This document shows, piece after piece, positions 1 through 64,000 of a DNA stretch of 64,000 bases. Origin of the DNA: a virus; the IMG/VR virus record IMGVR_UViG_3300027963_004416, positions 81,708 to 145,707 of that record, one strand, 5' to 3'. The notes beneath the pieces were generated by a model. It did not search any database, was not told the DNA's origin, and worked only from the letters and a program-made list of their open reading frames with translations. The translations under genes and the position numbers were made by a program. Positions within the stretch are counted from its first letter, which is position 1; every line of letters begins with the position of its first letter.

Positions 1-144
1 ATATCCACTGACTGGAACCACGCAGCTAAGGTACTACTTAAAGAGAAGCACCGTTGGCTACCTCTCGAAGGAATGGCTCGTAATGACTGGAAAGCTAAGT
101 TTTTTGGCTATGGTCAGGCTGAGAGTACCATCAAGTCAGTATAA
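1..144 (+). CDS. 3' end of an unidentified gene (partial)
   Basis: Frame 1 is open from base 1 (ISTDWNHAAKVLLKEKHRWLPLEGMARNDWKAKFFGYGQAESTIKSV) to TAA at 142-144; no recognisable motif. Confidence 0.5.
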   Translation: MSTDWNHAAKVLLKEKHRWLPLEGMARNDWKAKFFGYGQAESTIKSV

Positions 145-195
145 CTGGCTTTAATATTCCTTTACATCTATAATCAGAAAAATTTAGGAGATAGC

Positions 196-747
196 ATGGA
201 TAATATCCAATCTATTACCAAAGGTCTTCTGTATTTTACTCTAGGTGTTATGTTTGTCAATTCGTTCTTTGTTTTTGGCCACTATCTTACAACTTTATAC
301 ACAAGTAAAATTACTAAGCCGGTACCAGAAGTAGCTGTTACAAAGGATACACTAGCTACACCAAGACAGCTTGAATGTCTTACCAGAAACATTTATTATG
401 AAGCAGCAACTGAACCTTTTGAAGGTAAACTTGCAGTAGCACAGGTAACTGTAAATCGTGCTAGGAGCGATACATTCCCTAACGATATTTGTCAGGTTGT
501 GTATCAAAAAACTTACAAGAATAATAAAAAACCAGTCTGTCAATTTTCGTGGTATTGTAAGCAAACCAATATGCCTATTTACTATGATAATTACCTAGAA
601 TCAGAAAAAGCGGCTAGAAAGATACTTATGGAAGGGTTTATGTTAGAAAAGGTGAAGGGTGCTTTATATTATCACGCTGACTATGTTCACCCTAACTGGA
701 ATAAACAGAGAGTAGCAAAAATAGGGAGACATATTTTTTATAAATGA
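196..747 (+). CDS. SleB/Hydrolase_2 family cell wall hydrolase with N-terminal membrane anchor
   Basis: CLTRNIYYEA..E...GKLAVAQVTVNR...FPNDICQVVYQ...CQFSW...GALYYHADYVHPNW...IGRHIFY motifs; hydrophobic N-terminal segment; AGGAG RBS. Confidence 0.9.
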   Translation: MDNIQSITKGLLYFTLGVMFVNSFFVFGHYLTTLYTSKITKPVPEVAVTKDTLATPRQLECLTRNIYYEAATEPFEGKLAVAQVTVNRARSDTFPNDICQVVYQKTYKNNKKPVCQFSWYCKQTNMPIYYDNYLESEKAARKILMEGFMLEKVKGALYYHADYVHPNWNKQRVAKIGRHIFYK

Positions 748-983
748 CAGAAGATATTTTTGGAATAAAAACTCCTACAGAGTTCATGGGAGAAATAGAT
801 AAGCTATCTCTAGAAAAAAGAATTTCGTATCTGGATGCGGTGGTGCTTTACTGCGAGCAAAATAATATAGAAATAGAGACTGCGGCTTCTTTAATTAAAG
901 GCAGCACTAAAATGAAAGCGCGAATTCAAGATGATGCGGAAGATTTAAATTATTTACCTAAAACAAGGAAACTACCTATATGA
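744..983 (+). CDS. gp33: Late promoter transcription co-activator, gp33-like
   Basis: 79 aa, SYLDAVVLYCEQNNIEIETAASLI...K..I..DAEDLNYLPKT..LP pattern; synteny with gp59/gp32. Confidence 0.85.
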   Translation: MTEDIFGIKTPTEFMGEIDKLSLEKRISYLDAVVLYCEQNNIEIETAASLIKGSTKMKARIQDDAEDLNYLPKTRKLPI

Positions 984-1549
984 CTACTTTACCCGGGCAC
1001 CTAGGCGGCCATGAAAATGAAACGCACGTTGATGAAGGCGCAATTAATTATTTAATTGAGAATCTGGAAGTTAAGTCAGTTTTAGATATTGGATGCGGAC
1101 CTGGCGGTGTAGTTGAACTCTGCAAGAATAAAGGTCTAGATGTACTAGGAGTGGACGGTGACTTTACAGTAGAACGACCAGAGAGCATTAAGGACAATGT
1201 AGTTATCCATGATTATTCTAAGGGTCCTTTTATTCCAGAGAAGAAGTATGATTTAGCCTGGACAGTAGAGTTTGTCGAACATGTTGATGAAGAATACATG
1301 CCTAACTTCATTGAGACTTTTAAATCTTGCAAATACGTTATCATGACTCATGCACTACCAGGTCAACCTGGTCACCATCACGTTAATTGTCAGCATGCAG
1401 GCTACTGGTTAAATGTGATGGAAAAAAATGGGTTTAAGCCTATGCCCTTTACTTTACAACAAGTGCGAGAAGCGTCTACTATGCGGGAACGCTACATTAG
1501 ACAGCAAAGCCTTTTCTTTAAGAACCTAAATTTTGATGGATGCGTTTGA
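980..1549 (+). CDS. Class I SAM-dependent methyltransferase
   Basis: VLDIGCGPG motif I, LGVDGD, YDLAWTVEFVEHV. Confidence 0.85.
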   Translation: MTTLPGHLGGHENETHVDEGAINYLIENLEVKSVLDIGCGPGGVVELCKNKGLDVLGVDGDFTVERPESIKDNVVIHDYSKGPFIPEKKYDLAWTVEFVEHVDEEYMPNFIETFKSCKYVIMTHALPGQPGHHHVNCQHAGYWLNVMEKNGFKPMPFTLQQVREASTMRERYIRQQSLFFKNLNFDGCV

Positions 1550-2117
1550 AGCTTATAAATTATATCTTGCTTTAAAGAACCATTTTACGAGTAAAACATA
1601 TGACTACTTTAAATATGGCGGGCGAACTAAAGCCTCCCGTACAACATTTGAAAAAAGATCTGACAAGTACTTTTTCCACAAGCTTTCAAAGCGAAAAGAT
1701 CCCGTTGAGTTTCTCGTATCCAATTTTGTATACAGCGGCGACAACTGGATCGGGGATTTGGTACACAACACAGAATCTGAAAGGCTATACAAGCAGTTCT
1801 TAAAGGTAAAAGAATCTCTTTCATATACCTTTAGTAATGACTTGGATAAATTAGAGTCAGAATTCGATTCTAATTTTTTAGTAGTAGACGGTCAGCATCC
1901 ATTACTATTAAAGCTTCTTCTTCGGAACGAAATAACAATAGAGACGTTTGTTATACTAGATGAGCTGGTAAGTTTTTCTAGGAAGTGGAGTAGACGTATA
2001 GAGGAAACAGTAGTTTGGCCACAAGTAAATTTAAAGTGCAAGAAATACAGGCAGTTTTTAGAGTTTGATAGAGATAAGATGAAAAAAATTGTGCTGGATA
2101 AATTTTCACAAAAGTAA
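1536..2117 (+). CDS. gp59: Helicase loader, gp59-like
   Basis: AYKLYLALKNHFT...YDYFKYGG...FEKRSDKYFFHKL...ITIETFVILD pattern; directly upstream of gp32; ATG at 1536. Confidence 0.9.
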   Translation: MDAFEAYKLYLALKNHFTSKTYDYFKYGGRTKASRTTFEKRSDKYFFHKLSKRKDPVEFLVSNFVYSGDNWIGDLVHNTESERLYKQFLKVKESLSYTFSNDLDKLESEFDSNFLVVDGQHPLLLKLLLRNEITIETFVILDELVSFSRKWSRRIEETVVWPQVNLKCKKYRQFLEFDRDKMKKIVLDKFSQK

Positions 2118-2194
2118 TATAATATATACTATATCGTCATGAGTAAGTGGATACGACGTTATACTTTAATACAACGCTAATAAGGAGCAAATAC

Positions 2195-3091
2195 ATGGCA
2201 GTCGATTTTTCTCAACTTAAGAAGTCCCGTCAAAATCAGTTCGATCAGCTTACTAGCGAACTGACCAAGCTTAACACTCAACAAACCGCTAACAGTTCAG
2301 ACGATAATCGTTTCTGGAAGGCTGAAGTAGATAAAGCAGGTAATGGCTATGCGGTAATCCGTTTTCTACCTGCACCTACCGGTGAAGATGTACCTTTCGT
2401 GCGCGTTTGGGATCACGGATTCCAAGGACCTGGCGGCTGGTACATTGAGAAATCTCTTACCACTCTAGGTCAAAAAGACCCGGTATCAGAGTATAATACT
2501 CAGCTTTGGAATTCAGGGGTTGAAGCAAATAAGGAAATTGTTCGTAAGCAGAAGCGACGTTTGAGTTTTGTCTCAAATATCTACGTTGTTAAGGATCCTG
2601 CGCACCCTGAGAATGAGGGTAAGGTTTTCCTATACAAGTATGGTAAAAAGATTTTCGATAAGCTTAATGAGACTATGAATCCTCAATTTGAGGACGAGAA
2701 GCCAGTAAACCCGTTTGATCTATGGGAAGGTGCTAATTTTAAGCTTAAGATTCGAAATGTTGAAGGCTATCGTAACTATGATAAGTCAGAGTTTGAATCT
2801 CCATCACCTCTTTTAGATGATGATGAAAAACTTGAAAAGATCTGGCATTCAGAACATAAGCTGCAGCCTTTCCTTGATCCTTCTAATTTTAAATCGTATG
2901 ATGAGCTCAAGGATAAGCTTAACCGAGTACTTGGTTTGACTGGTACAGTCAAACCTCAAACACGTGCTGAGGATAGCCCACCTTGGGAAGAAGAAGCAGC
3001 GCCGGTTATTAAGTCCAAGCCTGCTCCAGTCATGGAAGAAGATGACGATGAGTCAATGGACTTCTTTAAGAAGCTGGCAGAAGAAGATTAA
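2195..3091 (+). CDS. gp32: Single-stranded DNA-binding protein gp32
   Basis: DKAGNGYAVIRFLPAP, HGFQGPGGWYIEKSLTT, NEGKVFLYKYGKKIFDK, FDLWEGANFKLKIR, acidic C-terminal tail; AAGGAG RBS favours ATG 2195 over GTG 2147. Confidence 0.97.
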   Translation: MAVDFSQLKKSRQNQFDQLTSELTKLNTQQTANSSDDNRFWKAEVDKAGNGYAVIRFLPAPTGEDVPFVRVWDHGFQGPGGWYIEKSLTTLGQKDPVSEYNTQLWNSGVEANKEIVRKQKRRLSFVSNIYVVKDPAHPENEGKVFLYKYGKKIFDKLNETMNPQFEDEKPVNPFDLWEGANFKLKIRNVEGYRNYDKSEFESPSPLLDDDEKLEKIWHSEHKLQPFLDPSNFKSYDELKDKLNRVLGLTGTVKPQTRAEDSPPWEEEAAPVIKSKPAPVMEEDDDESMDFFKKLAEED

Positions 3092-4785
3092 GCAGATGCA
3101 CTATGAGTGGTTCCAATATTAAGTGAACCACGAGAAGCGATAGGTGATGGAATGGGGGCTTGCATATCTGGAACTTTGCTGCCCCCTACTCCTTTGGTTT
3201 TTGACATATCAACATTATTAATTACCGGGGCAGTCTGCTTAGCCTCTACAGTTTTTTGCTTGACGTCTTGAGTCATTTCGGATATTTGCTGACCTTTACC
3301 AGGGCGCGCTACTTCCAACTGCGGTGCACTAGCACTTTCCGGGGAAGGCGCTGCAGCGCTACCAGCATCCGCTAGTTTACTATCACTACTAAACTCTGCA
3401 AAGTATTTTTCTCTTTCTTCAAGACCATTATATCCGCCATTGACTACTTTAGTCACTGCTTTAGTATCCCCCCAGTCTTTTATTCTTCGGGCATTAAATG
3501 GTCTTTTTAAAAACCAGAGAGCTGATTCTGCTGCATATTTTGGATCAGATAACTTATCAGGATCTTCAACAAAATTATAGCCTAAATCTTTTGATATAGC
3601 GGCATAATTACTTCTACCAGTTATCTGTAAGAATCCACGACCCTTATACTTGATACCATCACCAGGTTCAACGTTGCCTAAATCTTTTCTGCCTTCATAG
3701 GCCTGCCCGCTTGCAAGCTCTTCAGAATATTTAAATCCGCCCGACTCGTGAGCTGTTTGAGCTAAAATTTGCGCACGGGCTACAGGATTTGTTATTCCTT
3801 CTTTAGAAATAGCAGAATTCATAGCTGATACGCCTGCATTAAACCCTGGTCCCTTTTTAGGTGAGCCTGGCTTAGCTGCCTTCTTTTCTTTACCTTCGGC
3901 GGTTTTACCGGGCAGCTCTACTCCTGCCGAAGTAGTAGCTGCGGCAGCTGGTTTTTCTTCCGGGGTAGCAGCAGACCCGGAGGTTGCTTCTTTTCCTGCT
4001 TCTGGTTTAGCTGTTGGCTCCTTACCACCTTCATCTTTTTTGCCGCCTTCACCTTCCTTGCCGCCCTCTTTATCTTCTTTCATCTTATCTGTAGCATAAT
4101 CTACTGCTACTGCACCAACGGTAAGAGCAGCTGCAGCTTTTCCTAGCTTGCCCATCTTACCAATACGTTTACCAATTTTGACCATACTGGTAATCATATC
4201 AGTTATATTCTTAACGAACTTACCGCCTATAAAAAGTGCAAGTCCCCCGGCAGCAACTTTTATTGCTGTACCTAGGTTACCCATTTCATCTACATTTGTG
4301 CTAAGCTTATCAGTAAACCCACCAAACAGGGCATTTATTTTCTTCTGTACATCCTCTGGTAATACTGCATAAACTATACCAGCAAGAGCAGCCATGAAAG
4401 CTGGATTAGAGAACAGTGAAGATGCCTCTTCTTTAATACTTGTTGGCTGCTCTGCTTGTGGAGTTTCAGGCTTACGGGCTTCTAACGTTTTTTCTTCTTG
4501 CTCATAAGCACCTTTTTGAGATCGACTTTTAATAGTATTATTAATATCTTTTAAAGATGAAGCGATAAGCTTCATACTCTCTGCCACTTTATCTAGACCA
4601 GAGAATGATAAAGGAGTCTTGGTAATAGTTTGATAAAATTCCGGGGCATTATCCCCTGCGTCGCTTTTTGATACGAATCTTCCACCCTTACCTCTATAGA
4701 CGCCCCCTGAATGCATAAGATCATTTACCATCCCTAAATTCTGGACGGTCTCTTTACCTGCTTTAGTTTTAGTTTTATTATCCAT
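3088..4785 (-). CDS. Tape-measure/baseplate-hub-like protein with GH19 (chitinase/lysozyme-like) muramidase domain
   Basis: AQILAQTAHESGGF...YEGRKDLGN..PGDGIKYKGRGFLQITGRSNY...SALWF...VTKVVNGGYNGLEER is a GH19 signature (about 3400-3830); hydrophobic and Ala/Lys-rich helical N-terminal part; downstream of gp26-like. Confidence 0.8.
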   Translation of the reverse strand: MDNKTKTKAGKETVQNLGMVNDLMHSGGVYRGKGGRFVSKSDAGDNAPEFYQTITKTPLSFSGLDKVAESMKLIASSLKDINNTIKSRSQKGAYEQEEKTLEARKPETPQAEQPTSIKEEASSLFSNPAFMAALAGIVYAVLPEDVQKKINALFGGFTDKLSTNVDEMGNLGTAIKVAAGGLALFIGGKFVKNITDMITSMVKIGKRIGKMGKLGKAAAALTVGAVAVDYATDKMKEDKEGGKEGEGGKKDEGGKEPTAKPEAGKEATSGSAATPEEKPAAAATTSAGVELPGKTAEGKEKKAAKPGSPKKGPGFNAGVSAMNSAISKEGITNPVARAQILAQTAHESGGFKYSEELASGQAYEGRKDLGNVEPGDGIKYKGRGFLQITGRSNYAAISKDLGYNFVEDPDKLSDPKYAAESALWFLKRPFNARRIKDWGDTKAVTKVVNGGYNGLEEREKYFAEFSSDSKLADAGSAAAPSPESASAPQLEVARPGKGQQISEMTQDVKQKTVEAKQTAPVINNVDMSKTKGVGGSKVPDMQAPIPSPIASRGSLNIGTTHSASA

Positions 4786-6123
4786 TTAGTTCAGAATGCA
4801 GAAAGTAGGTGCTGAAGTAGTTGACGGTAAGCCTTGCTTACCGGGCGAAGCCATAGTTATATTCTTACTATTATTAATATTAGTAATTGAAACTTGTTGT
4901 ACATTAGTCATCTCATCTTTAAAAGCAACATCCTCGGAAGACTGCGCGATAGGCTCTGCTGCAGAACTAGGGGTAGATGTTTCAAGAGTAGCTGAAGGGG
5001 AAGAAGACGACCCTGCTGATGCAGCTTTAGTAGGAGTAGCAGGTGCAGTAGAATTGCCAGCCGCGGCCGGCTTACCAGAAGCTGCTGCAGGCGCTGATGA
5101 TTTTTTCCCTACCGCAGTAGCAGCAGCCGGGGCTGCACTTACACGTTGCTGCGTAGCAGCATTTGAAGGAGCTGCACTTTTTTTAGGCTCCGGCTTGACC
5201 TCTTTTTTACCTTCGTCATCATCGCCAGTAAACACATCATAGATGTCAGATCCTATTGACCATAAATCATATAAAATAAGACCTAGACTTAATAAAGTAC
5301 CTACGCCCGGTATAGCTTTAAGAAAATTTTTACCTAGACTAATTAATTTTGGAATAATTTTATCTTTTAATACTTTAAATTTTTTTAAGAAACTAAATTT
5401 GCCAAGTTTTTTAGCTTCTTTCATATCCTTCTTAGCATCTTTTATACCGGACTTAGCTTTATCACTAGCTTTACCTAAACCCTCTTCTAGGTCTTTTTTT
5501 TCCTTTACAAATTTACCTTTTTCATCTCTAAGTCTACCTTGTTTATCTCTTAATTCCTTCTTTTCTGTGTCAATAGAAGAGGCTTGTTCATTGGTTGACT
5601 CGGCTACTAAACCTGTTACTCTTGCAAGCTCCATTATGGAATCAAATGCACCCTTAACTGATTGAAAGACTTTAAACCCGAAATATGTAATTAAGATTTT
5701 ATCTAGGTTCTGCACAGCAAGTAACACTGCATCGACTATAGGTTTGGCCACACCTAAATTACTTAAGAACTTTTCAAAGAATCCCCCTACTAGCGCCTTA
5801 ACTTTATCATTCATTAATAAAGGAATTAATAGTGCAAGTTTAGCAATACTTAGTCCCGCTTGAGCAGTTGATTCGCCTGCAGCTTTAATAGTATCGCCAA
5901 TACCTGGCTTTTGCTCCGGAGTTTGTTCTGGGGACGGGGCAGGAAATAAAAGTGAAATTATGTTCTCTTTAAGCTTCTTAAGTTCTATTTTTATCACTGC
6001 AGAACTTTTTTCTATTACTTGAGCTGTAGAGTTAGCGTGCTGCTTTTCCTTAGCAGCACCCATGGTAATACTCTTCTTCATAGAAGCAATGTTTTTAACT
6101 GATGCTGCTTTACTATCTGCCAT
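4786..6123 (-). CDS. Tape-measure-like / tail-associated helical protein
   Basis: Lys/Ala-rich helical composition, hydrophobic segments (LALLIPLLM, AIPGVGTLLSLGLIL), low-complexity Ala/Ser/Pro tail; downstream of gp26/gp51-like genes. Confidence 0.55.
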   Translation of the reverse strand: MADSKAASVKNIASMKKSITMGAAKEKQHANSTAQVIEKSSAVIKIELKKLKENIISLLFPAPSPEQTPEQKPGIGDTIKAAGESTAQAGLSIAKLALLIPLLMNDKVKALVGGFFEKFLSNLGVAKPIVDAVLLAVQNLDKILITYFGFKVFQSVKGAFDSIMELARVTGLVAESTNEQASSIDTEKKELRDKQGRLRDEKGKFVKEKKDLEEGLGKASDKAKSGIKDAKKDMKEAKKLGKFSFLKKFKVLKDKIIPKLISLGKNFLKAIPGVGTLLSLGLILYDLWSIGSDIYDVFTGDDDEGKKEVKPEPKKSAAPSNAATQQRVSAAPAAATAVGKKSSAPAAASGKPAAAGNSTAPATPTKAASAGSSSSPSATLETSTPSSAAEPIAQSSEDVAFKDEMTNVQQVSITNINNSKNITMASPGKQGLPSTTSAPTFCILN

Positions 6124-6295
6124 TTGATTGCTGTCTTAACCTTTCCTGTTCTCTTTCTAAGTATTCTCTTAGCATATCAACATAAAGATCCCGCTCAAAT
6201 GGTATTAAGTCTTCTATTTCAGTTATTGACCATTTATGATACTGAGCCAAGCTAAAAATTAACTGATAATAGTTAGCTAAGGTATTATGACTCAG
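6113..6295 (-). CDS. gp51: gp51-like baseplate hub/tail assembly chaperone segment, absent from the ORF track, no 5' ATG (probably reached by -1 frameshift)
   Basis: Manual translation LSHNTLANYYQLIFSLAQYHKWSITEIEDLIPFERDLYVDMLREYLEREQERLRQQSNGR*; matches the YY...HK.S..E.E...P.ER..Y pattern of small gp51-annotated proteins in T4-like phages. Confidence 0.8.
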   Translation of the reverse strand: MSHNTLANYYQLIFSLAQYHKWSITEIEDLIPFERDLYVDMLREYLEREQERLRQQSNGR

Positions 6296-7002
6296 CCCAG
6301 CGTAAAAAAATCACTCAAACTCGTTAGCTTAATTGTTCTTTCATTACCAAGACTATTAACATACTTTAGTTCATGATAAAGTCTTGGCATAGTATTAAAA
6401 AACTCTTGAATTTTTTTAAATGTATTAACATCTAGTGATTGAATAAATTCTTCTAGTTCTTGCTCTGTTGAATCAACAGCACTAAACTCTTGACCATCTA
6501 ATATTACCTTATCCAGACAATAAGTAAGAATTTTAAAGAATACATCGTATTCTTCTTCAACTTCTAATAAAAGCTTTGCTAGATCAGATCTAGGATATCT
6601 CATAATTAAAGTAAGACTATCATCGGCTTTAATAGTTTTAGTATGTTCCGGATCTTCTTTAACTTCTATTTCGTCCAAGTTAATTTCAAACTCATACCTC
6701 TTATTATCTTCAGTGTCTCTATATGCTAGTTCTATAATGTTATTAACTGATTTAGATCTTATCTTCAAGAAAATATACTCTAAATCAAATGTAGTAAAAT
6801 CATCAACTGAGACTGTATCACTAATAATACAATTATTAAGTACTTGCTTAACTGCGTTAAGCACCTGGTTAGAATCTTCACTTGATTGTGCTATTAAAAG
6901 AACCTTTTCTTCTTTAACTAGGAAAGGTCTAAATTTAAGCTTATCTTTTGTTGATGGTAATGTTAATTCAAATATAGGATGATTAATTTTAGGTAATGCC
7001 AT
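6292..7002 (-). CDS. gp26: Baseplate hub assembly protein, gp26-like
   Basis: MALPKI..P.FELTLPST...KFRPFLVKEEKVLLIAQ...FDLEYIFLKIRSKSV...IQEFFNTMPRL...SDFF; GGAG RBS supports ATG at 7002. Confidence 0.88.
   Translation of the reverse strand: MALPKINHPIFELTLPSTKDKLKFRPFLVKEEKVLLIAQSSEDSNQVLNAVKQVLNNCIISDTVSVDDFTTFDLEYIFLKIRSKSVNNIIELAYRDTEDNKRYEFEINLDEIEVKEDPEHTKTIKADDSLTLIMRYPRSDLAKLLLEVEEEYDVFFKILTYCLDKVILDGQEFSAVDSTEQELEEFIQSLDVNTFKKIQEFFNTMPRLYHELKYVNSLGNERTIKLTSLSDFFTLG
6304..6310 (-). promoter_or_regulatory. Candidate -1 ribosomal frameshift slippery heptamer U UUU UUU
   Basis: mRNA GAU UUU UUU ACG CUG GGC UGA; a -1 slip enters the 6113-6295 frame with no intervening stop. Confidence 0.65.
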
Positions 7003-7014
7003 TATAAACTCCAA

Positions 7015-7995
7015 TTAAAAATTATTAAGTCCAGAAGAAACAATTCTTGCGTTATTTACTACGTTAATAATATCTGCAACACCGGTGGGCTTTCTAGTTG
7101 ATGCTAGTACTTGTACAGCAGATCCTACCTTCATTATTTGTTGTAGAAGACTGCTTTGTTTAGGAGTATTATCGAGCAGAGGTGCAACATTAAGCTCATC
7201 AAGCTTCCAGTTAGAGAAGGTGAAAGTAACTGGAAATCTAACAAAAGAATCATTTTCTGCCCAGCTTAATTGTACGTCACCGAGGAAGATTGGATATGCA
7301 TCCATAAGTGTAAGTGTGTTAATTTTTCTATTAGTTTCATCTATCATCACTATCTGGATATCGACAGTATAAAGAGGTCCAAGCTCGTCTCTTTTATATT
7401 CTACTTGAAATGGGCTAAGTTCATAGCTTACAGTATTATCGCGATGGCGTCCATCATATCTAACTATACTGTTCATCCACCTGTAAAAGAATTTGTGAAT
7501 TTTACCAGTATTATCACCTATAAACGTAAATGACTGATCTGTGAAGGTAGGCAGGTAAGGTTTTTTCTCTGCCACACCGTAACCATATCTTCTTATTTCA
7601 GTAGTATTTAATGATACACCAGGTAGGCTACACGATTCACATAGCAATCCTATTTCCCTCATTTCTGTACCACCGCCTGTAGCGTCCAGGCTTACTTCAT
7701 TTCTACCAGTACCTACATTAGTAGAGGCATTTCTAATACGCGACAATTTTCGAGGCATAGGAATGTTTACATAGAAATGACTCGTTCGCTGAACACCTCT
7801 TAATCTATTAAGATTTGCAATGAAGTTTGAAACATTTTTTGGATTATCACCTGAAGGGGTCTTACTATCAATGCCAAATAACTTCTCTAAAGGTCCTTTT
7901 ATAGAGGGCGGCAAAAAGTCCTTTACAACATTAACGGTACCAGCAATATCTCTGCCTCTTGATAGTACACCATTAACCTGTTCTGAAATTGTCAT
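7015..7995 (-). CDS. Tail tube initiator / tube-like protein (gp54/gp19 fold)
   Basis: LLCESCSLPG.SL.T.EIRRYG...PY...F....FTF...FFY.WM...Y......IQI...TL.DAYP..LG.VQLSW....F.RFPVTF.F..W tube-fold pattern. Confidence 0.75.
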   Translation of the reverse strand: MTISEQVNGVLSRGRDIAGTVNVVKDFLPPSIKGPLEKLFGIDSKTPSGDNPKNVSNFIANLNRLRGVQRTSHFYVNIPMPRKLSRIRNASTNVGTGRNEVSLDATGGGTEMREIGLLCESCSLPGVSLNTTEIRRYGYGVAEKKPYLPTFTDQSFTFIGDNTGKIHKFFYRWMNSIVRYDGRHRDNTVSYELSPFQVEYKRDELGPLYTVDIQIVMIDETNRKINTLTLMDAYPIFLGDVQLSWAENDSFVRFPVTFTFSNWKLDELNVAPLLDNTPKQSSLLQQIMKVGSAVQVLASTRKPTGVADIINVVNNARIVSSGLNNF

Positions 7996-8591
7996 TATCG
8001 TCTCTTAATTATATTTTTTGAGTCTCTATAGACATTAGTTACATTAGTATTAAATCTTTGAAGTGGTAGAAATAATGCAATGTTCCACTCATCAGGGGAT
8101 ATGTAAATAAATCTAGACTTGATATGTTTATTTAGATAGTGCTTGACACAAGGCGCAAAATATTTAAGTTTAGAGGTTCTATCGAGTATAGAATATGATA
8201 TCCTTAACCTTGTCGTTTCATTCATTTTATCGTTATTCAACAACGGATATAGGTTATCCATTAGAATTGCTCTGTAAGGATAAGGAAGGTAATGAAGGTT
8301 TAGTCCTAAAAATCCATCCTTAACTTTCTTAAACGGAAATATTAGCGGGTATCTGTCATAATAAGGTAAAGTATCTTTATGTTTTGCATCATAGTTAAAT
8401 AGATACATTTGACCTGTCAAAACAGCCGTTCGTCCGCGATCAGAATTTAATTTAATTAATCTGCTAGGATCAGTTGTCTTCTCTTCCGCAGCTCTAGATC
8501 TAAGCCAGGTGCTTGCATCGACGATGTTTTTAGGGTCGATTCCGCTTATACTTGCATCTCTTAAGATGTTTGAAAAAACTGTACCTTTCAA
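7995..8591 (-). CDS. gp2: DNA end protector protein gp2
   Basis: GQMYLFNYDAKHKDTLPYYDRYPLIFP...GFLGLNLHYLP...PCVKHYL..HIKS...W.IALFLP. Confidence 0.93.
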   Translation of the reverse strand: MKGTVFSNILRDASISGIDPKNIVDASTWLRSRAAEEKTTDPSRLIKLNSDRGRTAVLTGQMYLFNYDAKHKDTLPYYDRYPLIFPFKKVKDGFLGLNLHYLPYPYRAILMDNLYPLLNNDKMNETTRLRISYSILDRTSKLKYFAPCVKHYLNKHIKSRFIYISPDEWNIALFLPLQRFNTNVTNVYRDSKNIIKRR

Positions 8592-9031
8592 TTTTTTATA
8601 CCTAGCTCTTTTTCTGTTAGTTTAACAAACTTCCACTTTCTATCTTCGCAGAAAGCAGTAGCAGCTTTCCATTTAGCTTCATTAATACCGTAAGTAACTA
8701 CTTCCCGTATATACCTTCTTGACTTATTGTTCTTTTTTACTTCAGGGGGCCTTGTCTGTGATGCAGGTTTTATTTCTATAACTAAAACCTCTATAGTACC
8801 ATCCATATTTTTCTTCTTCACATAAAAGTCAGGAAAATAGCGATGAATTTTATTATCTACTGGTGATCTATACGGTATGCAGAACTCTTCGCTAGCCCAT
8901 TCTATAATGTTAGGGTGCTTATCTAAATAAAGCATAAACTTTAGCTCGTAAGAACTACGATAAATAATATTAGTAGGATCACCTCTGTACTTCTCTGGGT
9001 GCACGGGCTTAAAATAACCTTTATAACTCAT
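8588..9031 (-). CDS. gp4: Head completion nuclease gp4
   Basis: YKG.FKP.HPEKYRGDPTNIIYRSSYE...WASEE..IPYRSP.D.K.HRYFPDF...IEIKP...NEAKWKAA; ATG at 9031. Confidence 0.95.
   Translation of the reverse strand: MSYKGYFKPVHPEKYRGDPTNIIYRSSYELKFMLYLDKHPNIIEWASEEFCIPYRSPVDNKIHRYFPDFYVKKKNMDGTIEVLVIEIKPASQTRPPEVKKNNKSRRYIREVVTYGINEAKWKAATAFCEDRKWKFVKLTEKELGIKN
8959..8966 (+). promoter_or_regulatory. T4-type late promoter candidate (GATAAATA) for the rightward baseplate operon
   Basis: One mismatch from TATAAATA, about 75 nt upstream of the gp48-like ATG. Confidence 0.4.
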
Positions 9032-9036
9032 AAGAG

Positions 9037-9044
9037 TATTTATG
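9037..9044 (-). promoter_or_regulatory. T4-type late promoter candidate (CATAAATA) for the leftward gp4-gp2 operon
   Basis: TATTTATG on the plus strand, 5 nt upstream of the gp4 ATG and overlapping the gp48-like start codon. Confidence 0.55.
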
Positions 9045-10256
9045 GCAGATATCGACACAAACAATTATGTACAGAATGGAAACTTCTACGATCAGTTCAG
9101 GTCAAACGGTGGCCAGTCTACACCCGGGTCTATTGAGTCTTTCAACGGTGATGTTAACAAAGCGTTAAGTACGGTATCAGGTGGTTTTTCTCTTAGCGGG
9201 CTTACTAGTAAGATTTCATCTATTGGTTCAGTTGATACTGTGAATAAATTTCTGTCAGTCTCTAAATTTAAAGATACATTTGGCTCGCCACCTGCAATAC
9301 CTGGCCCTACGCCTGATGAAGTTACAAGCAAGTCTGTCAAACCACCATCGGAACTAGTTTATCCAGAAGATCTAGCTGATTATTTTATTACCTTCAAGTT
9401 CTTTGAGCGCTATCAAAAAAGCCCCATACAGCCGGTTGTTACATTGCCTGAGGTTAATATATCTCTTCCATTACCAGCTAATTTAAAAGAAAATTTTCAG
9501 GCAACATACTCGGAGAAGCAGTTAGGTATATTTGGTATATTAGAAGAAGCAGGTATGCTTAATCCAGAGACCGCCGGTGAATTGTTTAGCGGCAGCAATA
9601 CTAAAGAAGCAATATCTAGTTTTTCAGATAAAGGTGGCGCACTCGCCGATGTACTTACTAAGGGTGGAAATAAAACACAAAATTCTATTCTAGCTGTCAG
9701 GGGTCTTATATCAGGCACTGAAGCCGGGGCAGCTCTAGACCGGGCTACAGGTGCAGTATTTAACCCACATCAGGCTCTGCAGTTTGAAGGTGTCACTTTA
9801 AGAAAGCATAGCTTTAGTTTTAGATTATCACCGTCAAGTGAAAAAGAATCGAGAAAATTAAAGGCCATTTTACTACAGCTTAAAAAGAGAATGCTACCTG
9901 AAAAGACAGGTTTAGCATTAAGGTTTCCTAATCAATGCTCCATAACTATTACTACACCTGCCGGGGAATTTGCAGGGGATAAGCCCTCAATGGGAGGTTA
10001 TGATTCATACATTATAATAAAAAAATGTTACCTAGAATCTATGTCAATTAACTATGCACCTGCAGGTGTACCATCATTCTTCTCAGGCGGTAGGCACCCA
10101 ACAGAAATAGAAGTAGAACTTAATTTTGGTGAGATTGAGCCTGTAGTTCAAAATGACTTTACCGGTGCGTCCGGTCCCGCTCTCTCTTCCAAAGAAATAA
10201 GTGATATAAGAACTGCATCCACAACGAGCCCTACAAATAACAATACAAGCAAATGA
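9042..10256 (+). CDS. gp48: Baseplate tail-tube cap, gp48-like
   Basis: L.YPEDL...ISLPLPANL...Y....LG...GAVFNPHQALQFEGVTLRKHSFSFRLSP.SEKES...CYLESMSINYAP...LNFGEIE. Confidence 0.85.
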   Translation: MADIDTNNYVQNGNFYDQFRSNGGQSTPGSIESFNGDVNKALSTVSGGFSLSGLTSKISSIGSVDTVNKFLSVSKFKDTFGSPPAIPGPTPDEVTSKSVKPPSELVYPEDLADYFITFKFFERYQKSPIQPVVTLPEVNISLPLPANLKENFQATYSEKQLGIFGILEEAGMLNPETAGELFSGSNTKEAISSFSDKGGALADVLTKGGNKTQNSILAVRGLISGTEAGAALDRATGAVFNPHQALQFEGVTLRKHSFSFRLSPSSEKESRKLKAILLQLKKRMLPEKTGLALRFPNQCSITITTPAGEFAGDKPSMGGYDSYIIIKKCYLESMSINYAPAGVPSFFSGGRHPTEIEVELNFGEIEPVVQNDFTGASGPALSSKEISDIRTASTTSPTNNNTSK

Positions 10257-11128
10257 TTAATTTATTCGATAAATTTCCTAAAGTATCTTATGGCAATAAT
10301 ATTGCAATTAATATACTTACTTCAATAAAATTTAATGATATTGCAAAGAGAAATAATTTTGTCTTCTATCCCTACGTAGTTCAAGAAGGGGAGAGAGCAG
10401 ATATAATATCTGCAAATTATTACGATGATGCAAAATATTCTTGGGTAATATATGCCGCCAATGATATTATAGATCCCTTTTATGATTGGCCGTTAAGTGA
10501 GAATGATTTTAAAACGTTTATTATTAAGAAGTATAGTTCTGCACAAGCAGCTATAGAAAAAATAGTATACTATACAACAAATTGGGAAGATGATGATAGC
10601 ATGCTATCTACGTCAGCATATCAAGCACTACCTGCAAGTCTAAAAAAATACTGGCAACCAATTGCAGGTATCAACAACAATATAGTTTCCTATGAAAGAA
10701 AACCGCTTTCATTAATTAAAGAAACTAACAAAACGATTTATATTAATGTTGGTAATTCTAGTATTTTTAAATTAGAAGATAAAATACTTCAATCAAACAG
10801 TACTTTAATAAGCACCGGCTTCGTCAAGAGTATCTCAGGTAATACAATATCGGTTCAACATATAGAAGGTTTATTTAATTCAACGTCAAATGTATCTCTT
10901 TTCACAGACATAAACTCTAATACATCTGTTAGTGAGGTGATTAATTACATTGAAGATAGCTCTGGTAATTATATTAATTTAAATATACCAGATAACGAGC
11001 TTGTTTACTGGAAACAAGTTAGTGCATATGATAGTGAAATAGAATTTAATAACTCAAAAAAAACTATTAAACTGCTTGATAAAGTATACCTTGATCAAGT
11101 AGAAAAAGAACTTAAAGAGCTGCTGTAA
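10253..11128 (+). CDS. gp53: Baseplate wedge protein gp53
   Basis: FDKFPKVSY...YVVQEGERADIISANYYDD...WVI..AN.IIDPFYDWPLS...KKY...SAYD.E...N..K..IKLL. Confidence 0.9.
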   Translation: MINLFDKFPKVSYGNNIAINILTSIKFNDIAKRNNFVFYPYVVQEGERADIISANYYDDAKYSWVIYAANDIIDPFYDWPLSENDFKTFIIKKYSSAQAAIEKIVYYTTNWEDDDSMLSTSAYQALPASLKKYWQPIAGINNNIVSYERKPLSLIKETNKTIYINVGNSSIFKLEDKILQSNSTLISTGFVKSISGNTISVQHIEGLFNSTSNVSLFTDINSNTSVSEVINYIEDSSGNYINLNIPDNELVYWKQVSAYDSEIEFNNSKKTIKLLDKVYLDQVEKELKELL

Positions 11129-12378
11129 TGGAGAAGTTTGATCTAGGCGACGTAAAGATACTGTCAGTAAAAATAATTCACTTCGACGGTACTACTACTG
11201 TTGATATAAGGCAGCAGATAGGGTCAATTTCAATCTATGAAGATCTTCAACAACCTACAGTATATGCAGAAATTTTAGTAAATGATGCAGTAAATCTAGT
11301 AAAAGACTTTCCAATAATAGGCAACGAAACTATTGAAATAAGTTTTAAAACTCCTACTAGAGATGATTTTGCAACTTATAAACTTAAAGTATATACGGTT
11401 GAAGGTCAAGGTACAAGAAACTCCGGGCAAGCCACCGCCTACGTGCTGAAGGCAGTATCAGAAGAGCATTTTAAAAATACAGATTTTAATATTACATCAT
11501 CATATAAAGATACTATCGACAATATGGTATATGATATGATAAAGAATCAACTAAAAACAGATAAGCCGCTCTTTATAGAAAAAACGAGAGGTCTTAATTC
11601 TATATCATTTGCACGCGACACTCCCTTTGCATGTATTGATCTTCTTAGAAAAAGAGCTATTAACTTTACTCCATTTGGTGGTGTGTTTTACTTTTTTGAA
11701 AATCAATATGGGTTTCATTTTAAGTCGGTAGATAAGATGATTGAAGAAGGTAAAAAGACTATTCAATCTAAAGAGTTCTATTATGAGCCTACAGTCAGCA
11801 CAGATAAAATTAGATCAGCTTATCAATTTAGAAACTTAATTAGGTTTGAGCATTTAAAAAAAGCAGATACAGCTTTAGATCAGATATCCGGGATGTTTAG
11901 TAATAAAGTCTCTTCTTTTGATATTTTCACTAAAAGCTTTTCAGAAACTAAGTTTAATTTAAGTGAGCAGAAAAGAAATATAACAACTGGCCAGCAAGGA
12001 AAAACTGAACTACCATATGATGCAAAATTTATGAACAATAAAAGTAATGCAAATCAGCTTAATTTGTTTGTACCCTCAGATACAGAGAGAGGTAATGACT
12101 ATATTAAAGACTTACTAGGACATAAGCATTCGCTTTTGCAAATACTTAATTTAAACATAGTTAGAGGTATGATTTACGGCGATAATATTATATGTGTAGG
12201 AGATATGATTAAGCTTAATTTACCTGACACTTCAAGCTTTAATGAAAAAGAAAAATATGACTCTAGATTTTCAGGTAACTACATTATTCAGAAATTAAGG
12301 CATTTAATAATACCGGAAGATAATAGATTTAAATATTACATTGCATTTGATGCTAACAAAATAGGAATTACAGGATGA
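11128..12378 (+). CDS. Baseplate hub protein (gp27/GpD-like)
   Basis: ISIYED...DAVNLV..FPIIGNE, FYFFENQYGFHFKS, GD...VGDMI.L, SG.YII..LRH; lies between gp53 and gp5. Confidence 0.7.
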   Translation: MEKFDLGDVKILSVKIIHFDGTTTVDIRQQIGSISIYEDLQQPTVYAEILVNDAVNLVKDFPIIGNETIEISFKTPTRDDFATYKLKVYTVEGQGTRNSGQATAYVLKAVSEEHFKNTDFNITSSYKDTIDNMVYDMIKNQLKTDKPLFIEKTRGLNSISFARDTPFACIDLLRKRAINFTPFGGVFYFFENQYGFHFKSVDKMIEEGKKTIQSKEFYYEPTVSTDKIRSAYQFRNLIRFEHLKKADTALDQISGMFSNKVSSFDIFTKSFSETKFNLSEQKRNITTGQQGKTELPYDAKFMNNKSNANQLNLFVPSDTERGNDYIKDLLGHKHSLLQILNLNIVRGMIYGDNIICVGDMIKLNLPDTSSFNEKEKYDSRFSGNYIIQKLRHLIIPEDNRFKYYIAFDANKIGITG

Positions 12379-13079
12379 CATCGCGACTATTAGGGCAAGA
12401 AGGATTTAGATGGTTTATAGGGGTAGTAGAGGATAGAGAGGACCCTAAAAAATTAGGAAGAGTAAAGGTAAGAGCTTTAAATACATATTCTGACAGTAAA
12501 GCATCTGCTCCTACTGAATCCCTGCCTTGGGCTACAGTAATGCAACCTGTAAACAGCGCTGCTTATAACAAAATAGGTATTTCACCTACTGGTATATTAG
12601 TAGGTTCAACAGTTGTAGGGTTTTTCATGGATGTTAATGAATGCAATTATCCAGTTATTCTAGGGACTATTGCAGGTATACCTGGCAATGATATTAACAA
12701 TCATGATGTACCTTATGAGGCAAGAGAAATAAATAAAATTATTAAGTCGCCAATAGGACCTGAGCCTGAATCTCCTTACGGTACCAAATATCCATATAAT
12801 AAAGTAATTAGAACAGAGAGCGGCCATGTAATAGAAGTTGATGATACTCCAGACAACGAAAGAATCCACATATATCATAAATCCGGCACCTATTCAGAAA
12901 TTAACAATGAAGGTAGAAAGACAGATAAAGTCGTTGGAGATCATATAGAAGTAGTACTAAAAGATAATACGGTGCTGGTAAAGGGGAATGTTAATATACT
13001 AGTAGAAGGCACTTATACAGTAGAATCTAAAGGTAATATGAAGTTTATAGCCCCTAGAATAGACTTAAATCCTAACTAA
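12375..13079 (+). CDS. gp5: Baseplate hub spike gp5 (OB-fold plus beta-helix, no lysozyme domain)
   Basis: WFIGVVEDREDP..LGRVKVR...LPWA...VVGFF.D...P.ILGT; YPYNKV..TESGHVIEVDDTP..ERIH.YHKSGT; only 234 aa. Confidence 0.92.
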   Translation: MTSRLLGQEGFRWFIGVVEDREDPKKLGRVKVRALNTYSDSKASAPTESLPWATVMQPVNSAAYNKIGISPTGILVGSTVVGFFMDVNECNYPVILGTIAGIPGNDINNHDVPYEAREINKIIKSPIGPEPESPYGTKYPYNKVIRTESGHVIEVDDTPDNERIHIYHKSGTYSEINNEGRKTDKVVGDHIEVVLKDNTVLVKGNVNILVEGTYTVESKGNMKFIAPRIDLNPN

Positions 13080-13080
13080 T

Positions 13081-13374
13081 ATGACTAATCCGGTTCATCG
13101 AGATACAGACTCAAGAGTGTGTGGAGCTACTACTACGAGTCAGCAAGGTAAGCAGGTATATGTCAATAATCTCCTATGGGCTATAGACGGGGACCCTAAT
13201 TCACACGGAGGAGGGTCTTTAATAGCTGCTACTAATAGTGTCTATATTGGAGGAGTTGCAGTTGTTAATACCGGTGATCATGCATCTGCCGACTCTCTTT
13301 GCGTCCCAGTAGGGCCCCCGCATTGTGATCCTGTAGCTTCACAAGGGTCATTAAACGTATTTGTAGGAGATTAA
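13081..13374 (+). CDS. gp5.4: PAAR-like spike tip protein gp5.4
   Basis: VHR.TD...CGA.T...VYVN...GD..SH...VYIGG...H.DP...GS.NVFVG; follows gp5. Confidence 0.8.
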   Translation: MTNPVHRDTDSRVCGATTTSQQGKQVYVNNLLWAIDGDPNSHGGGSLIAATNSVYIGGVAVVNTGDHASADSLCVPVGPPHCDPVASQGSLNVFVGD

Positions 13375-13375
13375 A

Positions 13376-13804
13376 ATGGCGTTAGTTAAACAGACTAATA
13401 GAACAAAAAGCACAGTAGTACAAGAAGTAAAGTATTCAGATTTTACTAATAATATTCAGTCATTTTATGGTTCTAATGACGTAGCTCTAATTAAAAATGA
13501 AGATGCAGTTTCAAACTCTATTAGAAACTTACTTCTTCTTAATAGAGGAGAAAGATTCTTTGCTCCCGAAATAGGAAGCAATATTAAAGCCCTTTTATTT
13601 GAAAACATTACACCTATCACAACAAGCGCGCTTAAAAGTTACATTATTGAAACTATAGATAATTTTGAACCTAGAGCAAAATTAATAGATGTAATAGTAG
13701 ATGCTTCACCAGATGAAAACTCCTACTCAGTTACTGTGTATTTTTCTACCATAAATAAAACTGAACCTACAGTTATTGAACTATTACTTAACAGGATAAG
13801 GTAA
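13376..13804 (+). CDS. gp25: Baseplate wedge/sheath initiator gp25
   Basis: YSDF...NEDAV..SIRNL....GERFF.P..GS.I..LLFE...I.NFEPR. Confidence 0.93.
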   Translation: MALVKQTNRTKSTVVQEVKYSDFTNNIQSFYGSNDVALIKNEDAVSNSIRNLLLLNRGERFFAPEIGSNIKALLFENITPITTSALKSYIIETIDNFEPRAKLIDVIVDASPDENSYSVTVYFSTINKTEPTVIELLLNRIR

Positions 13805-15591
13805 TGGCAAACACTAGTATTAACCTAGTGTCTTTAGATTTTGAAAAAATCAAAGACAACTTAAAACAATACCTTCAGAGAAGTGATTCTCCGTTCAAGG
13901 ACTATCTGTACGAAGGTTCAAACATTTCACAGCTTGTAGATCTACTTGCGTATAATGCATATCTACAATCCTTTTATACCAATATGGTTGCTTCTGAAAT
14001 GTTCCTTGACTCGGCTCAACTAAGGGATAGCGTTGTCTCGCATGCTAAAGAGCTAGCTTATGTGCCCAGATCTTTTAGATCTGCTGTAGCCGAAATATCT
14101 TTTGTTGTAACACCAACTATCACTTTAGGTGCTCTCCTTATACCAAAGGGTACTACTTTTACATCAAAAGTAGGTAGTAATACTTTTTCTTTTGCTACAG
14201 AAGAAAATATAGTTGTACCTGCCAATACTGATGGGAAGTTTTATTCAAATATTAGCATTTACGAAGGTATTTACACATCAGACTCATTTGTAGTGGATAA
14301 TTCTAATACGGCTCAAAGATTTGTTTTATCAAATCCTACCATTGATACTAGAAGTATCACAGTGTCAGTAGCGGAGAATAATGGAGCTAATATTTATTCT
14401 TGCACTAGAGCGGCCTCTTTTCTAGGGCTAAGTTCAAATTCTGAAGTTTATTTTTTACAAGCAGCGGAAAACTCTCAATATGAGATTCTGTTCGGTGATA
14501 ATATTATTAGTAAAAGGCCTTCTACCGGGGCTATAGTTATAGTTGAATATAGGGTCAGTAATGGTCAGCTACCTAATGGTGCCTCATCATTTACTATCGA
14601 CGGACCTATACAAGGACAGTCAAATACAAGTGATATAAAGACTGTAGCTGAAGCTGTAGGAGGAGATGTTAATGAGAGCATTGAATCGATTAAGCTTAAT
14701 GCTCCTAGATACTACCAAAATCAAGAAAGAGCTGTTACAGCTTCAGATTATGAAAGTCTTTTAAAGACTAATTTTCCTGAAGTAACAGCTGTGTCTGCGT
14801 TTGGAGGTGAGGAAGCAATAGTACCTCAATACGGTAAAGTGTACGTGGCCGTAGACCTAGAAGGATATAACGGTATCCCTGATTCAATGAAAAAAAGATA
14901 CTATGACTTTTTAAAGCAGCGTTCGCCCCTCAGCATAGATCCTATAATTATACAACCTAAATTTTTAAAAATTGAGTGCTATACAAGAGTAAGATATAAC
15001 ATAAACAAAACTTCCCTTAAGTCAAGTGATATTAGGAGTATTGTTACTTCAGCTATTAGCAGTTATAATAAAAATTATCTATCCGGGTTCAAGAAGACAC
15101 TTAGATTTAGTAGATTAGTTAGTGATATTGATAACTCTCACTCAAGTATTATTAGTAATGATACCTATTTAAGAACCTTTCTAGATTTTTCACCTGACCC
15201 GGTAATTGAAGAGAATTTTACTTTGGAATTTGATATTCCGCTCAGTACATTTAATAATATGACATCAGAACACTTAAGTGCGGAATATTATTCAATTACT
15301 TCATCTCCATTCACCTATAAAAATAAAGAATGCTTCCTAGAAGATGATGCTGAGGGTACTTTGCGTATTGTAGTAAATGTTAATGGGGCCCATGAAGTAG
15401 TAAAGAATGTAGGTACTGTAGATTATAAAAATGGCATCGTCAATATAGTTAATTTTAATGCATCATACCTAGGTAGTAGTATTCGAGTTTATGCAGATAC
15501 CACTACCAGAGACATCACATCTAATAAAAATACAATTATCTTAATAGATGATGCTGATATACAAGTCGTAGTAGAACAGGTTAAAGAATAA
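13804..15591 (+). CDS. gp6: Baseplate wedge subunit gp6
   Basis: LDFEKIK.NLK.YL...DY.YEGSN...LVDLLAYN...EMFLDSAQLRDSVVSHAK.L.Y.P.S; ESIESIK.NAP..Y..Q.RAVT..DY; P.YGKVY; G.VDY..G. Confidence 0.95.
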   Translation: MANTSINLVSLDFEKIKDNLKQYLQRSDSPFKDYLYEGSNISQLVDLLAYNAYLQSFYTNMVASEMFLDSAQLRDSVVSHAKELAYVPRSFRSAVAEISFVVTPTITLGALLIPKGTTFTSKVGSNTFSFATEENIVVPANTDGKFYSNISIYEGIYTSDSFVVDNSNTAQRFVLSNPTIDTRSITVSVAENNGANIYSCTRAASFLGLSSNSEVYFLQAAENSQYEILFGDNIISKRPSTGAIVIVEYRVSNGQLPNGASSFTIDGPIQGQSNTSDIKTVAEAVGGDVNESIESIKLNAPRYYQNQERAVTASDYESLLKTNFPEVTAVSAFGGEEAIVPQYGKVYVAVDLEGYNGIPDSMKKRYYDFLKQRSPLSIDPIIIQPKFLKIECYTRVRYNINKTSLKSSDIRSIVTSAISSYNKNYLSGFKKTLRFSRLVSDIDNSHSSIISNDTYLRTFLDFSPDPVIEENFTLEFDIPLSTFNNMTSEHLSAEYYSITSSPFTYKNKECFLEDDAEGTLRIVVNVNGAHEVVKNVGTVDYKNGIVNIVNFNASYLGSSIRVYADTTTRDITSNKNTIILIDDADIQVVVEQVKE

Positions 15592-18500
15592 TGAGAGATA
15601 TTGAAAACTCTATTAGCAACTTTGTAGAGCTGCAGTTTCCTGAATTTTACAGAGAGGAAGGTCCGCTTTTCGTATTATTTGCTAAAGAATACTTTACGTT
15701 TCTTGAAACCTGTTATACATATGCCGAGTTAGAAGTTGACACAGGATTTAATATAGGAGATACAGTATCTCAAGGCGGGGCTACAGGCTCAATCGAAGCT
15801 AAGAGTGGTAAATTTATTTTAATAAGAAATACAAGCTCGGAAGGATTTAAGTGTAAGTTAAAGTGTCAAGAATTAATTTATATTTTAAGTTCTTCAGGTA
15901 GCCAAACATATATTGAATCTCTCTCCTCACCTAGCGTTTACTATCACTCAAGAAATCTTTTTGACTATAGAGATATTGATAAAACCGCTGATTATTTTTT
16001 AGTTTACTTTAAGGAAAAATATCTTAAAGGTATACAGTTTAATACTAATACTAGTAAAAGAAATCTTATAAAAGCAGCCTTCGACCTATTCAGAGCAAAA
16101 GGCACTGAGCGCTCTATAGACCTATTATTTAAATTAGTATTTGGAACCAAAGCGGAAGTATATTATCCGGGAGATGATATCCTGCGGCCCTCTGGCGGCA
16201 AGTGGAAGCTACCTGTATATCTTGAAGTATCCCGCAGTTCACGCACAACAAGCTATACAGGTAAACTTATCTCAGGATCTAAGTCTGGAGCTGAAGGGTT
16301 TGTAGAATCAATAATTACTAGAAATGTCAAAGGTAAATTAATTGACATTCTATACCTTAGCAATGCTAAAGGACCCTTTGTAGCAGGTGATATTATTACT
16401 GAGAATGGAATAATAGAAAATGCGCCAGTTCACCTAGGGTCTTTAAATTCTATTACTATTACTCAAGGCGGTAGCTTATTCGTAGTTGGTGAGATAGTCA
16501 ATATAGTAAGCGCTAGCGGTATATCTGGTAAAGCAATAGTTAATTCTATTTCTTCTGAGACAGGAATAGTGAGGTTTACTTTAGTAGATGGAGGGTGGGG
16601 ATATAGTGTTAATGCCACCTCTATCGTGTCAACGAAAGTTCTAGAATATTCTAATTACTATAATAGTAATACCTCTGTAACTGCATTTACCGACCATGAA
16701 ACTGTAGAGCAGAACCTGCATAGCTTAGGAATAACTGAGGTAGTAGGCCTATTGGAGGTTAAAGATTTTATTAATAATCCTAGCGGGGCAAATTCTGTTG
16801 TAGTACAGTCAGATCATGTGCTTAACTCCAATAGCGCAACTATAATTGTTAATACTCTAGCAAATAATATTTTAGCAAATGGTAATCTTAAAATACCTAA
16901 AAAGCAACTTTTAGTTGTTAATACTAGTATTTTTTACCCGGTTGGTTCAGTCGTAAATCAATCTAATGGCACCTCGCTACTTACAAAAGCAGTAGTAAAT
17001 GCAGTATCTAATGTAGCCGTACTTACTATAAATGCCACTCCTGTTATATCAGGAGTAGGTTTTCATATAGGTCAATTTATTACCCAGAACGGGACGGGAG
17101 CCAACGGCATCGTCGTTGCTGTACCATATACAAGCTATTACGGGTTTACAAATGTTACTCATGTCGTATTAAGAGGGGTAGGCGGTACATTTAATAATAC
17201 CGGGACATTAAACGTTTATCCGAGCGCAGCTAATCTTACTTTAGTATCTACTGCTACTCCAAATACCGCTCAACTTGGCTATCAAATACTACTTAATGAT
17301 AGCTCAGTACTCCCATCAGGTAATATACAATGGTTTGCAAATAATCTTATTTCTAATGCAACTATAGGAAATAGTACAATTATAGTATCATCGGATGTTG
17401 GTGGTATAATTTCGACAAATACATCTGTAACTGCGACTGGTAATGTAATTGGATCTAACTCAGGATACTTAGGAATTACTTCAGTTAACAATGCGTTTTA
17501 TTCTGTTAATGGTAACATTATAGTAGGTCGTCAAAGTAATTCAGTAGCAACTATTACTCTTGTTTCAAGCGGATCTGGGGCTAATGTTAGAGTAGGCTCT
17601 ATTACTGATACTGAGTCGGTAAGACTAGCACAGGATTTAATATCTTCTAATAATGTACTTAACGTGCCTTTTTATAATATGATTATTAATGGAGCAAACT
17701 CAGGATATGGATATTTAAGCGGTGTGCTTATTTTATACTCAGGCAGCTCATATTCAAATGCGGATGTAGTTACTTTTACTGGAGGAACCTATTCAGGATT
17801 TAGAGCAGGTAATGCTAGTATAGTAACTAATAGCAGCGGCGGTATTACTTCTGTAGTATTAGCTTCTAATGTTGGTAGTGGGTATAGCTCTTCACCTTCA
17901 GCTAACGTGGCTACTTCTACAGGCTCCGGAGCCATACTTTATCCATTATTCCCGCTAGGGTTTGTTAAAACTCCGGCTGGAGATCTTATAAATGATACTT
18001 TATTAAATATTTTTAGATTTCAAGATTATACTATTGGTAGTATTGCAACTTTAGCCGGTATCAACCCTGGTGAGAATTATAATTTGGCTCCCTTTATAAG
18101 AATAACGGAACCTGCAGTAGCGAGTCTCGGCAAAGAAGATGTTGTATTAAATGTTACTAATGTTAATAAATCATTTATAGTCGGTGAAAATATTAGACAG
18201 AGTGTAGTATTGTCCGGCAATACTATAACATCTAACAATCTAGTAGGCAACTCAAGTTATGCAAACGGTGAATTAGTTTATAGCACTAATGGTATCAGGC
18301 GTATAGCAGAAGGCACTATTGATACTATAACATCCTCCACTCCTAATTCTGTTATAAATGTATTGAACGTTATTGGTCAATTTAGCAATACAGTTACAGC
18401 TAGCAAGCTCACAGTAAGCTCCAACTCGTTGTTTAGTCCCGGTGATTTAATAAGACAAGGCACCGGAGGATCTCAGGCAAACGGTATATTAGTAACTTCT

Positions 18501-19271
18501 AATAATACTACGCTAATAGTAAAAAGTGTAAGCGGCACTTTTGCTGCTAACGCAACGGCCGTGACAAGTAGTAGTACTGGTAGTACAACTATATCGGCCG
18601 CAAATAATTCATTTAGCATTTATCAGCTTACAGGTAGTACCTCCAACTGCACATCCAATATACTTAACACTACTGTCTATACCTCTATTAAGACCGCTAA
18701 AGGTATAGTTAGATCTATTAATGGCAACTTTATTACTGTCAGGAGAAAAAGCCTATTCACAGAATTTGAAGTTTCATCTAGTAATACTCTTTATGGGATA
18801 ACATCGTATGCAAATGCCTCGGTGATTTCTGTTACGGGTGATGCGACTTCAAATGATGCAGGGGATAATGCTATAGTTTCTGCTAATGTAATAACGGCTA
18901 ACGGTAGTATTTCAGAACTTACTATATTTGATAGCGGGCTGGGATATCTAAATCAAGAAACCGTAGATATGGTCTCTTCTGCTACCGGCATTGAAGCTAC
19001 CGGTAAGGCAAATGTTATTAATCAGGGTACAGGCGAAGGATATTTTGAAACCAGTGATGGTTTCTTAAGCGATAATAAATTTATTCATGATGGAGTATAC
19101 TATCAAGAATATTCTTATGAGGTACAGAGTGAAATTCCATTAGATAAATATTCAGATATTCTAAAACAAATACTTCACGTAGCCGGTACTAATTTATTTG
19201 GTAAGGTACTAACTAGCTCTTATATTAATACTCCTGTCTCTGTTACCAATTCAAGTATAACTATAGTTTAA
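15591..19271 (+). CDS. gp7: Baseplate wedge initiator, gp7-like, with a large beta-rich insertion
   Basis: QFPEFYREEGP.FV.F.KEY, KGTERS..LLFKL.FG...YP....LRPS.GKW, C-terminal GFLSD..FIHD..YYQEYSY...HVAG...FG; between gp6 and gp8. Confidence 0.8.
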   Translation: MRDIENSISNFVELQFPEFYREEGPLFVLFAKEYFTFLETCYTYAELEVDTGFNIGDTVSQGGATGSIEAKSGKFILIRNTSSEGFKCKLKCQELIYILSSSGSQTYIESLSSPSVYYHSRNLFDYRDIDKTADYFLVYFKEKYLKGIQFNTNTSKRNLIKAAFDLFRAKGTERSIDLLFKLVFGTKAEVYYPGDDILRPSGGKWKLPVYLEVSRSSRTTSYTGKLISGSKSGAEGFVESIITRNVKGKLIDILYLSNAKGPFVAGDIITENGIIENAPVHLGSLNSITITQGGSLFVVGEIVNIVSASGISGKAIVNSISSETGIVRFTLVDGGWGYSVNATSIVSTKVLEYSNYYNSNTSVTAFTDHETVEQNLHSLGITEVVGLLEVKDFINNPSGANSVVVQSDHVLNSNSATIIVNTLANNILANGNLKIPKKQLLVVNTSIFYPVGSVVNQSNGTSLLTKAVVNAVSNVAVLTINATPVISGVGFHIGQFITQNGTGANGIVVAVPYTSYYGFTNVTHVVLRGVGGTFNNTGTLNVYPSAANLTLVSTATPNTAQLGYQILLNDSSVLPSGNIQWFANNLISNATIGNSTIIVSSDVGGIISTNTSVTATGNVIGSNSGYLGITSVNNAFYSVNGNIIVGRQSNSVATITLVSSGSGANVRVGSITDTESVRLAQDLISSNNVLNVPFYNMIINGANSGYGYLSGVLILYSGSSYSNADVVTFTGGTYSGFRAGNASIVTNSSGGITSVVLASNVGSGYSSSPSANVATSTGSGAILYPLFPLGFVKTPAGDLINDTLLNIFRFQDYTIGSIATLAGINPGENYNLAPFIRITEPAVASLGKEDVVLNVTNVNKSFIVGENIRQSVVLSGNTITSNNLVGNSSYANGELVYSTNGIRRIAEGTIDTITSSTPNSVINVLNVIGQFSNTVTASKLTVSSNSLFSPGDLIRQGTGGSQANGILVTSNNTTLIVKSVSGTFAANATAVTSSSTGSTTISAANNSFSIYQLTGSTSNCTSNILNTTVYTSIKTAKGIVRSINGNFITVRRKSLFTEFEVSSSNTLYGITSYANASVISVTGDATSNDAGDNAIVSANVITANGSISELTIFDSGLGYLNQETVDMVSSATGIEATGKANVINQGTGEGYFETSDGFLSDNKFIHDGVYYQEYSYEVQSEIPLDKYSDILKQILHVAGTNLFGKVLTSSYINTPVSVTNSSITIV

Positions 19272-19272
19272 T

Positions 19273-21288
19273 ATGACTAAACTTTTAACAAATTATTCAA
19301 AACTACACTTAATAGATCAATTTATAGAGTCTTTTACGGAAAGCTCAAATAATGTTTATTATTTGTTTGTATCAAAACATACTGAATTTAATGATGATAA
19401 TGTACCTCCGGAGCTGTATGATAATACAGAGGTGTTAAAATCTAATTTTTATAAAGAATTAATCTTTGGTAAAAAGATCACCACTTCAGACGTAGCTACA
19501 ATGATACCCAGATATAACTGGACATCAAACACAGTATACAGCCAGTATTCAGATACAGATACCTCTCTATTTTCTAAAAAGTTTTATGTAGTAGTAGACA
19601 ACGGTTCATATTATTACGTTTATAAAGTCCTGGATAATAACTATGGTAGTACATCAACTGTAAGCCCTATTTCTAGCACTTCAGAGACCGCTTGTAATTT
19701 TATTACCACAGCCGATGGGTACATGTGGAAACTCATGTATAAGTTAGATGAAGCTAACTTTGAAAAGTTTGCTACTACTGATTACATGCCTGTAGCTTTT
19801 AGTACTAATGTATCTAGTTCTGCTGTTGCCGGCTCTATAGATAATATACTTGTTACTGATAGCGGGAGCGGGTATGTAAGCACTTTAACCGGTCAATTTC
19901 AATCCGACGATGTTAGAGATACTATACCTTTATTTGCAGGTAATAATACTACTTATAGACTTGTTTCTAATGCAGCCTCTAACAGTAGTTTTTACGTTGG
20001 TAGCGCAATTTATCTTTCTTCTGGTACCGGAGCAGGTGAACAAAGGAATATTCTAGCATACAATTCTAGTAATAGAGTTATAACAATATCCTCGCCCTTC
20101 TCCGCTAGCCCTGATTCTACTACAAGTTATTTTATATATCCAAGTGTAACTATTACAGGGGACGGCTCAGGGGCTACTGCGTATGCTATTGTTTCGTCTA
20201 ATGCTACTGTTAATAATTTTATCTCGTCAGTAAAAATTACTAATCGCGGTTATAACTACACATATGCATCTGCCACTGTTACTGGTAATACTGGCGGCGT
20301 GTCAAATACTGCTTCATTGAGGGTAGTTATGCCACCGGCTGGCGGTCATGGATATAACGCTCCGGAAGAGTTAGGCGCCTCACTCCTTGGGGTCAGTGTA
20401 AAATTAAGCAATACCGAAAATGACTATGTTACTACTGAAAATGATTTCAGAACCTACGGTATTGTAAGAGACATTCTATATGATAATGTTATTTTTACAC
20501 TTAATCAAACTCAAGGTACGTTTACCGGCACGGAAAAAATATACCAAGTAGACTATAAGATATTAACTGGAGTAGTAGCTACAGGAGCTACATCTAATAC
20601 GATCACCGGTACCACTACAGATTTTACTTCATCATTAAAGACGGGCGATGAGGTTATCATATTTGACACAGTGGGTAATGTGCAGTGCTTAAGAACTGTA
20701 ACCGCAATAGCTAATTCAACATCATTATCAGTAAATAGTAATGTTGGCTTTAGCGTTGCTAGTGCTCTTATAGCTCATGCAGCTATAACTGCTAGCGGAA
20801 TCAGGGCAGGAAATACTTTACCGTACATGAACTTATCTAACGTCGAGCCTAAATTCTATACCGGTAGTAAGATTATTGGTAGTGAATCAGGCGCATGGGC
20901 TAATATTTCTGCAATAAATATTAATGATAAGAGTTATAATAGTTGGAATTTTTTTGATAATAGAATAAAGATTAATTACTCTTCTTCGGCTGGTGTAATA
21001 CCTGAAGACTCACTTGTTTATCAGACTAGTATAGCTGATAGTAATGCATATTTCCATAGTAGTAATTCAAGCTTTATATTTCTTACTAATGAAAAAGGCA
21101 CTATAACTGCAAATCCTAATCAACTTCTTTATTCCGGTAACAGTGCAGCAAGTTATACATTAGGATCGACACGATACGAGCCGGATATAGTTGAAAGTTC
21201 GGGTAAAGTTTTATACGTAGAAAATATTCTTCCAGTTACTAGAAGTAATACTCAATCTGAAGTTTTCAGAGTAGTGCTTGATTTCTAA
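19273..21288 (+). CDS. gp8: Baseplate wedge subunit gp8-like
   Basis: YYLF...FGKKI....V...IPRYNW.S.TVY..Y, VYKVLDNN, TADGY.WK.MY, F.T.DYMPV, GGHG.N...ELG, NDFR..G, SG.VLYVEN..PVTRS..QSE. Confidence 0.85.
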   Translation: MTKLLTNYSKLHLIDQFIESFTESSNNVYYLFVSKHTEFNDDNVPPELYDNTEVLKSNFYKELIFGKKITTSDVATMIPRYNWTSNTVYSQYSDTDTSLFSKKFYVVVDNGSYYYVYKVLDNNYGSTSTVSPISSTSETACNFITTADGYMWKLMYKLDEANFEKFATTDYMPVAFSTNVSSSAVAGSIDNILVTDSGSGYVSTLTGQFQSDDVRDTIPLFAGNNTTYRLVSNAASNSSFYVGSAIYLSSGTGAGEQRNILAYNSSNRVITISSPFSASPDSTTSYFIYPSVTITGDGSGATAYAIVSSNATVNNFISSVKITNRGYNYTYASATVTGNTGGVSNTASLRVVMPPAGGHGYNAPEELGASLLGVSVKLSNTENDYVTTENDFRTYGIVRDILYDNVIFTLNQTQGTFTGTEKIYQVDYKILTGVVATGATSNTITGTTTDFTSSLKTGDEVIIFDTVGNVQCLRTVTAIANSTSLSVNSNVGFSVASALIAHAAITASGIRAGNTLPYMNLSNVEPKFYTGSKIIGSESGAWANISAININDKSYNSWNFFDNRIKINYSSSAGVIPEDSLVYQTSIADSNAYFHSSNSSFIFLTNEKGTITANPNQLLYSGNSAASYTLGSTRYEPDIVESSGKVLYVENILPVTRSNTQSEVFRVVLDF

Positions 21289-21297
21289 GAGGTAAAA

Positions 21298-24200
21298 ATG
21301 TCAATCGAGACAAATCTTAACACAACCCCGTATTTTGATGATTATAGCGAACAGAAAGACTTTGCAAAGGTTCTTTTTAGGCCTGGTGTAGCTCTTCAAG
21401 CTAGAGAATTAACTCAACTTCAAGATATACTACAGAAGCAAATAGAACGATTTGGTGATCATATCTTCAAGTCTGGTACAGTTATAAGCGGTACTAACTT
21501 TCAGTTTTATGATAGATTAAACTATGTTAAGATTTTAGATGAGCAGGTAGACGGGATGCCTGTTAATCCAGCCGGGTATCAAGGCCTTTTTGTTAAAAAT
21601 AGTTCCAATTTAATTGCTAAGGTAGTTAATTACAAAACCGGTTATCAGTCACGCGATCCAGAAACTAACTATCTCTATTTAAATTATTTAAATTCAAGTA
21701 TCACAGGTAATACACCTTTTTATTCTAATAATGATGTACTTACAGTCTATAATCAAGATTGGAGATTATATGACTTTACCATAACTAATGGTGGTACATC
21801 TATATCAAATAATGACTCAGTACAAATTACTAGCGCGCTTCTAGTAAAATCAAGTAATGTTACTACAGGTGATATCACCCAAGTCGTAGGCACAAATACG
21901 GCTAACGCTACAGTTACTGAAGCAAATTCTATTTTCGGTACTATTACAGTAAACGGTATTACTTATAGTAATAATGACGGCTATAGAATACTTAGAATTA
22001 GACCTATAACCAATGATCTAGCTAACTCATCTGCAAATTCTGCTAAGTGGTCTATTTTACCTAACTATAGTGTTTTACAGGGTAGCAATACAGCTAACGT
22101 AGTAGCGTTGATAGGTACAGGAGCTAAAGCTACCATTACAACAGACGGCTCAGGTATAATATCGGATGTGTCCCTTACTGCGGTGGGCAGTGGCTACGTA
22201 GTCGTACCTCACGTTGGAATTCGTAGTTCAGTAGGAGCAATTAGTTCAGTAAATATTACTGCATTAAATTACGCCGGTCAAGTAACTGTAGCTTCAGATG
22301 CTTACAACGCTAACAGTACTACCCCCGTCGGTACAGCGTATGCATTCGGAGTGACCGAAGGTATTATTTACCAGAAAGGAATGTTCTTAAGAGTTGAGCC
22401 TCAGACTATAATAGTTAATTCTTATAGCTCTAATGTAGATAATGTGACGGTAGGATTTATATCAAACGAAAGTATAGTCAATAGTTCAGCTGATGCGTCT
22501 CTTCTTGACACTGCAACAGGAACATCTAATTTTGCCGCACCAGGTGCGCATCGTTTAAAGCTCACACCTACCTTAGAAGTAATAAACACTTCCAATGCTG
22601 CATCTAATAATTCATTCTTTCCGCTAGTTGATTTTAGAGATGGTCAACCTTACCGTCAGTTTAAAACAACATCTTACTCAGAAATTGCAAAAGAATTCGA
22701 AAGAAGAACGGATGAGACTAATGGTAACTTTGTTATAGATCCTTTTTTAGTATCTTCAACCGATAAAGAAACTTGGAGCAATACTTATTTTGACGTTATA
22801 GTGGAGCCTGGTCTAGCATATATTGATGGGGTACGAGTTGGTACAGAAAGAGCTACTAGACTCAACACAAGAAGAGGTAATGATAGTATCTCTTATACTA
22901 ATCAAACTTTAAGTTTAAACTATGGAAATTTTGTTAATGTAAGAGAGCTAGCAGGGCAGTTTAATTTTAAAACTGGTGATTCGGTAGACCTATACGACAC
23001 AGCTAAAACTTATATAACTACAGGTACTTTTGCTAATTCTACTATTACGCCTGCAGGTAATAAAATAGGTACTGCTAAAGTTAGGTCTCTGGTTTTTGAT
23101 AGCGGCACACCAGGCACTAACACTGCTGTTTATAGAATGTATCTTTTTGATATAAGAGTAGACCAAGGAAAGTCGTTTAAAAATAATGTTAAGAGTATTT
23201 TTTATAACGGGACAGATGATGGCATTGCTGACATCATACTAAGCGATGATCCTGCATCAGGCGCTAATGTAGCATTGTTACGCGATAGTACTTTTAATTC
23301 ATTAGTTTTCCCTGTAGATGATCTAGCAGGTTCAAAAACTGTTTATAGTACAAATAATGTATCCTATAGCTACAGAACATCCGCTCAGTCAAATATAAGC
23401 ACTGTGGCTAGAATTTCGTTAGTATTAACAGGTGGCACTACTAGATTTCCATATGGAAATAATGTAACTCTATCCTCTGTCCAGAGAAGAGATCTAATAA
23501 TTACTCCTATAGTTAATGCTACGTCAAGTAATGTAACTACTAATGTTACTGCAACAAGCTCTAGCAAAACTATTATAGCTACCGGTATAGGTGATCCGTT
23601 CGAAGCCGGTGACTTTATTAAAGTATATAATAACAGTAATACCGCACAGACTATGTTTACTCAGGTTACATCAGTCGATGATGCTTTCACTCTAACTGTA
23701 GCTAATAATTGGGGGTACGGTACAAATACTCAACTATACGCTGCAAGACATTTTCCAGCCAATGTACCTATCCCAATCGAAGATTCAAGAGTTTCGGCTA
23801 ACTTAAACAATACGGGCACTACCCTAACAATTAATTTAAGTAATACTGCCGGGCAGCTTACTTTCAGCTCATCTGCTAATGTATACGTCTCATATAACGC
23901 TAAGGTCACTGGTGCCCAAGAGGTATCTAAGTCAATTAAAAGAGGATTATTAGTAAAGCTTCGCTTAGCTAATAATGTTGCAACTAATAGAGGACCATGG
24001 TGTTTAGGTATCCCAGATGTTTTTAGACTAAACAAAGTATACATCGGAAATAGTAGTGTTAATACTAATTCTACTAGTATTACTCAATACTTTTATGTTA
24101 ATAATGGTCAACAAAACGACTATTACGGGCACTCACATTTAGTATTAAAAGACAAGAAAAAAATTACATTAGATAATAATAATGATTGGCTATTAGTAGA

Positions 24201-25881
24201 GGTTGACGCTTACGGCCTAACCTCACCTGCAGATGCTGGATACTTCGTGACAGATTCATACACCGTAGATTTCAGCAACGCTACTAGAAGTGCATTGGGT
24301 AATTCAGCTGTTAATCCAGGGGAAATACCAGATTTTAGGGACAGCAAAGGTAAGGTTTATAATATTATTGATGTAGTGGATTTTAGACCTAGAACTACCA
24401 ACACGACGGTTTTAACTAGTACATTAGCAAGTGCTAATGTCAACCCACCCAATACGGTAAATCTTGGCACACATGATAAGCTCTTCCCCCAGCCTGACTC
24501 TTCATTTACATACGACTTTTCTGCATTTATTGGCAGACAGGACAGAGTTGTAATAGACAAAAATAGTAATATTACAGTTATTGAGGGTAGAGCAGATAAA
24601 GTTAACAAACAGCCTCCTAATACACCAGTAGGTACAGTAAGCTTAGCTATTCTAGATATACCGCCGTATCCTACCGTACCAGTAGTACCTAATGATAATG
24701 TAGTAGCTTTAGGTGCTACGAAGGTAGGAGGAGATAGCGGTCCAATATATGATAAGCAAAAAAATTATACAGTAAAAGAAGTAGGGATGACCTTACAGAG
24801 CATTCAGCCAAAAAGATTTACTATGGCTGATATTGGTAAACTTGAACGTAGAATTGAAGATTTAGAATACTATACTAGCCTTAACGAGCTAGAAAAATCA
24901 GTAAAAGATATAAACATTCCTAGTGAGCTGGACCCTGCTAAAAATAGATTTAAAAATGGATTTTTTGTAGATCCGTTTAATGACTATGCTGCTACAGATA
25001 TTAGCAACCCTGAGTTAACATGCGAGATTAACCAGGCAATAAGTCTACTTGTACCTCCGTCAGATAAACTAAACTTAATGTGCAGATTTAATTACAGTAA
25101 TACTAATACATTAGGTAGTCTTAGATCTGAGGACCCTTTAGCTGAACCAGGTCTTAATAATTTTGGTGAATCAGTTTTAATGTTACCACCAAACGGAGTA
25201 TCTGCAATTATTAATCAAGGAAAATTTACTTCTGCCGTGACAGGGACTGGGGGTAATTATGTGTTCGTAGGTGATATGAGTATTAAGCCAAGAAACCTTA
25301 AAGTAGAGCTTAAGGCCGAACTTCGCATTACTCAACGATATGCATCACCTGAACCTCCAAGGAGATTTAAAATTATTTGCGGAGAGCTAGCATCTCAAGG
25401 TAAACTTGATAAGACTCTAAATGAGCTAGATCAAAAGTTTGGATTAATATATCTAAAAAGATACCCTACAAGCTACATGGGATATCTATATTTCGCCTCC
25501 TTTATAGTTGCGGTGTTGAGAAATGAAGACACCCCTGGGTTTGAATTTATAAAAAATAAAGAAAAACAAAAACAGATTAAAAATAAAATTACACAGCTTG
25601 CTATAAAGTATGCCGGTATAGATGACTGGGCTCAATTTATGGGGTGGGTAATGACAGGCGGAAAGGGATATAACTTTACACTAACAGGGGCAGCTGTAAC
25701 AGCCTGGGGTGTACTGTTAGGGTATATTTTAGGTCTTATTTTTAATCCTAAAGCCCCTTTAAACACTTTAAGAGCTTACATAGCGCTGGTTGTGGGTTGG
25801 TCTTTTGCTCCTATAGCTACGATTTGTAAACCTATAGATTACTGCATTAATATTTTTAGAAAATTCAGAGGTAAGAAGTAA
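21298..25881 (+). CDS. Large virion structural protein, VrlC/DUF4815-like, N-terminal part
   Basis: NLN.TPYFDDY...KVLFRPG..LQARELTQLQ.ILQ.QIE.FG.HIFK.G; APGAHRLK; RRT.E.NG; DFRP; RFTMADIGKLE.RI..LEYYTSL..LE; RFKNGFFVDPF. Confidence 0.85.
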   Translation: MSIETNLNTTPYFDDYSEQKDFAKVLFRPGVALQARELTQLQDILQKQIERFGDHIFKSGTVISGTNFQFYDRLNYVKILDEQVDGMPVNPAGYQGLFVKNSSNLIAKVVNYKTGYQSRDPETNYLYLNYLNSSITGNTPFYSNNDVLTVYNQDWRLYDFTITNGGTSISNNDSVQITSALLVKSSNVTTGDITQVVGTNTANATVTEANSIFGTITVNGITYSNNDGYRILRIRPITNDLANSSANSAKWSILPNYSVLQGSNTANVVALIGTGAKATITTDGSGIISDVSLTAVGSGYVVVPHVGIRSSVGAISSVNITALNYAGQVTVASDAYNANSTTPVGTAYAFGVTEGIIYQKGMFLRVEPQTIIVNSYSSNVDNVTVGFISNESIVNSSADASLLDTATGTSNFAAPGAHRLKLTPTLEVINTSNAASNNSFFPLVDFRDGQPYRQFKTTSYSEIAKEFERRTDETNGNFVIDPFLVSSTDKETWSNTYFDVIVEPGLAYIDGVRVGTERATRLNTRRGNDSISYTNQTLSLNYGNFVNVRELAGQFNFKTGDSVDLYDTAKTYITTGTFANSTITPAGNKIGTAKVRSLVFDSGTPGTNTAVYRMYLFDIRVDQGKSFKNNVKSIFYNGTDDGIADIILSDDPASGANVALLRDSTFNSLVFPVDDLAGSKTVYSTNNVSYSYRTSAQSNISTVARISLVLTGGTTRFPYGNNVTLSSVQRRDLIITPIVNATSSNVTTNVTATSSSKTIIATGIGDPFEAGDFIKVYNNSNTAQTMFTQVTSVDDAFTLTVANNWGYGTNTQLYAARHFPANVPIPIEDSRVSANLNNTGTTLTINLSNTAGQLTFSSSANVYVSYNAKVTGAQEVSKSIKRGLLVKLRLANNVATNRGPWCLGIPDVFRLNKVYIGNSSVNTNSTSITQYFYVNNGQQNDYYGHSHLVLKDKKKITLDNNNDWLLVEVDAYGLTSPADAGYFVTDSYTVDFSNATRSALGNSAVNPGEIPDFRDSKGKVYNIIDVVDFRPRTTNTTVLTSTLASANVNPPNTVNLGTHDKLFPQPDSSFTYDFSAFIGRQDRVVIDKNSNITVIEGRADKVNKQPPNTPVGTVSLAILDIPPYPTVPVVPNDNVVALGATKVGGDSGPIYDKQKNYTVKEVGMTLQSIQPKRFTMADIGKLERRIEDLEYYTSLNELEKSVKDINIPSELDPAKNRFKNGFFVDPFNDYAATDISNPELTCEINQAISLLVPPSDKLNLMCRFNYSNTNTLGSLRSEDPLAEPGLNNFGESVLMLPPNGVSAIINQGKFTSAVTGTGGNYVFVGDMSIKPRNLKVELKAELRITQRYASPEPPRRFKIICGELASQGKLDKTLNELDQKFGLIYLKRYPTSYMGYLYFASFIVAVLRNEDTPGFEFIKNKEKQKQIKNKITQLAIKYAGIDDWAQFMGWVMTGGKGYNFTLTGAAVTAWGVLLGYILGLIFNPKAPLNTLRAYIALVVGWSFAPIATICKPIDYCINIFRKFRGKK

Positions 25882-26429
25882 TGACTAATTTTTTAAACAA
25901 TACATCCGCGTTTAAGGTTGCTATACCTGCAGGATCAAATGATCAAGGAATATCATCGAGTATTCTTTCATCTCAACAAATCGCAGGTCAAAGCTTTGAA
26001 GTATATATCTACGGACTAAATATACGAACAGATCTTAATGTTTATATTGATGGTGTTCTTGTTAGCACCAGTAATATCCAGCCTTATACCGGGCAGAAGG
26101 GCGGTAATTTACAGACTGACGGTAATGGTAATGTGAGCTTCTACGTTTATTTTAGTGATCCTGTCCCTAATATTAAAAATGTACCTGAAGCCGACTTTAT
26201 TAATGCTTTAAAAAGAAATACAAAATTATTAAATGTAGTAGTAGTTGACCGGGCAAGTATAAACGGCTCAAGTCTTCCAGATAATTTTAGAACGATTGCA
26301 CGGTGTTATGCCGAGCAAAGTATTAATAGAACATATGAGACCACATTTAATGTTGTTAGAGATGTTATAGATACTAGAACAAATTCAAAAAGTACCACTA
26401 CTCTTGGCTCACAAACTCTACTTACTTAA
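25881..26429 (+). CDS. Virion structural protein, probable middle segment of a split VrlC-like protein
   Basis: GLNIRTDLNVYIDG and LQTDGNG motifs resemble the GL.P.T....FFDG / L.TD..G segment of VrlC-like proteins; translationally coupled to the upstream gene. Confidence 0.55.
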   Translation: MTNFLNNTSAFKVAIPAGSNDQGISSSILSSQQIAGQSFEVYIYGLNIRTDLNVYIDGVLVSTSNIQPYTGQKGGNLQTDGNGNVSFYVYFSDPVPNIKNVPEADFINALKRNTKLLNVVVVDRASINGSSLPDNFRTIARCYAEQSINRTYETTFNVVRDVIDTRTNSKSTTTLGSQTLLT

Positions 26430-26440
26430 TGGAATAAAAA

Positions 26441-28531
26441 ATGGCAATTGCAGCAGATCTAGCTCAAACTTTCTTTTTAGATAGAACCTCCGTAAAGGAT
26501 GCTGAGGTTGTTTTTGTTTCTAATGTTCAACTTTATTTTAGAAACAAACCCTCAATAGCTCAAGGCGGTGTAACTGTTTTTTTATGCCCCACTTATTTTG
26601 AGAATGGATTTGCTGTTCCTGATCTAACAAATTTTGTAACTTATGGCAGAAAAAGATTAGAATATTCCAGCATTCTAACATCAACAGACGGAAGCGCAGC
26701 TACTACCTTTACATTCCCTGTACCAGTACCAGTTAAAACTGATGCAACGTATGCGATGGTAATCAGAATGGACTTTAATGATAATGACTATACATTCTGG
26801 GCTAATAAAACTGGAGAAACATACAATAACGTAGCCAGCCCTGCTGTGACTAAAGGTGCCCTAGATGGTAGATTCTTTGTAATAACTAATGGCACCACAC
26901 TTACACCGCAATCTGATACAGATCTTAAGTTTACTGTTAATTTTCAGAAATTTATAACCAACAGCAATACATATAGCGCAGTTAATAGAAATATGGAATT
27001 TCTTAATGTAGATCCTACGGATATAATTGGGGACTTTATAGGTGGCGAGCTGGTATTTGCAAATACAGGTGCCGTTGCTGCGCAGACTGTAAGTATGTCC
27101 GCTACATCTACTACAATTACCGGTACTGGTACCAGATTTGCTACAGATTTTAATGCCTCTAGTTATATAGTTCTTAAAAGTGGTACAAGCTACTCTATAA
27201 GAGCTGTTGATAGTGTGGTGAATAATACTACAATGATATTGGAAAAAAATCCGCCATTTACAAATTCTTCAGCGCAATATCTAGTAGCACCTGTAGGTAA
27301 ACTATTTAAATATAACCCTGGTGCTAATTCTATTATTTTAGTGGCCTCAACAGCAAATAGTACCTTTAACTTCTACCCTAATACTACCTCAAATACAGTA
27401 GTAGGTGAAGCTTCGAATGCTACGGCTATAGTAAGCGAATTAAATAACTTTTTACTGACTAAATATGAGTCGGCATTTAACATAGTAGTTCCTCCTAATA
27501 CATATTCAACCGTAACCGGTTCAATGGCTAGTGCCACTTATTCGGCGGTGTCCGATGGTGAAATACTTCAAAATAGAGAAAAATGGAAGTTGAATACTAC
27601 TACTCAGTTATTTTCTAGATCAGATGAAGTTGCGAACGGCGCCACGCTTACAAATAATAAATCATTCAATTTTAATATAACATTTAGTAGTGATAATGAG
27701 TTTACCTCGCCCTTCTTAGATGAGGAAGATATGTTCTTCTTCGGCGAGGAATTCCTAATTAATAACGACATAACAGATGAGAATAAACCAAACGGCAACG
27801 CTGTAGCAAGACATATATCAAAAAGAATTACATTAGCTGATGGGCAAGATTCTGAAGATATTCGAGTTTATCTAACTGCCTTTAGACCATCAGGTACCGA
27901 TGTTCATGTATATGTAAGATTCTATAACGAAAGTGATTCGGATGTCTTTACCGATAAAGATTGGACAAGACTCGAACCTAAGAGCCCTGCTACCTTGTTT
28001 AGCTCTGCTGCTGATTTTACTGACTTTATAGAATTAGAATATAGATTACCTGCTTACCCGGTGGAAAATTATACAACCGGTACTAAAGCTGCTGGTACTT
28101 TGCAGGCCGGTAAATTTACCATACCTAATAATTCTCTTACAGTAACTGGCACATCAGGTACTGTTAATACTGGTATATCACAGGGTGATGTTGTTAGAAT
28201 TTATGACCCTCTATTCCCAAACAACTCCCTAGTCGTTCCAGTCTCGGCTTCAACAACTACTAACTTTACTATAGATCTTCAGTCAAATGTAAGCACTTCT
28301 AATACGAAGACTTCTAGCTTCGTCAAGTCTGGAATGATTGTAGAAAAAGTTACGTATAAAAATACTGCATTTAAGAATTATATCGGCAATAACGTTGTTA
28401 GATATTATAATTCTAATCTAGCAGCACTAGATACATATAAGAGCTTTGCCTTTAAAATTATTTTAACCTCTAGCGTCAACAATCTATATCCGTTTGTTGA
28501 TGATATTAGAGGTATCGCAATGAGTATATAA
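26441..28531 (+). CDS. Virion structural protein, C-terminal part of a split VrlC-like protein
   Basis: DLAQTFF...V.LYF..KP, S.DGSAAT.FTFP.PV, DLKF, SP..D, ARHISKRITL..G.D.EDIRVY.TA.RP.GT...VY, FAFKIIL...D.R.IA. Confidence 0.75.
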   Translation: MAIAADLAQTFFLDRTSVKDAEVVFVSNVQLYFRNKPSIAQGGVTVFLCPTYFENGFAVPDLTNFVTYGRKRLEYSSILTSTDGSAATTFTFPVPVPVKTDATYAMVIRMDFNDNDYTFWANKTGETYNNVASPAVTKGALDGRFFVITNGTTLTPQSDTDLKFTVNFQKFITNSNTYSAVNRNMEFLNVDPTDIIGDFIGGELVFANTGAVAAQTVSMSATSTTITGTGTRFATDFNASSYIVLKSGTSYSIRAVDSVVNNTTMILEKNPPFTNSSAQYLVAPVGKLFKYNPGANSIILVASTANSTFNFYPNTTSNTVVGEASNATAIVSELNNFLLTKYESAFNIVVPPNTYSTVTGSMASATYSAVSDGEILQNREKWKLNTTTQLFSRSDEVANGATLTNNKSFNFNITFSSDNEFTSPFLDEEDMFFFGEEFLINNDITDENKPNGNAVARHISKRITLADGQDSEDIRVYLTAFRPSGTDVHVYVRFYNESDSDVFTDKDWTRLEPKSPATLFSSAADFTDFIELEYRLPAYPVENYTTGTKAAGTLQAGKFTIPNNSLTVTGTSGTVNTGISQGDVVRIYDPLFPNNSLVVPVSASTTTNFTIDLQSNVSTSNTKTSSFVKSGMIVEKVTYKNTAFKNYIGNNVVRYYNSNLAALDTYKSFAFKIILTSSVNNLYPFVDDIRGIAMSI

Positions 28532-28743
28532 TGAAAGAATTAAAGATAGAAGGTTTCGCTCGAGATAAACAAAACTATGCACTCCTTAACGTAGATAAAG
28601 CAGGCTATGAGGAATATCGACGTCAACGTAATGAAAGTCAAAGAGTTCATCATATAGAGAGTGAAGTTAAAAGTTTAAAGGATGACATAAGCGAAATAAA
28701 AAATATTTTATTAGCTTTATTAAACGGAAATAAAAATGTCTAG
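28531..28743 (+). CDS. Small coiled-coil virion-associated protein
   Basis: 70 aa, RD....ALLN.D...Y..Y...LKDDISEIKNIL pattern; translationally coupled on both sides. Confidence 0.65.
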   Translation: MKELKIEGFARDKQNYALLNVDKAGYEEYRRQRNESQRVHHIESEVKSLKDDISEIKNILLALLNGNKNV

Positions 28744-30262
28744 ACTAATAGCAAACGTACAAATAGCAACTGACACATTTAATGGATGGGTTACTAAAAC
28801 TAATGAGTTACTAAATTCTCATACTAATGAAATAGTCACTGCATCTAATACCGCAGCTGGCGCTAATACGTACGGTAATGTTAGTGTAATAGGCGTTCTT
28901 TCTGCCAATATCTTAACCACTCCATCTTTATATGGCGGTAATTCTGGTAACGCAGCCACATTAACTACTCTTACTGTTGGTATCAGTAACAGCAGCGCTT
29001 CTTCTAACGTAGTGTTAACAGGCTATACTGCTAATATAACAGCTAACAATATAAACTTACTTTCAAACACAGTATTAAATGCTGCTAACATTTATGCCAA
29101 TTCAGCAGTTTATAGAGCTGTTGCTAATATTGCATTGAGCGGTAATTCAACTACAAACAATGTATTAATAACTGGTAATACGACTGCTACAGCTGTTACT
29201 GTAAATGGTAATACCTCGGGTATAAACACAACCTCATTCTCGATTAATTCAGTTTCAACTATCACAGGTAACACTACATTAAAAGCAAATACTTCAGTTA
29301 CAAACATTACTGTTCTTGGCGGTACAACTTCTAATGTTACACTAACTGGTAATTTAGTAACTATTAGTAGCAACCTTACAGTATCAGCAAACGTAACTTC
29401 TATTACTGGCAATGTTACGTTTGATTCTAATTCACTCTTTATTGACTCTGTTAATGATAGAGTAGGTATTCTAACTACATCACCGAGTTATGCCTTACAT
29501 GTTAAAGGTTCAAATACCTCTACAATGGTTGGTGTTGAGAACTCACAGGATAATACATTATTTACTGTCCTAAGTTCTAATTCAATAACCAGTACCCCTA
29601 GTATAATTGCTAAATCTGGTACAAACACTTCTCTTGTATTTGCATCTAATAATGCCAGTGGTACATCAGGTAAGTTAATTATAGCAGCAAATGGTAATGT
29701 TGGAATTGCAAACGCGACCCCTGATGCATTGGTAACAATAGGTGCAGGTACAAAGGTTTACTCAAATGGCACGTTTCAAACCTCTGGTGATTTGATATGC
29801 TCGGGTGATCTTTATGCTAATATAGTATTCATGGGCGGTACATCACAGGCTACAGTTACTGCTACTGTTTGTCCTATTGTTCCTCCTAACACTACCTACA
29901 GCTCAGCTGAGCCTGGTCCTTATACCTTCCTAGTTTTCTCTAATACAGAACCGCAACGAGTAGATGTCATCGATAAAGCTCAAGGTACTGGATATCAAGC
30001 AGTTAAGTATACTATCCAGGTTCAAGATAATGAAGTGGCTAACGAAGTGTTTATGACTGAAGTCAGTATGATTTATGGATACGGTAACGCACACTCAACT
30101 CAATATGGTACAATATATACTAACTCTGCTTTTGTTGAGGTATCGGTAGGTGCTAATTCTACTTACTACTGGCTACAAGCTGCTCCCACTACCGCTTACT
30201 TAACATCTAAAGGTGGGTCAGCTAACTTACAATTTAGAGGTGTGCGCCAGAAGGCCAGGTAG
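28736..30262 (+). CDS. Asn/Thr/Ser-rich fibre/virion structural protein
   Basis: N-terminal TDTF..W..KTN motif, LFIDSVNDRVGI.T.SP..LHV and NGNVGI fibre motifs, C-terminal Y.AVKY.IQ...TE.....G......QYG.I domain. Confidence 0.75.
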   Translation: MSRLIANVQIATDTFNGWVTKTNELLNSHTNEIVTASNTAAGANTYGNVSVIGVLSANILTTPSLYGGNSGNAATLTTLTVGISNSSASSNVVLTGYTANITANNINLLSNTVLNAANIYANSAVYRAVANIALSGNSTTNNVLITGNTTATAVTVNGNTSGINTTSFSINSVSTITGNTTLKANTSVTNITVLGGTTSNVTLTGNLVTISSNLTVSANVTSITGNVTFDSNSLFIDSVNDRVGILTTSPSYALHVKGSNTSTMVGVENSQDNTLFTVLSSNSITSTPSIIAKSGTNTSLVFASNNASGTSGKLIIAANGNVGIANATPDALVTIGAGTKVYSNGTFQTSGDLICSGDLYANIVFMGGTSQATVTATVCPIVPPNTTYSSAEPGPYTFLVFSNTEPQRVDVIDKAQGTGYQAVKYTIQVQDNEVANEVFMTEVSMIYGYGNAHSTQYGTIYTNSAFVEVSVGANSTYYWLQAAPTTAYLTSKGGSANLQFRGVRQKAR

Positions 30263-30270
30263 TATAAATA
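30263..30270 (+). promoter_or_regulatory. T4-type late promoter TATAAATA
   Basis: Exact consensus in the intergenic gap about 35 nt before ATG 30305; gp33 is encoded in the window. Confidence 0.8.
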
Positions 30271-30304
30271 ATAAAATAATAACAAGTTAGCGGAAGGGAA
30301 GCTA

Positions 30305-32426
<2,122 letters not shown>

Positions 32427-32437
<11 letters not shown>

Positions 32438-32756
32438 GGCTAACTTAATTATAGATCAAGGCGCAACGTATAGTACGACTATTGATATTGCAGATGAATA
32501 CGGGGTTGCAATAAACCTTACTAACTATACTGGAGCGGCGCAGATGAGAAAGCATTACACCTCATCTAATGCAGCTTCATTTACAGTTAGTCTTGGAGGA
32601 GCTGATGGTACCTTGACACTTTCTATGTCAGCAAATGCAACAGCTAATATAGTTGCAGGAAGATATGTTTACGATGTAGAACTTACTTCTAATACTGGTG
32701 TAATTTCTAGAGTATTAGAAGGTATAGTTACTGTAACTCCTAATGTAACAAGATAA
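32427..32756 (+). CDS. Small virion structural protein (BppU N-terminal-like Ig fold)
   Basis: NL.IDQGATY...INLT.YT..AQMRK.Y...GRYVYDVEL...RVLEG.VTVTP.VT. Confidence 0.75.
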
Positions 32757-32774
32757 CTTATATACATATATAAT

Positions 32775-33017
32775 ATGGCCACTAATATTAAAGCCGTTGT
32801 AAGACAGACCGGTTCTATTTTAACTCAACAGTCTACTCTTACTTTAAAAAATACCTTAAAGGATGAGATTGCTCTTAGAGAAATTACTAATGTAATTGAA
32901 GGTTCCCCTAATAATGGCGATACATTAGTATACAATTCCATTTTAAATAAATATGAAGTAAAGCCAGTATCAATCTCAGCAAATAATATAACAGGACTAG
33001 ACGGGGGAACTTTCTAA
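32775..33017 (+). CDS. Small fibre adaptor-like protein ending LDGGTF
   Basis: 80 aa, L..ITNV......GDTLVYN....KY pattern and terminal LDGGTF. Confidence 0.65.
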   Translation: MATNIKAVVRQTGSILTQQSTLTLKNTLKDEIALREITNVIEGSPNNGDTLVYNSILNKYEVKPVSISANNITGLDGGTF

Positions 33018-34910
33018 ATGGCAAATACAATTATTCAAATAAAACGCAGTACTACTACTGCGGCACCTGGTGCTCTGAGCCAGGGTGAATTAGCATACTC
33101 GTCTAATGGCGAAGTATTATACATTGGTAGCCCAGTAGGTGCAGATACTGCTAACGTTGTTGCAATTGGTGGCAAGAGAACACCAGGCACATTAACTGCT
33201 AATCAAGCTCTAGTAGCTAACTCAACATCGGGTATTGATAAGGTTATCGTAGCCAACTTAGTTGCTACTCAAGTATATGCAAATGGCTCATTTGGTTCGA
33301 ACGGCTATGTTCTAACTTCAAGCGCTAGCGGTAACGTAAGATGGATGAGCCCAAGTAATCTAACCACAGCTGCTGCTGGTTCGAACACATACGTTCAATT
33401 CAACTCCAATGGTGCGTTTGACGCAGTATCAGGATTTGCATTCGACAAAACAACTAATATTTTAACTGTTGCTAATGCAGTTGCCACTGATCGTATTCTT
33501 TCGCCGCAAAACAATCTGAATATTACTCTCGACTACAATGGTAACAGCGGTACAGTTGGGGTTCAATCAGATCTATACGTCGGTACCGGAGCTTCTGGTA
33601 ACGTGTACGTTAACGGTTCAGTAAATGCCTCTTCATTCAAAGTAGGTACTGATCTAGTAGCTAATGCTTCCGGTGTTTATTCAACTGGTACAGTCAATGC
33701 TGCCGTTGTTCAAGTTGGTTCAAATTTTAAAGCTAATACTACTCAGGTTACAATTGCTAATACAGTAGCTATCAGTGCAAATGGATCAACCGGTACAGCC
33801 GGCCAAGTCCTTACTTCAAACGGTTCAACAGTTTATTGGTCTACTCTAACTGGTGATATCACTGAAGTTACAGCAGGAAATGGCTTAACTGGTGGTGGAG
33901 ATTCAGGTTCTGTGACTCTTGATGTTGGCGCCGGTGCCGGTATTACAGTAAACGCTAATGATGTTGCTGTTAATGCAGGCAATGGTATTGTTGCAAACTC
34001 ATCAGGAACCTTTGTTAGGGCTGGTACCGGTGTAACTGTAAATGCTACCGGGGTTCATATTGGTCAGGATGTAGGCACAACAAGCAACGTTAGCTTTGGC
34101 GTAGTAAATGCTTCGGCGTTTAATATTGGTTCTGACTTTACTGCAAACTCAACAACAGTAGCTCTTAACAACAACGTTATTGTCGGTAGCAGCAACGCTG
34201 ATACGGTAGCTATTAACGCTAAAGTTAATACTAGCATCATGCCTGCCGCTAATGCTACTTACAACCTGGGTTCAAATGACACCAGATGGCTAACAGTTTA
34301 TGCTGGTAACGTTTACGCTGGTTATGCTACATTTGATAATAGCGTTACTGTTTCAGGTAACTTATACGTTTCTGGTAACGTAGTATCTATTAACGTAGAA
34401 ACACTAGCTGTAACTGACTCATTAATTCAGCTAGCTAAAGATAATATTACCACAGATACCCTTGATATTGGTTTCTATGGCAATTATAATCCGGATGGTG
34501 GTGCTAATGAGCACACTGGTCTGTTCCGTGATGCTACAGACGGTAAATATAAGCTTTTCCAAGGTCTAACAGTTGCACCTACCACAACAGTAGCTACTGG
34601 TGATGCTTCGTATAGCACTGCTACTTTACAAGCGTATTTACTATCAGGTGCATTAGGTACTAATTCAACAGCAGTTTCAATAACTGCTAATAGTACAGTC
34701 AACGTAGCAATAGTAGCAAATACACTATCGCTAACAACAGCACTAGGCGTTAGTTCAGGCGGTACTGGTAAGACTTCTATTACTAACAATGCAGTGCTAT
34801 TTGGTTATGGTACTGGTAGCATTCAAGAAGCTACTGGTTCCAATGGTCAAGTTTTACAGATTTCAAGCAACGTGCCAACATTCGGAGGTCTTGACGGCGG
34901 CACATTCTAA
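33018..34910 (+). CDS. Tail fibre protein (IQIKRS...GELA N-terminal domain)
   Basis: MANTIIQIKRS...L.QGELAYS...LYIG; G..GQVLTSNG..VYW repeats; DIGFYG.Y...HTGLFRDATDG; terminal LDGGTF. Confidence 0.85.
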   Translation: MANTIIQIKRSTTTAAPGALSQGELAYSSNGEVLYIGSPVGADTANVVAIGGKRTPGTLTANQALVANSTSGIDKVIVANLVATQVYANGSFGSNGYVLTSSASGNVRWMSPSNLTTAAAGSNTYVQFNSNGAFDAVSGFAFDKTTNILTVANAVATDRILSPQNNLNITLDYNGNSGTVGVQSDLYVGTGASGNVYVNGSVNASSFKVGTDLVANASGVYSTGTVNAAVVQVGSNFKANTTQVTIANTVAISANGSTGTAGQVLTSNGSTVYWSTLTGDITEVTAGNGLTGGGDSGSVTLDVGAGAGITVNANDVAVNAGNGIVANSSGTFVRAGTGVTVNATGVHIGQDVGTTSNVSFGVVNASAFNIGSDFTANSTTVALNNNVIVGSSNADTVAINAKVNTSIMPAANATYNLGSNDTRWLTVYAGNVYAGYATFDNSVTVSGNLYVSGNVVSINVETLAVTDSLIQLAKDNITTDTLDIGFYGNYNPDGGANEHTGLFRDATDGKYKLFQGLTVAPTTTVATGDASYSTATLQAYLLSGALGTNSTAVSITANSTVNVAIVANTLSLTTALGVSSGGTGKTSITNNAVLFGYGTGSIQEATGSNGQVLQISSNVPTFGGLDGGTF

Positions 34911-34923
34911 ATTATGAGGGGTT

Positions 34924-35139
34924 ATGGATACTGAATTTATTAATGTTTATATACAGAAGCAAAAAACGTTTATTGAAGAACTAGTTGCAAAAAATTTAAT
35001 TTTAGAAACCAAGCTCACTATAGCAGATAAAATCGCAGGTGAGCTTGGTTCTAAGGTGAGTACTTTAGAAGGGCAATTATCTAAAGCTTTAGAAGCTGTA
35101 GAAACTAAGAAATCAAGTAGATCTACAAGTAATACTTGA
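34924..35139 (+). CDS. Small coiled-coil protein, possible fibre assembly factor
   Basis: 71 aa with heptad pattern; GAGGG RBS; lies between a fibre gene and the modifying enzyme. Confidence 0.6.
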   Translation: MDTEFINVYIQKQKTFIEELVAKNLILETKLTIADKIAGELGSKVSTLEGQLSKALEAVETKKSSRSTSNT

Positions 35140-35140
35140 T

Positions 35141-37090
35141 ATGAAAATATTTGTGATAAATTTAGAAGCCAGGCCTGATCGCCTGGCTTTTATGTCTGAG
35201 CAGCTTAAAGATGTTGAATGGCAAAGACATTCAGCGCTGAATGGCCATAGTTTAACTATGGATGCAATCGTTCAATTAGATTTCGCACCATACAGCAAAT
35301 GGATTGATCCTCTTCTAGATAGAAAATTAACCAATACGGAAATAGCAGCTGCTATCTCTCATTATCAGTTATGGGAAAAGTGTGTTGAGCTTAATGAGCC
35401 AATTCTTATTTTAGAAGACGACTCACAGCTTGTTGGTGATTTAGATTTAAAAGAACTAGAATTATTAAGTAATGAATATGATATAGTTTATCTTGATCAC
35501 AGAGAGATGTTTCCTGACCTATCCGTAGTCGGAGAAAAATTCGTCAGGCCCTTTTATCCCTACTGGAACAATGCATATGTTATTACACCCAGGCTTGCTC
35601 GTTATATTATAAATTCACCCTATAGATACAATATAATACCGGTGGATGAGCTGTTTCCTATTTTAAGCGGAATTGCTTTTAACGATCATTGTCTAGGTAA
35701 TAAAGAAATTTTTACTTCACTCCAGGAATTACTTATGACGCTACCAACTAACCCGGTAGCGTACAAAGAGAGTATTTTTAAACAACTACCCAGAAAAATT
35801 ATGGGATCTGATATTGAAAGTGGAAGATCGATTATGAATACAGTTCATGTGTTAACAGTGGCAACAGATGAAACAAAACTAAAGTATCTGGATACTTCAG
35901 CTCAAAAGTTTGGAATAAAATTTATTAATCTAGGTAAAGATGTCGTATGGGACGGGGGAAACATGATCGGGCCCGGTGGTGGCCAGAAGTTAAAACTAGT
36001 TAAGAACTATGTTAGTCAAATACCAGAGCAGGACATTGTTCTATTCGTAGACGGATATGATGTTTTTTTTAATGACGATCTACAGACAATAGTCGATCGA
36101 TTTAATGGATTTGACTGTAAAGTTCTTTTTGCAGGAGAGAAGAATTGCTGGCCAGATAAGTCTATTGCTCCTCTGTTCGACGGTGACACTGACTACAAAT
36201 ACTTAAACAGTGGAGTGTATATTGGATACGCAGGTTATGTTTGCTCTCTCATAGAGAATTATATACAAAACTCTGATGATGATCAACTTTATCTTCAAAA
36301 GAAATACATTGTGGATTTATTTGATTCAAAAAAACTGTACAAGATAGATGTCGAGAATTATATATTTCAGTGCTTGGCAGGAGCGGTTGATGCAGTAACT
36401 GTTAAATCAAACGGGCAGTTATTGAATTCTGAAACTAGATGTTGCCCCTGTATACTCCATGGTAACGGTGGCGATTCAGTAAAGAAAGATTTTGATAGAT
36501 TATTTAACACAATCTTCAATGAGAGTGACATAGGTATTGAATTTATGACGCCATCTGGCTATGAAATTGTAGGTCCAGAAATTTTAGAAATTGATTTACT
36601 TACACCAGATATGTGCAAGCAGCTCGTTAATCTTGCCGATAGCCATGGTAAATGGGAGCCTATGAGTGGTGATAAGTTTCCTGCGCAGGAAATAAGAATA
36701 CGAGAAATTGATATTAATCTGTTTAATAAACTAGAACAACATCTTAAAGATAAAGTTTACCCTTTAATAGAGCAATACTGGTTTCCTTTAAGCATGTACG
36801 GTTTAAGAGATGCCTTTATTATTAAATATACTCCAGAGACACAAGCTAAGCTAAAATGTCACCATGATGCTTCTCTTGTATCCGGTAATGTTAAACTTAA
36901 TAGCGAATATACAGGCGGAGATACTTATTTCTACAGGCAGAATTATTCAAACATAAATACATCTGTCGGTAAAATGACTATGTGGCCGGGACAGGTTACA
37001 CATGGTCATGAAGGGAGAGAGGTAACCTCTGGTGCAAAATACAATCTAGTAATTTGGACGAGTAGAAGACCTGGAGATATAAACTACTAA
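35141..37090 (+). CDS. Three-domain collagen-modifying enzyme: GT25 glycosyltransferase + PLOD-type glycosyltransferase + Fe(II)/2OG lysyl hydroxylase
   Basis: aa1-230 GT25 (VINL..RPDR, EI....SHY.LW......ILILEDD); aa232-460 PLOD GT (LTVAT, W.GG....GGGQK, FVDGYDV, LFAGEKNCWPD, YLNSG.YIG, DDDQL, IFQ.L, LHGNG); C-terminal hydroxylase (F..KY.PE.Q..L..HHDAS...NV.LN..Y.GG..F.R...PG..TH.HEG..VT.G.KY). Confidence 0.9.
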   Translation: MKIFVINLEARPDRLAFMSEQLKDVEWQRHSALNGHSLTMDAIVQLDFAPYSKWIDPLLDRKLTNTEIAAAISHYQLWEKCVELNEPILILEDDSQLVGDLDLKELELLSNEYDIVYLDHREMFPDLSVVGEKFVRPFYPYWNNAYVITPRLARYIINSPYRYNIIPVDELFPILSGIAFNDHCLGNKEIFTSLQELLMTLPTNPVAYKESIFKQLPRKIMGSDIESGRSIMNTVHVLTVATDETKLKYLDTSAQKFGIKFINLGKDVVWDGGNMIGPGGGQKLKLVKNYVSQIPEQDIVLFVDGYDVFFNDDLQTIVDRFNGFDCKVLFAGEKNCWPDKSIAPLFDGDTDYKYLNSGVYIGYAGYVCSLIENYIQNSDDDQLYLQKKYIVDLFDSKKLYKIDVENYIFQCLAGAVDAVTVKSNGQLLNSETRCCPCILHGNGGDSVKKDFDRLFNTIFNESDIGIEFMTPSGYEIVGPEILEIDLLTPDMCKQLVNLADSHGKWEPMSGDKFPAQEIRIREIDINLFNKLEQHLKDKVYPLIEQYWFPLSMYGLRDAFIIKYTPETQAKLKCHHDASLVSGNVKLNSEYTGGDTYFYRQNYSNINTSVGKMTMWPGQVTHGHEGREVTSGAKYNLVIWTSRRPGDINY

Positions 37091-37106
37091 GACAGTATAT
37101 ACTGTC
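37091..37106. promoter_or_regulatory. Perfect 16-bp palindrome GACAGTATATACTGTC in the leader of the collagen fibre gene
   Basis: Self-complementary; begins directly after the enzyme stop codon and ends 14 nt before ATG 37121. Confidence 0.55.
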
Positions 37107-37120
37107 ATTTGCGAGGCCAC

Positions 37121-41311
<4,191 letters not shown>

Positions 41312-41337
41312 CATAGCCGAGTTCTCGAGGAGCGAAG

Positions 41338-41703
41338 ATGGCAATCAAAATTAATGGTACCACTATTGTTGATGATAGTCAAAACGGTACTCTTACTGGT
41401 AATTTAACTATATCAACAAGTACATCTGGTACTGTATCTGTTGGTAATTCTACAGTTAATACAACCGCTAATGCTACAATTTTAGCTATTAACGGCACAG
41501 GTGCACAAGTAAGACTTGGTAACACCACAGTTAATACCTATGTAAATGCAACTACAATTGCTGTGACGTCAGTACTTGCTAATGGCTCTATAGGTACATC
41601 AGGTCAGCTACTTACCTCAAACGGTAGCGGTATCTATTGGTCGACATCTGCCGGTGGAACAGATGATACTGCTAGAACATTAGCTACTTTAGCATTACCA
41701 TAA
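41338..41703 (+). CDS. Short fibre/adaptor protein
   Basis: MAIKINGTTIVDDS N-terminus; shares GNSTVNT.ANAT.LAINGTGAQ.RLGN and ANGS.GT.GQ.LTSNG.G.YWST modules with the fibres; GAGGAG RBS. Confidence 0.75.
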   Translation: MAIKINGTTIVDDSQNGTLTGNLTISTSTSGTVSVGNSTVNTTANATILAINGTGAQVRLGNTTVNTYVNATTIAVTSVLANGSIGTSGQLLTSNGSGIYWSTSAGGTDDTARTLATLALP

Positions 41704-41704
41704 T

Positions 41705-43084
41705 ATGATCGGTGTAGAGACTCTAGTGGGCTGTGTTAATACAGCAATTCAATCGGTAGCAAATACCGATGAGTTAGGCATACTTCAACTTTCAAGCATT
41801 GTCAAGGACTTTGATTCTAATACCGTATACGCGGTTGCTAACGTAGCTTCACTGCCGTCAGCTGCCTGTAATAAAGGGAGAATGATTTTTATTACGGACA
41901 GGTGCGCTTATCGTATTAGTGATGGTACAAGATGGATAAACGATTTTACTAGTAATACCGTGACAAACGCTTTATATGCCTGGGGCACCAGTCTTTGCGG
42001 CGCACTAGGTGACGGTACAACCGTATCTAAATCATCTCCGGTTTCAGTTGTTGGTGGGTTTACAGATTGGTGTCAGGTCTGCACCGGTCAATCCCATACT
42101 ACAGGGCTTAGAACTAACGGAACTATATGGGCATGGGGGACAGGCTCAGTGGGTGAGTTAGGTGACGGGACAACAGTATCTAAATCATCACCAGTATCAG
42201 TTGTTGGTGGTTTTACAGATTGGTGCCAGATTAGTGCTAGCAGTTGTTCTAGTATAGGAATAAGAACTACTGGCTCACTATGGTCATGGGGGTCAAACGC
42301 CCAAGGTCAATTAGGTGACGGTACTACTGTTAATAGATCATCACCAGTATCAGTCGTAGGCGGATTTACAGATTGGTGTCGAATTAGCACTGGCGCTGTC
42401 CATGGCTTAGGTATTAGAACCAACGGCACAGCATGGGCCTGGGGATTCAATTTATATGGCCGTCTAGGAGACGGAACAACAGTATCTAAATCATCACCAG
42501 TATCAGTCGTGGGAGGGTTTACCGACTGGTGTCAGATTAGCGCAGGTCTTGCACATGGTCTAGGTGTCAGAACCAATGGTACAGCATGGGCGTGGGGACA
42601 AAATTGTAGAGCAGTAGTAGGTGCTACAGGTGCACTAGGCGACGGAACAACCGTAAATAAATCATCCCCAGTATCAGTAGTAGGGGGGTTTACAGATTGG
42701 TGTCAAGTTAGTGCAGGTACGTATCACAGCTTAGGAGTTAGAACCAATGGGACAGCATGGGCATGGGGACATAATTGTTGTGGTCGTTTAGGTGATGGAA
42801 CAACAGTAACAAAGTCATCACCAATATCGGTGATTGGGGGATTTACAGATTGGTGTCAGATTAGCGCAGGTCAATTTCATTCCGCAGGAGTAAGAACCAA
42901 TGGAACAGCTTGGGGATGGGGTTGTGCTTGTAACGGTCGTTTAGGTGATGGAACAACAGTTGACAAATCATCTCCAGTTTCTGTTCTCGGAGGAATAATA
43001 AACTGGTGTCAGGTTAGCGCCGGTACAGGTACAAACGGTACAAGCTTTGGAATAGTCTTAGGTAAAGGATTTGCAGCCATATGA
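41705..43084 (+). CDS. RCC1/BLIP-II-like 7-bladed beta-propeller protein 1
   Basis: Seven ~51-aa repeats WAWG....G.LGDGTTV.KSSPVSVVGGFTDWCQ.SAG..HSLG.RTNGT after an ~85-aa N-terminal domain. Confidence 0.92.
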   Translation: MIGVETLVGCVNTAIQSVANTDELGILQLSSIVKDFDSNTVYAVANVASLPSAACNKGRMIFITDRCAYRISDGTRWINDFTSNTVTNALYAWGTSLCGALGDGTTVSKSSPVSVVGGFTDWCQVCTGQSHTTGLRTNGTIWAWGTGSVGELGDGTTVSKSSPVSVVGGFTDWCQISASSCSSIGIRTTGSLWSWGSNAQGQLGDGTTVNRSSPVSVVGGFTDWCRISTGAVHGLGIRTNGTAWAWGFNLYGRLGDGTTVSKSSPVSVVGGFTDWCQISAGLAHGLGVRTNGTAWAWGQNCRAVVGATGALGDGTTVNKSSPVSVVGGFTDWCQVSAGTYHSLGVRTNGTAWAWGHNCCGRLGDGTTVTKSSPISVIGGFTDWCQISAGQFHSAGVRTNGTAWGWGCACNGRLGDGTTVDKSSPVSVLGGIINWCQVSAGTGTNGTSFGIVLGKGFAAI

Positions 43085-44433
43085 ACGTATCTAACCTTAT
43101 CCTCCAGCTCAAATCTAAGCTATCAAGTTGCACTATAGATCAGCAAATGATTTCTAAGGCTATCATATTACTGCAATTAGGCAGAGTTGAATCCGTTTCT
43201 ACCTATGCTAGTCTACCATCTGCATCAGCTAATCAAGGTCAGCTTTACTACGTATATTACGACGGTCTATATTGGTCTAATGGTTCTAGCTGGGCAAGGA
43301 TCGCAAGATCTACGTTAGATCAATCATGGGCATGGGGGTTTAATAATTGTGGTCAACTAGGTGATGGTACAGTCAACAACAAATCATCACCAGTATTAGT
43401 AGTTGGCGGGTTTATAGATTGGTGTCAAGTTAGTGCTGGGTGCTATCAAACCTTAGGTGTTAGAACCAATGGTACTGCTTGGGCCTGGGGATGTAACAGT
43501 TATGGCCGTTTAGGTGACGGTACAATCGTAAATAAGTGCTCGCCAGTATCAGTCGTTGGTGGTTTTACTGATTGGTGTCAGGTTAGTGCAGGTAACAGAC
43601 ACAGCTTAGGTGTTAGAACCAATGGAACAGCCTGGGCATGGGGACGTGCTAGTAGTGGTCTTTTAGGTGACGGTACAACGGTTGATAAATCATCACCAGT
43701 ATCAGTAGTAGGAGGTTTCACTAATTGGTGTCAAGTTAGTGCAGGCCAGGGCCATAGCTTAGGTATTAGAACCAATGGTACATTGTGGTCCTGGGGATGT
43801 AACAGTTACGGCCAACTAGGTGACGGTACAACCGTATCTAAATCATCACCGGTATCAGTCATTGGCGGGTTTACAGATTGGTGCCAGGTTAGTGCAGGCC
43901 ATGGCCATAGCTTAGGTGTTAGAACCAATGGAACAGCCTGGGCATGGGGAAGTAATTGTAGATTAATAGTAGGTGCTACAGGTGCACTAGGCGACGGAAC
44001 AACTGTAAACAAATCATCACCAGTATCAGTTGTTGGAGGTTTCACTAATTGGTGCCAGGTCAGTGCTGGGTACATTCACAGCCTAGGTGTTAGAACCAAT
44101 GGCACTGCATGGGCTTGGGGTATTGGATCCAGCGGGCGACTAGGTGACGGTACTATTGTAAACAAATCATCACCAGTATCGGTCGTAGGCGGCTTTACAG
44201 ATTGGTGTCTGGCAGATGCGGGCCAAGTCGAAAGTGCCGGCATTAGAACTAATGGGACAGTCTGGACATGGGGATGTAATGGTAGTGGTTTTACAGGATT
44301 CATTGGAACTTTAGGTGACGGTACATCCGTTTGTAGATCATCACCAGTATCAGTCCTAGGCGGCTTTACAGATTGGTGGCAAGTTAGCGCAGGTCAATGT
44401 AATTTTCTAGCTATAAGAAGACCATCAACATGA
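43081..44433 (+). CDS. RCC1/BLIP-II-like 7-bladed beta-propeller protein 2
   Basis: Seven RCC1-like repeats; N-terminal STYASLPSA...G.L motif. Confidence 0.92.
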   Translation: MNVSNLILQLKSKLSSCTIDQQMISKAIILLQLGRVESVSTYASLPSASANQGQLYYVYYDGLYWSNGSSWARIARSTLDQSWAWGFNNCGQLGDGTVNNKSSPVLVVGGFIDWCQVSAGCYQTLGVRTNGTAWAWGCNSYGRLGDGTIVNKCSPVSVVGGFTDWCQVSAGNRHSLGVRTNGTAWAWGRASSGLLGDGTTVDKSSPVSVVGGFTNWCQVSAGQGHSLGIRTNGTLWSWGCNSYGQLGDGTTVSKSSPVSVIGGFTDWCQVSAGHGHSLGVRTNGTAWAWGSNCRLIVGATGALGDGTTVNKSSPVSVVGGFTNWCQVSAGYIHSLGVRTNGTAWAWGIGSSGRLGDGTIVNKSSPVSVVGGFTDWCLADAGQVESAGIRTNGTVWTWGCNGSGFTGFIGTLGDGTSVCRSSPVSVLGGFTDWWQVSAGQCNFLAIRRPST

Positions 44434-45776
44434 ACATAGCTCAATTTCAAATACTTCTACAAGAATCGATTGATAATGCTACTACTACTTTGGACTATTT
44501 GTTCTTAGCTAAAGCCGTTCAAGCGCTTGGAATGGGACAGATACGTAAAGTTAGCACTTATTCAAGCTTACCTTCTGCATCGACTAATAAAGGTTTATTG
44601 GTATTTGTTACAGCAGACCAGAGATTATATTCGAGCACTGGTACTGATTGGCAAAGCATAGTTTCGTTAACTAAAGGAATAACATACAGCTGGGGAAGTG
44701 CTTGTTGTGGTCTTTTAGGTGACGGGACAACAGTATCTAAATCATCTCCCGTTTCTGTCATAGGCGGGTTTACAGATTGGCGCCAGATTAGTGCAGGATG
44801 TTTCCATAGCTTGGGGTTACGTACTAATGGGACTGTATGGGCATGGGGTTTCGGGTGTAATGTATTAGGTGATGGAAGCACAATTGTAACATGTAAATCA
44901 TCTCCCGTTTCTGTCATAGGCGGATTTACAGATTGGTGCCAGGTTAGTGCTGGGGGTAATCACAGCCTAGGTGTTAGAACCAATGGTACAGCATGGGCAT
45001 GGGGGTCAAACGCCCAAGGTCAATTAGGTACCGGAACTGTTGGTACACCTGCCTGCGCTTCACCAGTATCAGTCATAGGTGGGTTTACAGATTGGTGTCA
45101 AGTTAGTGCTGCAGGATCTACCCATAGCTTAGGTGTTAGAACCAACGGTACAGCATGGGCCTGGGGAAGTAATTGTTGTGGTCGTTTAGGTGACGGTACT
45201 ACAGTAGCTAAATCATCACCAGTATCGGTCATAGGCGGGTTTACAGATTGGTGCCAGATTAGTGCTAGTGCAGGAGGTTATCACAGCCTAGGTGTTAGAA
45301 CCAATGGTACATTATGGGTGTGGGGGAGTAACTCTAGCGGCAAATTAGGTGATGGTACAACCGTAAATAAATCATCTCCAGTTTCAGTTGTTGGTGGTTT
45401 TACTGATTGGTGCCAGGTTAGTGCAGGAAATGATCATAGCTTAGGTGTTAGAATTAATGGGACAGCATGGTCATGGGGGACTAATAAAAATGGTCAACTA
45501 GGAGACGGTACAACCGTAGATAAATCATCCCCCGTATCAATAGTAGGTGGGTTTACTAATTGGTGCCAAGTTAGTGCTGGGGGTAATCACAGCCTAGGTG
45601 TTAGAACCAATGGTACATTGTGGTCCTGGGGATTTAATAATGCTGGTCAACTAGGAGATGGAACAACTGTATGCAAATCATCACCAGTATCGGTCATAGG
45701 CGGGGTTACAGATTGGTGTCAAGTCAGCACCGGTTCTGGCTGCGGTGTTTCAGCTATTAGAGGATCAAGCTTCTAA
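44430..45776 (+). CDS. RCC1/BLIP-II-like 7-bladed beta-propeller protein 3
   Basis: Seven RCC1-like repeats; N-terminal STYSSLPSA..NKG motif. Confidence 0.92.
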   Translation: MNIAQFQILLQESIDNATTTLDYLFLAKAVQALGMGQIRKVSTYSSLPSASTNKGLLVFVTADQRLYSSTGTDWQSIVSLTKGITYSWGSACCGLLGDGTTVSKSSPVSVIGGFTDWRQISAGCFHSLGLRTNGTVWAWGFGCNVLGDGSTIVTCKSSPVSVIGGFTDWCQVSAGGNHSLGVRTNGTAWAWGSNAQGQLGTGTVGTPACASPVSVIGGFTDWCQVSAAGSTHSLGVRTNGTAWAWGSNCCGRLGDGTTVAKSSPVSVIGGFTDWCQISASAGGYHSLGVRTNGTLWVWGSNSSGKLGDGTTVNKSSPVSVVGGFTDWCQVSAGNDHSLGVRINGTAWSWGTNKNGQLGDGTTVDKSSPVSIVGGFTNWCQVSAGGNHSLGVRTNGTLWSWGFNNAGQLGDGTTVCKSSPVSVIGGVTDWCQVSTGSGCGVSAIRGSSF

Positions 45777-45794
45777 TAAATAGGAGAAATAAAA

Positions 45795-46424
45795 ATGTAT
45801 GCAGTAGTTTATAAAAATAGAGTAATAGTAGGGCCTATGGACTGGAATAGTGGGATTTTTAAAGGCTCACTAGAAAAGGAAGGGGTAGATATTCAGCTTT
45901 CAAAACTTCCCCCAGAACAACTCCCTCTTATAATTAATAATGATGCAAAGATTACCTTAGTAGAGGAAGTTAGACCAGAAATCGACCCTATGGTCGAGTA
46001 CTATTACGGACCTCTCTGGAACGTATCTGGGGATGTAACGATCGCTAACTATGAAGTGATGGATTCACCAGTAGATGCGGCTAAAATTAATTACATTAAC
46101 TTAGCCGCTGCTGAGCGCTGGAAAAAAGAAGTAGCTGGCGTTAAACTAAATATAGGTAGCAAGGAAGTTACATTAGATACAACACGCGGCGGTCGCGCTA
46201 TTTATTCACATCAACTATCAGTAATGAGCAATGGTGATACAGTGAATTGGAAGTTTACTGAAGGCTGGTTAAGTCTTACAAAAAGCGACATGTCATCAGT
46301 AGTAGCAGCAGTATCAGCACATGTGCAATCTACTTTTGACTGGGAAAAAAACATCAATGATCAAATTGATGCCGCTAATACTAAGCAAGAACTTCAGGCT
46401 TTAGAAATAATTGAGCAATCATAG
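45795..46424 (+). CDS. DUF4376-like tail-associated protein (possible fibre assembly chaperone)
   Basis: AAERWKKEVAG...DT.R......VNWKF.EGW..LT...V.AHVQ..FDWE; AGGAG RBS, preceded by AATAAATA. Confidence 0.7.
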   Translation: MYAVVYKNRVIVGPMDWNSGIFKGSLEKEGVDIQLSKLPPEQLPLIINNDAKITLVEEVRPEIDPMVEYYYGPLWNVSGDVTIANYEVMDSPVDAAKINYINLAAAERWKKEVAGVKLNIGSKEVTLDTTRGGRAIYSHQLSVMSNGDTVNWKFTEGWLSLTKSDMSSVVAAVSAHVQSTFDWEKNINDQIDAANTKQELQALEIIEQS

Positions 46425-46442
46425 GAATAGTAGAATAATAAA

Positions 46443-47804
46443 ATGCCAGTAGATAAAACAACACTTCAAAGCAAGCTTACAGCAGCACTAGGCAATACTA
46501 CTAACACTACTGTGCCTAGTGAAGTACTTGGTCTAATTTTATCTGCAAAGGCTGTTGACACTCAAAGTATATCAGTAGTTTCAACTAGTGCGTCCTTGCC
46601 TGATCTAGGACTCTATAATTCTCCAGATTCAGTCCTTACTTTTATTAATGATACTGGTATTTTTGCTATTAGTTCTAATACAAAATGGATATCATTAGAT
46701 GGACGTCTAATAAGAGATGACTATAACTATGGTAATACATATAGCTGGGGATCAAGCAGTGGTGGGAAACTAGGTGACGGAACAACCGTTGCTAAATCAT
46801 CTCCTGTTTCAGTTGTTGGTGGTTTTTCAGATTGGTGTCAGGTTAGTGCAGGAAGTGATCATAGCTTAGGTGTTAGAACTAACGGTACTGCATGGGCATG
46901 GGGCTGTGGCGACATCGGCCGTTTAGGCGACGGAACAACAGTAAATAAATCATCACCAGTGTCAGTTGTAGGTGGGTTTACAGATTGGTTTCAAGTTAGT
47001 GCTGGCTGCTGTCACAGCCTAGGTGTCAGAACTAACGGTACAGCATGGGCGTGGGGGACGAGCCTTTCCGGTCAACTAGGAGATGGAACAACCGTATCTA
47101 AATCATCACCAGTATCAGTTGTTGGCGGATTTACAGATTGGTGTCAGGTTAGTGCATCACCGCTGAGCCATAGCCTAGGTGTCAGAACTAACGGTACAGC
47201 ATGGGCATGGGGAAGTAGCAGTGAAGGCCGTTTAGGTGACGGTACAACCGTATCTAAATCATCACCAGTGTCAGTTGTAGGTGGGTTTACTGATTGGTGT
47301 CAGGTTAGTGCAGGTCTTAGATTCAGCCTAGGTGTTAGAACCAATGGTACAGCATGGGTGTGGGGATCAGGCAGTAATGGTAAATTAGGCGACGGAACAA
47401 CCGTGGATAAATCATCACCAGTATCGGTCATAGGCGGGTTTACAGATTGGTGTCAGGTTAGTGCTGGTAGCTATCACAGCTTAGGTGTTAGAACTAACGG
47501 TACAGCATGGGCGTGGGGATGTAATGCTGCTGGTCAATTAGGGGATGGTACAGCCGTAAATAAATCATCACCAGTGTCAGTTGTAGGTGGGTTTACAGAT
47601 TGGTGTCAAGTTAGCGCGGGTTTTGAACACAGCCTAGGTGTTAGAACTAATGGTACAGCATGGGCGTGGGGCTGTGGCGCCTTCGGCCGTTTAGGCGACG
47701 GAACAACCGTAAACAAATCATCACCAGTATCAGTACCAGGCGGTTTTACTGATTGGTACCGGGTTAGTACAGGTCAATATCACAGCCTAGGATTAAAATA
47801 TTAA
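46443..47804 (+). CDS. RCC1/BLIP-II-like 7-bladed beta-propeller protein 4
   Basis: Seven RCC1-like repeats at about 153-nt spacing; N-terminal SLPDL...W..LD.R..R.DY motif. Confidence 0.92.
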   Translation: MPVDKTTLQSKLTAALGNTTNTTVPSEVLGLILSAKAVDTQSISVVSTSASLPDLGLYNSPDSVLTFINDTGIFAISSNTKWISLDGRLIRDDYNYGNTYSWGSSSGGKLGDGTTVAKSSPVSVVGGFSDWCQVSAGSDHSLGVRTNGTAWAWGCGDIGRLGDGTTVNKSSPVSVVGGFTDWFQVSAGCCHSLGVRTNGTAWAWGTSLSGQLGDGTTVSKSSPVSVVGGFTDWCQVSASPLSHSLGVRTNGTAWAWGSSSEGRLGDGTTVSKSSPVSVVGGFTDWCQVSAGLRFSLGVRTNGTAWVWGSGSNGKLGDGTTVDKSSPVSVIGGFTDWCQVSAGSYHSLGVRTNGTAWAWGCNAAGQLGDGTAVNKSSPVSVVGGFTDWCQVSAGFEHSLGVRTNGTAWAWGCGAFGRLGDGTTVNKSSPVSVPGGFTDWYRVSTGQYHSLGLKY

Positions 47805-49147
47805 TGATTACCTCTCAAAATCTTATAGACAAAATTTGTTGCGCTATCAACGCAGGCGGTCTAACAGCACTTCAGACATGTCAGACCACCAATGCGCTCA
47901 CTATACTAAGTAATCCAGTTTGCAGCGTGGCAAACTTTGCATCTTTACCTTCTGCCACTTGCTATAATGGTAGAATGATTTTTGTGACTAATGATAATAG
48001 ATATTATCATGCTGTAGACGGTGCCTGGAATTGTAATTTTTCATCAAGATGCGAGGTAAGAGGAGGTATCTGGGGCGCCGGGCAAGACTCACAAGGCATT
48101 CTAGGGGATAATACTACAACACCAACATCATCGCCAGTATCGGCTATTGGCGGGATTACTGATTGGTGTTTAGTAAGTGCAGGCTCAACAACATCTACGG
48201 GTCTTAGATTTAACGGTACAGCATGGGCGTGGGGAACAGGATACAGCGGGCGACTAGGTGACGGCACTACTGTCACTAAATCATCACCAGTACCAGTTGT
48301 TGGAGGTTTGCTGTGGTGCAAGGTTAGTACGACTTTTCATACTATCGCTATTAGAAATAATGGTACATTGTGGGCCTGGGGACAAAACATTTACGGCCGT
48401 TTAGGTGACGGTACAACTGTAAGCAAATCATCCCCCGTATCAGTCGTTGGTGGTTTTACTGATTGGTGTCAAGTTAGTGCAGGTACGAATCATAGCTTAG
48501 GTGTTAGAGCCAATGGTACTGCTTGGGCCTGGGGATATAACAGTTACGGCCGTTTAGGTGACGGTACTACTGTAAACAAATCATCACCAGTATCAGTAGT
48601 AGGAGGTTTCACTAATTGGTGTCAGGTTAGCGGCAGCGCTAGCGGCGGTCACAGCCTAGGTGTCAGAACTAACGGTACAGCATGGGCCTGGGGATGTAAT
48701 TATTTTAGTCAATTAGGTGACGGAACAGCCGTTGCTAAATCATCTCCTGTTTCAGTTATTGGTGGTTTTACAGATTGGTGTCAAGTTAGTGCAGGCCAGG
48801 GCCATAGCTTAGGTATTAGAACCAATGGCACTGCATGGGCTTGGGGGCGTAACAATCAGGGACAATTAGGTGAAGGTGGTTATACTAGCAGGTCGTCACC
48901 AGTATCAGTTGTAGGCGGTTTTACAGATTGGTGTCAGGTCAGTGCCGGGTACTTTCACAGTGCAGGTGTTAGAACCAATGGTACAGCATGGGCGTGGGGA
49001 TTAAATACTTGCGGACGATTAGGAGATGGTACAACAGATAAAAAACCATCACCAGTATCAATAATAGGGGGCTTTACCAGTTGGATTCTCGTTTGCGCTT
49101 CAGGCTGTGATACTATAGGTATTACAGGATCTATTAAAGGTTGCTAA
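47804..49147 (+). CDS. RCC1/BLIP-II-like 7-bladed beta-propeller protein 5
   Basis: Seven RCC1-like repeats; N-terminal VANFASLPSA...GRMIFVT, closest to protein 1. Confidence 0.92.
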   Translation: MITSQNLIDKICCAINAGGLTALQTCQTTNALTILSNPVCSVANFASLPSATCYNGRMIFVTNDNRYYHAVDGAWNCNFSSRCEVRGGIWGAGQDSQGILGDNTTTPTSSPVSAIGGITDWCLVSAGSTTSTGLRFNGTAWAWGTGYSGRLGDGTTVTKSSPVPVVGGLLWCKVSTTFHTIAIRNNGTLWAWGQNIYGRLGDGTTVSKSSPVSVVGGFTDWCQVSAGTNHSLGVRANGTAWAWGYNSYGRLGDGTTVNKSSPVSVVGGFTNWCQVSGSASGGHSLGVRTNGTAWAWGCNYFSQLGDGTAVAKSSPVSVIGGFTDWCQVSAGQGHSLGIRTNGTAWAWGRNNQGQLGEGGYTSRSSPVSVVGGFTDWCQVSAGYFHSAGVRTNGTAWAWGLNTCGRLGDGTTDKKPSPVSIIGGFTSWILVCASGCDTIGITGSIKGC

Positions 49148-50476
49148 ATGGCTCTACAAGACGACGTAAATAATTTTACTAATGCATGCTCTACAGCTTG
49201 TTTATTAACACTAGCTGCATCTGTATACACAAACACAACAAACAGATCAGTAACTGTTGCAAACGTAAATAGCTTGCCTGATTTATCTAGTAATACTATA
49301 ATACCAGGAACAGTATTCTTCGTTAACAGTATAGGTGTACCAGTTATTGCGCAATTAGGGTGTTGGACCGGTCTAGATAACAGAGTATTAAGAAGGGACT
49401 ATGATTATACATATGCTTGGGGACAAAACGCGTTCGGTCAATTGGGCGACGGTACATCAGTAACTAAATCATCACCTGTATCTGTCGTCAATGGTTTTTT
49501 AGACTGGTGTCAGGTTAGTGCTGGAGGTTGTCAAAGCTCAGGTATTAGATCCAACGGTACAGCCTGGGCGTGGGGATTAAATAATTGTGGCCAACTAGGT
49601 GACGGAACAACCGTAGATAAATCATCACCAGTATCAGTCATAGGTGGGTTTACTGATTGGTGCCAGGTTGACTCGGGTTGCGGTCATAGCCTTGGAGTTA
49701 GAACTAATGGTACTGCATGGGCTTGGGGATGTAACTTTTGGGGCTATCTAGGTGACGGAACAAGAGTAGATAAATCATCACCAGTGTCAGTTGTTGGAGG
49801 TTTCACTAATTGGTGCCAGGTCAGTGCTGGGTATTCTCACAGCCTAGGTGTTAGAACCAATGGGACAGCATGGGCGTGGGGTTTAAATTCCTCCGGCCAG
49901 TTAGGTGATGGTACAGCCGTATCTAAATCATCACCAGTATCAGTCATAGGTGGATTTACAGATTGGTGTCAGGTTAGCGCAGGCCGAGCTCGCAGCTTAG
50001 GTGTTAGAACCAACGGCACAGCCTGGGCGTGGGGATATAACAGCGGAGGATTAGGTGACGGTACAACATTAAACAAATCATCTCCAGTATCTGTCATAGG
50101 TGGCTTCACCGACTGGTGCCAGGTCAGTGCAAGCAGAGTTAGTTTGGGACTCCGTATAAATGGCACTGCATGGGCATGGGGGTGTAATAATTCTGGTCAA
50201 CTAGGTGATGGTACAACCGTAAATAAGTGCTCGCCAGTATCAGTCGTTGGTGGTTTTACTGATTGGTGTCAAGTTAGTACAGGTCTGGAGCACTGGGGTT
50301 TAGGTCTCAGGACAAACGGAACAGCTTGGTCTTGGGGGTGTAATAATTCTGGTCAACTAGGTGATGGTACAACCGTAAATAAGTGCTCGCCAGTATCTAT
50401 TATAAGCGGGACTACATCGTGGCGCAGTATTAGTGCTGGCGATTTTCATGGGCTAGGGATACGTACTTTAACGTAA
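49148..50476 (+). CDS. RCC1/BLIP-II-like 7-bladed beta-propeller protein 6
   Basis: Seven RCC1-like repeats; N-terminal SLPDL...W.GLDNR..RRDY, closest to protein 4. Confidence 0.92.
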   Translation: MALQDDVNNFTNACSTACLLTLAASVYTNTTNRSVTVANVNSLPDLSSNTIIPGTVFFVNSIGVPVIAQLGCWTGLDNRVLRRDYDYTYAWGQNAFGQLGDGTSVTKSSPVSVVNGFLDWCQVSAGGCQSSGIRSNGTAWAWGLNNCGQLGDGTTVDKSSPVSVIGGFTDWCQVDSGCGHSLGVRTNGTAWAWGCNFWGYLGDGTRVDKSSPVSVVGGFTNWCQVSAGYSHSLGVRTNGTAWAWGLNSSGQLGDGTAVSKSSPVSVIGGFTDWCQVSAGRARSLGVRTNGTAWAWGYNSGGLGDGTTLNKSSPVSVIGGFTDWCQVSASRVSLGLRINGTAWAWGCNNSGQLGDGTTVNKCSPVSVVGGFTDWCQVSTGLEHWGLGLRTNGTAWSWGCNNSGQLGDGTTVNKCSPVSIISGTTSWRSISAGDFHGLGIRTLT

Positions 50477-50496
50477 TATAACTGTAAAAGATTGTT

Positions 50497-51045
50497 ATGA
50501 AAATTAATATTGGTTCAGGTGGTACTAAAATTGAAGGTTTTGTTACTTGTGATTACGATGCATTAGCAGAGCCAGATTATCTTTTTAATTTAGAAACAGA
50601 TAAGTTTCCTTTTGAGGATAATTCTGTTGAAGTAGTAGTAGCACATCATGTGTTCGAGCATTTAGGTGAAGGGTACTTTCACTGCTTGAAAGAGCTCTAT
50701 AGAATTTGCAAACACGGAGCATTAATTGATATAAGAGTGCCACATCACAGGCACGATTATTTCTACGATGATCCTACTCATAGAAGACCTATTACTGTGG
50801 GTGGGCTTCTGCTATTCAGTAAAAAGCACAATAAACTGTGCAAAGAACAACAAGCAGCTTCTAGCCGTCTAGGGGATTACTTTAATGTTGACTTTGAGAT
50901 AGTTGATTGGGATTACATGCCATCGCAACTTTACCGCAAGGAGTTCGAAGGTGAGCCAAGAGATAAGGTGGAAAAATATCTCAGAGAGCACAATAATATT
51001 ATAGAAGAACTATGGGTAAAGTTAGTGGTGGTGAAGGATGGCTGA
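50497..51045 (+). CDS. SAM-dependent methyltransferase (Methyltransf_11-like)
   Basis: KINIGSG....EGF...D, FPFEDNSV....HVFEHL...ELYRICK.GA.I.I.VPH...DDPTH. Confidence 0.85.
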   Translation: MKINIGSGGTKIEGFVTCDYDALAEPDYLFNLETDKFPFEDNSVEVVVAHHVFEHLGEGYFHCLKELYRICKHGALIDIRVPHHRHDYFYDDPTHRRPITVGGLLLFSKKHNKLCKEQQAASSRLGDYFNVDFEIVDWDYMPSQLYRKEFEGEPRDKVEKYLREHNNIIEELWVKLVVVKDG

Positions 51046-52396
51046 AGAAGTAATTGAGTTTACAATACAAGACTTAAAACCTGTTGTTATGGATCTTCTT
51101 TATCAGGAGAAGAGAAAAATTGTATTTGAAATGCTTGATATGTATTTTAAGCGAGCAGAATCGCTTCAAGACTTTGATACTCTAGGGTACCTTTCATTAA
51201 AGGCAGAATATCGAGATCTTTATCTTAAATGCGCTGAAGCGGCTTATATAAGAGCAGAATCACCAGAGCAGCTTTATATTGCAAGAGCCAATCTGTATAA
51301 GGCATACAATGCTATGAACATGCCAGACAAGGCATTGTTTTATGTTGATTTAAATCTTAAAGCAACACCTGACGACTTTGAAACACAAACCCAGATGGCA
51401 TTTAATGTTGCCCTCAAAGGCGACAAAATTACTTCAGAAAAAATACTTCTAGAGCTTATTAATAAGTATCCGGACCGAGCTGAAGATATGCGCAGTGCTT
51501 TATCTGGAAAACTTCTTCGCGAGGGGAAGACTGCTGAAGGTATTCTTTCTTTTCTAGGTACGTTTAAGCCTACAAGTGGCAAATTTGAAACTAACTTAAA
51601 AATGCGTCGCTGGACTGGATCTGCTTATCCAGGTAAAACAATATACGTAGAAGGAGAAGGTGGCATCGGTGACGAAATAATTAATATTAGATTTTTTAAT
51701 AATATTAAAAAATTAGGAATGAGACCTATACTATTTTCTTCCTGGTCAAAGTATCGTGAAGATACGGTTAATTTTTTTAGAAGAAATGGATTTGAAGTAA
51801 TAACCGAATCATACTCTATTGATAGAAAGCAACTCTGGGCTCCAATGATGAGTCTGCCTGCTTATCTAAATCTTGATGAGAATAGTTTATGGGAAGGTCC
51901 CTACTTAAAACCTTTAAATAAGCCTAAAAATAAGCTTAAGAGTAGTAAATTTAAAATAGGCATTAAATGCAGCGGTAATCCATATTTTAGCCAAGACGAA
52001 TATAGAAAAATACCTATTAAAAAAATGCTTGAGTACTTACCAAGCAATGCTGAAATTTATTATATTGATAAAGAACCAGTTAATTACGATAATGTTATAG
52101 ACCTATCCGGCAAAATTAATTCTTGGGAAGATACCCTAGATTTTATTAGCCAAATGGATTGTATTGTAAGCTCGTGTACTAGTCTAGTACATGCAGCTGG
52201 TGCTATCGGCAAGACTACTTTTGTGGCAGTTCCAATTGCTGAGTATTATATCTGGACTACTTCAAGTAAAACTACTAAATCGCCGTGGTATGGTGATAAT
52301 TTTCAAGTGCATAAGCAAACAAAAGTTGCATGTTGGAATGAACCGCTGTATAATATACAGCAAGAACTTTTTAAATTGATGAGTAAACATGACTGA
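51038..52396 (+). CDS. TPR-like helical domain fused to a GT-B (GT9-like) glycosyltransferase
   Basis: Helical N-terminal half; RW.G....GKTI.V.GEGGIGDEI...RF, PMMSLP, KIGI...GNP, SWEDT...I..MD.IVS.CTSLVHAAGAIGK...W......SPWY. Confidence 0.8.
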   Translation: MAEEVIEFTIQDLKPVVMDLLYQEKRKIVFEMLDMYFKRAESLQDFDTLGYLSLKAEYRDLYLKCAEAAYIRAESPEQLYIARANLYKAYNAMNMPDKALFYVDLNLKATPDDFETQTQMAFNVALKGDKITSEKILLELINKYPDRAEDMRSALSGKLLREGKTAEGILSFLGTFKPTSGKFETNLKMRRWTGSAYPGKTIYVEGEGGIGDEIINIRFFNNIKKLGMRPILFSSWSKYREDTVNFFRRNGFEVITESYSIDRKQLWAPMMSLPAYLNLDENSLWEGPYLKPLNKPKNKLKSSKFKIGIKCSGNPYFSQDEYRKIPIKKMLEYLPSNAEIYYIDKEPVNYDNVIDLSGKINSWEDTLDFISQMDCIVSSCTSLVHAAGAIGKTTFVAVPIAEYYIWTTSSKTTKSPWYGDNFQVHKQTKVACWNEPLYNIQQELFKLMSKHD

Positions 52397-53162
52397 AAAA
52401 ACATATCATTTTATTACCGGCCTTCCTCGCGCAGGGTCAACTCTACTAACATCTATCTTAAAACAGAATCCTAGATTCCATTCATCTATTACTGATTCGT
52501 TAGCTAATTTAGTTAAAGGAGTAATAGAGCACAGCCAGGATTCACCTGGCATGAAGTCAGAGGTGCCTATTAATAGAAGAAAAAATTTAGTAAGACATCT
52601 CTTTGAAGGTTTCTACGAAGAAGTAGATAGCCCGGTCATTTTTAATACAAACAGAGCTTGGACATATTTAACCGCGGTCACTCGTGATTTGTATCCAAAA
52701 TCACGCTATATTGTTTGTGTAAGGGATATTAACTGGGTTCTTGATAGCTTTGAATGTGCACACCGCCGCAACCCTTTTTCTATTAATACGGTTACCGGAG
52801 GACATTCAAACTCGGTGTATCAAAGAGTAGATACACTTATGACAGAAGACGGGGTAGTAGGCTTTCCTTATATTGGTATTAAGCAAGCCATTACCGGTCC
52901 TGAGCAATCGCTATTATTTTTACTTGAGTACGATCAGCTTTGTAAGAATCCTAAAGATACAATGAGAGCTCTTTATGCATTTTTAGGCGAGCAATATTAC
53001 GAGCATGACTTTAATAATGTTGAAGCATCTTGGGATGAGTATGATTCAGAGATCGGTATCAAGCTTCATGATGTGCGGAAGAAAGTAGAGTATAGAGAAA
53101 GAAAGTTTATTCTTCCTCCAGACGTTCTTAACAAGTATGCAGGCATGGAAGTCTGGAGATAA
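52389..53162 (+). CDS. Sulfotransferase family protein
   Basis: FITGLPRAGSTLL..IL.QNP (5'-PSB loop), I.CVRD...VL.S (3'-PB), L.EYD.L..NP...M..LY.FLG. Confidence 0.85.
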   Translation: MTEKTYHFITGLPRAGSTLLTSILKQNPRFHSSITDSLANLVKGVIEHSQDSPGMKSEVPINRRKNLVRHLFEGFYEEVDSPVIFNTNRAWTYLTAVTRDLYPKSRYIVCVRDINWVLDSFECAHRRNPFSINTVTGGHSNSVYQRVDTLMTEDGVVGFPYIGIKQAITGPEQSLLFLLEYDQLCKNPKDTMRALYAFLGEQYYEHDFNNVEASWDEYDSEIGIKLHDVRKKVEYRERKFILPPDVLNKYAGMEVWR

Positions 53163-53950
53163 TGATTAAGCTTGATATAGTACTACGTACTTGTGATATT
53201 GCTAACGTCCATGTTGATTGGAGAAAGAGATACCACGGACTAGAAAAGCAGGAATTAATTAGGGGTTGCATTAAGTCACTAGTACGTTCGATTCAGTATG
53301 CAACTAATTCTGATACTAATCTTATAGTTCTTGATGATCATTCTTCAGAAGAAACAAAATCGCTTATTAGAGACATTATAAGCGTATTGAAAGAAAAGCA
53401 GAAGTTCATTGAGCTAGAAGATAGAGGATATAATAACTCAGCTTTTCAGCAATGGATTCTCTGCAGGGATAGTAGCGCTGATTTAATTTATTCTGTCGAA
53501 GATGATTACTTACACTCTACAACAGCTATACATGAAATGGTAGGCTCTTATAATATCTTTCGTGAAAGACTAAAAAGAGATGACATAGTATTATATCCGT
53601 TTGACGAGCCTTCTGAATATAATCCTCCCGTAAGAACAGACTTTATAGTCCATGGTTCGCATCGACACTGGAGAACAGGTGTATTTACTACCAATGTTCT
53701 AATGACAAGACCTCAGCTTCTTAAGAAGCACTGGGAGCTATTCGAAGTGCTAGCGTTAAAGTATAATGGTGACTATCTTAACCCTAGAACAGAGCATTAC
53801 GAAGAAGCAAATACCATTTGGAAAATTTGGAATTCCGGTCAAGCAATTAGATTTAATCCTATACCCAGCCTGGCACTTCATATGCAATTTGATCAACAAA
53901 AAGACCCGTTTATTGACTGGCAATCCTGGTGGAGTACATACGCTTCATGA
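53162..53950 (+). CDS. GT-A fold (GT2-like) glycosyltransferase
   Basis: LIVLDDHSS, YSVEDDYLH (DXD-like), HWRT, PIPSLALHMQ. Confidence 0.75.
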   Translation: MIKLDIVLRTCDIANVHVDWRKRYHGLEKQELIRGCIKSLVRSIQYATNSDTNLIVLDDHSSEETKSLIRDIISVLKEKQKFIELEDRGYNNSAFQQWILCRDSSADLIYSVEDDYLHSTTAIHEMVGSYNIFRERLKRDDIVLYPFDEPSEYNPPVRTDFIVHGSHRHWRTGVFTTNVLMTRPQLLKKHWELFEVLALKYNGDYLNPRTEHYEEANTIWKIWNSGQAIRFNPIPSLALHMQFDQQKDPFIDWQSWWSTYAS

Positions 53951-54882
53951 ATACAACGTTTTCTATTAATGGAGGCGCCGGAAGAGTTATTGCAGCTGTT
54001 CCAGCGCTGGAAAAATATCATAAATTAAATCCTGATGATGACTTTAGGGTTATTGTACATGGCTGGCAGGATCTGTTCTGGAGTCATCCTATTTTACAAC
54101 AAAGAACTGTAGGTATTCATCAAAAAAATATATTTGCGGATTATATTAAGAATAATAATTTTGTAAGCCCGGAACCATATTATATTCATGATTATTACAA
54201 TCAAAAGATATCCTTGGCTGAAGCATTTGATAGAGAAATAAACAAAACAACAAATCATAAAGATTTAACTAAACCTAATCTTTATATAAGTTCATATGAG
54301 TCACTTTCCATTAAAAGAATTATTAATGAATTTAAACAGATTCATAATAAGAATAAAGTTGTAGTCTTTCAACCTTATGGTAGCGGAATGGCTTTGACCA
54401 ACGGTCAACCCTTCGACAACTCCAACAGGAGTTTAAATGTTGATGATTATTTAAAAATCGGACAGTTTCTTAACGATAAAGACTGCTTAGTTTTTTATTT
54501 CGGCGGTATGGAATTTAAGCATCCAGGAGATTCATTTAGCCCTGATCTTGCAAAATTCAACCCTGATCTAAGAATGCACATGGCTTTAATAAGTGAGTGT
54601 GATTATTTTATAGGTTGTGATAGTGTAGGCCAGCATATGGCAAGAGTATTTAATAAACCAGGAAGTATTTTTATGGGTAGTACATTTGAAAAGAATGTTA
54701 GCTACCCAGACTATTTTAGAATATTTCGTAGATATAATTCTAAGCCGGTTTATAGCCCTATCAGAATAGGCGGAGTGGATACAGATTTTTCAGAAAGACT
54801 TAATGACGGTATAATGAATTTTTCTAACGAAGAAATAGAAAGATATAGTCTAATTATTCTTAACGATATCTATGGCCAATAA
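53947..54882 (+). CDS. GT-B glycosyltransferase, GT9/heptosyltransferase-like
   Basis: INGGAGRVI...PAL, KP.LY, VVFQPYG, ALISECDYFIGCDSVGQHMA..FNKP....GST; ATG 53947 overlaps the upstream TGA. Confidence 0.75.
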   Translation: MNTTFSINGGAGRVIAAVPALEKYHKLNPDDDFRVIVHGWQDLFWSHPILQQRTVGIHQKNIFADYIKNNNFVSPEPYYIHDYYNQKISLAEAFDREINKTTNHKDLTKPNLYISSYESLSIKRIINEFKQIHNKNKVVVFQPYGSGMALTNGQPFDNSNRSLNVDDYLKIGQFLNDKDCLVFYFGGMEFKHPGDSFSPDLAKFNPDLRMHMALISECDYFIGCDSVGQHMARVFNKPGSIFMGSTFEKNVSYPDYFRIFRRYNSKPVYSPIRIGGVDTDFSERLNDGIMNFSNEEIERYSLIILNDIYGQ

Positions 54883-55474
54883 AAAGAAACCTAAATTTGA
54901 TATTAACAGAACAGCTGTAAAAGTAATTCATGCTGACGGCTTTTTCCCTAAAGGAGAGGCTGAAGCCCTCTGCTCGGTAGTTCAAGATGTTAACTATGTA
55001 GAGAGAGAGTATGGCTTGGAAATGCCCGACTTCAATCTAGTGCTACCAGATATTCATTTAGTATTTTCAAAAATACTAGGCGAAGAAGTTGTAGTCGATC
55101 ATAAAAGATCGGGTATAGTAAGAAAACCTTTTAACAATATGATTCACTTCGAAAGCTTCGATTCACCTCACGAGTGGTGTTTTATTTTAGCTTTAGAGCG
55201 TAATACCTTAAATATCTATAAACATGTCAGTGATATTCGATATACTGAAGAATATGATAAGACAGATTCAAGAAACGTACTAGAAGGGTTTCAGTTTAAT
55301 TACAAGAACCTTTTTGAATGGGATGTTACTCATAATATGATATTAGAATGTAATCATGGTGTGTTTATTAGACCATGGGTATTCCATTCATTGGATTGTG
55401 GCACTGTTCAATATTATAGAATTTTACCAAAATGGTTAGCGAAAGAATATGAAGAGCGAGAAAAAAATACTTGA
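54872..55474 (+). CDS. Putative Fe(II)/2OG oxygenase-fold protein
   Basis: VIHADGFF start, IHFES and distal N..VF.RPW.FHS pattern of a double-stranded beta-helix oxygenase. Confidence 0.5.
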   Translation: MANKKKPKFDINRTAVKVIHADGFFPKGEAEALCSVVQDVNYVEREYGLEMPDFNLVLPDIHLVFSKILGEEVVVDHKRSGIVRKPFNNMIHFESFDSPHEWCFILALERNTLNIYKHVSDIRYTEEYDKTDSRNVLEGFQFNYKNLFEWDVTHNMILECNHGVFIRPWVFHSLDCGTVQYYRILPKWLAKEYEEREKNT

Positions 55475-56810
55475 TTTACTAGTAGTATTGCAAACTCATT
55501 CAGTGTCTAATAGAGACAATTCAAGCAAGAGATTTGTAAGTAATTCTAAACCAGAAGTAACCAAGAGGTGTGTAAGCAGTTTAGTTAACACACTTATTGA
55601 TGCGTATAATGTTTTACCAAACTTTAACCTAAGATTAAAGATATTTGATGATCATTCCGACGAAGAAACTTTAGATTTTCTAAACAAGCAACTTTCAAAA
55701 TGTCCATTTGAAAGTTCATTAGAACATTTAGAGACTAGAGGGGTGATGCCCTCTATTCTTAAGTGCTATGAATATGGTAAAGATAATGGTATTGATCTAG
55801 TTTATTTTGCGCAAGATGATTACTTGTATGAAAAGTCTGCTGTTAGAGATATGGTCTGGACTCTTATGCAGACCTCCGGTAGTCTGCAATCCCCGGTAAG
55901 TGTTTTTCCCTATAATGACCCATATCACTATGCACCCGTAAATACAGTAATATCTTCACATATCATACAAAGTTGTGATAGACACTGGCGCACCAACCTA
56001 CTAACTGCCAGTTGTTTCATGACTCACGTTAGTATTATTAATAAGGAATGGGATCTTTTCTATAAAATGGGTACCAGTGATCCGTTCGATAGAAATATGG
56101 AAGATAACTCTATAAATCAACTTTTTAAGGAAAGAGGATACTTTCTTCTTATCCCAATTCCTAGTCTTGCTTTTCATATGCAAACCGAAAGTGAAAAAGA
56201 TCCGTTTGCCGATTGGCAGTCATTATGGGACAAACATCAACAAAAACCATTTAACTATCAGCTAGAAGATAAAGAAAAATATTTCTTTAATATTGGTTGT
56301 GGCAGAAGCAGCATTCAGGATACAAATCATGCAGAAGAATTTTTAGGGATGAAGGAGGTTAGAGTAGATATTGACGAGGCTATAAGCCCAGATGTTGTTG
56401 CAGATTTACTTGACCTTACAAACATTCCTTCCGACATTGCAGATAAGGTTTTTATTCATCATTGCTTAGAACACGTTGATTCTTACAGTGTCAAGCAATG
56501 CATTAAGCAAATGCACAGAATTCTTAAACCAGCAGGTGAGTTAATTGTCGTAGTGCCAGATCTAAAGGTCACAGCTAGACATATCCTTGAAGGCACATTA
56601 AATGATACTCTCTATTCTTCACCTGCAGGTGATATAACTAGTCATGATATGATCTATGGATTCAGTAAATTTATTGCTAAAGATAACGATTTTATGAGAC
56701 ATAGAACTGGATTTACAAAAGAAACAATGACAAAAGTACTGGAAGATCTTAACTATAGTTTTAAGGTGCAAGAAGATAATAATAATGTTGTGGCTAGGAT
56801 CATTAAGTGA
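55449..56810 (+). CDS. GT2-like glycosyltransferase fused to a SAM methyltransferase
   Basis: N-terminal IFDDHS, YFAQDDYL, HWRT, PIPSLAFHMQ (paralog of 53162); C-terminal FNIGCG, EVRVDID...PDVV.D, HCLEHV, RILKP.G....VPDL, H.TGFT. Confidence 0.82.
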   Translation: MKSEKKILDLLVVLQTHSVSNRDNSSKRFVSNSKPEVTKRCVSSLVNTLIDAYNVLPNFNLRLKIFDDHSDEETLDFLNKQLSKCPFESSLEHLETRGVMPSILKCYEYGKDNGIDLVYFAQDDYLYEKSAVRDMVWTLMQTSGSLQSPVSVFPYNDPYHYAPVNTVISSHIIQSCDRHWRTNLLTASCFMTHVSIINKEWDLFYKMGTSDPFDRNMEDNSINQLFKERGYFLLIPIPSLAFHMQTESEKDPFADWQSLWDKHQQKPFNYQLEDKEKYFFNIGCGRSSIQDTNHAEEFLGMKEVRVDIDEAISPDVVADLLDLTNIPSDIADKVFIHHCLEHVDSYSVKQCIKQMHRILKPAGELIVVVPDLKVTARHILEGTLNDTLYSSPAGDITSHDMIYGFSKFIAKDNDFMRHRTGFTKETMTKVLEDLNYSFKVQEDNNNVVARIIK

Positions 56811-57214
56811 AGAGAGTTTTAGTTATGGGGCTACCTGGCTCCGGTAAGACTTTTTTGTCTGATAAGCTCAAAGACCTTCTACCCTCCGTAGCAAGAATTA
56901 ATGCAGATAAAGTGAGACAGGAATTCAATGACTGGGATTTTAGTTTTCAAGGTAGAATTAATCAAGCAAAAAGACTTAGAGAGCTTTCATTTAACTGCAA
57001 TAAAGAATTTGTAATAGTTGATTTTGTAGCACCGCTAAAGGAACAGAGAGAAATATTTGACGCTGATTATACTATCTGGATGGATACTATAAAGTCTAGT
57101 AGATACCCGGATACTGATAAAATATTTACAGAACCGGATTATAACTTCAGGATTACATCCTGGAACTATAACGATAATTTATTACACATTATAAAAGATA
57201 TAACTAATGATTAA
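56807..57214 (+). CDS. Adenylyl-sulfate (APS) kinase-like P-loop kinase
   Basis: LVMGLPGSGKT Walker A, NAD.VR...DWDFS..GR..QA.R, VDFVAP...R; GTG start. Confidence 0.75.
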   Translation: MKRVLVMGLPGSGKTFLSDKLKDLLPSVARINADKVRQEFNDWDFSFQGRINQAKRLRELSFNCNKEFVIVDFVAPLKEQREIFDADYTIWMDTIKSSRYPDTDKIFTEPDYNFRITSWNYNDNLLHIIKDITND

Positions 57215-58007
57215 AGTTATAGGTGATTTAATAGAAGATGAATACTGGTTTGGTACTACATCTAGGCAATCACCAGAAGCATATATTCCTATTGTAGAAA
57301 AAATTAGGAAAGAAACTAAATCTGGCGGTGCGGGTAATGTATTTAAAAATATCTCAGCTCTTACAAATGCTCAATGCTATACAGACACTAATTATAAAAT
57401 ACCGCATAAGCTAAGAATATTTTGTAATGATAAAATTATTGCAAGAGTGGATGAAGAGCAGTACTGTCCTGTAGAAATAGATTATAACTTTATAAGAAAG
57501 AATGATATTATAGTTCTTAGTGATTATAATAAAGGAATACTTCATAATATAAAGCAAATAATAAAAGACTGTAATATAAAACAATGTATTACAATAGTAG
57601 ATCCAAAGAAAACATTTGACAACTATCAAGACTGTACCATACTCAAGGCTAACTATAAGGAGTTCTGGGATAGTTGCAAATGCCCACCTAACGAAGAATC
57701 ATTAAGATATATCAGTAACAAATTTAATATTAGAGGTATTATAGTTACTTGTGGTGAAGAAAATACTCATATGCTGTATGGTAGTAAATATAGAGTCATC
57801 TCTCCCTCCAAAGTAGAAGTAATGGATGTTACTGGAGCCGGAGATGTCTTTGTAGCTGCGCTAGCTCGAGGTATAGAATTAGATTTAGACTTCTTTAATG
57901 CTGCTGAAGTAGCAAGCGAAATGGCATCCTTATCAGTAACAAAAGTAGGCACCTACGTGTTAAATTCTAAAGAATATGAAGACTGTCTTTACAAACGGCT
58001 GCTTTGA
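57207..58007 (+). CDS. hldA: Heptose-7-phosphate kinase (HldA/RfaE domain I, PfkB family)
   Basis: VIGD...DEY..G...R.SPEA.IP, GGAGNV..N, ARVD.E, LSDYNKG, VDPK, DVTGAGD.F.A. Confidence 0.85.
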   Translation: MIKVIGDLIEDEYWFGTTSRQSPEAYIPIVEKIRKETKSGGAGNVFKNISALTNAQCYTDTNYKIPHKLRIFCNDKIIARVDEEQYCPVEIDYNFIRKNDIIVLSDYNKGILHNIKQIIKDCNIKQCITIVDPKKTFDNYQDCTILKANYKEFWDSCKCPPNEESLRYISNKFNIRGIIVTCGEENTHMLYGSKYRVISPSKVEVMDVTGAGDVFVAALARGIELDLDFFNAAEVASEMASLSVTKVGTYVLNSKEYEDCLYKRLL

Positions 58008-58377
58008 CATACTTCATCGCGGGCATATAGAGCTTTTAAAATTCTGCAAAGAATGTTTTGCTGATACAAGGTTAGTAGTAGGCTTAAATAGTGATCAATC
58101 TATTAAAAGACTTAAAGGCGCAGATAGACCTTTTAATAATGAAGCTGATAGATACTTTATGTTAAAGTCTATTAAATTTGTTGATGATGTTATTATATTT
58201 GATGAAGATACACCGTACGAAATTATAAAAAAAATAAAACCTGACGCTTTAGTAAAGGGTGGTGATTATACAAAAGAGTCGGTTATTGGTAAAGAATTAG
58301 TTAAAGATGTTATTATTTTTAACTATATCCCTGGTTATTCAACAACTAAAATTTTAAACTATGGTAATAATTTGTGA
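57976..58377 (+). CDS. hldC: Heptose-1-phosphate adenylyltransferase (HldC/RfaE domain II)
   Basis: VFTNGCFDILHRGH..LL, LVVGLNSD.SIKRLKG..RP, VDDVIIFDEDTP, VKGGDY, GYSTT. Confidence 0.9.
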   Translation: MKTVFTNGCFDILHRGHIELLKFCKECFADTRLVVGLNSDQSIKRLKGADRPFNNEADRYFMLKSIKFVDDVIIFDEDTPYEIIKKIKPDALVKGGDYTKESVIGKELVKDVIIFNYIPGYSTTKILNYGNNL

Positions 58378-58684
58378 TATTGATGGAACTATCTGTAATC
58401 CTGTAAAGGAGAACGGTCAATGGGTGTACATTAAGCATACACCCATTGTTGATAGAATAGAAAGGATGAATAAGCTTTATGATGAAGGTCATACTATTAT
58501 CTACTGGACTGCAAGAGGATCTACATCGGGTATAGATCATTCTGAGCTTACACAGCGACAGCTAGATGAATGGGGGGTAAAGTATTCTGAGCTAAGACTT
58601 GGCAAGCCATCCTACGATATATGGATCGACGACAAGGCGTTTAACGATAAGGCTTTTTTTAATGATATTCCTAACTGGCCATAA
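58361..58684 (+). CDS. Small HAD-superfamily phosphatase
   Basis: DIDGT motif I, YWTARG motif II, GKP.YD.WIDDK motifs III/IV. Confidence 0.85.
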   Translation: MVIICDIDGTICNPVKENGQWVYIKHTPIVDRIERMNKLYDEGHTIIYWTARGSTSGIDHSELTQRQLDEWGVKYSELRLGKPSYDIWIDDKAFNDKAFFNDIPNWP

Positions 58685-59444
58685 AGGGTTTATCGGTAGG
58701 AATCTTCTTAAGAAGATTAACACTCCAGTAATGTGCTCTGATTTAATTAGTGATAATGTATTTGTCACTTTAAATCTTACTGACTGGGCAAAAATAAATA
58801 AAATTATACATCTAGGTGCTATTTCAGATACTACCTGTAAGGATATTAATCACATCTATGAGTATAATATTCTTTATAGCCAACAGCTTCTTAATAAAGC
58901 TATAGAGTATAATATCCCTGTCGTCTATGCTTCTTCAGCTTCAGTTTATGGCAATTCATTAGACGTAATAAATCCGCTTAACTACTACGCACTTTCTAAA
59001 TCTACTATTGACTACTACGTACTCGATAATATCGATAAATTTAACAAGATTACTGGGCTTAGATATTTTAACGTTTATGGGTCTGATGAACGTAAAGGAC
59101 ATCAGTCTAGTCCTATTTTTAAATTTACAGAAAATATTAGAGATGGAAAACCTATAGAACTATTTGAAGGCTCAGAACATTTCTATAGGGACTTCGTATC
59201 AGTGGATGATGTTGTTAGCATTACCTTGAGCGAGTTAAGTACCGGTATATACGATGTTGGTACATCAAACCCTATATCATTTGCAGAGGTTGCAAGACTT
59301 GTAGCTAAAAAATACAGCGGTGAAATAAAAACAGTAGAGTTTCCAAAGCATCTGATTGGCAAATATCAATCCTATACTAAAGCAAAGTATCATATATCAC
59401 ATAAATATCTTACTGTTTCTGAATGGCTAAATAGTATTACCTAA
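58662..59444 (+). CDS. hldD: ADP-L-glycero-D-manno-heptose 6-epimerase-like NAD-dependent epimerase
   Basis: LTGHKGFIG, HLGAISDT, YASSASVYG, PLNYYALSK, GLRYFNVYG..E.KG, LFEGS..F.RDF..VDD, GIY.VGT, KYQSYTKA; ATG 58662. Confidence 0.85.
   Translation: MIFLTGHKGFIGRNLLKKINTPVMCSDLISDNVFVTLNLTDWAKINKIIHLGAISDTTCKDINHIYEYNILYSQQLLNKAIEYNIPVVYASSASVYGNSLDVINPLNYYALSKSTIDYYVLDNIDKFNKITGLRYFNVYGSDERKGHQSSPIFKFTENIRDGKPIELFEGSEHFYRDFVSVDDVVSITLSELSTGIYDVGTSNPISFAEVARLVAKKYSGEIKTVEFPKHLIGKYQSYTKAKYHISHKYLTVSEWLNSIT
59400..59407 (+). promoter_or_regulatory. Late promoter candidate CATAAATA upstream of gp13
   Basis: One mismatch from consensus, about 50 nt before ATG 59457 with AAGGAG RBS. Confidence 0.45.
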
Positions 59445-59456
59445 AAGGAGATCACT

Positions 59457-60200
59457 ATGGCCGTTCCTACCACAAGAAGTGAATTTAAAGAGTATTGCCT
59501 TAGAAAGCTTGGCAAGCCCGTTATAGAAATTAACGTAGACGACGATCAAGTCGAAGATAGAATTGACGAATCATTAAAATATTACTATGACTACCACTTT
59601 GATGGTTCTGAAAAAACTTATTACAAACATCAAGTAACAGAATTAAACAAGACAAACAAATATATTATTTTACCTGAAAATATAATTGGAGCTGTAAGAA
59701 TATTCCCAGTAGGTGGAATGATTACAGGTAGCAGAGATCTCTTTAACATACAATATCAAATTGCTCTAAACGACTTGTATACACTTACATCAGTAAGTAT
59801 GGTTCCATATTATATGACCATGATGCATCTTAATCTTATTCAAGAAGTTTTGGTTGGCCAGCAGCCCATTCGTTATAACAGACACACAAATAAGCTATTC
59901 ATCGACATGGAATGGGAAAGAATTAAAGCAGGCGAATACCTTTTAGTTGAGGCTTATGAAGTTATAGACCCTAGTACCTTTACAGATGCATGGGGTGATC
60001 GCTGGCTACAAGAGTATTGCACAGCTAAACTTAAGTATCAATGGGGAACAAACTTAACAAAGTTTAGCGGACTCCAGCTCCCTGGTGGTGTTCAGTTTAA
60101 CGGTGAGAAGATAATGGATGATGCTAAAACTCAAATAGATAAGCTAGAAGATGAAATGATTAACTCTTACAGCCTTCCAGTAATGGATATGATTGGATAA
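59457..60200 (+). CDS. gp13: Neck protein gp13
   Basis: YCLRKLGKPVIEINVDDDQVEDRIDE.L.YY.DYHFDG, WL..Y.TA..K.QWG.NL.KF.G.QLPGGV..NG. Confidence 0.95.
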   Translation: MAVPTTRSEFKEYCLRKLGKPVIEINVDDDQVEDRIDESLKYYYDYHFDGSEKTYYKHQVTELNKTNKYIILPENIIGAVRIFPVGGMITGSRDLFNIQYQIALNDLYTLTSVSMVPYYMTMMHLNLIQEVLVGQQPIRYNRHTNKLFIDMEWERIKAGEYLLVEAYEVIDPSTFTDAWGDRWLQEYCTAKLKYQWGTNLTKFSGLQLPGGVQFNGEKIMDDAKTQIDKLEDEMINSYSLPVMDMIG

Positions 60201-60203
60201 GCA

Positions 60204-60935
60204 TTGGCAACCAATTTCTATTTTAATAACTTTCAAAGCAGCCAAGAGCAGCTTTTAATAGAAAATTTAGTAGTAGAGTCTATTAAAATCTATGGTCATG
60301 ATTTGTTCTATCTCCCTAGAACAAGAGTTAACTTTGATAATATCTATGGCGAGGATCCGGTTTCTGAATTTAGAATAGTGTATCCTATCGAAATGTATAT
60401 TAAAAATGTTGATGGGTTTAAAGGTGACGGAGATTTTTTATCAAAATTCAACTTAGAAATTAGAGATCAAGTTACATTTACAGTCGCTCGCAGAGTCTTT
60501 AATGAAGAAGTAGGGAGTTTAGAAGCCATAGTAAGACCTAGAGAAGGCGACTTAATTTACTTCCCGCTTAATAATAAAATATTTGAAATTAAATTTGTCG
60601 AGCATGAAGCTATCTTTTATCAATTAGGTGCACTGCAAACATTTGATATTACGTGCGAGCTATTTGAATATAGTAATGAAAGATTTATTACTGGGTATTC
60701 TGATATTGATAACTTATATGACAACTTTACTATAGATGTTGTTGCATTTGGTCTTAAATATGAAACAACCGGTGGATACTCTGATTTCCTTCTAGATGAA
60801 GATGGATTTCAGTTAGTCACTGAGGGCGCATCTATTGGCACTAATGTTATAGACGATATCAGCGAAATACAGAATGAAGCATCTGATTTTGTCGACTTCT
60901 CTGAAAAAGATCCGTTCAGTGAAGGAGCTTACTGA
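60204..60935 (+). CDS. gp14: Neck protein gp14
   Basis: EQ.LIE.LV.ESIKIYG.D..YLPR, IEMY..NVDGF.G.GD.LSKF.LEIRD, RP.EGDLIYFP, FYQLG, CELFEYS.E, DFSE.DPF; TTG start. Confidence 0.95.
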   Translation: MATNFYFNNFQSSQEQLLIENLVVESIKIYGHDLFYLPRTRVNFDNIYGEDPVSEFRIVYPIEMYIKNVDGFKGDGDFLSKFNLEIRDQVTFTVARRVFNEEVGSLEAIVRPREGDLIYFPLNNKIFEIKFVEHEAIFYQLGALQTFDITCELFEYSNERFITGYSDIDNLYDNFTIDVVAFGLKYETTGGYSDFLLDEDGFQLVTEGASIGTNVIDDISEIQNEASDFVDFSEKDPFSEGAY

Positions 60936-61753
60936 TGTTTAATCAGACATTTTATCATAGAACTATTCGCAAGTATGTAACCTATTTTGGCACTCTATTT
61001 AATGACATCTACATTAATAGAGATGACGGTCAGACCGGTAATGCTGCTTCATATGCAACTCTAAGAGTTCCTATCAGTTATGGTCCAAAACAAAAGACCC
61101 TTGCTAGGCTAGATGGAGATCCAAATCTTACTAGACCCACTGCAATTGTACTTCCTAGAATGTCCTTTGAAATTGAGTCATTAAGCTATGATTCATCTAG
61201 AAAGTTAACTACAATTAATAAAGGACATCTTAAGACCCATCCAACTGCAGAAGAAAGATTAAAGTACGTCTATAATCCAGTTCCATATGATATAGACTTT
61301 TCTTTAAACATATATGTTAAAAATGCAGAAGATGGCACAAGAATACTTGAACAAATTTTACCATATTTTACTCCTGACTGGACTGCTACACTTAATATTA
61401 TTCCAGAATTAGATGTCAAGATGGACATTCCAGTAGTAATAAAAAATGTAACGTCTGAAGACACCTATGAAGGTGGATTTGAAGAGAGAAGACTTATAAC
61501 CTGGAAACTAGATTTTACAATGAAAGGCTATCTATTTGGGCCAATCAAGTCTGGTGGTGTTATTACTCTTGCCAATGTAAACTTCTATACATCGAATTCA
61601 TCATTAGCTACATCACCAGAAGAGAATGTAACCATTATTCCAGGTCTACTAGCTAATGGTTCACCTACAACTAATTCTCAGCTTACAATAGATAGAACAC
61701 TAATCAAAGAATCAGACGACTGGGATTATATTATTACAACAACGAGTGTATAA
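60935..61753 (+). CDS. gp15: Tail sheath stabilizer/terminator gp15
   Basis: FYH.TIRKYV..FGTLFN.I, VPISYGPK.K, LPRMSFE, PVPY...F.L, ILEQILPYF.P, L.FTMKG.LFGP. Confidence 0.95.
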   Translation: MFNQTFYHRTIRKYVTYFGTLFNDIYINRDDGQTGNAASYATLRVPISYGPKQKTLARLDGDPNLTRPTAIVLPRMSFEIESLSYDSSRKLTTINKGHLKTHPTAEERLKYVYNPVPYDIDFSLNIYVKNAEDGTRILEQILPYFTPDWTATLNIIPELDVKMDIPVVIKNVTSEDTYEGGFEERRLITWKLDFTMKGYLFGPIKSGGVITLANVNFYTSNSSLATSPEENVTIIPGLLANGSPTTNSQLTIDRTLIKESDDWDYIITTTSV

Positions 61754-62130
61754 TGAGCGATGAAATTTCTAAGGCTCTAAATCTCCCTCCCTTAAACGAT
61801 AAGGTAGAGGTTCTTGATAGAGGCCCTACAGTTGAAGATGATTTTGAGTATGCACGTGGCAATATGCTTAATATTATTGAAAAAGGCAATGAAGCTTTAG
61901 ACGGCATATTGCAGGTAGCAGGTATGTCCCAGCATCCTAGAAGTTATGAGGTAGCCGCTAATCTTATTAAAACTATGGCGGAAACAAACAAAGATCTTTT
62001 AGAATTAACAAAAAAGAAAAAAGAAATCCTTAAGGACGAGGCAAAGCCGACTACAGTACATAATAACCTCTTTGTTGGTAGTACTGCTGAGCTGCAAAAA
62101 TTAATAAAGCAACAAAATGGCACAGAATGA
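61753..62130 (+). CDS. gp16: Terminase small subunit gp16
   Basis: DFEYAR.N...IIEKG..AL...A..S.HPR.YEV...LIK, NNLFVGST.ELQK. Confidence 0.93.
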   Translation: MSDEISKALNLPPLNDKVEVLDRGPTVEDDFEYARGNMLNIIEKGNEALDGILQVAGMSQHPRSYEVAANLIKTMAETNKDLLELTKKKKEILKDEAKPTTVHNNLFVGSTAELQKLIKQQNGTE

Positions 62131-63748
62131 GTCGTATCTAGGTAATAGAAACCTAAAACGTAGCTATGTTGAACTAGAATGGACTCGAGATCAAGTCACT
62201 GAATTTGTAAAGTGCGCTCGAGATCCAGTTTATTTTATTGAAAATTATGTAAAGATTGTTAACGTAGACAGAGGTTTAATTCCATTTAAGCCTTATGACT
62301 ATCAAAAGAATATTATTAATCTATCAGATAAAGAAAGATTTGTAATATGTAAGATGCCACGGCAGGTTGGTAAGACAACTGTTGTTGTAGGTATAATAAT
62401 GCACAGAGTTTTATTTAATGAAAACTATTCTGTTGCTATACTAGCACATAAAGAAAAACAAGCACGTGAAATTCTATCACGTATTCAGCTAGCTTATGAG
62501 CATATGCCTAAGTGGTTGCAGCAAGGTATTGTAGAATGGAACAAAGGTAATGTTGAACTGGAAAACGGTTCAAAGATTCAAGCAAGCTCTACTGCCTCAT
62601 CAGCTATAAGAGGTACATCTCAAAACTTTGTTTACCTTGATGAGTTTGCCTTCGTACCCGCTAATATTCAAGAATCATTTTTTAATTCGGTCTTTCCAAC
62701 AATATCATCTGGTGAAACTACCAAGGTATTAATTACATCTACACCTAACGGGCTTAATCTTTTTTATAAGCTTTGGGCGGATAGTGAGGCAGGTAGGAAT
62801 TCTTACCATAGAATAGATGTACATTGGAGTCAAGTTCCTGGCCGTGATCATGCTTGGAAAGAGGAAATGATTCGCAATACGTCTGAAGAACAATTCAGAC
62901 AAGAATTTGAGTGCGAGTTTTTAGGCTCATCATCTACTCTCATAAGTGCTGCAAAACTTAGGACCCTAGTTTATAAGTCACCTATTCAATCAGATGAATA
63001 TTTAAAGATACACGAGCATCCAGTTCAAAATAATATTTACTGTGTTACGGTTGATACAGCAAGAGGTAAGGAAGGTGACTACTCAGCATTTAAAATTTTC
63101 GATGTAACAACCTTTCCTTATAAAGATGTAGCGAGTTACAGGAATAGAGAAATAGATCCTCTACTTTACCCTAATATCGTTTACAGATTAGCTATGCATT
63201 ATAACAGTGCTATGGTCTTAGTAGAAACAAACGATATAGGACAGCAAGTAGCTGATATTTTGCAGCATGATTTGGAATATGATAATTTAGTTTTTTCTCA
63301 TAGCCACACCTCAAGAGGTGTGGTAATGTCTGGAGGTTTTTCTCAACAGACACACGCCGGGGTAAGAACTACTAAAGCAGTTAAGAAGTTAGGTTGCTCT
63401 AACTTTAAAACACTAGTAGAAAGCGATAAGCTAATAATATGTGATTTCGCTACTATTAATGAGATGTATAGATTTGTTAGTAATGGAACAACCTATGAAG
63501 CAGAAGAAGGTAATGATGATTTAGTTATGTGTTGTGTTTTGTTTTCCTGGCTAGCAGATCAAAGTTATTTTAAAGAAATAGTTAATTCAAACGTCAGAAA
63601 AAACTTATATGATGATAATGTGCAGAGAATAGAAGAAGAACTAGCTCCTTTTGGAGTTATTGATAAAGGAATTCAAGTAGAAGAAGTGCCTAGGATTGTT
63701 AACCTTGATGATGAGCAAATGTCCTTTAATCAATGGATGGCTAGTTAA
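62117..63748 (+). CDS. gp17: Terminase large subunit gp17
   Basis: YLGN.NLK, KMPRQVGKTT Walker A, YLDEFAF Walker B, TSTPNG, F.QEFEC.FLGS, VD.ARG...DYSA, DDLVM. Confidence 0.98.
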   Translation: MAQNESYLGNRNLKRSYVELEWTRDQVTEFVKCARDPVYFIENYVKIVNVDRGLIPFKPYDYQKNIINLSDKERFVICKMPRQVGKTTVVVGIIMHRVLFNENYSVAILAHKEKQAREILSRIQLAYEHMPKWLQQGIVEWNKGNVELENGSKIQASSTASSAIRGTSQNFVYLDEFAFVPANIQESFFNSVFPTISSGETTKVLITSTPNGLNLFYKLWADSEAGRNSYHRIDVHWSQVPGRDHAWKEEMIRNTSEEQFRQEFECEFLGSSSTLISAAKLRTLVYKSPIQSDEYLKIHEHPVQNNIYCVTVDTARGKEGDYSAFKIFDVTTFPYKDVASYRNREIDPLLYPNIVYRLAMHYNSAMVLVETNDIGQQVADILQHDLEYDNLVFSHSHTSRGVVMSGGFSQQTHAGVRTTKAVKKLGCSNFKTLVESDKLIICDFATINEMYRFVSNGTTYEAEEGNDDLVMCCVLFSWLADQSYFKEIVNSNVRKNLYDDNVQRIEEELAPFGVIDKGIQVEEVPRIVNLDDEQMSFNQWMAS

Positions 63749-63759
63749 TTCTTACAATT

Positions 63760-63767
63760 TATAAATA
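63760..63767 (+). promoter_or_regulatory. T4-type late promoter TATAAATA for gp18
   Basis: Exact consensus in the gp17-gp18 intergenic region. Confidence 0.85.
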
Positions 63768-63823
63768 CAACAGATAGTCTTGTCATACTATGCTAAACAA
63801 AAAACCTTTGAGGGGAGAATAAA

Positions 63824-64000
63824 ATGCCATTTCAAGTCAGTCCAGGTGTTAACGTATCTGAAATTGACTTAAGCACGGTTGTCCCTGCAGTATCTTCAAC
63901 AGAAGGCGCACTTGCTGGTGTGTTTCGTTGGGGACCTGTAGAAAAACGTGTTTTAGTTGATTCAGAAAATACTCTAGTTGCCCGCTTTGGTAAGCCTACC
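63824..64000 (+). CDS. gp18: Tail sheath protein gp18 (5' part, truncated by the window end)
   Basis: Manual translation MPFQVSPGVNVSEIDLSTVVPAVSSTEGALAGVFRWGPVEKRVLVDSENTLVARFGKPT; GGAG RBS. Confidence 0.95.
   Translation, partial: MPFQVSPGVNVSEIDLSTVVPAVSSTEGALAGVFRWGPVEKRVLVDSENTLVARFGKPT

Follow-up and report, generated by a model that had tools for sequence, protein, structure and literature searches.

An array of six RCC1-like propeller genes with a uniform scaffold and rapidly changing loop codons in the late operon of a phage

The window analysed here is a 64,000-nt stretch of the viral record IMGVR_UViG_3300027963_004416, which belongs to an uncultured T4-like phage. It carries six RCC1-like genes on the plus strand (41705-50476; 442-459 aa each), which sit just downstream of a gene for a collagen-like tail fibre. 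The features of the region are as follows.

30263..30270, + strand: T4 late-promoter-like TATAAATA, located 35 nt before the fibre gene with which the + strand run to the array begins
37109..41311, + strand: collagen-like tail fibre, 1400 aa, with a C-terminal S74 chaperone domain (Collagen 8.7e-31, Peptidase_S74 2.1e-13; tail-fibre PHROGs)
41705..43084, + strand: g1, RCC1 paralog, 459 aa (Pfam WD40_RLD 4.9e-58; seven anchors)
41705-41968, + strand: N-terminal domain of g1, about aa 1-88, with the seven-bladed propeller downstream
43081..44433, + strand: g2, RCC1 paralog, 450 aa; start overlaps the g1 stop
43724..43778, + strand: example of an exchanged 55-nt segment, with an exact copy at 48774-48828 (g2 blade 3 = g5 blade 5), hypervariable QG codons included
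44430..45776, + strand: g3, RCC1 paralog, 448 aa; start overlaps the g2 stop
45795..46424, + strand: DUF4376 protein, 209 aa (Pfam DUF4376 1.4e-12; phrog_10508 'tail fiber protein')
46443..47804, + strand: g4, RCC1 paralog, 453 aa, the protein chosen for modelling
47804..49147, + strand: g5, RCC1 paralog, 447 aa
49148..50476, + strand: g6, RCC1 paralog, 442 aa
50497..53162, + strand: methyltransferase, TPR + GT-like protein and sulfotransferase, always found after the array in the fetched relatives

Each array gene encodes about 90 N-terminal residues followed by a seven-bladed RCC1-like propeller. SP[VI] anchors occur seven times in each of the six proteins with a spacing of 49-57 aa, mostly 51, which yields 42 blades, each about 51 aa long, the number counted in the initial annotation (six genes of seven blades). 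That annotation had assigned the whole interval 41705-50476 to seven-blade genes. The six propellers are real, but the interval also contains the non-RCC1 DUF4376 gene, and the propeller of each protein is preceded by a distinct N-terminal domain of about 80-97 aa. The DUF4376 gene divides the array 3+3, a position retained in all fetched related arrays that span this point.

Alignment of the 42 units reveals six high-entropy columns (2.4-3.6 bits). The two residues after SAG reach 3.46 and 3.59 bits, positions 1, 3 and 4 after WG 2.91, 3.03 and 3.18 bits, and the x of TVxKSSP 2.38 bits. Over the other 45 columns the mean is 0.52 bits, and 12 columns do not vary at all. The six high-entropy columns are also hypervariable in 353 blades from 58 family members (3.3-3.8 bits). 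A near-invariant framework with concentrated variation, as first noticed from the sequence, is thus borne out by the entropies. Both variable windows proposed at that stage also stand, except that WG position 2 is semi-conserved (N/G, 1.29 bits) and that two sites had been missed, the x of TVxKSSP and the residue preceding LGDG (1.59 bits). The quoted loop insertions are present in g1 blade 4 and in g2 blades 4 and 6.

All six proteins score 198-272 bits against WD40_RLD (cut-off 150) and 147-187 bits against RCC1 (cut-off 21.7). Members of the RLD family (Pfam PF25390, PF00415) carry seven repeats in tandem, each about 51-68 aa long and above the curated cut-off, and the repeat-profile matches, together with the four strands per repeat of the model, place the propellers in it. 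The AF2 model of g4 has a pLDDT of 84.6 overall and above 90 in the propeller. A Foldseek search with this model retrieved UVR8, HERC2 and RCC1 at probability 1.00, with TM of 0.80-0.90 normalised by target; UVR8 is the best match among solved structures (E 1e-36). The database label 'regulator of chromosome condensation' describes the fold only, and a Ran-GEF or chromatin function is not expected in a bacterial phage.

In the DSSP assignment of the g4 model, the variable columns map to the A-B turn and C-D loop. Residue for residue, their counterparts in UVR8 are W233/W285/W337, R234/R286/R338 and W94/W198/W250/W302, and also D96/E43, D44 and D107, all of which are documented dimer-interface residues (PMC5091643, PMC7455749). 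The variable columns are therefore predicted to share one face of the propeller, a placement supported by strand topology and the UVR8 alignment rather than by measured coordinates. This agrees with the one-face arrangement anticipated in the initial annotation, the sites being neither scattered nor buried. The variable face, with about 40 hypervariable residues, would lie opposite both chain termini of the propeller.

Positional orthologues share 32-67% identity in their N-terminal domains versus about 25% between paralogs; for g1, the positional orthologues include gene 1 of L011, L013 and L027. As judged from these identities, the six paralogs are old, and each N-terminal domain has its orthologue at the same array position in other phages. 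A Pfam search of the six domains to E = 10 returned nothing credible and no known anchor family. The g4 N-terminus is modelled weakly (pLDDT 45-78), and its ESM Atlas leads (PTL_trimer, DUF2793, T4_gp9_10_N) were weak (scores 0.77-0.80, TM 0.40-0.48) and were not taken as evidence. Complex prediction with three copies of g4 residues 1-105 gave a score of 0.00, the fold of the partner itself being uncertain.

Among paralogous blades, the scaffold has a pN of 0.10 and a pS of 0.58, showing strong purifying selection. Within a genome, scaffold pS is 0.60-0.62, compared with 0.74 between genomes, and the blades of positional orthologues are no closer than those of non-orthologues (0.743). Repeats thus resemble one another more closely inside a genome than across orthologues, the pattern that marks concerted evolution of the HNWD type. 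Genome-specific states extend over whole arrays, with Gly (35/36) versus Asn (29/36), Arg codon AGA (33/36) versus CGN (31/36), and Pro codon CCA (27) versus CCT (24). Exact runs of at least 40 nt join 11 blade pairs versus 0.035 expected, and runs of at least 30 nt join 36 pairs versus 0.7 expected. The longest exact repeat of the array, 65 nt within g6 (50177-50241 = 50333-50397), includes hypervariable codons, and blade-to-blade identity is at most 86%. Populations that are 99.4-99.96% identical differ in patches, one of which is 100% identical to a gene 6 paralog over 70 nt. Such runs and patches show that blades of the array exchange segments, a process that homogenises the scaffold of a genome and moves loops between blades.

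The dN/dS comparison among the 42 paralogous blades was saturated (loop pS 0.73, pN 0.59), hence uninformative for positive selection, and it was replaced by a comparison with a close relative, L034. The DUF4376 gene shares 99.5% aa identity with its L034 counterpart (dS 0.015) and the N-termini have a dS of 0.030. In the propellers, scaffold dS is 0.41 and dN at the variable columns is 0.68. The N-terminus of g4 has a dS of 0.05, yet its propeller lacks blade-level orthology; g5 is a mosaic of near-identical and diverged blades, and in g3 blade 1 the differences are limited to hypervariable codons. Close relatives thus differ by the replacement of whole propellers or long tracts. A register shift by unequal crossing-over was not supported as the cause of the divergence from L034, genes 5 and 6 being diagonal and gene 4 having no near-identical shifted blade in L034.

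Six blades with a scaffold pS of 0.10 or less against L034 were taken as unrecombined. In these, silent changes number 3/200 versus 18.5/78 non-silent changes at variable sites (Fisher p 1.5e-8), and variable-codon pN is 0.24 (0.238) versus a pS of 0.015. This comparison shows loop codons turning over at an estimated 10-16 times the rate of silent sites. Thus, a few positions per repeat are positively selected and, from the UVR8 interface alignment, they lie on the interaction surface, as in HNWD proteins. The expectation that loop alleles would differ among relatives was borne out even with L034, where the flanking dS is only 0.015-0.03. The trio L026, L027 and L029, only two N-terminal SNPs apart, was uninformative. 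With the DUF4376 gene as a probe, a metagenome scan returned one distant locus, a protein search only one 99% cluster, and a viral scan no further close relative; megablast of the array against phage genomes gave no match.

Saturation of pN and pS among paralogs, with a dN/dS below 1 (0.42) at the variable columns, would also be expected if the loops were unconstrained, diverging by neutral drift and repeat instability without adaptive role. We consider this very improbable. At low divergence, the non-silent rate exceeds the silent rate by the factor given above, and in near-identical populations 4/4 isolated non-silent changes fall at the six variable columns. The composition of the variable sites is also far from mutational expectation, Lys being present at 0.08 times, Pro at 0.12 times and Cys at 3.1 times the expected level; the enrichment of Ser, Gly, Asn and Cys is 2-3 times. 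Cys makes up 2-4% of the array proteins and about 10% of their exposed variable sites, versus 0-0.5% of the other structural proteins here. Such levels are unusual for extracellular proteins and count against display on the virion.

The sequences compared in the key steps all come from metagenome assemblies, as do the arrays, and L017 has a six-blade gene with off-register matches. An assembly artefact, in which 153-nt repeats from mixed populations yield chimeric contigs, is nevertheless hardly credible. The 9.5-kb array was recovered at 99.4-99.96% identity in six or more samples, every ORF is intact, exact repeats do not exceed 65 nt, and the cultured S-SRM01 carries the same module. Single-codon differences inside identical 150-nt blades are, moreover, impossible by mis-joining.

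The mode of change at the loop codons is unusual. Among the variable codons changed with respect to L034, 8/11 are altered at two or all three bases (about 2 expected, p 1.6e-4). Adjacent loop codons change jointly, mostly by transversions, while the flanking 150 nt are identical. No donors of the replaced codons were found in the window array, L034 or other loci, and only 1/29 diverged 60-nt windows has a near-identical paralog. A DGR was rejected: the 145.7-kb record (85% complete) has no RVT_1 match to reverse transcriptase, no template repeat was found (the best blade pair is no more than 86% identical), and the variable codons use all third bases with mixed transversions and no adenine-only pattern. 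A dedicated, undescribed process that renews loop codons, beyond selection on point mutations, is a long shot that we nonetheless take seriously. It could be a loop-targeted codon replacement without reverse transcriptase or, fitting equally well, an exchange of very short patches with a blade pool that is large and population-wide. If either were true, the array would be the phage counterpart of the repeat-based receptors of fungi (HNWD) or lampreys (VLR). The unexplained whole-codon replacements hint at a diversification process worth seeking.

The array lies in the late operon, between the fibre genes and gp13; TATAAATA has only 2 copies in 64 kb versus 13 expected. The order fibre, three RCC1 genes, DUF4376, three RCC1 genes, methyltransferase/TPR-GT/sulfotransferase is also found in L011, L020, L027 and L030, and the synteny, seen in four lineages, extends to gp334-345 of the cultured cyanophage S-SRM01. 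The same blades are borne by the collagen-stalk fusions P0014 and P0098, the propeller has matches in T7-type tail-fibre proteins, and the window proteins match phrog_4219 (E 3e-23). Virion mass spectrometry detects the remote RCC1 homologues W70_237-239 and GAP32 gp1 (PMC11370258, PMC5259590). These proteomic precedents fall in the same PHROG as the window proteins but are remote homologues only, and the phage W70 genes are far from its tail genes. The family includes 7545 database proteins at E 1e-10 or better among 8000 candidates tested, and occurs in aquatic T4-like phages, one cultured cyanophage included. As for the host, psbA is absent from the record, and the gp6 homologue is closest to those of Caulobacter and Sinorhizobium T4-like phages (40%, 38%), then to that of cyanophage S-SSM7 (37%).

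We propose that each of the six genes encodes a modular late protein that combines a paralog-specific N-terminal anchor with a propeller. The propellers would be carried on the virion with their variable face outward, as host-surface binding heads of the baseplate/fibre apparatus. Their targets may be host envelope structures, with phage-host conflict driving diversification, and six distinct, positionally conserved anchors would point to six distinct docking sites. That the proteins are virion-borne binding heads of this kind is probable; we infer virion display and host binding, already suggested in the initial annotation, from the late-operon position, the synteny, the collagen-stalk fusions, the T7-fibre matches and the virion proteomics of remote homologues.

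Propellers of the RCC1, UVR8 and BLIP-II type are protein-binding platforms, one-face omega well above 1 fits any arms race, and a high free-Cys content suits the cytoplasm. The array could thus encode intracellular binders, a BLIP-II-like library of inhibitors or decoys against variable host defence or envelope-stress proteins. This is unlikely, considering that the genes lie within a late fibre/baseplate operon with overlapping stop/start codons, that the same propeller is fused to collagen stalks and T7-fibre N-terminal domains, that remote homologues occur in virions (PMC11370258), and that six positionally conserved anchor domains would have no obvious use. Slightly less likely still, and compatible with virion-borne binding heads, the propellers could mainly carry phage-made glycan or sulfate, loop variation altering the modification pattern. 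The enzymes would be those of the neighbouring methyltransferase, TPR-GT, sulfotransferase, GT2 and heptose genes, a tailoring operon invariably downstream of the array. Ser, Asn and Cys abound at the variable sites, and every blade retains an N-G-T sequon, sequons being about twice as frequent as expected. This sequon, however, sits in the B-C loop, on the constant rather than the variable face, and the collagen-like fibres (80 sequons versus 47 expected) would be equal or better substrates.

Phages diversify host recognition by two main routes, mosaic recombination as in T-even gp38 and retroelement mutagenesis by DGRs. With the propellers as binding heads, the locus would represent a third design, a multigene, multi-blade repertoire in which exchange keeps the scaffold uniform while a defined ring, about six residues in each blade, is renewed at a rate an order of magnitude above that of silent sites. 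The family is large, and its occurrence in aquatic T4-like phages, a cultured cyanophage among them, suggests that it may do much to determine which hosts lake phages infect. The widespread annotation of these proteins as 'chromosome condensation' or 'DNA metabolism' proteins is also corrected by this analysis. The frozen scaffold with mapped variable positions may also offer a ready-made natural binder library.

UVR8, RCC1, HERC and BLIP-II share the fold and repeat family of the array proteins, and the interaction face of UVR8 corresponds to the variable columns. Blades of cellular RCC1-like proteins are about 20-30% identical to each other, whereas those of the array are 70-90% identical. 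The Trp/Arg chromophore positions of UVR8 are variable in the array; thus, neither photoreception nor GEF activity is implied. rV5-like and Rak2-like coliphages (W70_237-239, GAP32 gp1, 121Q, PBECO4) are likewise large myoviruses with multi-copy tandem RCC1-like genes, but these paralogs are only remotely homologous and diverse overall, without a frozen scaffold and defined variable columns. The DNA condensation function given to them in papers (PMC11370258, PMC5259590) is an annotation carry-over. DGR-diversified receptor-binding proteins, such as Mtd of Bordetella phage BPP-1 and the tentaclins (PMC10743442), resemble the array in being phage tail proteins with a static scaffold and few massively variable binding-face residues. 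They differ from it in having a reverse transcriptase, a template repeat and an adenine-only pattern.

The T-even adhesin gp38 reportedly carries hypervariable segments between conserved glycine-rich motifs, and recombination at these motifs reportedly swaps host specificity (Tetart 1998, Trojet 2011, Dunne 2018). The likeness, a conserved framework around hypervariable loops in T4-type host recognition, is one of mechanism and not of family: no homology between gp38 and the array proteins was detected, the folds are unrelated, and gp38 is one gene at the long-fibre tip versus six genes and 42 blades.

The closest mechanistic counterpart is the WD40 repertoire of the fungal HNWD genes. In Podospora anserina, the highly similar repeats of the HNWD genes (het-d, het-e and others) evolve in concert within and between about 10 paralogs and are reshuffled, and positive diversifying selection acts on a few interaction-surface positions per repeat (Paoletti, Saupe and Clave 2007, PMC1805685; PMC2873952). 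HNWD proteins are eukaryotic intracellular non-self receptors of the NLR type, built on the WD40 fold with a repeat number that varies, whereas the phage array belongs to a late operon, has the RCC1 fold and keeps seven blades (multiples of seven in fused forms); RIP mutagenesis is specific to fungi and inapplicable here. Both systems nevertheless combine homogenised propeller repeats, their reshuffling, and selection at defined surface positions.

The window makes up the final 64 kb of an IMG/VR virus record that is 145.7 kb long and 85% complete. It codes for a T4-type baseplate and fibre module made of wedge proteins resembling gp6, gp7 and gp8, giant structural proteins, and two collagen-like fibres that end in S74 chaperone domains. 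The nearest matches to the gp6 baseplate homologue come from T4-like phages that infect Caulobacter (Cr30, 40%) and Sinorhizobium (38%), with cyanophage S-SSM7 just behind (37%), and psbA is absent from the 145.7-kb record. The features of interest are the following.

13804-15591, gp6 baseplate homologue
30263-30270, first TATAAATA copy found by motif search of the window
41338-41703, 121-aa ORF immediately preceding the first RCC1 gene
41705-50476, + strand, six RCC1-like genes (g1 to g6) of 442-459 aa each, tightly packed with overlapping stop and start codons
45795-46424, DUF4376 gene of 209 aa, dividing the six RCC1 genes 3+3
63760-63767, second TATAAATA copy from the same search

All six RCC1 proteins passed the Pfam WD40_RLD and RCC1 cut-offs by far, and each carries seven SP[VI] anchors at a spacing of about 51 aa; the 145.7-kb record holds no additional copies of the array genes. 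The T4 late-promoter motif TATAAATA is strongly avoided, with 2 copies in 64 kb where 13 are expected and at least two in each of 100 shuffles, which suggests that it works as a late promoter in the window phage. The 710-aa fibre gene that opens the + strand run to the RCC1 array has the first copy 35 nt upstream of it. The 121-aa ORF has an Asn/Thr-rich motif and a 'GTSGQLLTSNGSGIYW' end in common with the 1400-aa fibre but lacks the S74 chaperone domain, and matched no Pfam or PHROG family.

The initial annotation had described the 42 blades, or propeller repeats, as a constant framework with confined variation, and per-site entropy over their alignment bore this out. Six columns reach 2.4-3.6 bits, the other 45 (the scaffold) average 0.52, and 12 columns are invariant. 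The variable columns are the two residues after SAG, positions 1, 3 and 4 after WG, and the x in TVxKSSP. These same six are hypervariable across 353 blades from 58 family members, with 279 distinct tetrapeptides and 157 distinct dipeptides among them. Relative to mutational expectation, Ser, Gly, Asn and Cys are enriched 2-3 times at these sites, and Lys (0.08 times), Pro (0.12), His (0.17) and Ile (0.23) are depleted; with a composition so far from expectation, the sites are selected rather than unconstrained. Cys accounts for 2.2-4.0% of residues in the six RCC1 proteins, against 0-0.5% in the remaining structural proteins, and Trp for about 5%. One conserved Cys per blade is found in strand A (DWCQV), and Cys makes up about 10% of residues at the variable sites predicted to be exposed.

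The AlphaFold2 model of g4, built from a 58-row alignment, has a pLDDT of 84.6 (above 90 in the propeller) and shows four strands per repeat. The SAG-xx-H pair forms the turn joining strand A to strand B; the loop joining C to D opens with the WG-xNxx residues and closes with the x of TVxKSSP. In a beta-meander, the A-B and C-D loops share one face. The invariant loops RTNGT (B-C) and GGFTDW (D-A) lie on the face opposite the variable columns. Among solved relatives, UVR8 ranks best (phmmer E 1e-36; Foldseek TM 0.85 normalised by target), and the variable columns align to it as follows.

Variable columns of the RCC1 blades and the UVR8 residues aligned to them
Two residues after SAG: W233/W285/W337 and R234/R286/R338
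Position 1 after WG: W94/W198/W250/W302
Position 3 after WG: D96/E43
Position 4 after WG: D44
x in TVxKSSP: D107

Those UVR8 residues are documented at the UVR8 dimer interface (PMC5091643, PMC7455749). The expectation that the variable sites would gather on one face is thus upheld by the strand topology of the g4 model and the UVR8 interface alignment, from which we infer both their face and their exposure. Judged from the direction of the strands, the first strand C is reached from the N-terminal domain on the constant face, and the chain also ends on that face, after a strand B, which would direct the variable face away from the N-terminal anchor. The constant B-C loop keeps an N-G-T sequon in each blade (N 35/36, G 36/36, T 35/36). 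N-x-S/T sequons reach about twice their expected number in the RCC1 proteins; counts in the upstream collagen fibre and the 121-aa ORF are 80 (47 expected) and 11 (4 expected), respectively. Tailoring enzymes, among them a TPR plus GT-like protein, are encoded downstream of the array.

We compared the window with L034, a 6.4-kb contig from an NCBI MAG and a very close relative.

Divergence between the window and L034
DUF4376 gene: dS 0.015, dN 0.002
RCC1 N-terminal domains: dS 0.030, dN 0.014
Propeller scaffold: dS 0.41, dN 0.046
Variable columns: dS 0.87, dN 0.68

Loop alleles therefore differ in a related genome, as expected of the diversified repertoire first proposed, with a dN of 0.68 at the variable columns despite a dS of 0.015 in DUF4376. 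Mismatches per 51 nt jump from 0-2 to 5-26 exactly at each propeller start, and the silent divergence of the propellers is about 15-25 times that of the N-termini of the same genes (p 6e-41). This silent excess speaks for tracts of sequence having been replaced and against a build-up of point mutations. Blade-level orthology is entirely lost in gene 4, and genes 5 and 6 have a mosaic structure; comparison of the blades excluded a simple register shift as the cause. A near-identical paralog in the window or L034 was found for 1 of 29 diverged tracts, so many of them probably derive from other phages.

A second kind of change is seen in the six blades left unreplaced between the window and L034 (scaffold pS at most 0.10). 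Silent change in these blades is 3/200 (0.015) and scaffold non-silent change 0.017, compared with 18.5/78 (0.238) for non-silent change at variable sites. This corresponds to an omega of about 16 at the variable sites (Fisher p 1.5e-8) and to a non-silent rate about 10 times the flanking silent rate (p 2.8e-9). The changes are whole-codon replacements, such as TGT TTC to ATT AGC, TTT to CAG and CAA to GTC, embedded in blades otherwise identical over about 150 nt; of the 11 changed codons, 8 have at least two bases altered, compared with an expectation of about 2 (p 1.6e-4). No donor for the replaced codons was found across all arrays compared, and no reverse transcriptase in the 145.7-kb record.

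The layout of three RCC1 genes, DUF4376 and three RCC1 genes is common to related viral contigs. N-terminal domains are 32-67% identical between positional orthologues across genomes versus about 25% between paralogs, which indicates that the six genes predate the phages compared. The blades, as judged from their sequences, are under concerted evolution, since scaffold pS is lower between blades within a genome (0.60-0.62) than between genomes (0.74), blades of positional orthologues are no closer than other blades (0.743 both), and array-wide states are genome-specific. Examples of the latter are Gly in 35/36 blades of the window versus Asn in 29/36 of the related locus L011, Arg AGA in 33/36 versus CGN in 31/36 of L013, and Pro CCA in 27 versus CCT in 24 of L011. 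Within the window, exact runs of at least 30 nt are shared by 36 blade pairs (0.7 expected) and of at least 40 nt by 11 (0.035 expected), the longest, of 65 and 55 nt, including variable codons. In one related phage, recovered at 99.4-99.96% identity from at least six samples, differences consist of isolated changes and a few dense patches. Among the patches, a 70-nt stretch of gene 3 matches a gene 6 blade at 100% identity and is a gene conversion with its donor identified; the isolated non-silent changes all fall in the six variable columns (4/4, and 0 in the scaffold). In L017, one population variant of a related phage, gene 5 (14710-15837 of IMGVR_UViG_3300008113_004172) encodes 375 aa with six blades rather than seven, shows an off-register match of 96%, and reflects either a natural blade deletion via unequal exchange or an assembly error. 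Two single ORFs of the relative L028 (IMGVR_UViG_3300046318_000439, 202 kb), 1888-5754 and 8945-11395, have 20 and 14 blade matches in 1288 and 816 aa and look like fused multi-propeller proteins, and L012 has a run of at least nine RCC1 genes.

Several lines of evidence favour a role of the propellers in the virion. The order fibre, RCC1 genes, DUF4376, RCC1 genes, methyltransferase, TPR-GT and sulfotransferase is kept in four lineages, and also in the cultured freshwater cyanomyovirus S-SRM01, directly after the baseplate wedge and long-tail-fibre genes; the RCC1 module is thus common to that cyanophage and the window phage. Propeller proteins of this Synechococcus phage include gp335, gp337 and gp344. 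Two metagenomic members of the family, P0014 and P0098, are natural fusions in which a short N-terminal motif is followed by a collagen Gly-X-Y stalk of about 90 residues and by this same propeller of seven blades, an architecture that reads as a fibre with a propeller head. Their motif, 'FPDNPTPGQQY..G..W.Y.G..W', resembles the 'LP..G..FV..Y.S.G..W' of the window RCC1 N-terminal domains. Structure search placed RCC1-like propellers in T7-type tail-fibre proteins, and virion mass spectrometry identified tandem RCC1-like proteins as components of coliphage W70 and of GAP32 (PMC11370258, PMC5259590). On this evidence, we moderately favour the RCC1 propellers being outward-facing host-binding heads on six paralog-specific anchors. 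The families phrog_7220, phrog_16766 and phrog_4219 file phage RCC1-like proteins as 'regulator of chromosome condensation' under 'DNA, RNA and nucleotide metabolism'; judging by the genomic context of the window array and by published virion proteomics, this category appears wrong for them.

Among known systems, T-even gp38 and the targets of DGRs are functional analogues of the window RCC1 array but not its relatives. The closest mechanistic precedent is the fungal HNWD WD40 repertoire, in which concerted evolution is combined with positive selection at few surface positions (PMC1805685).
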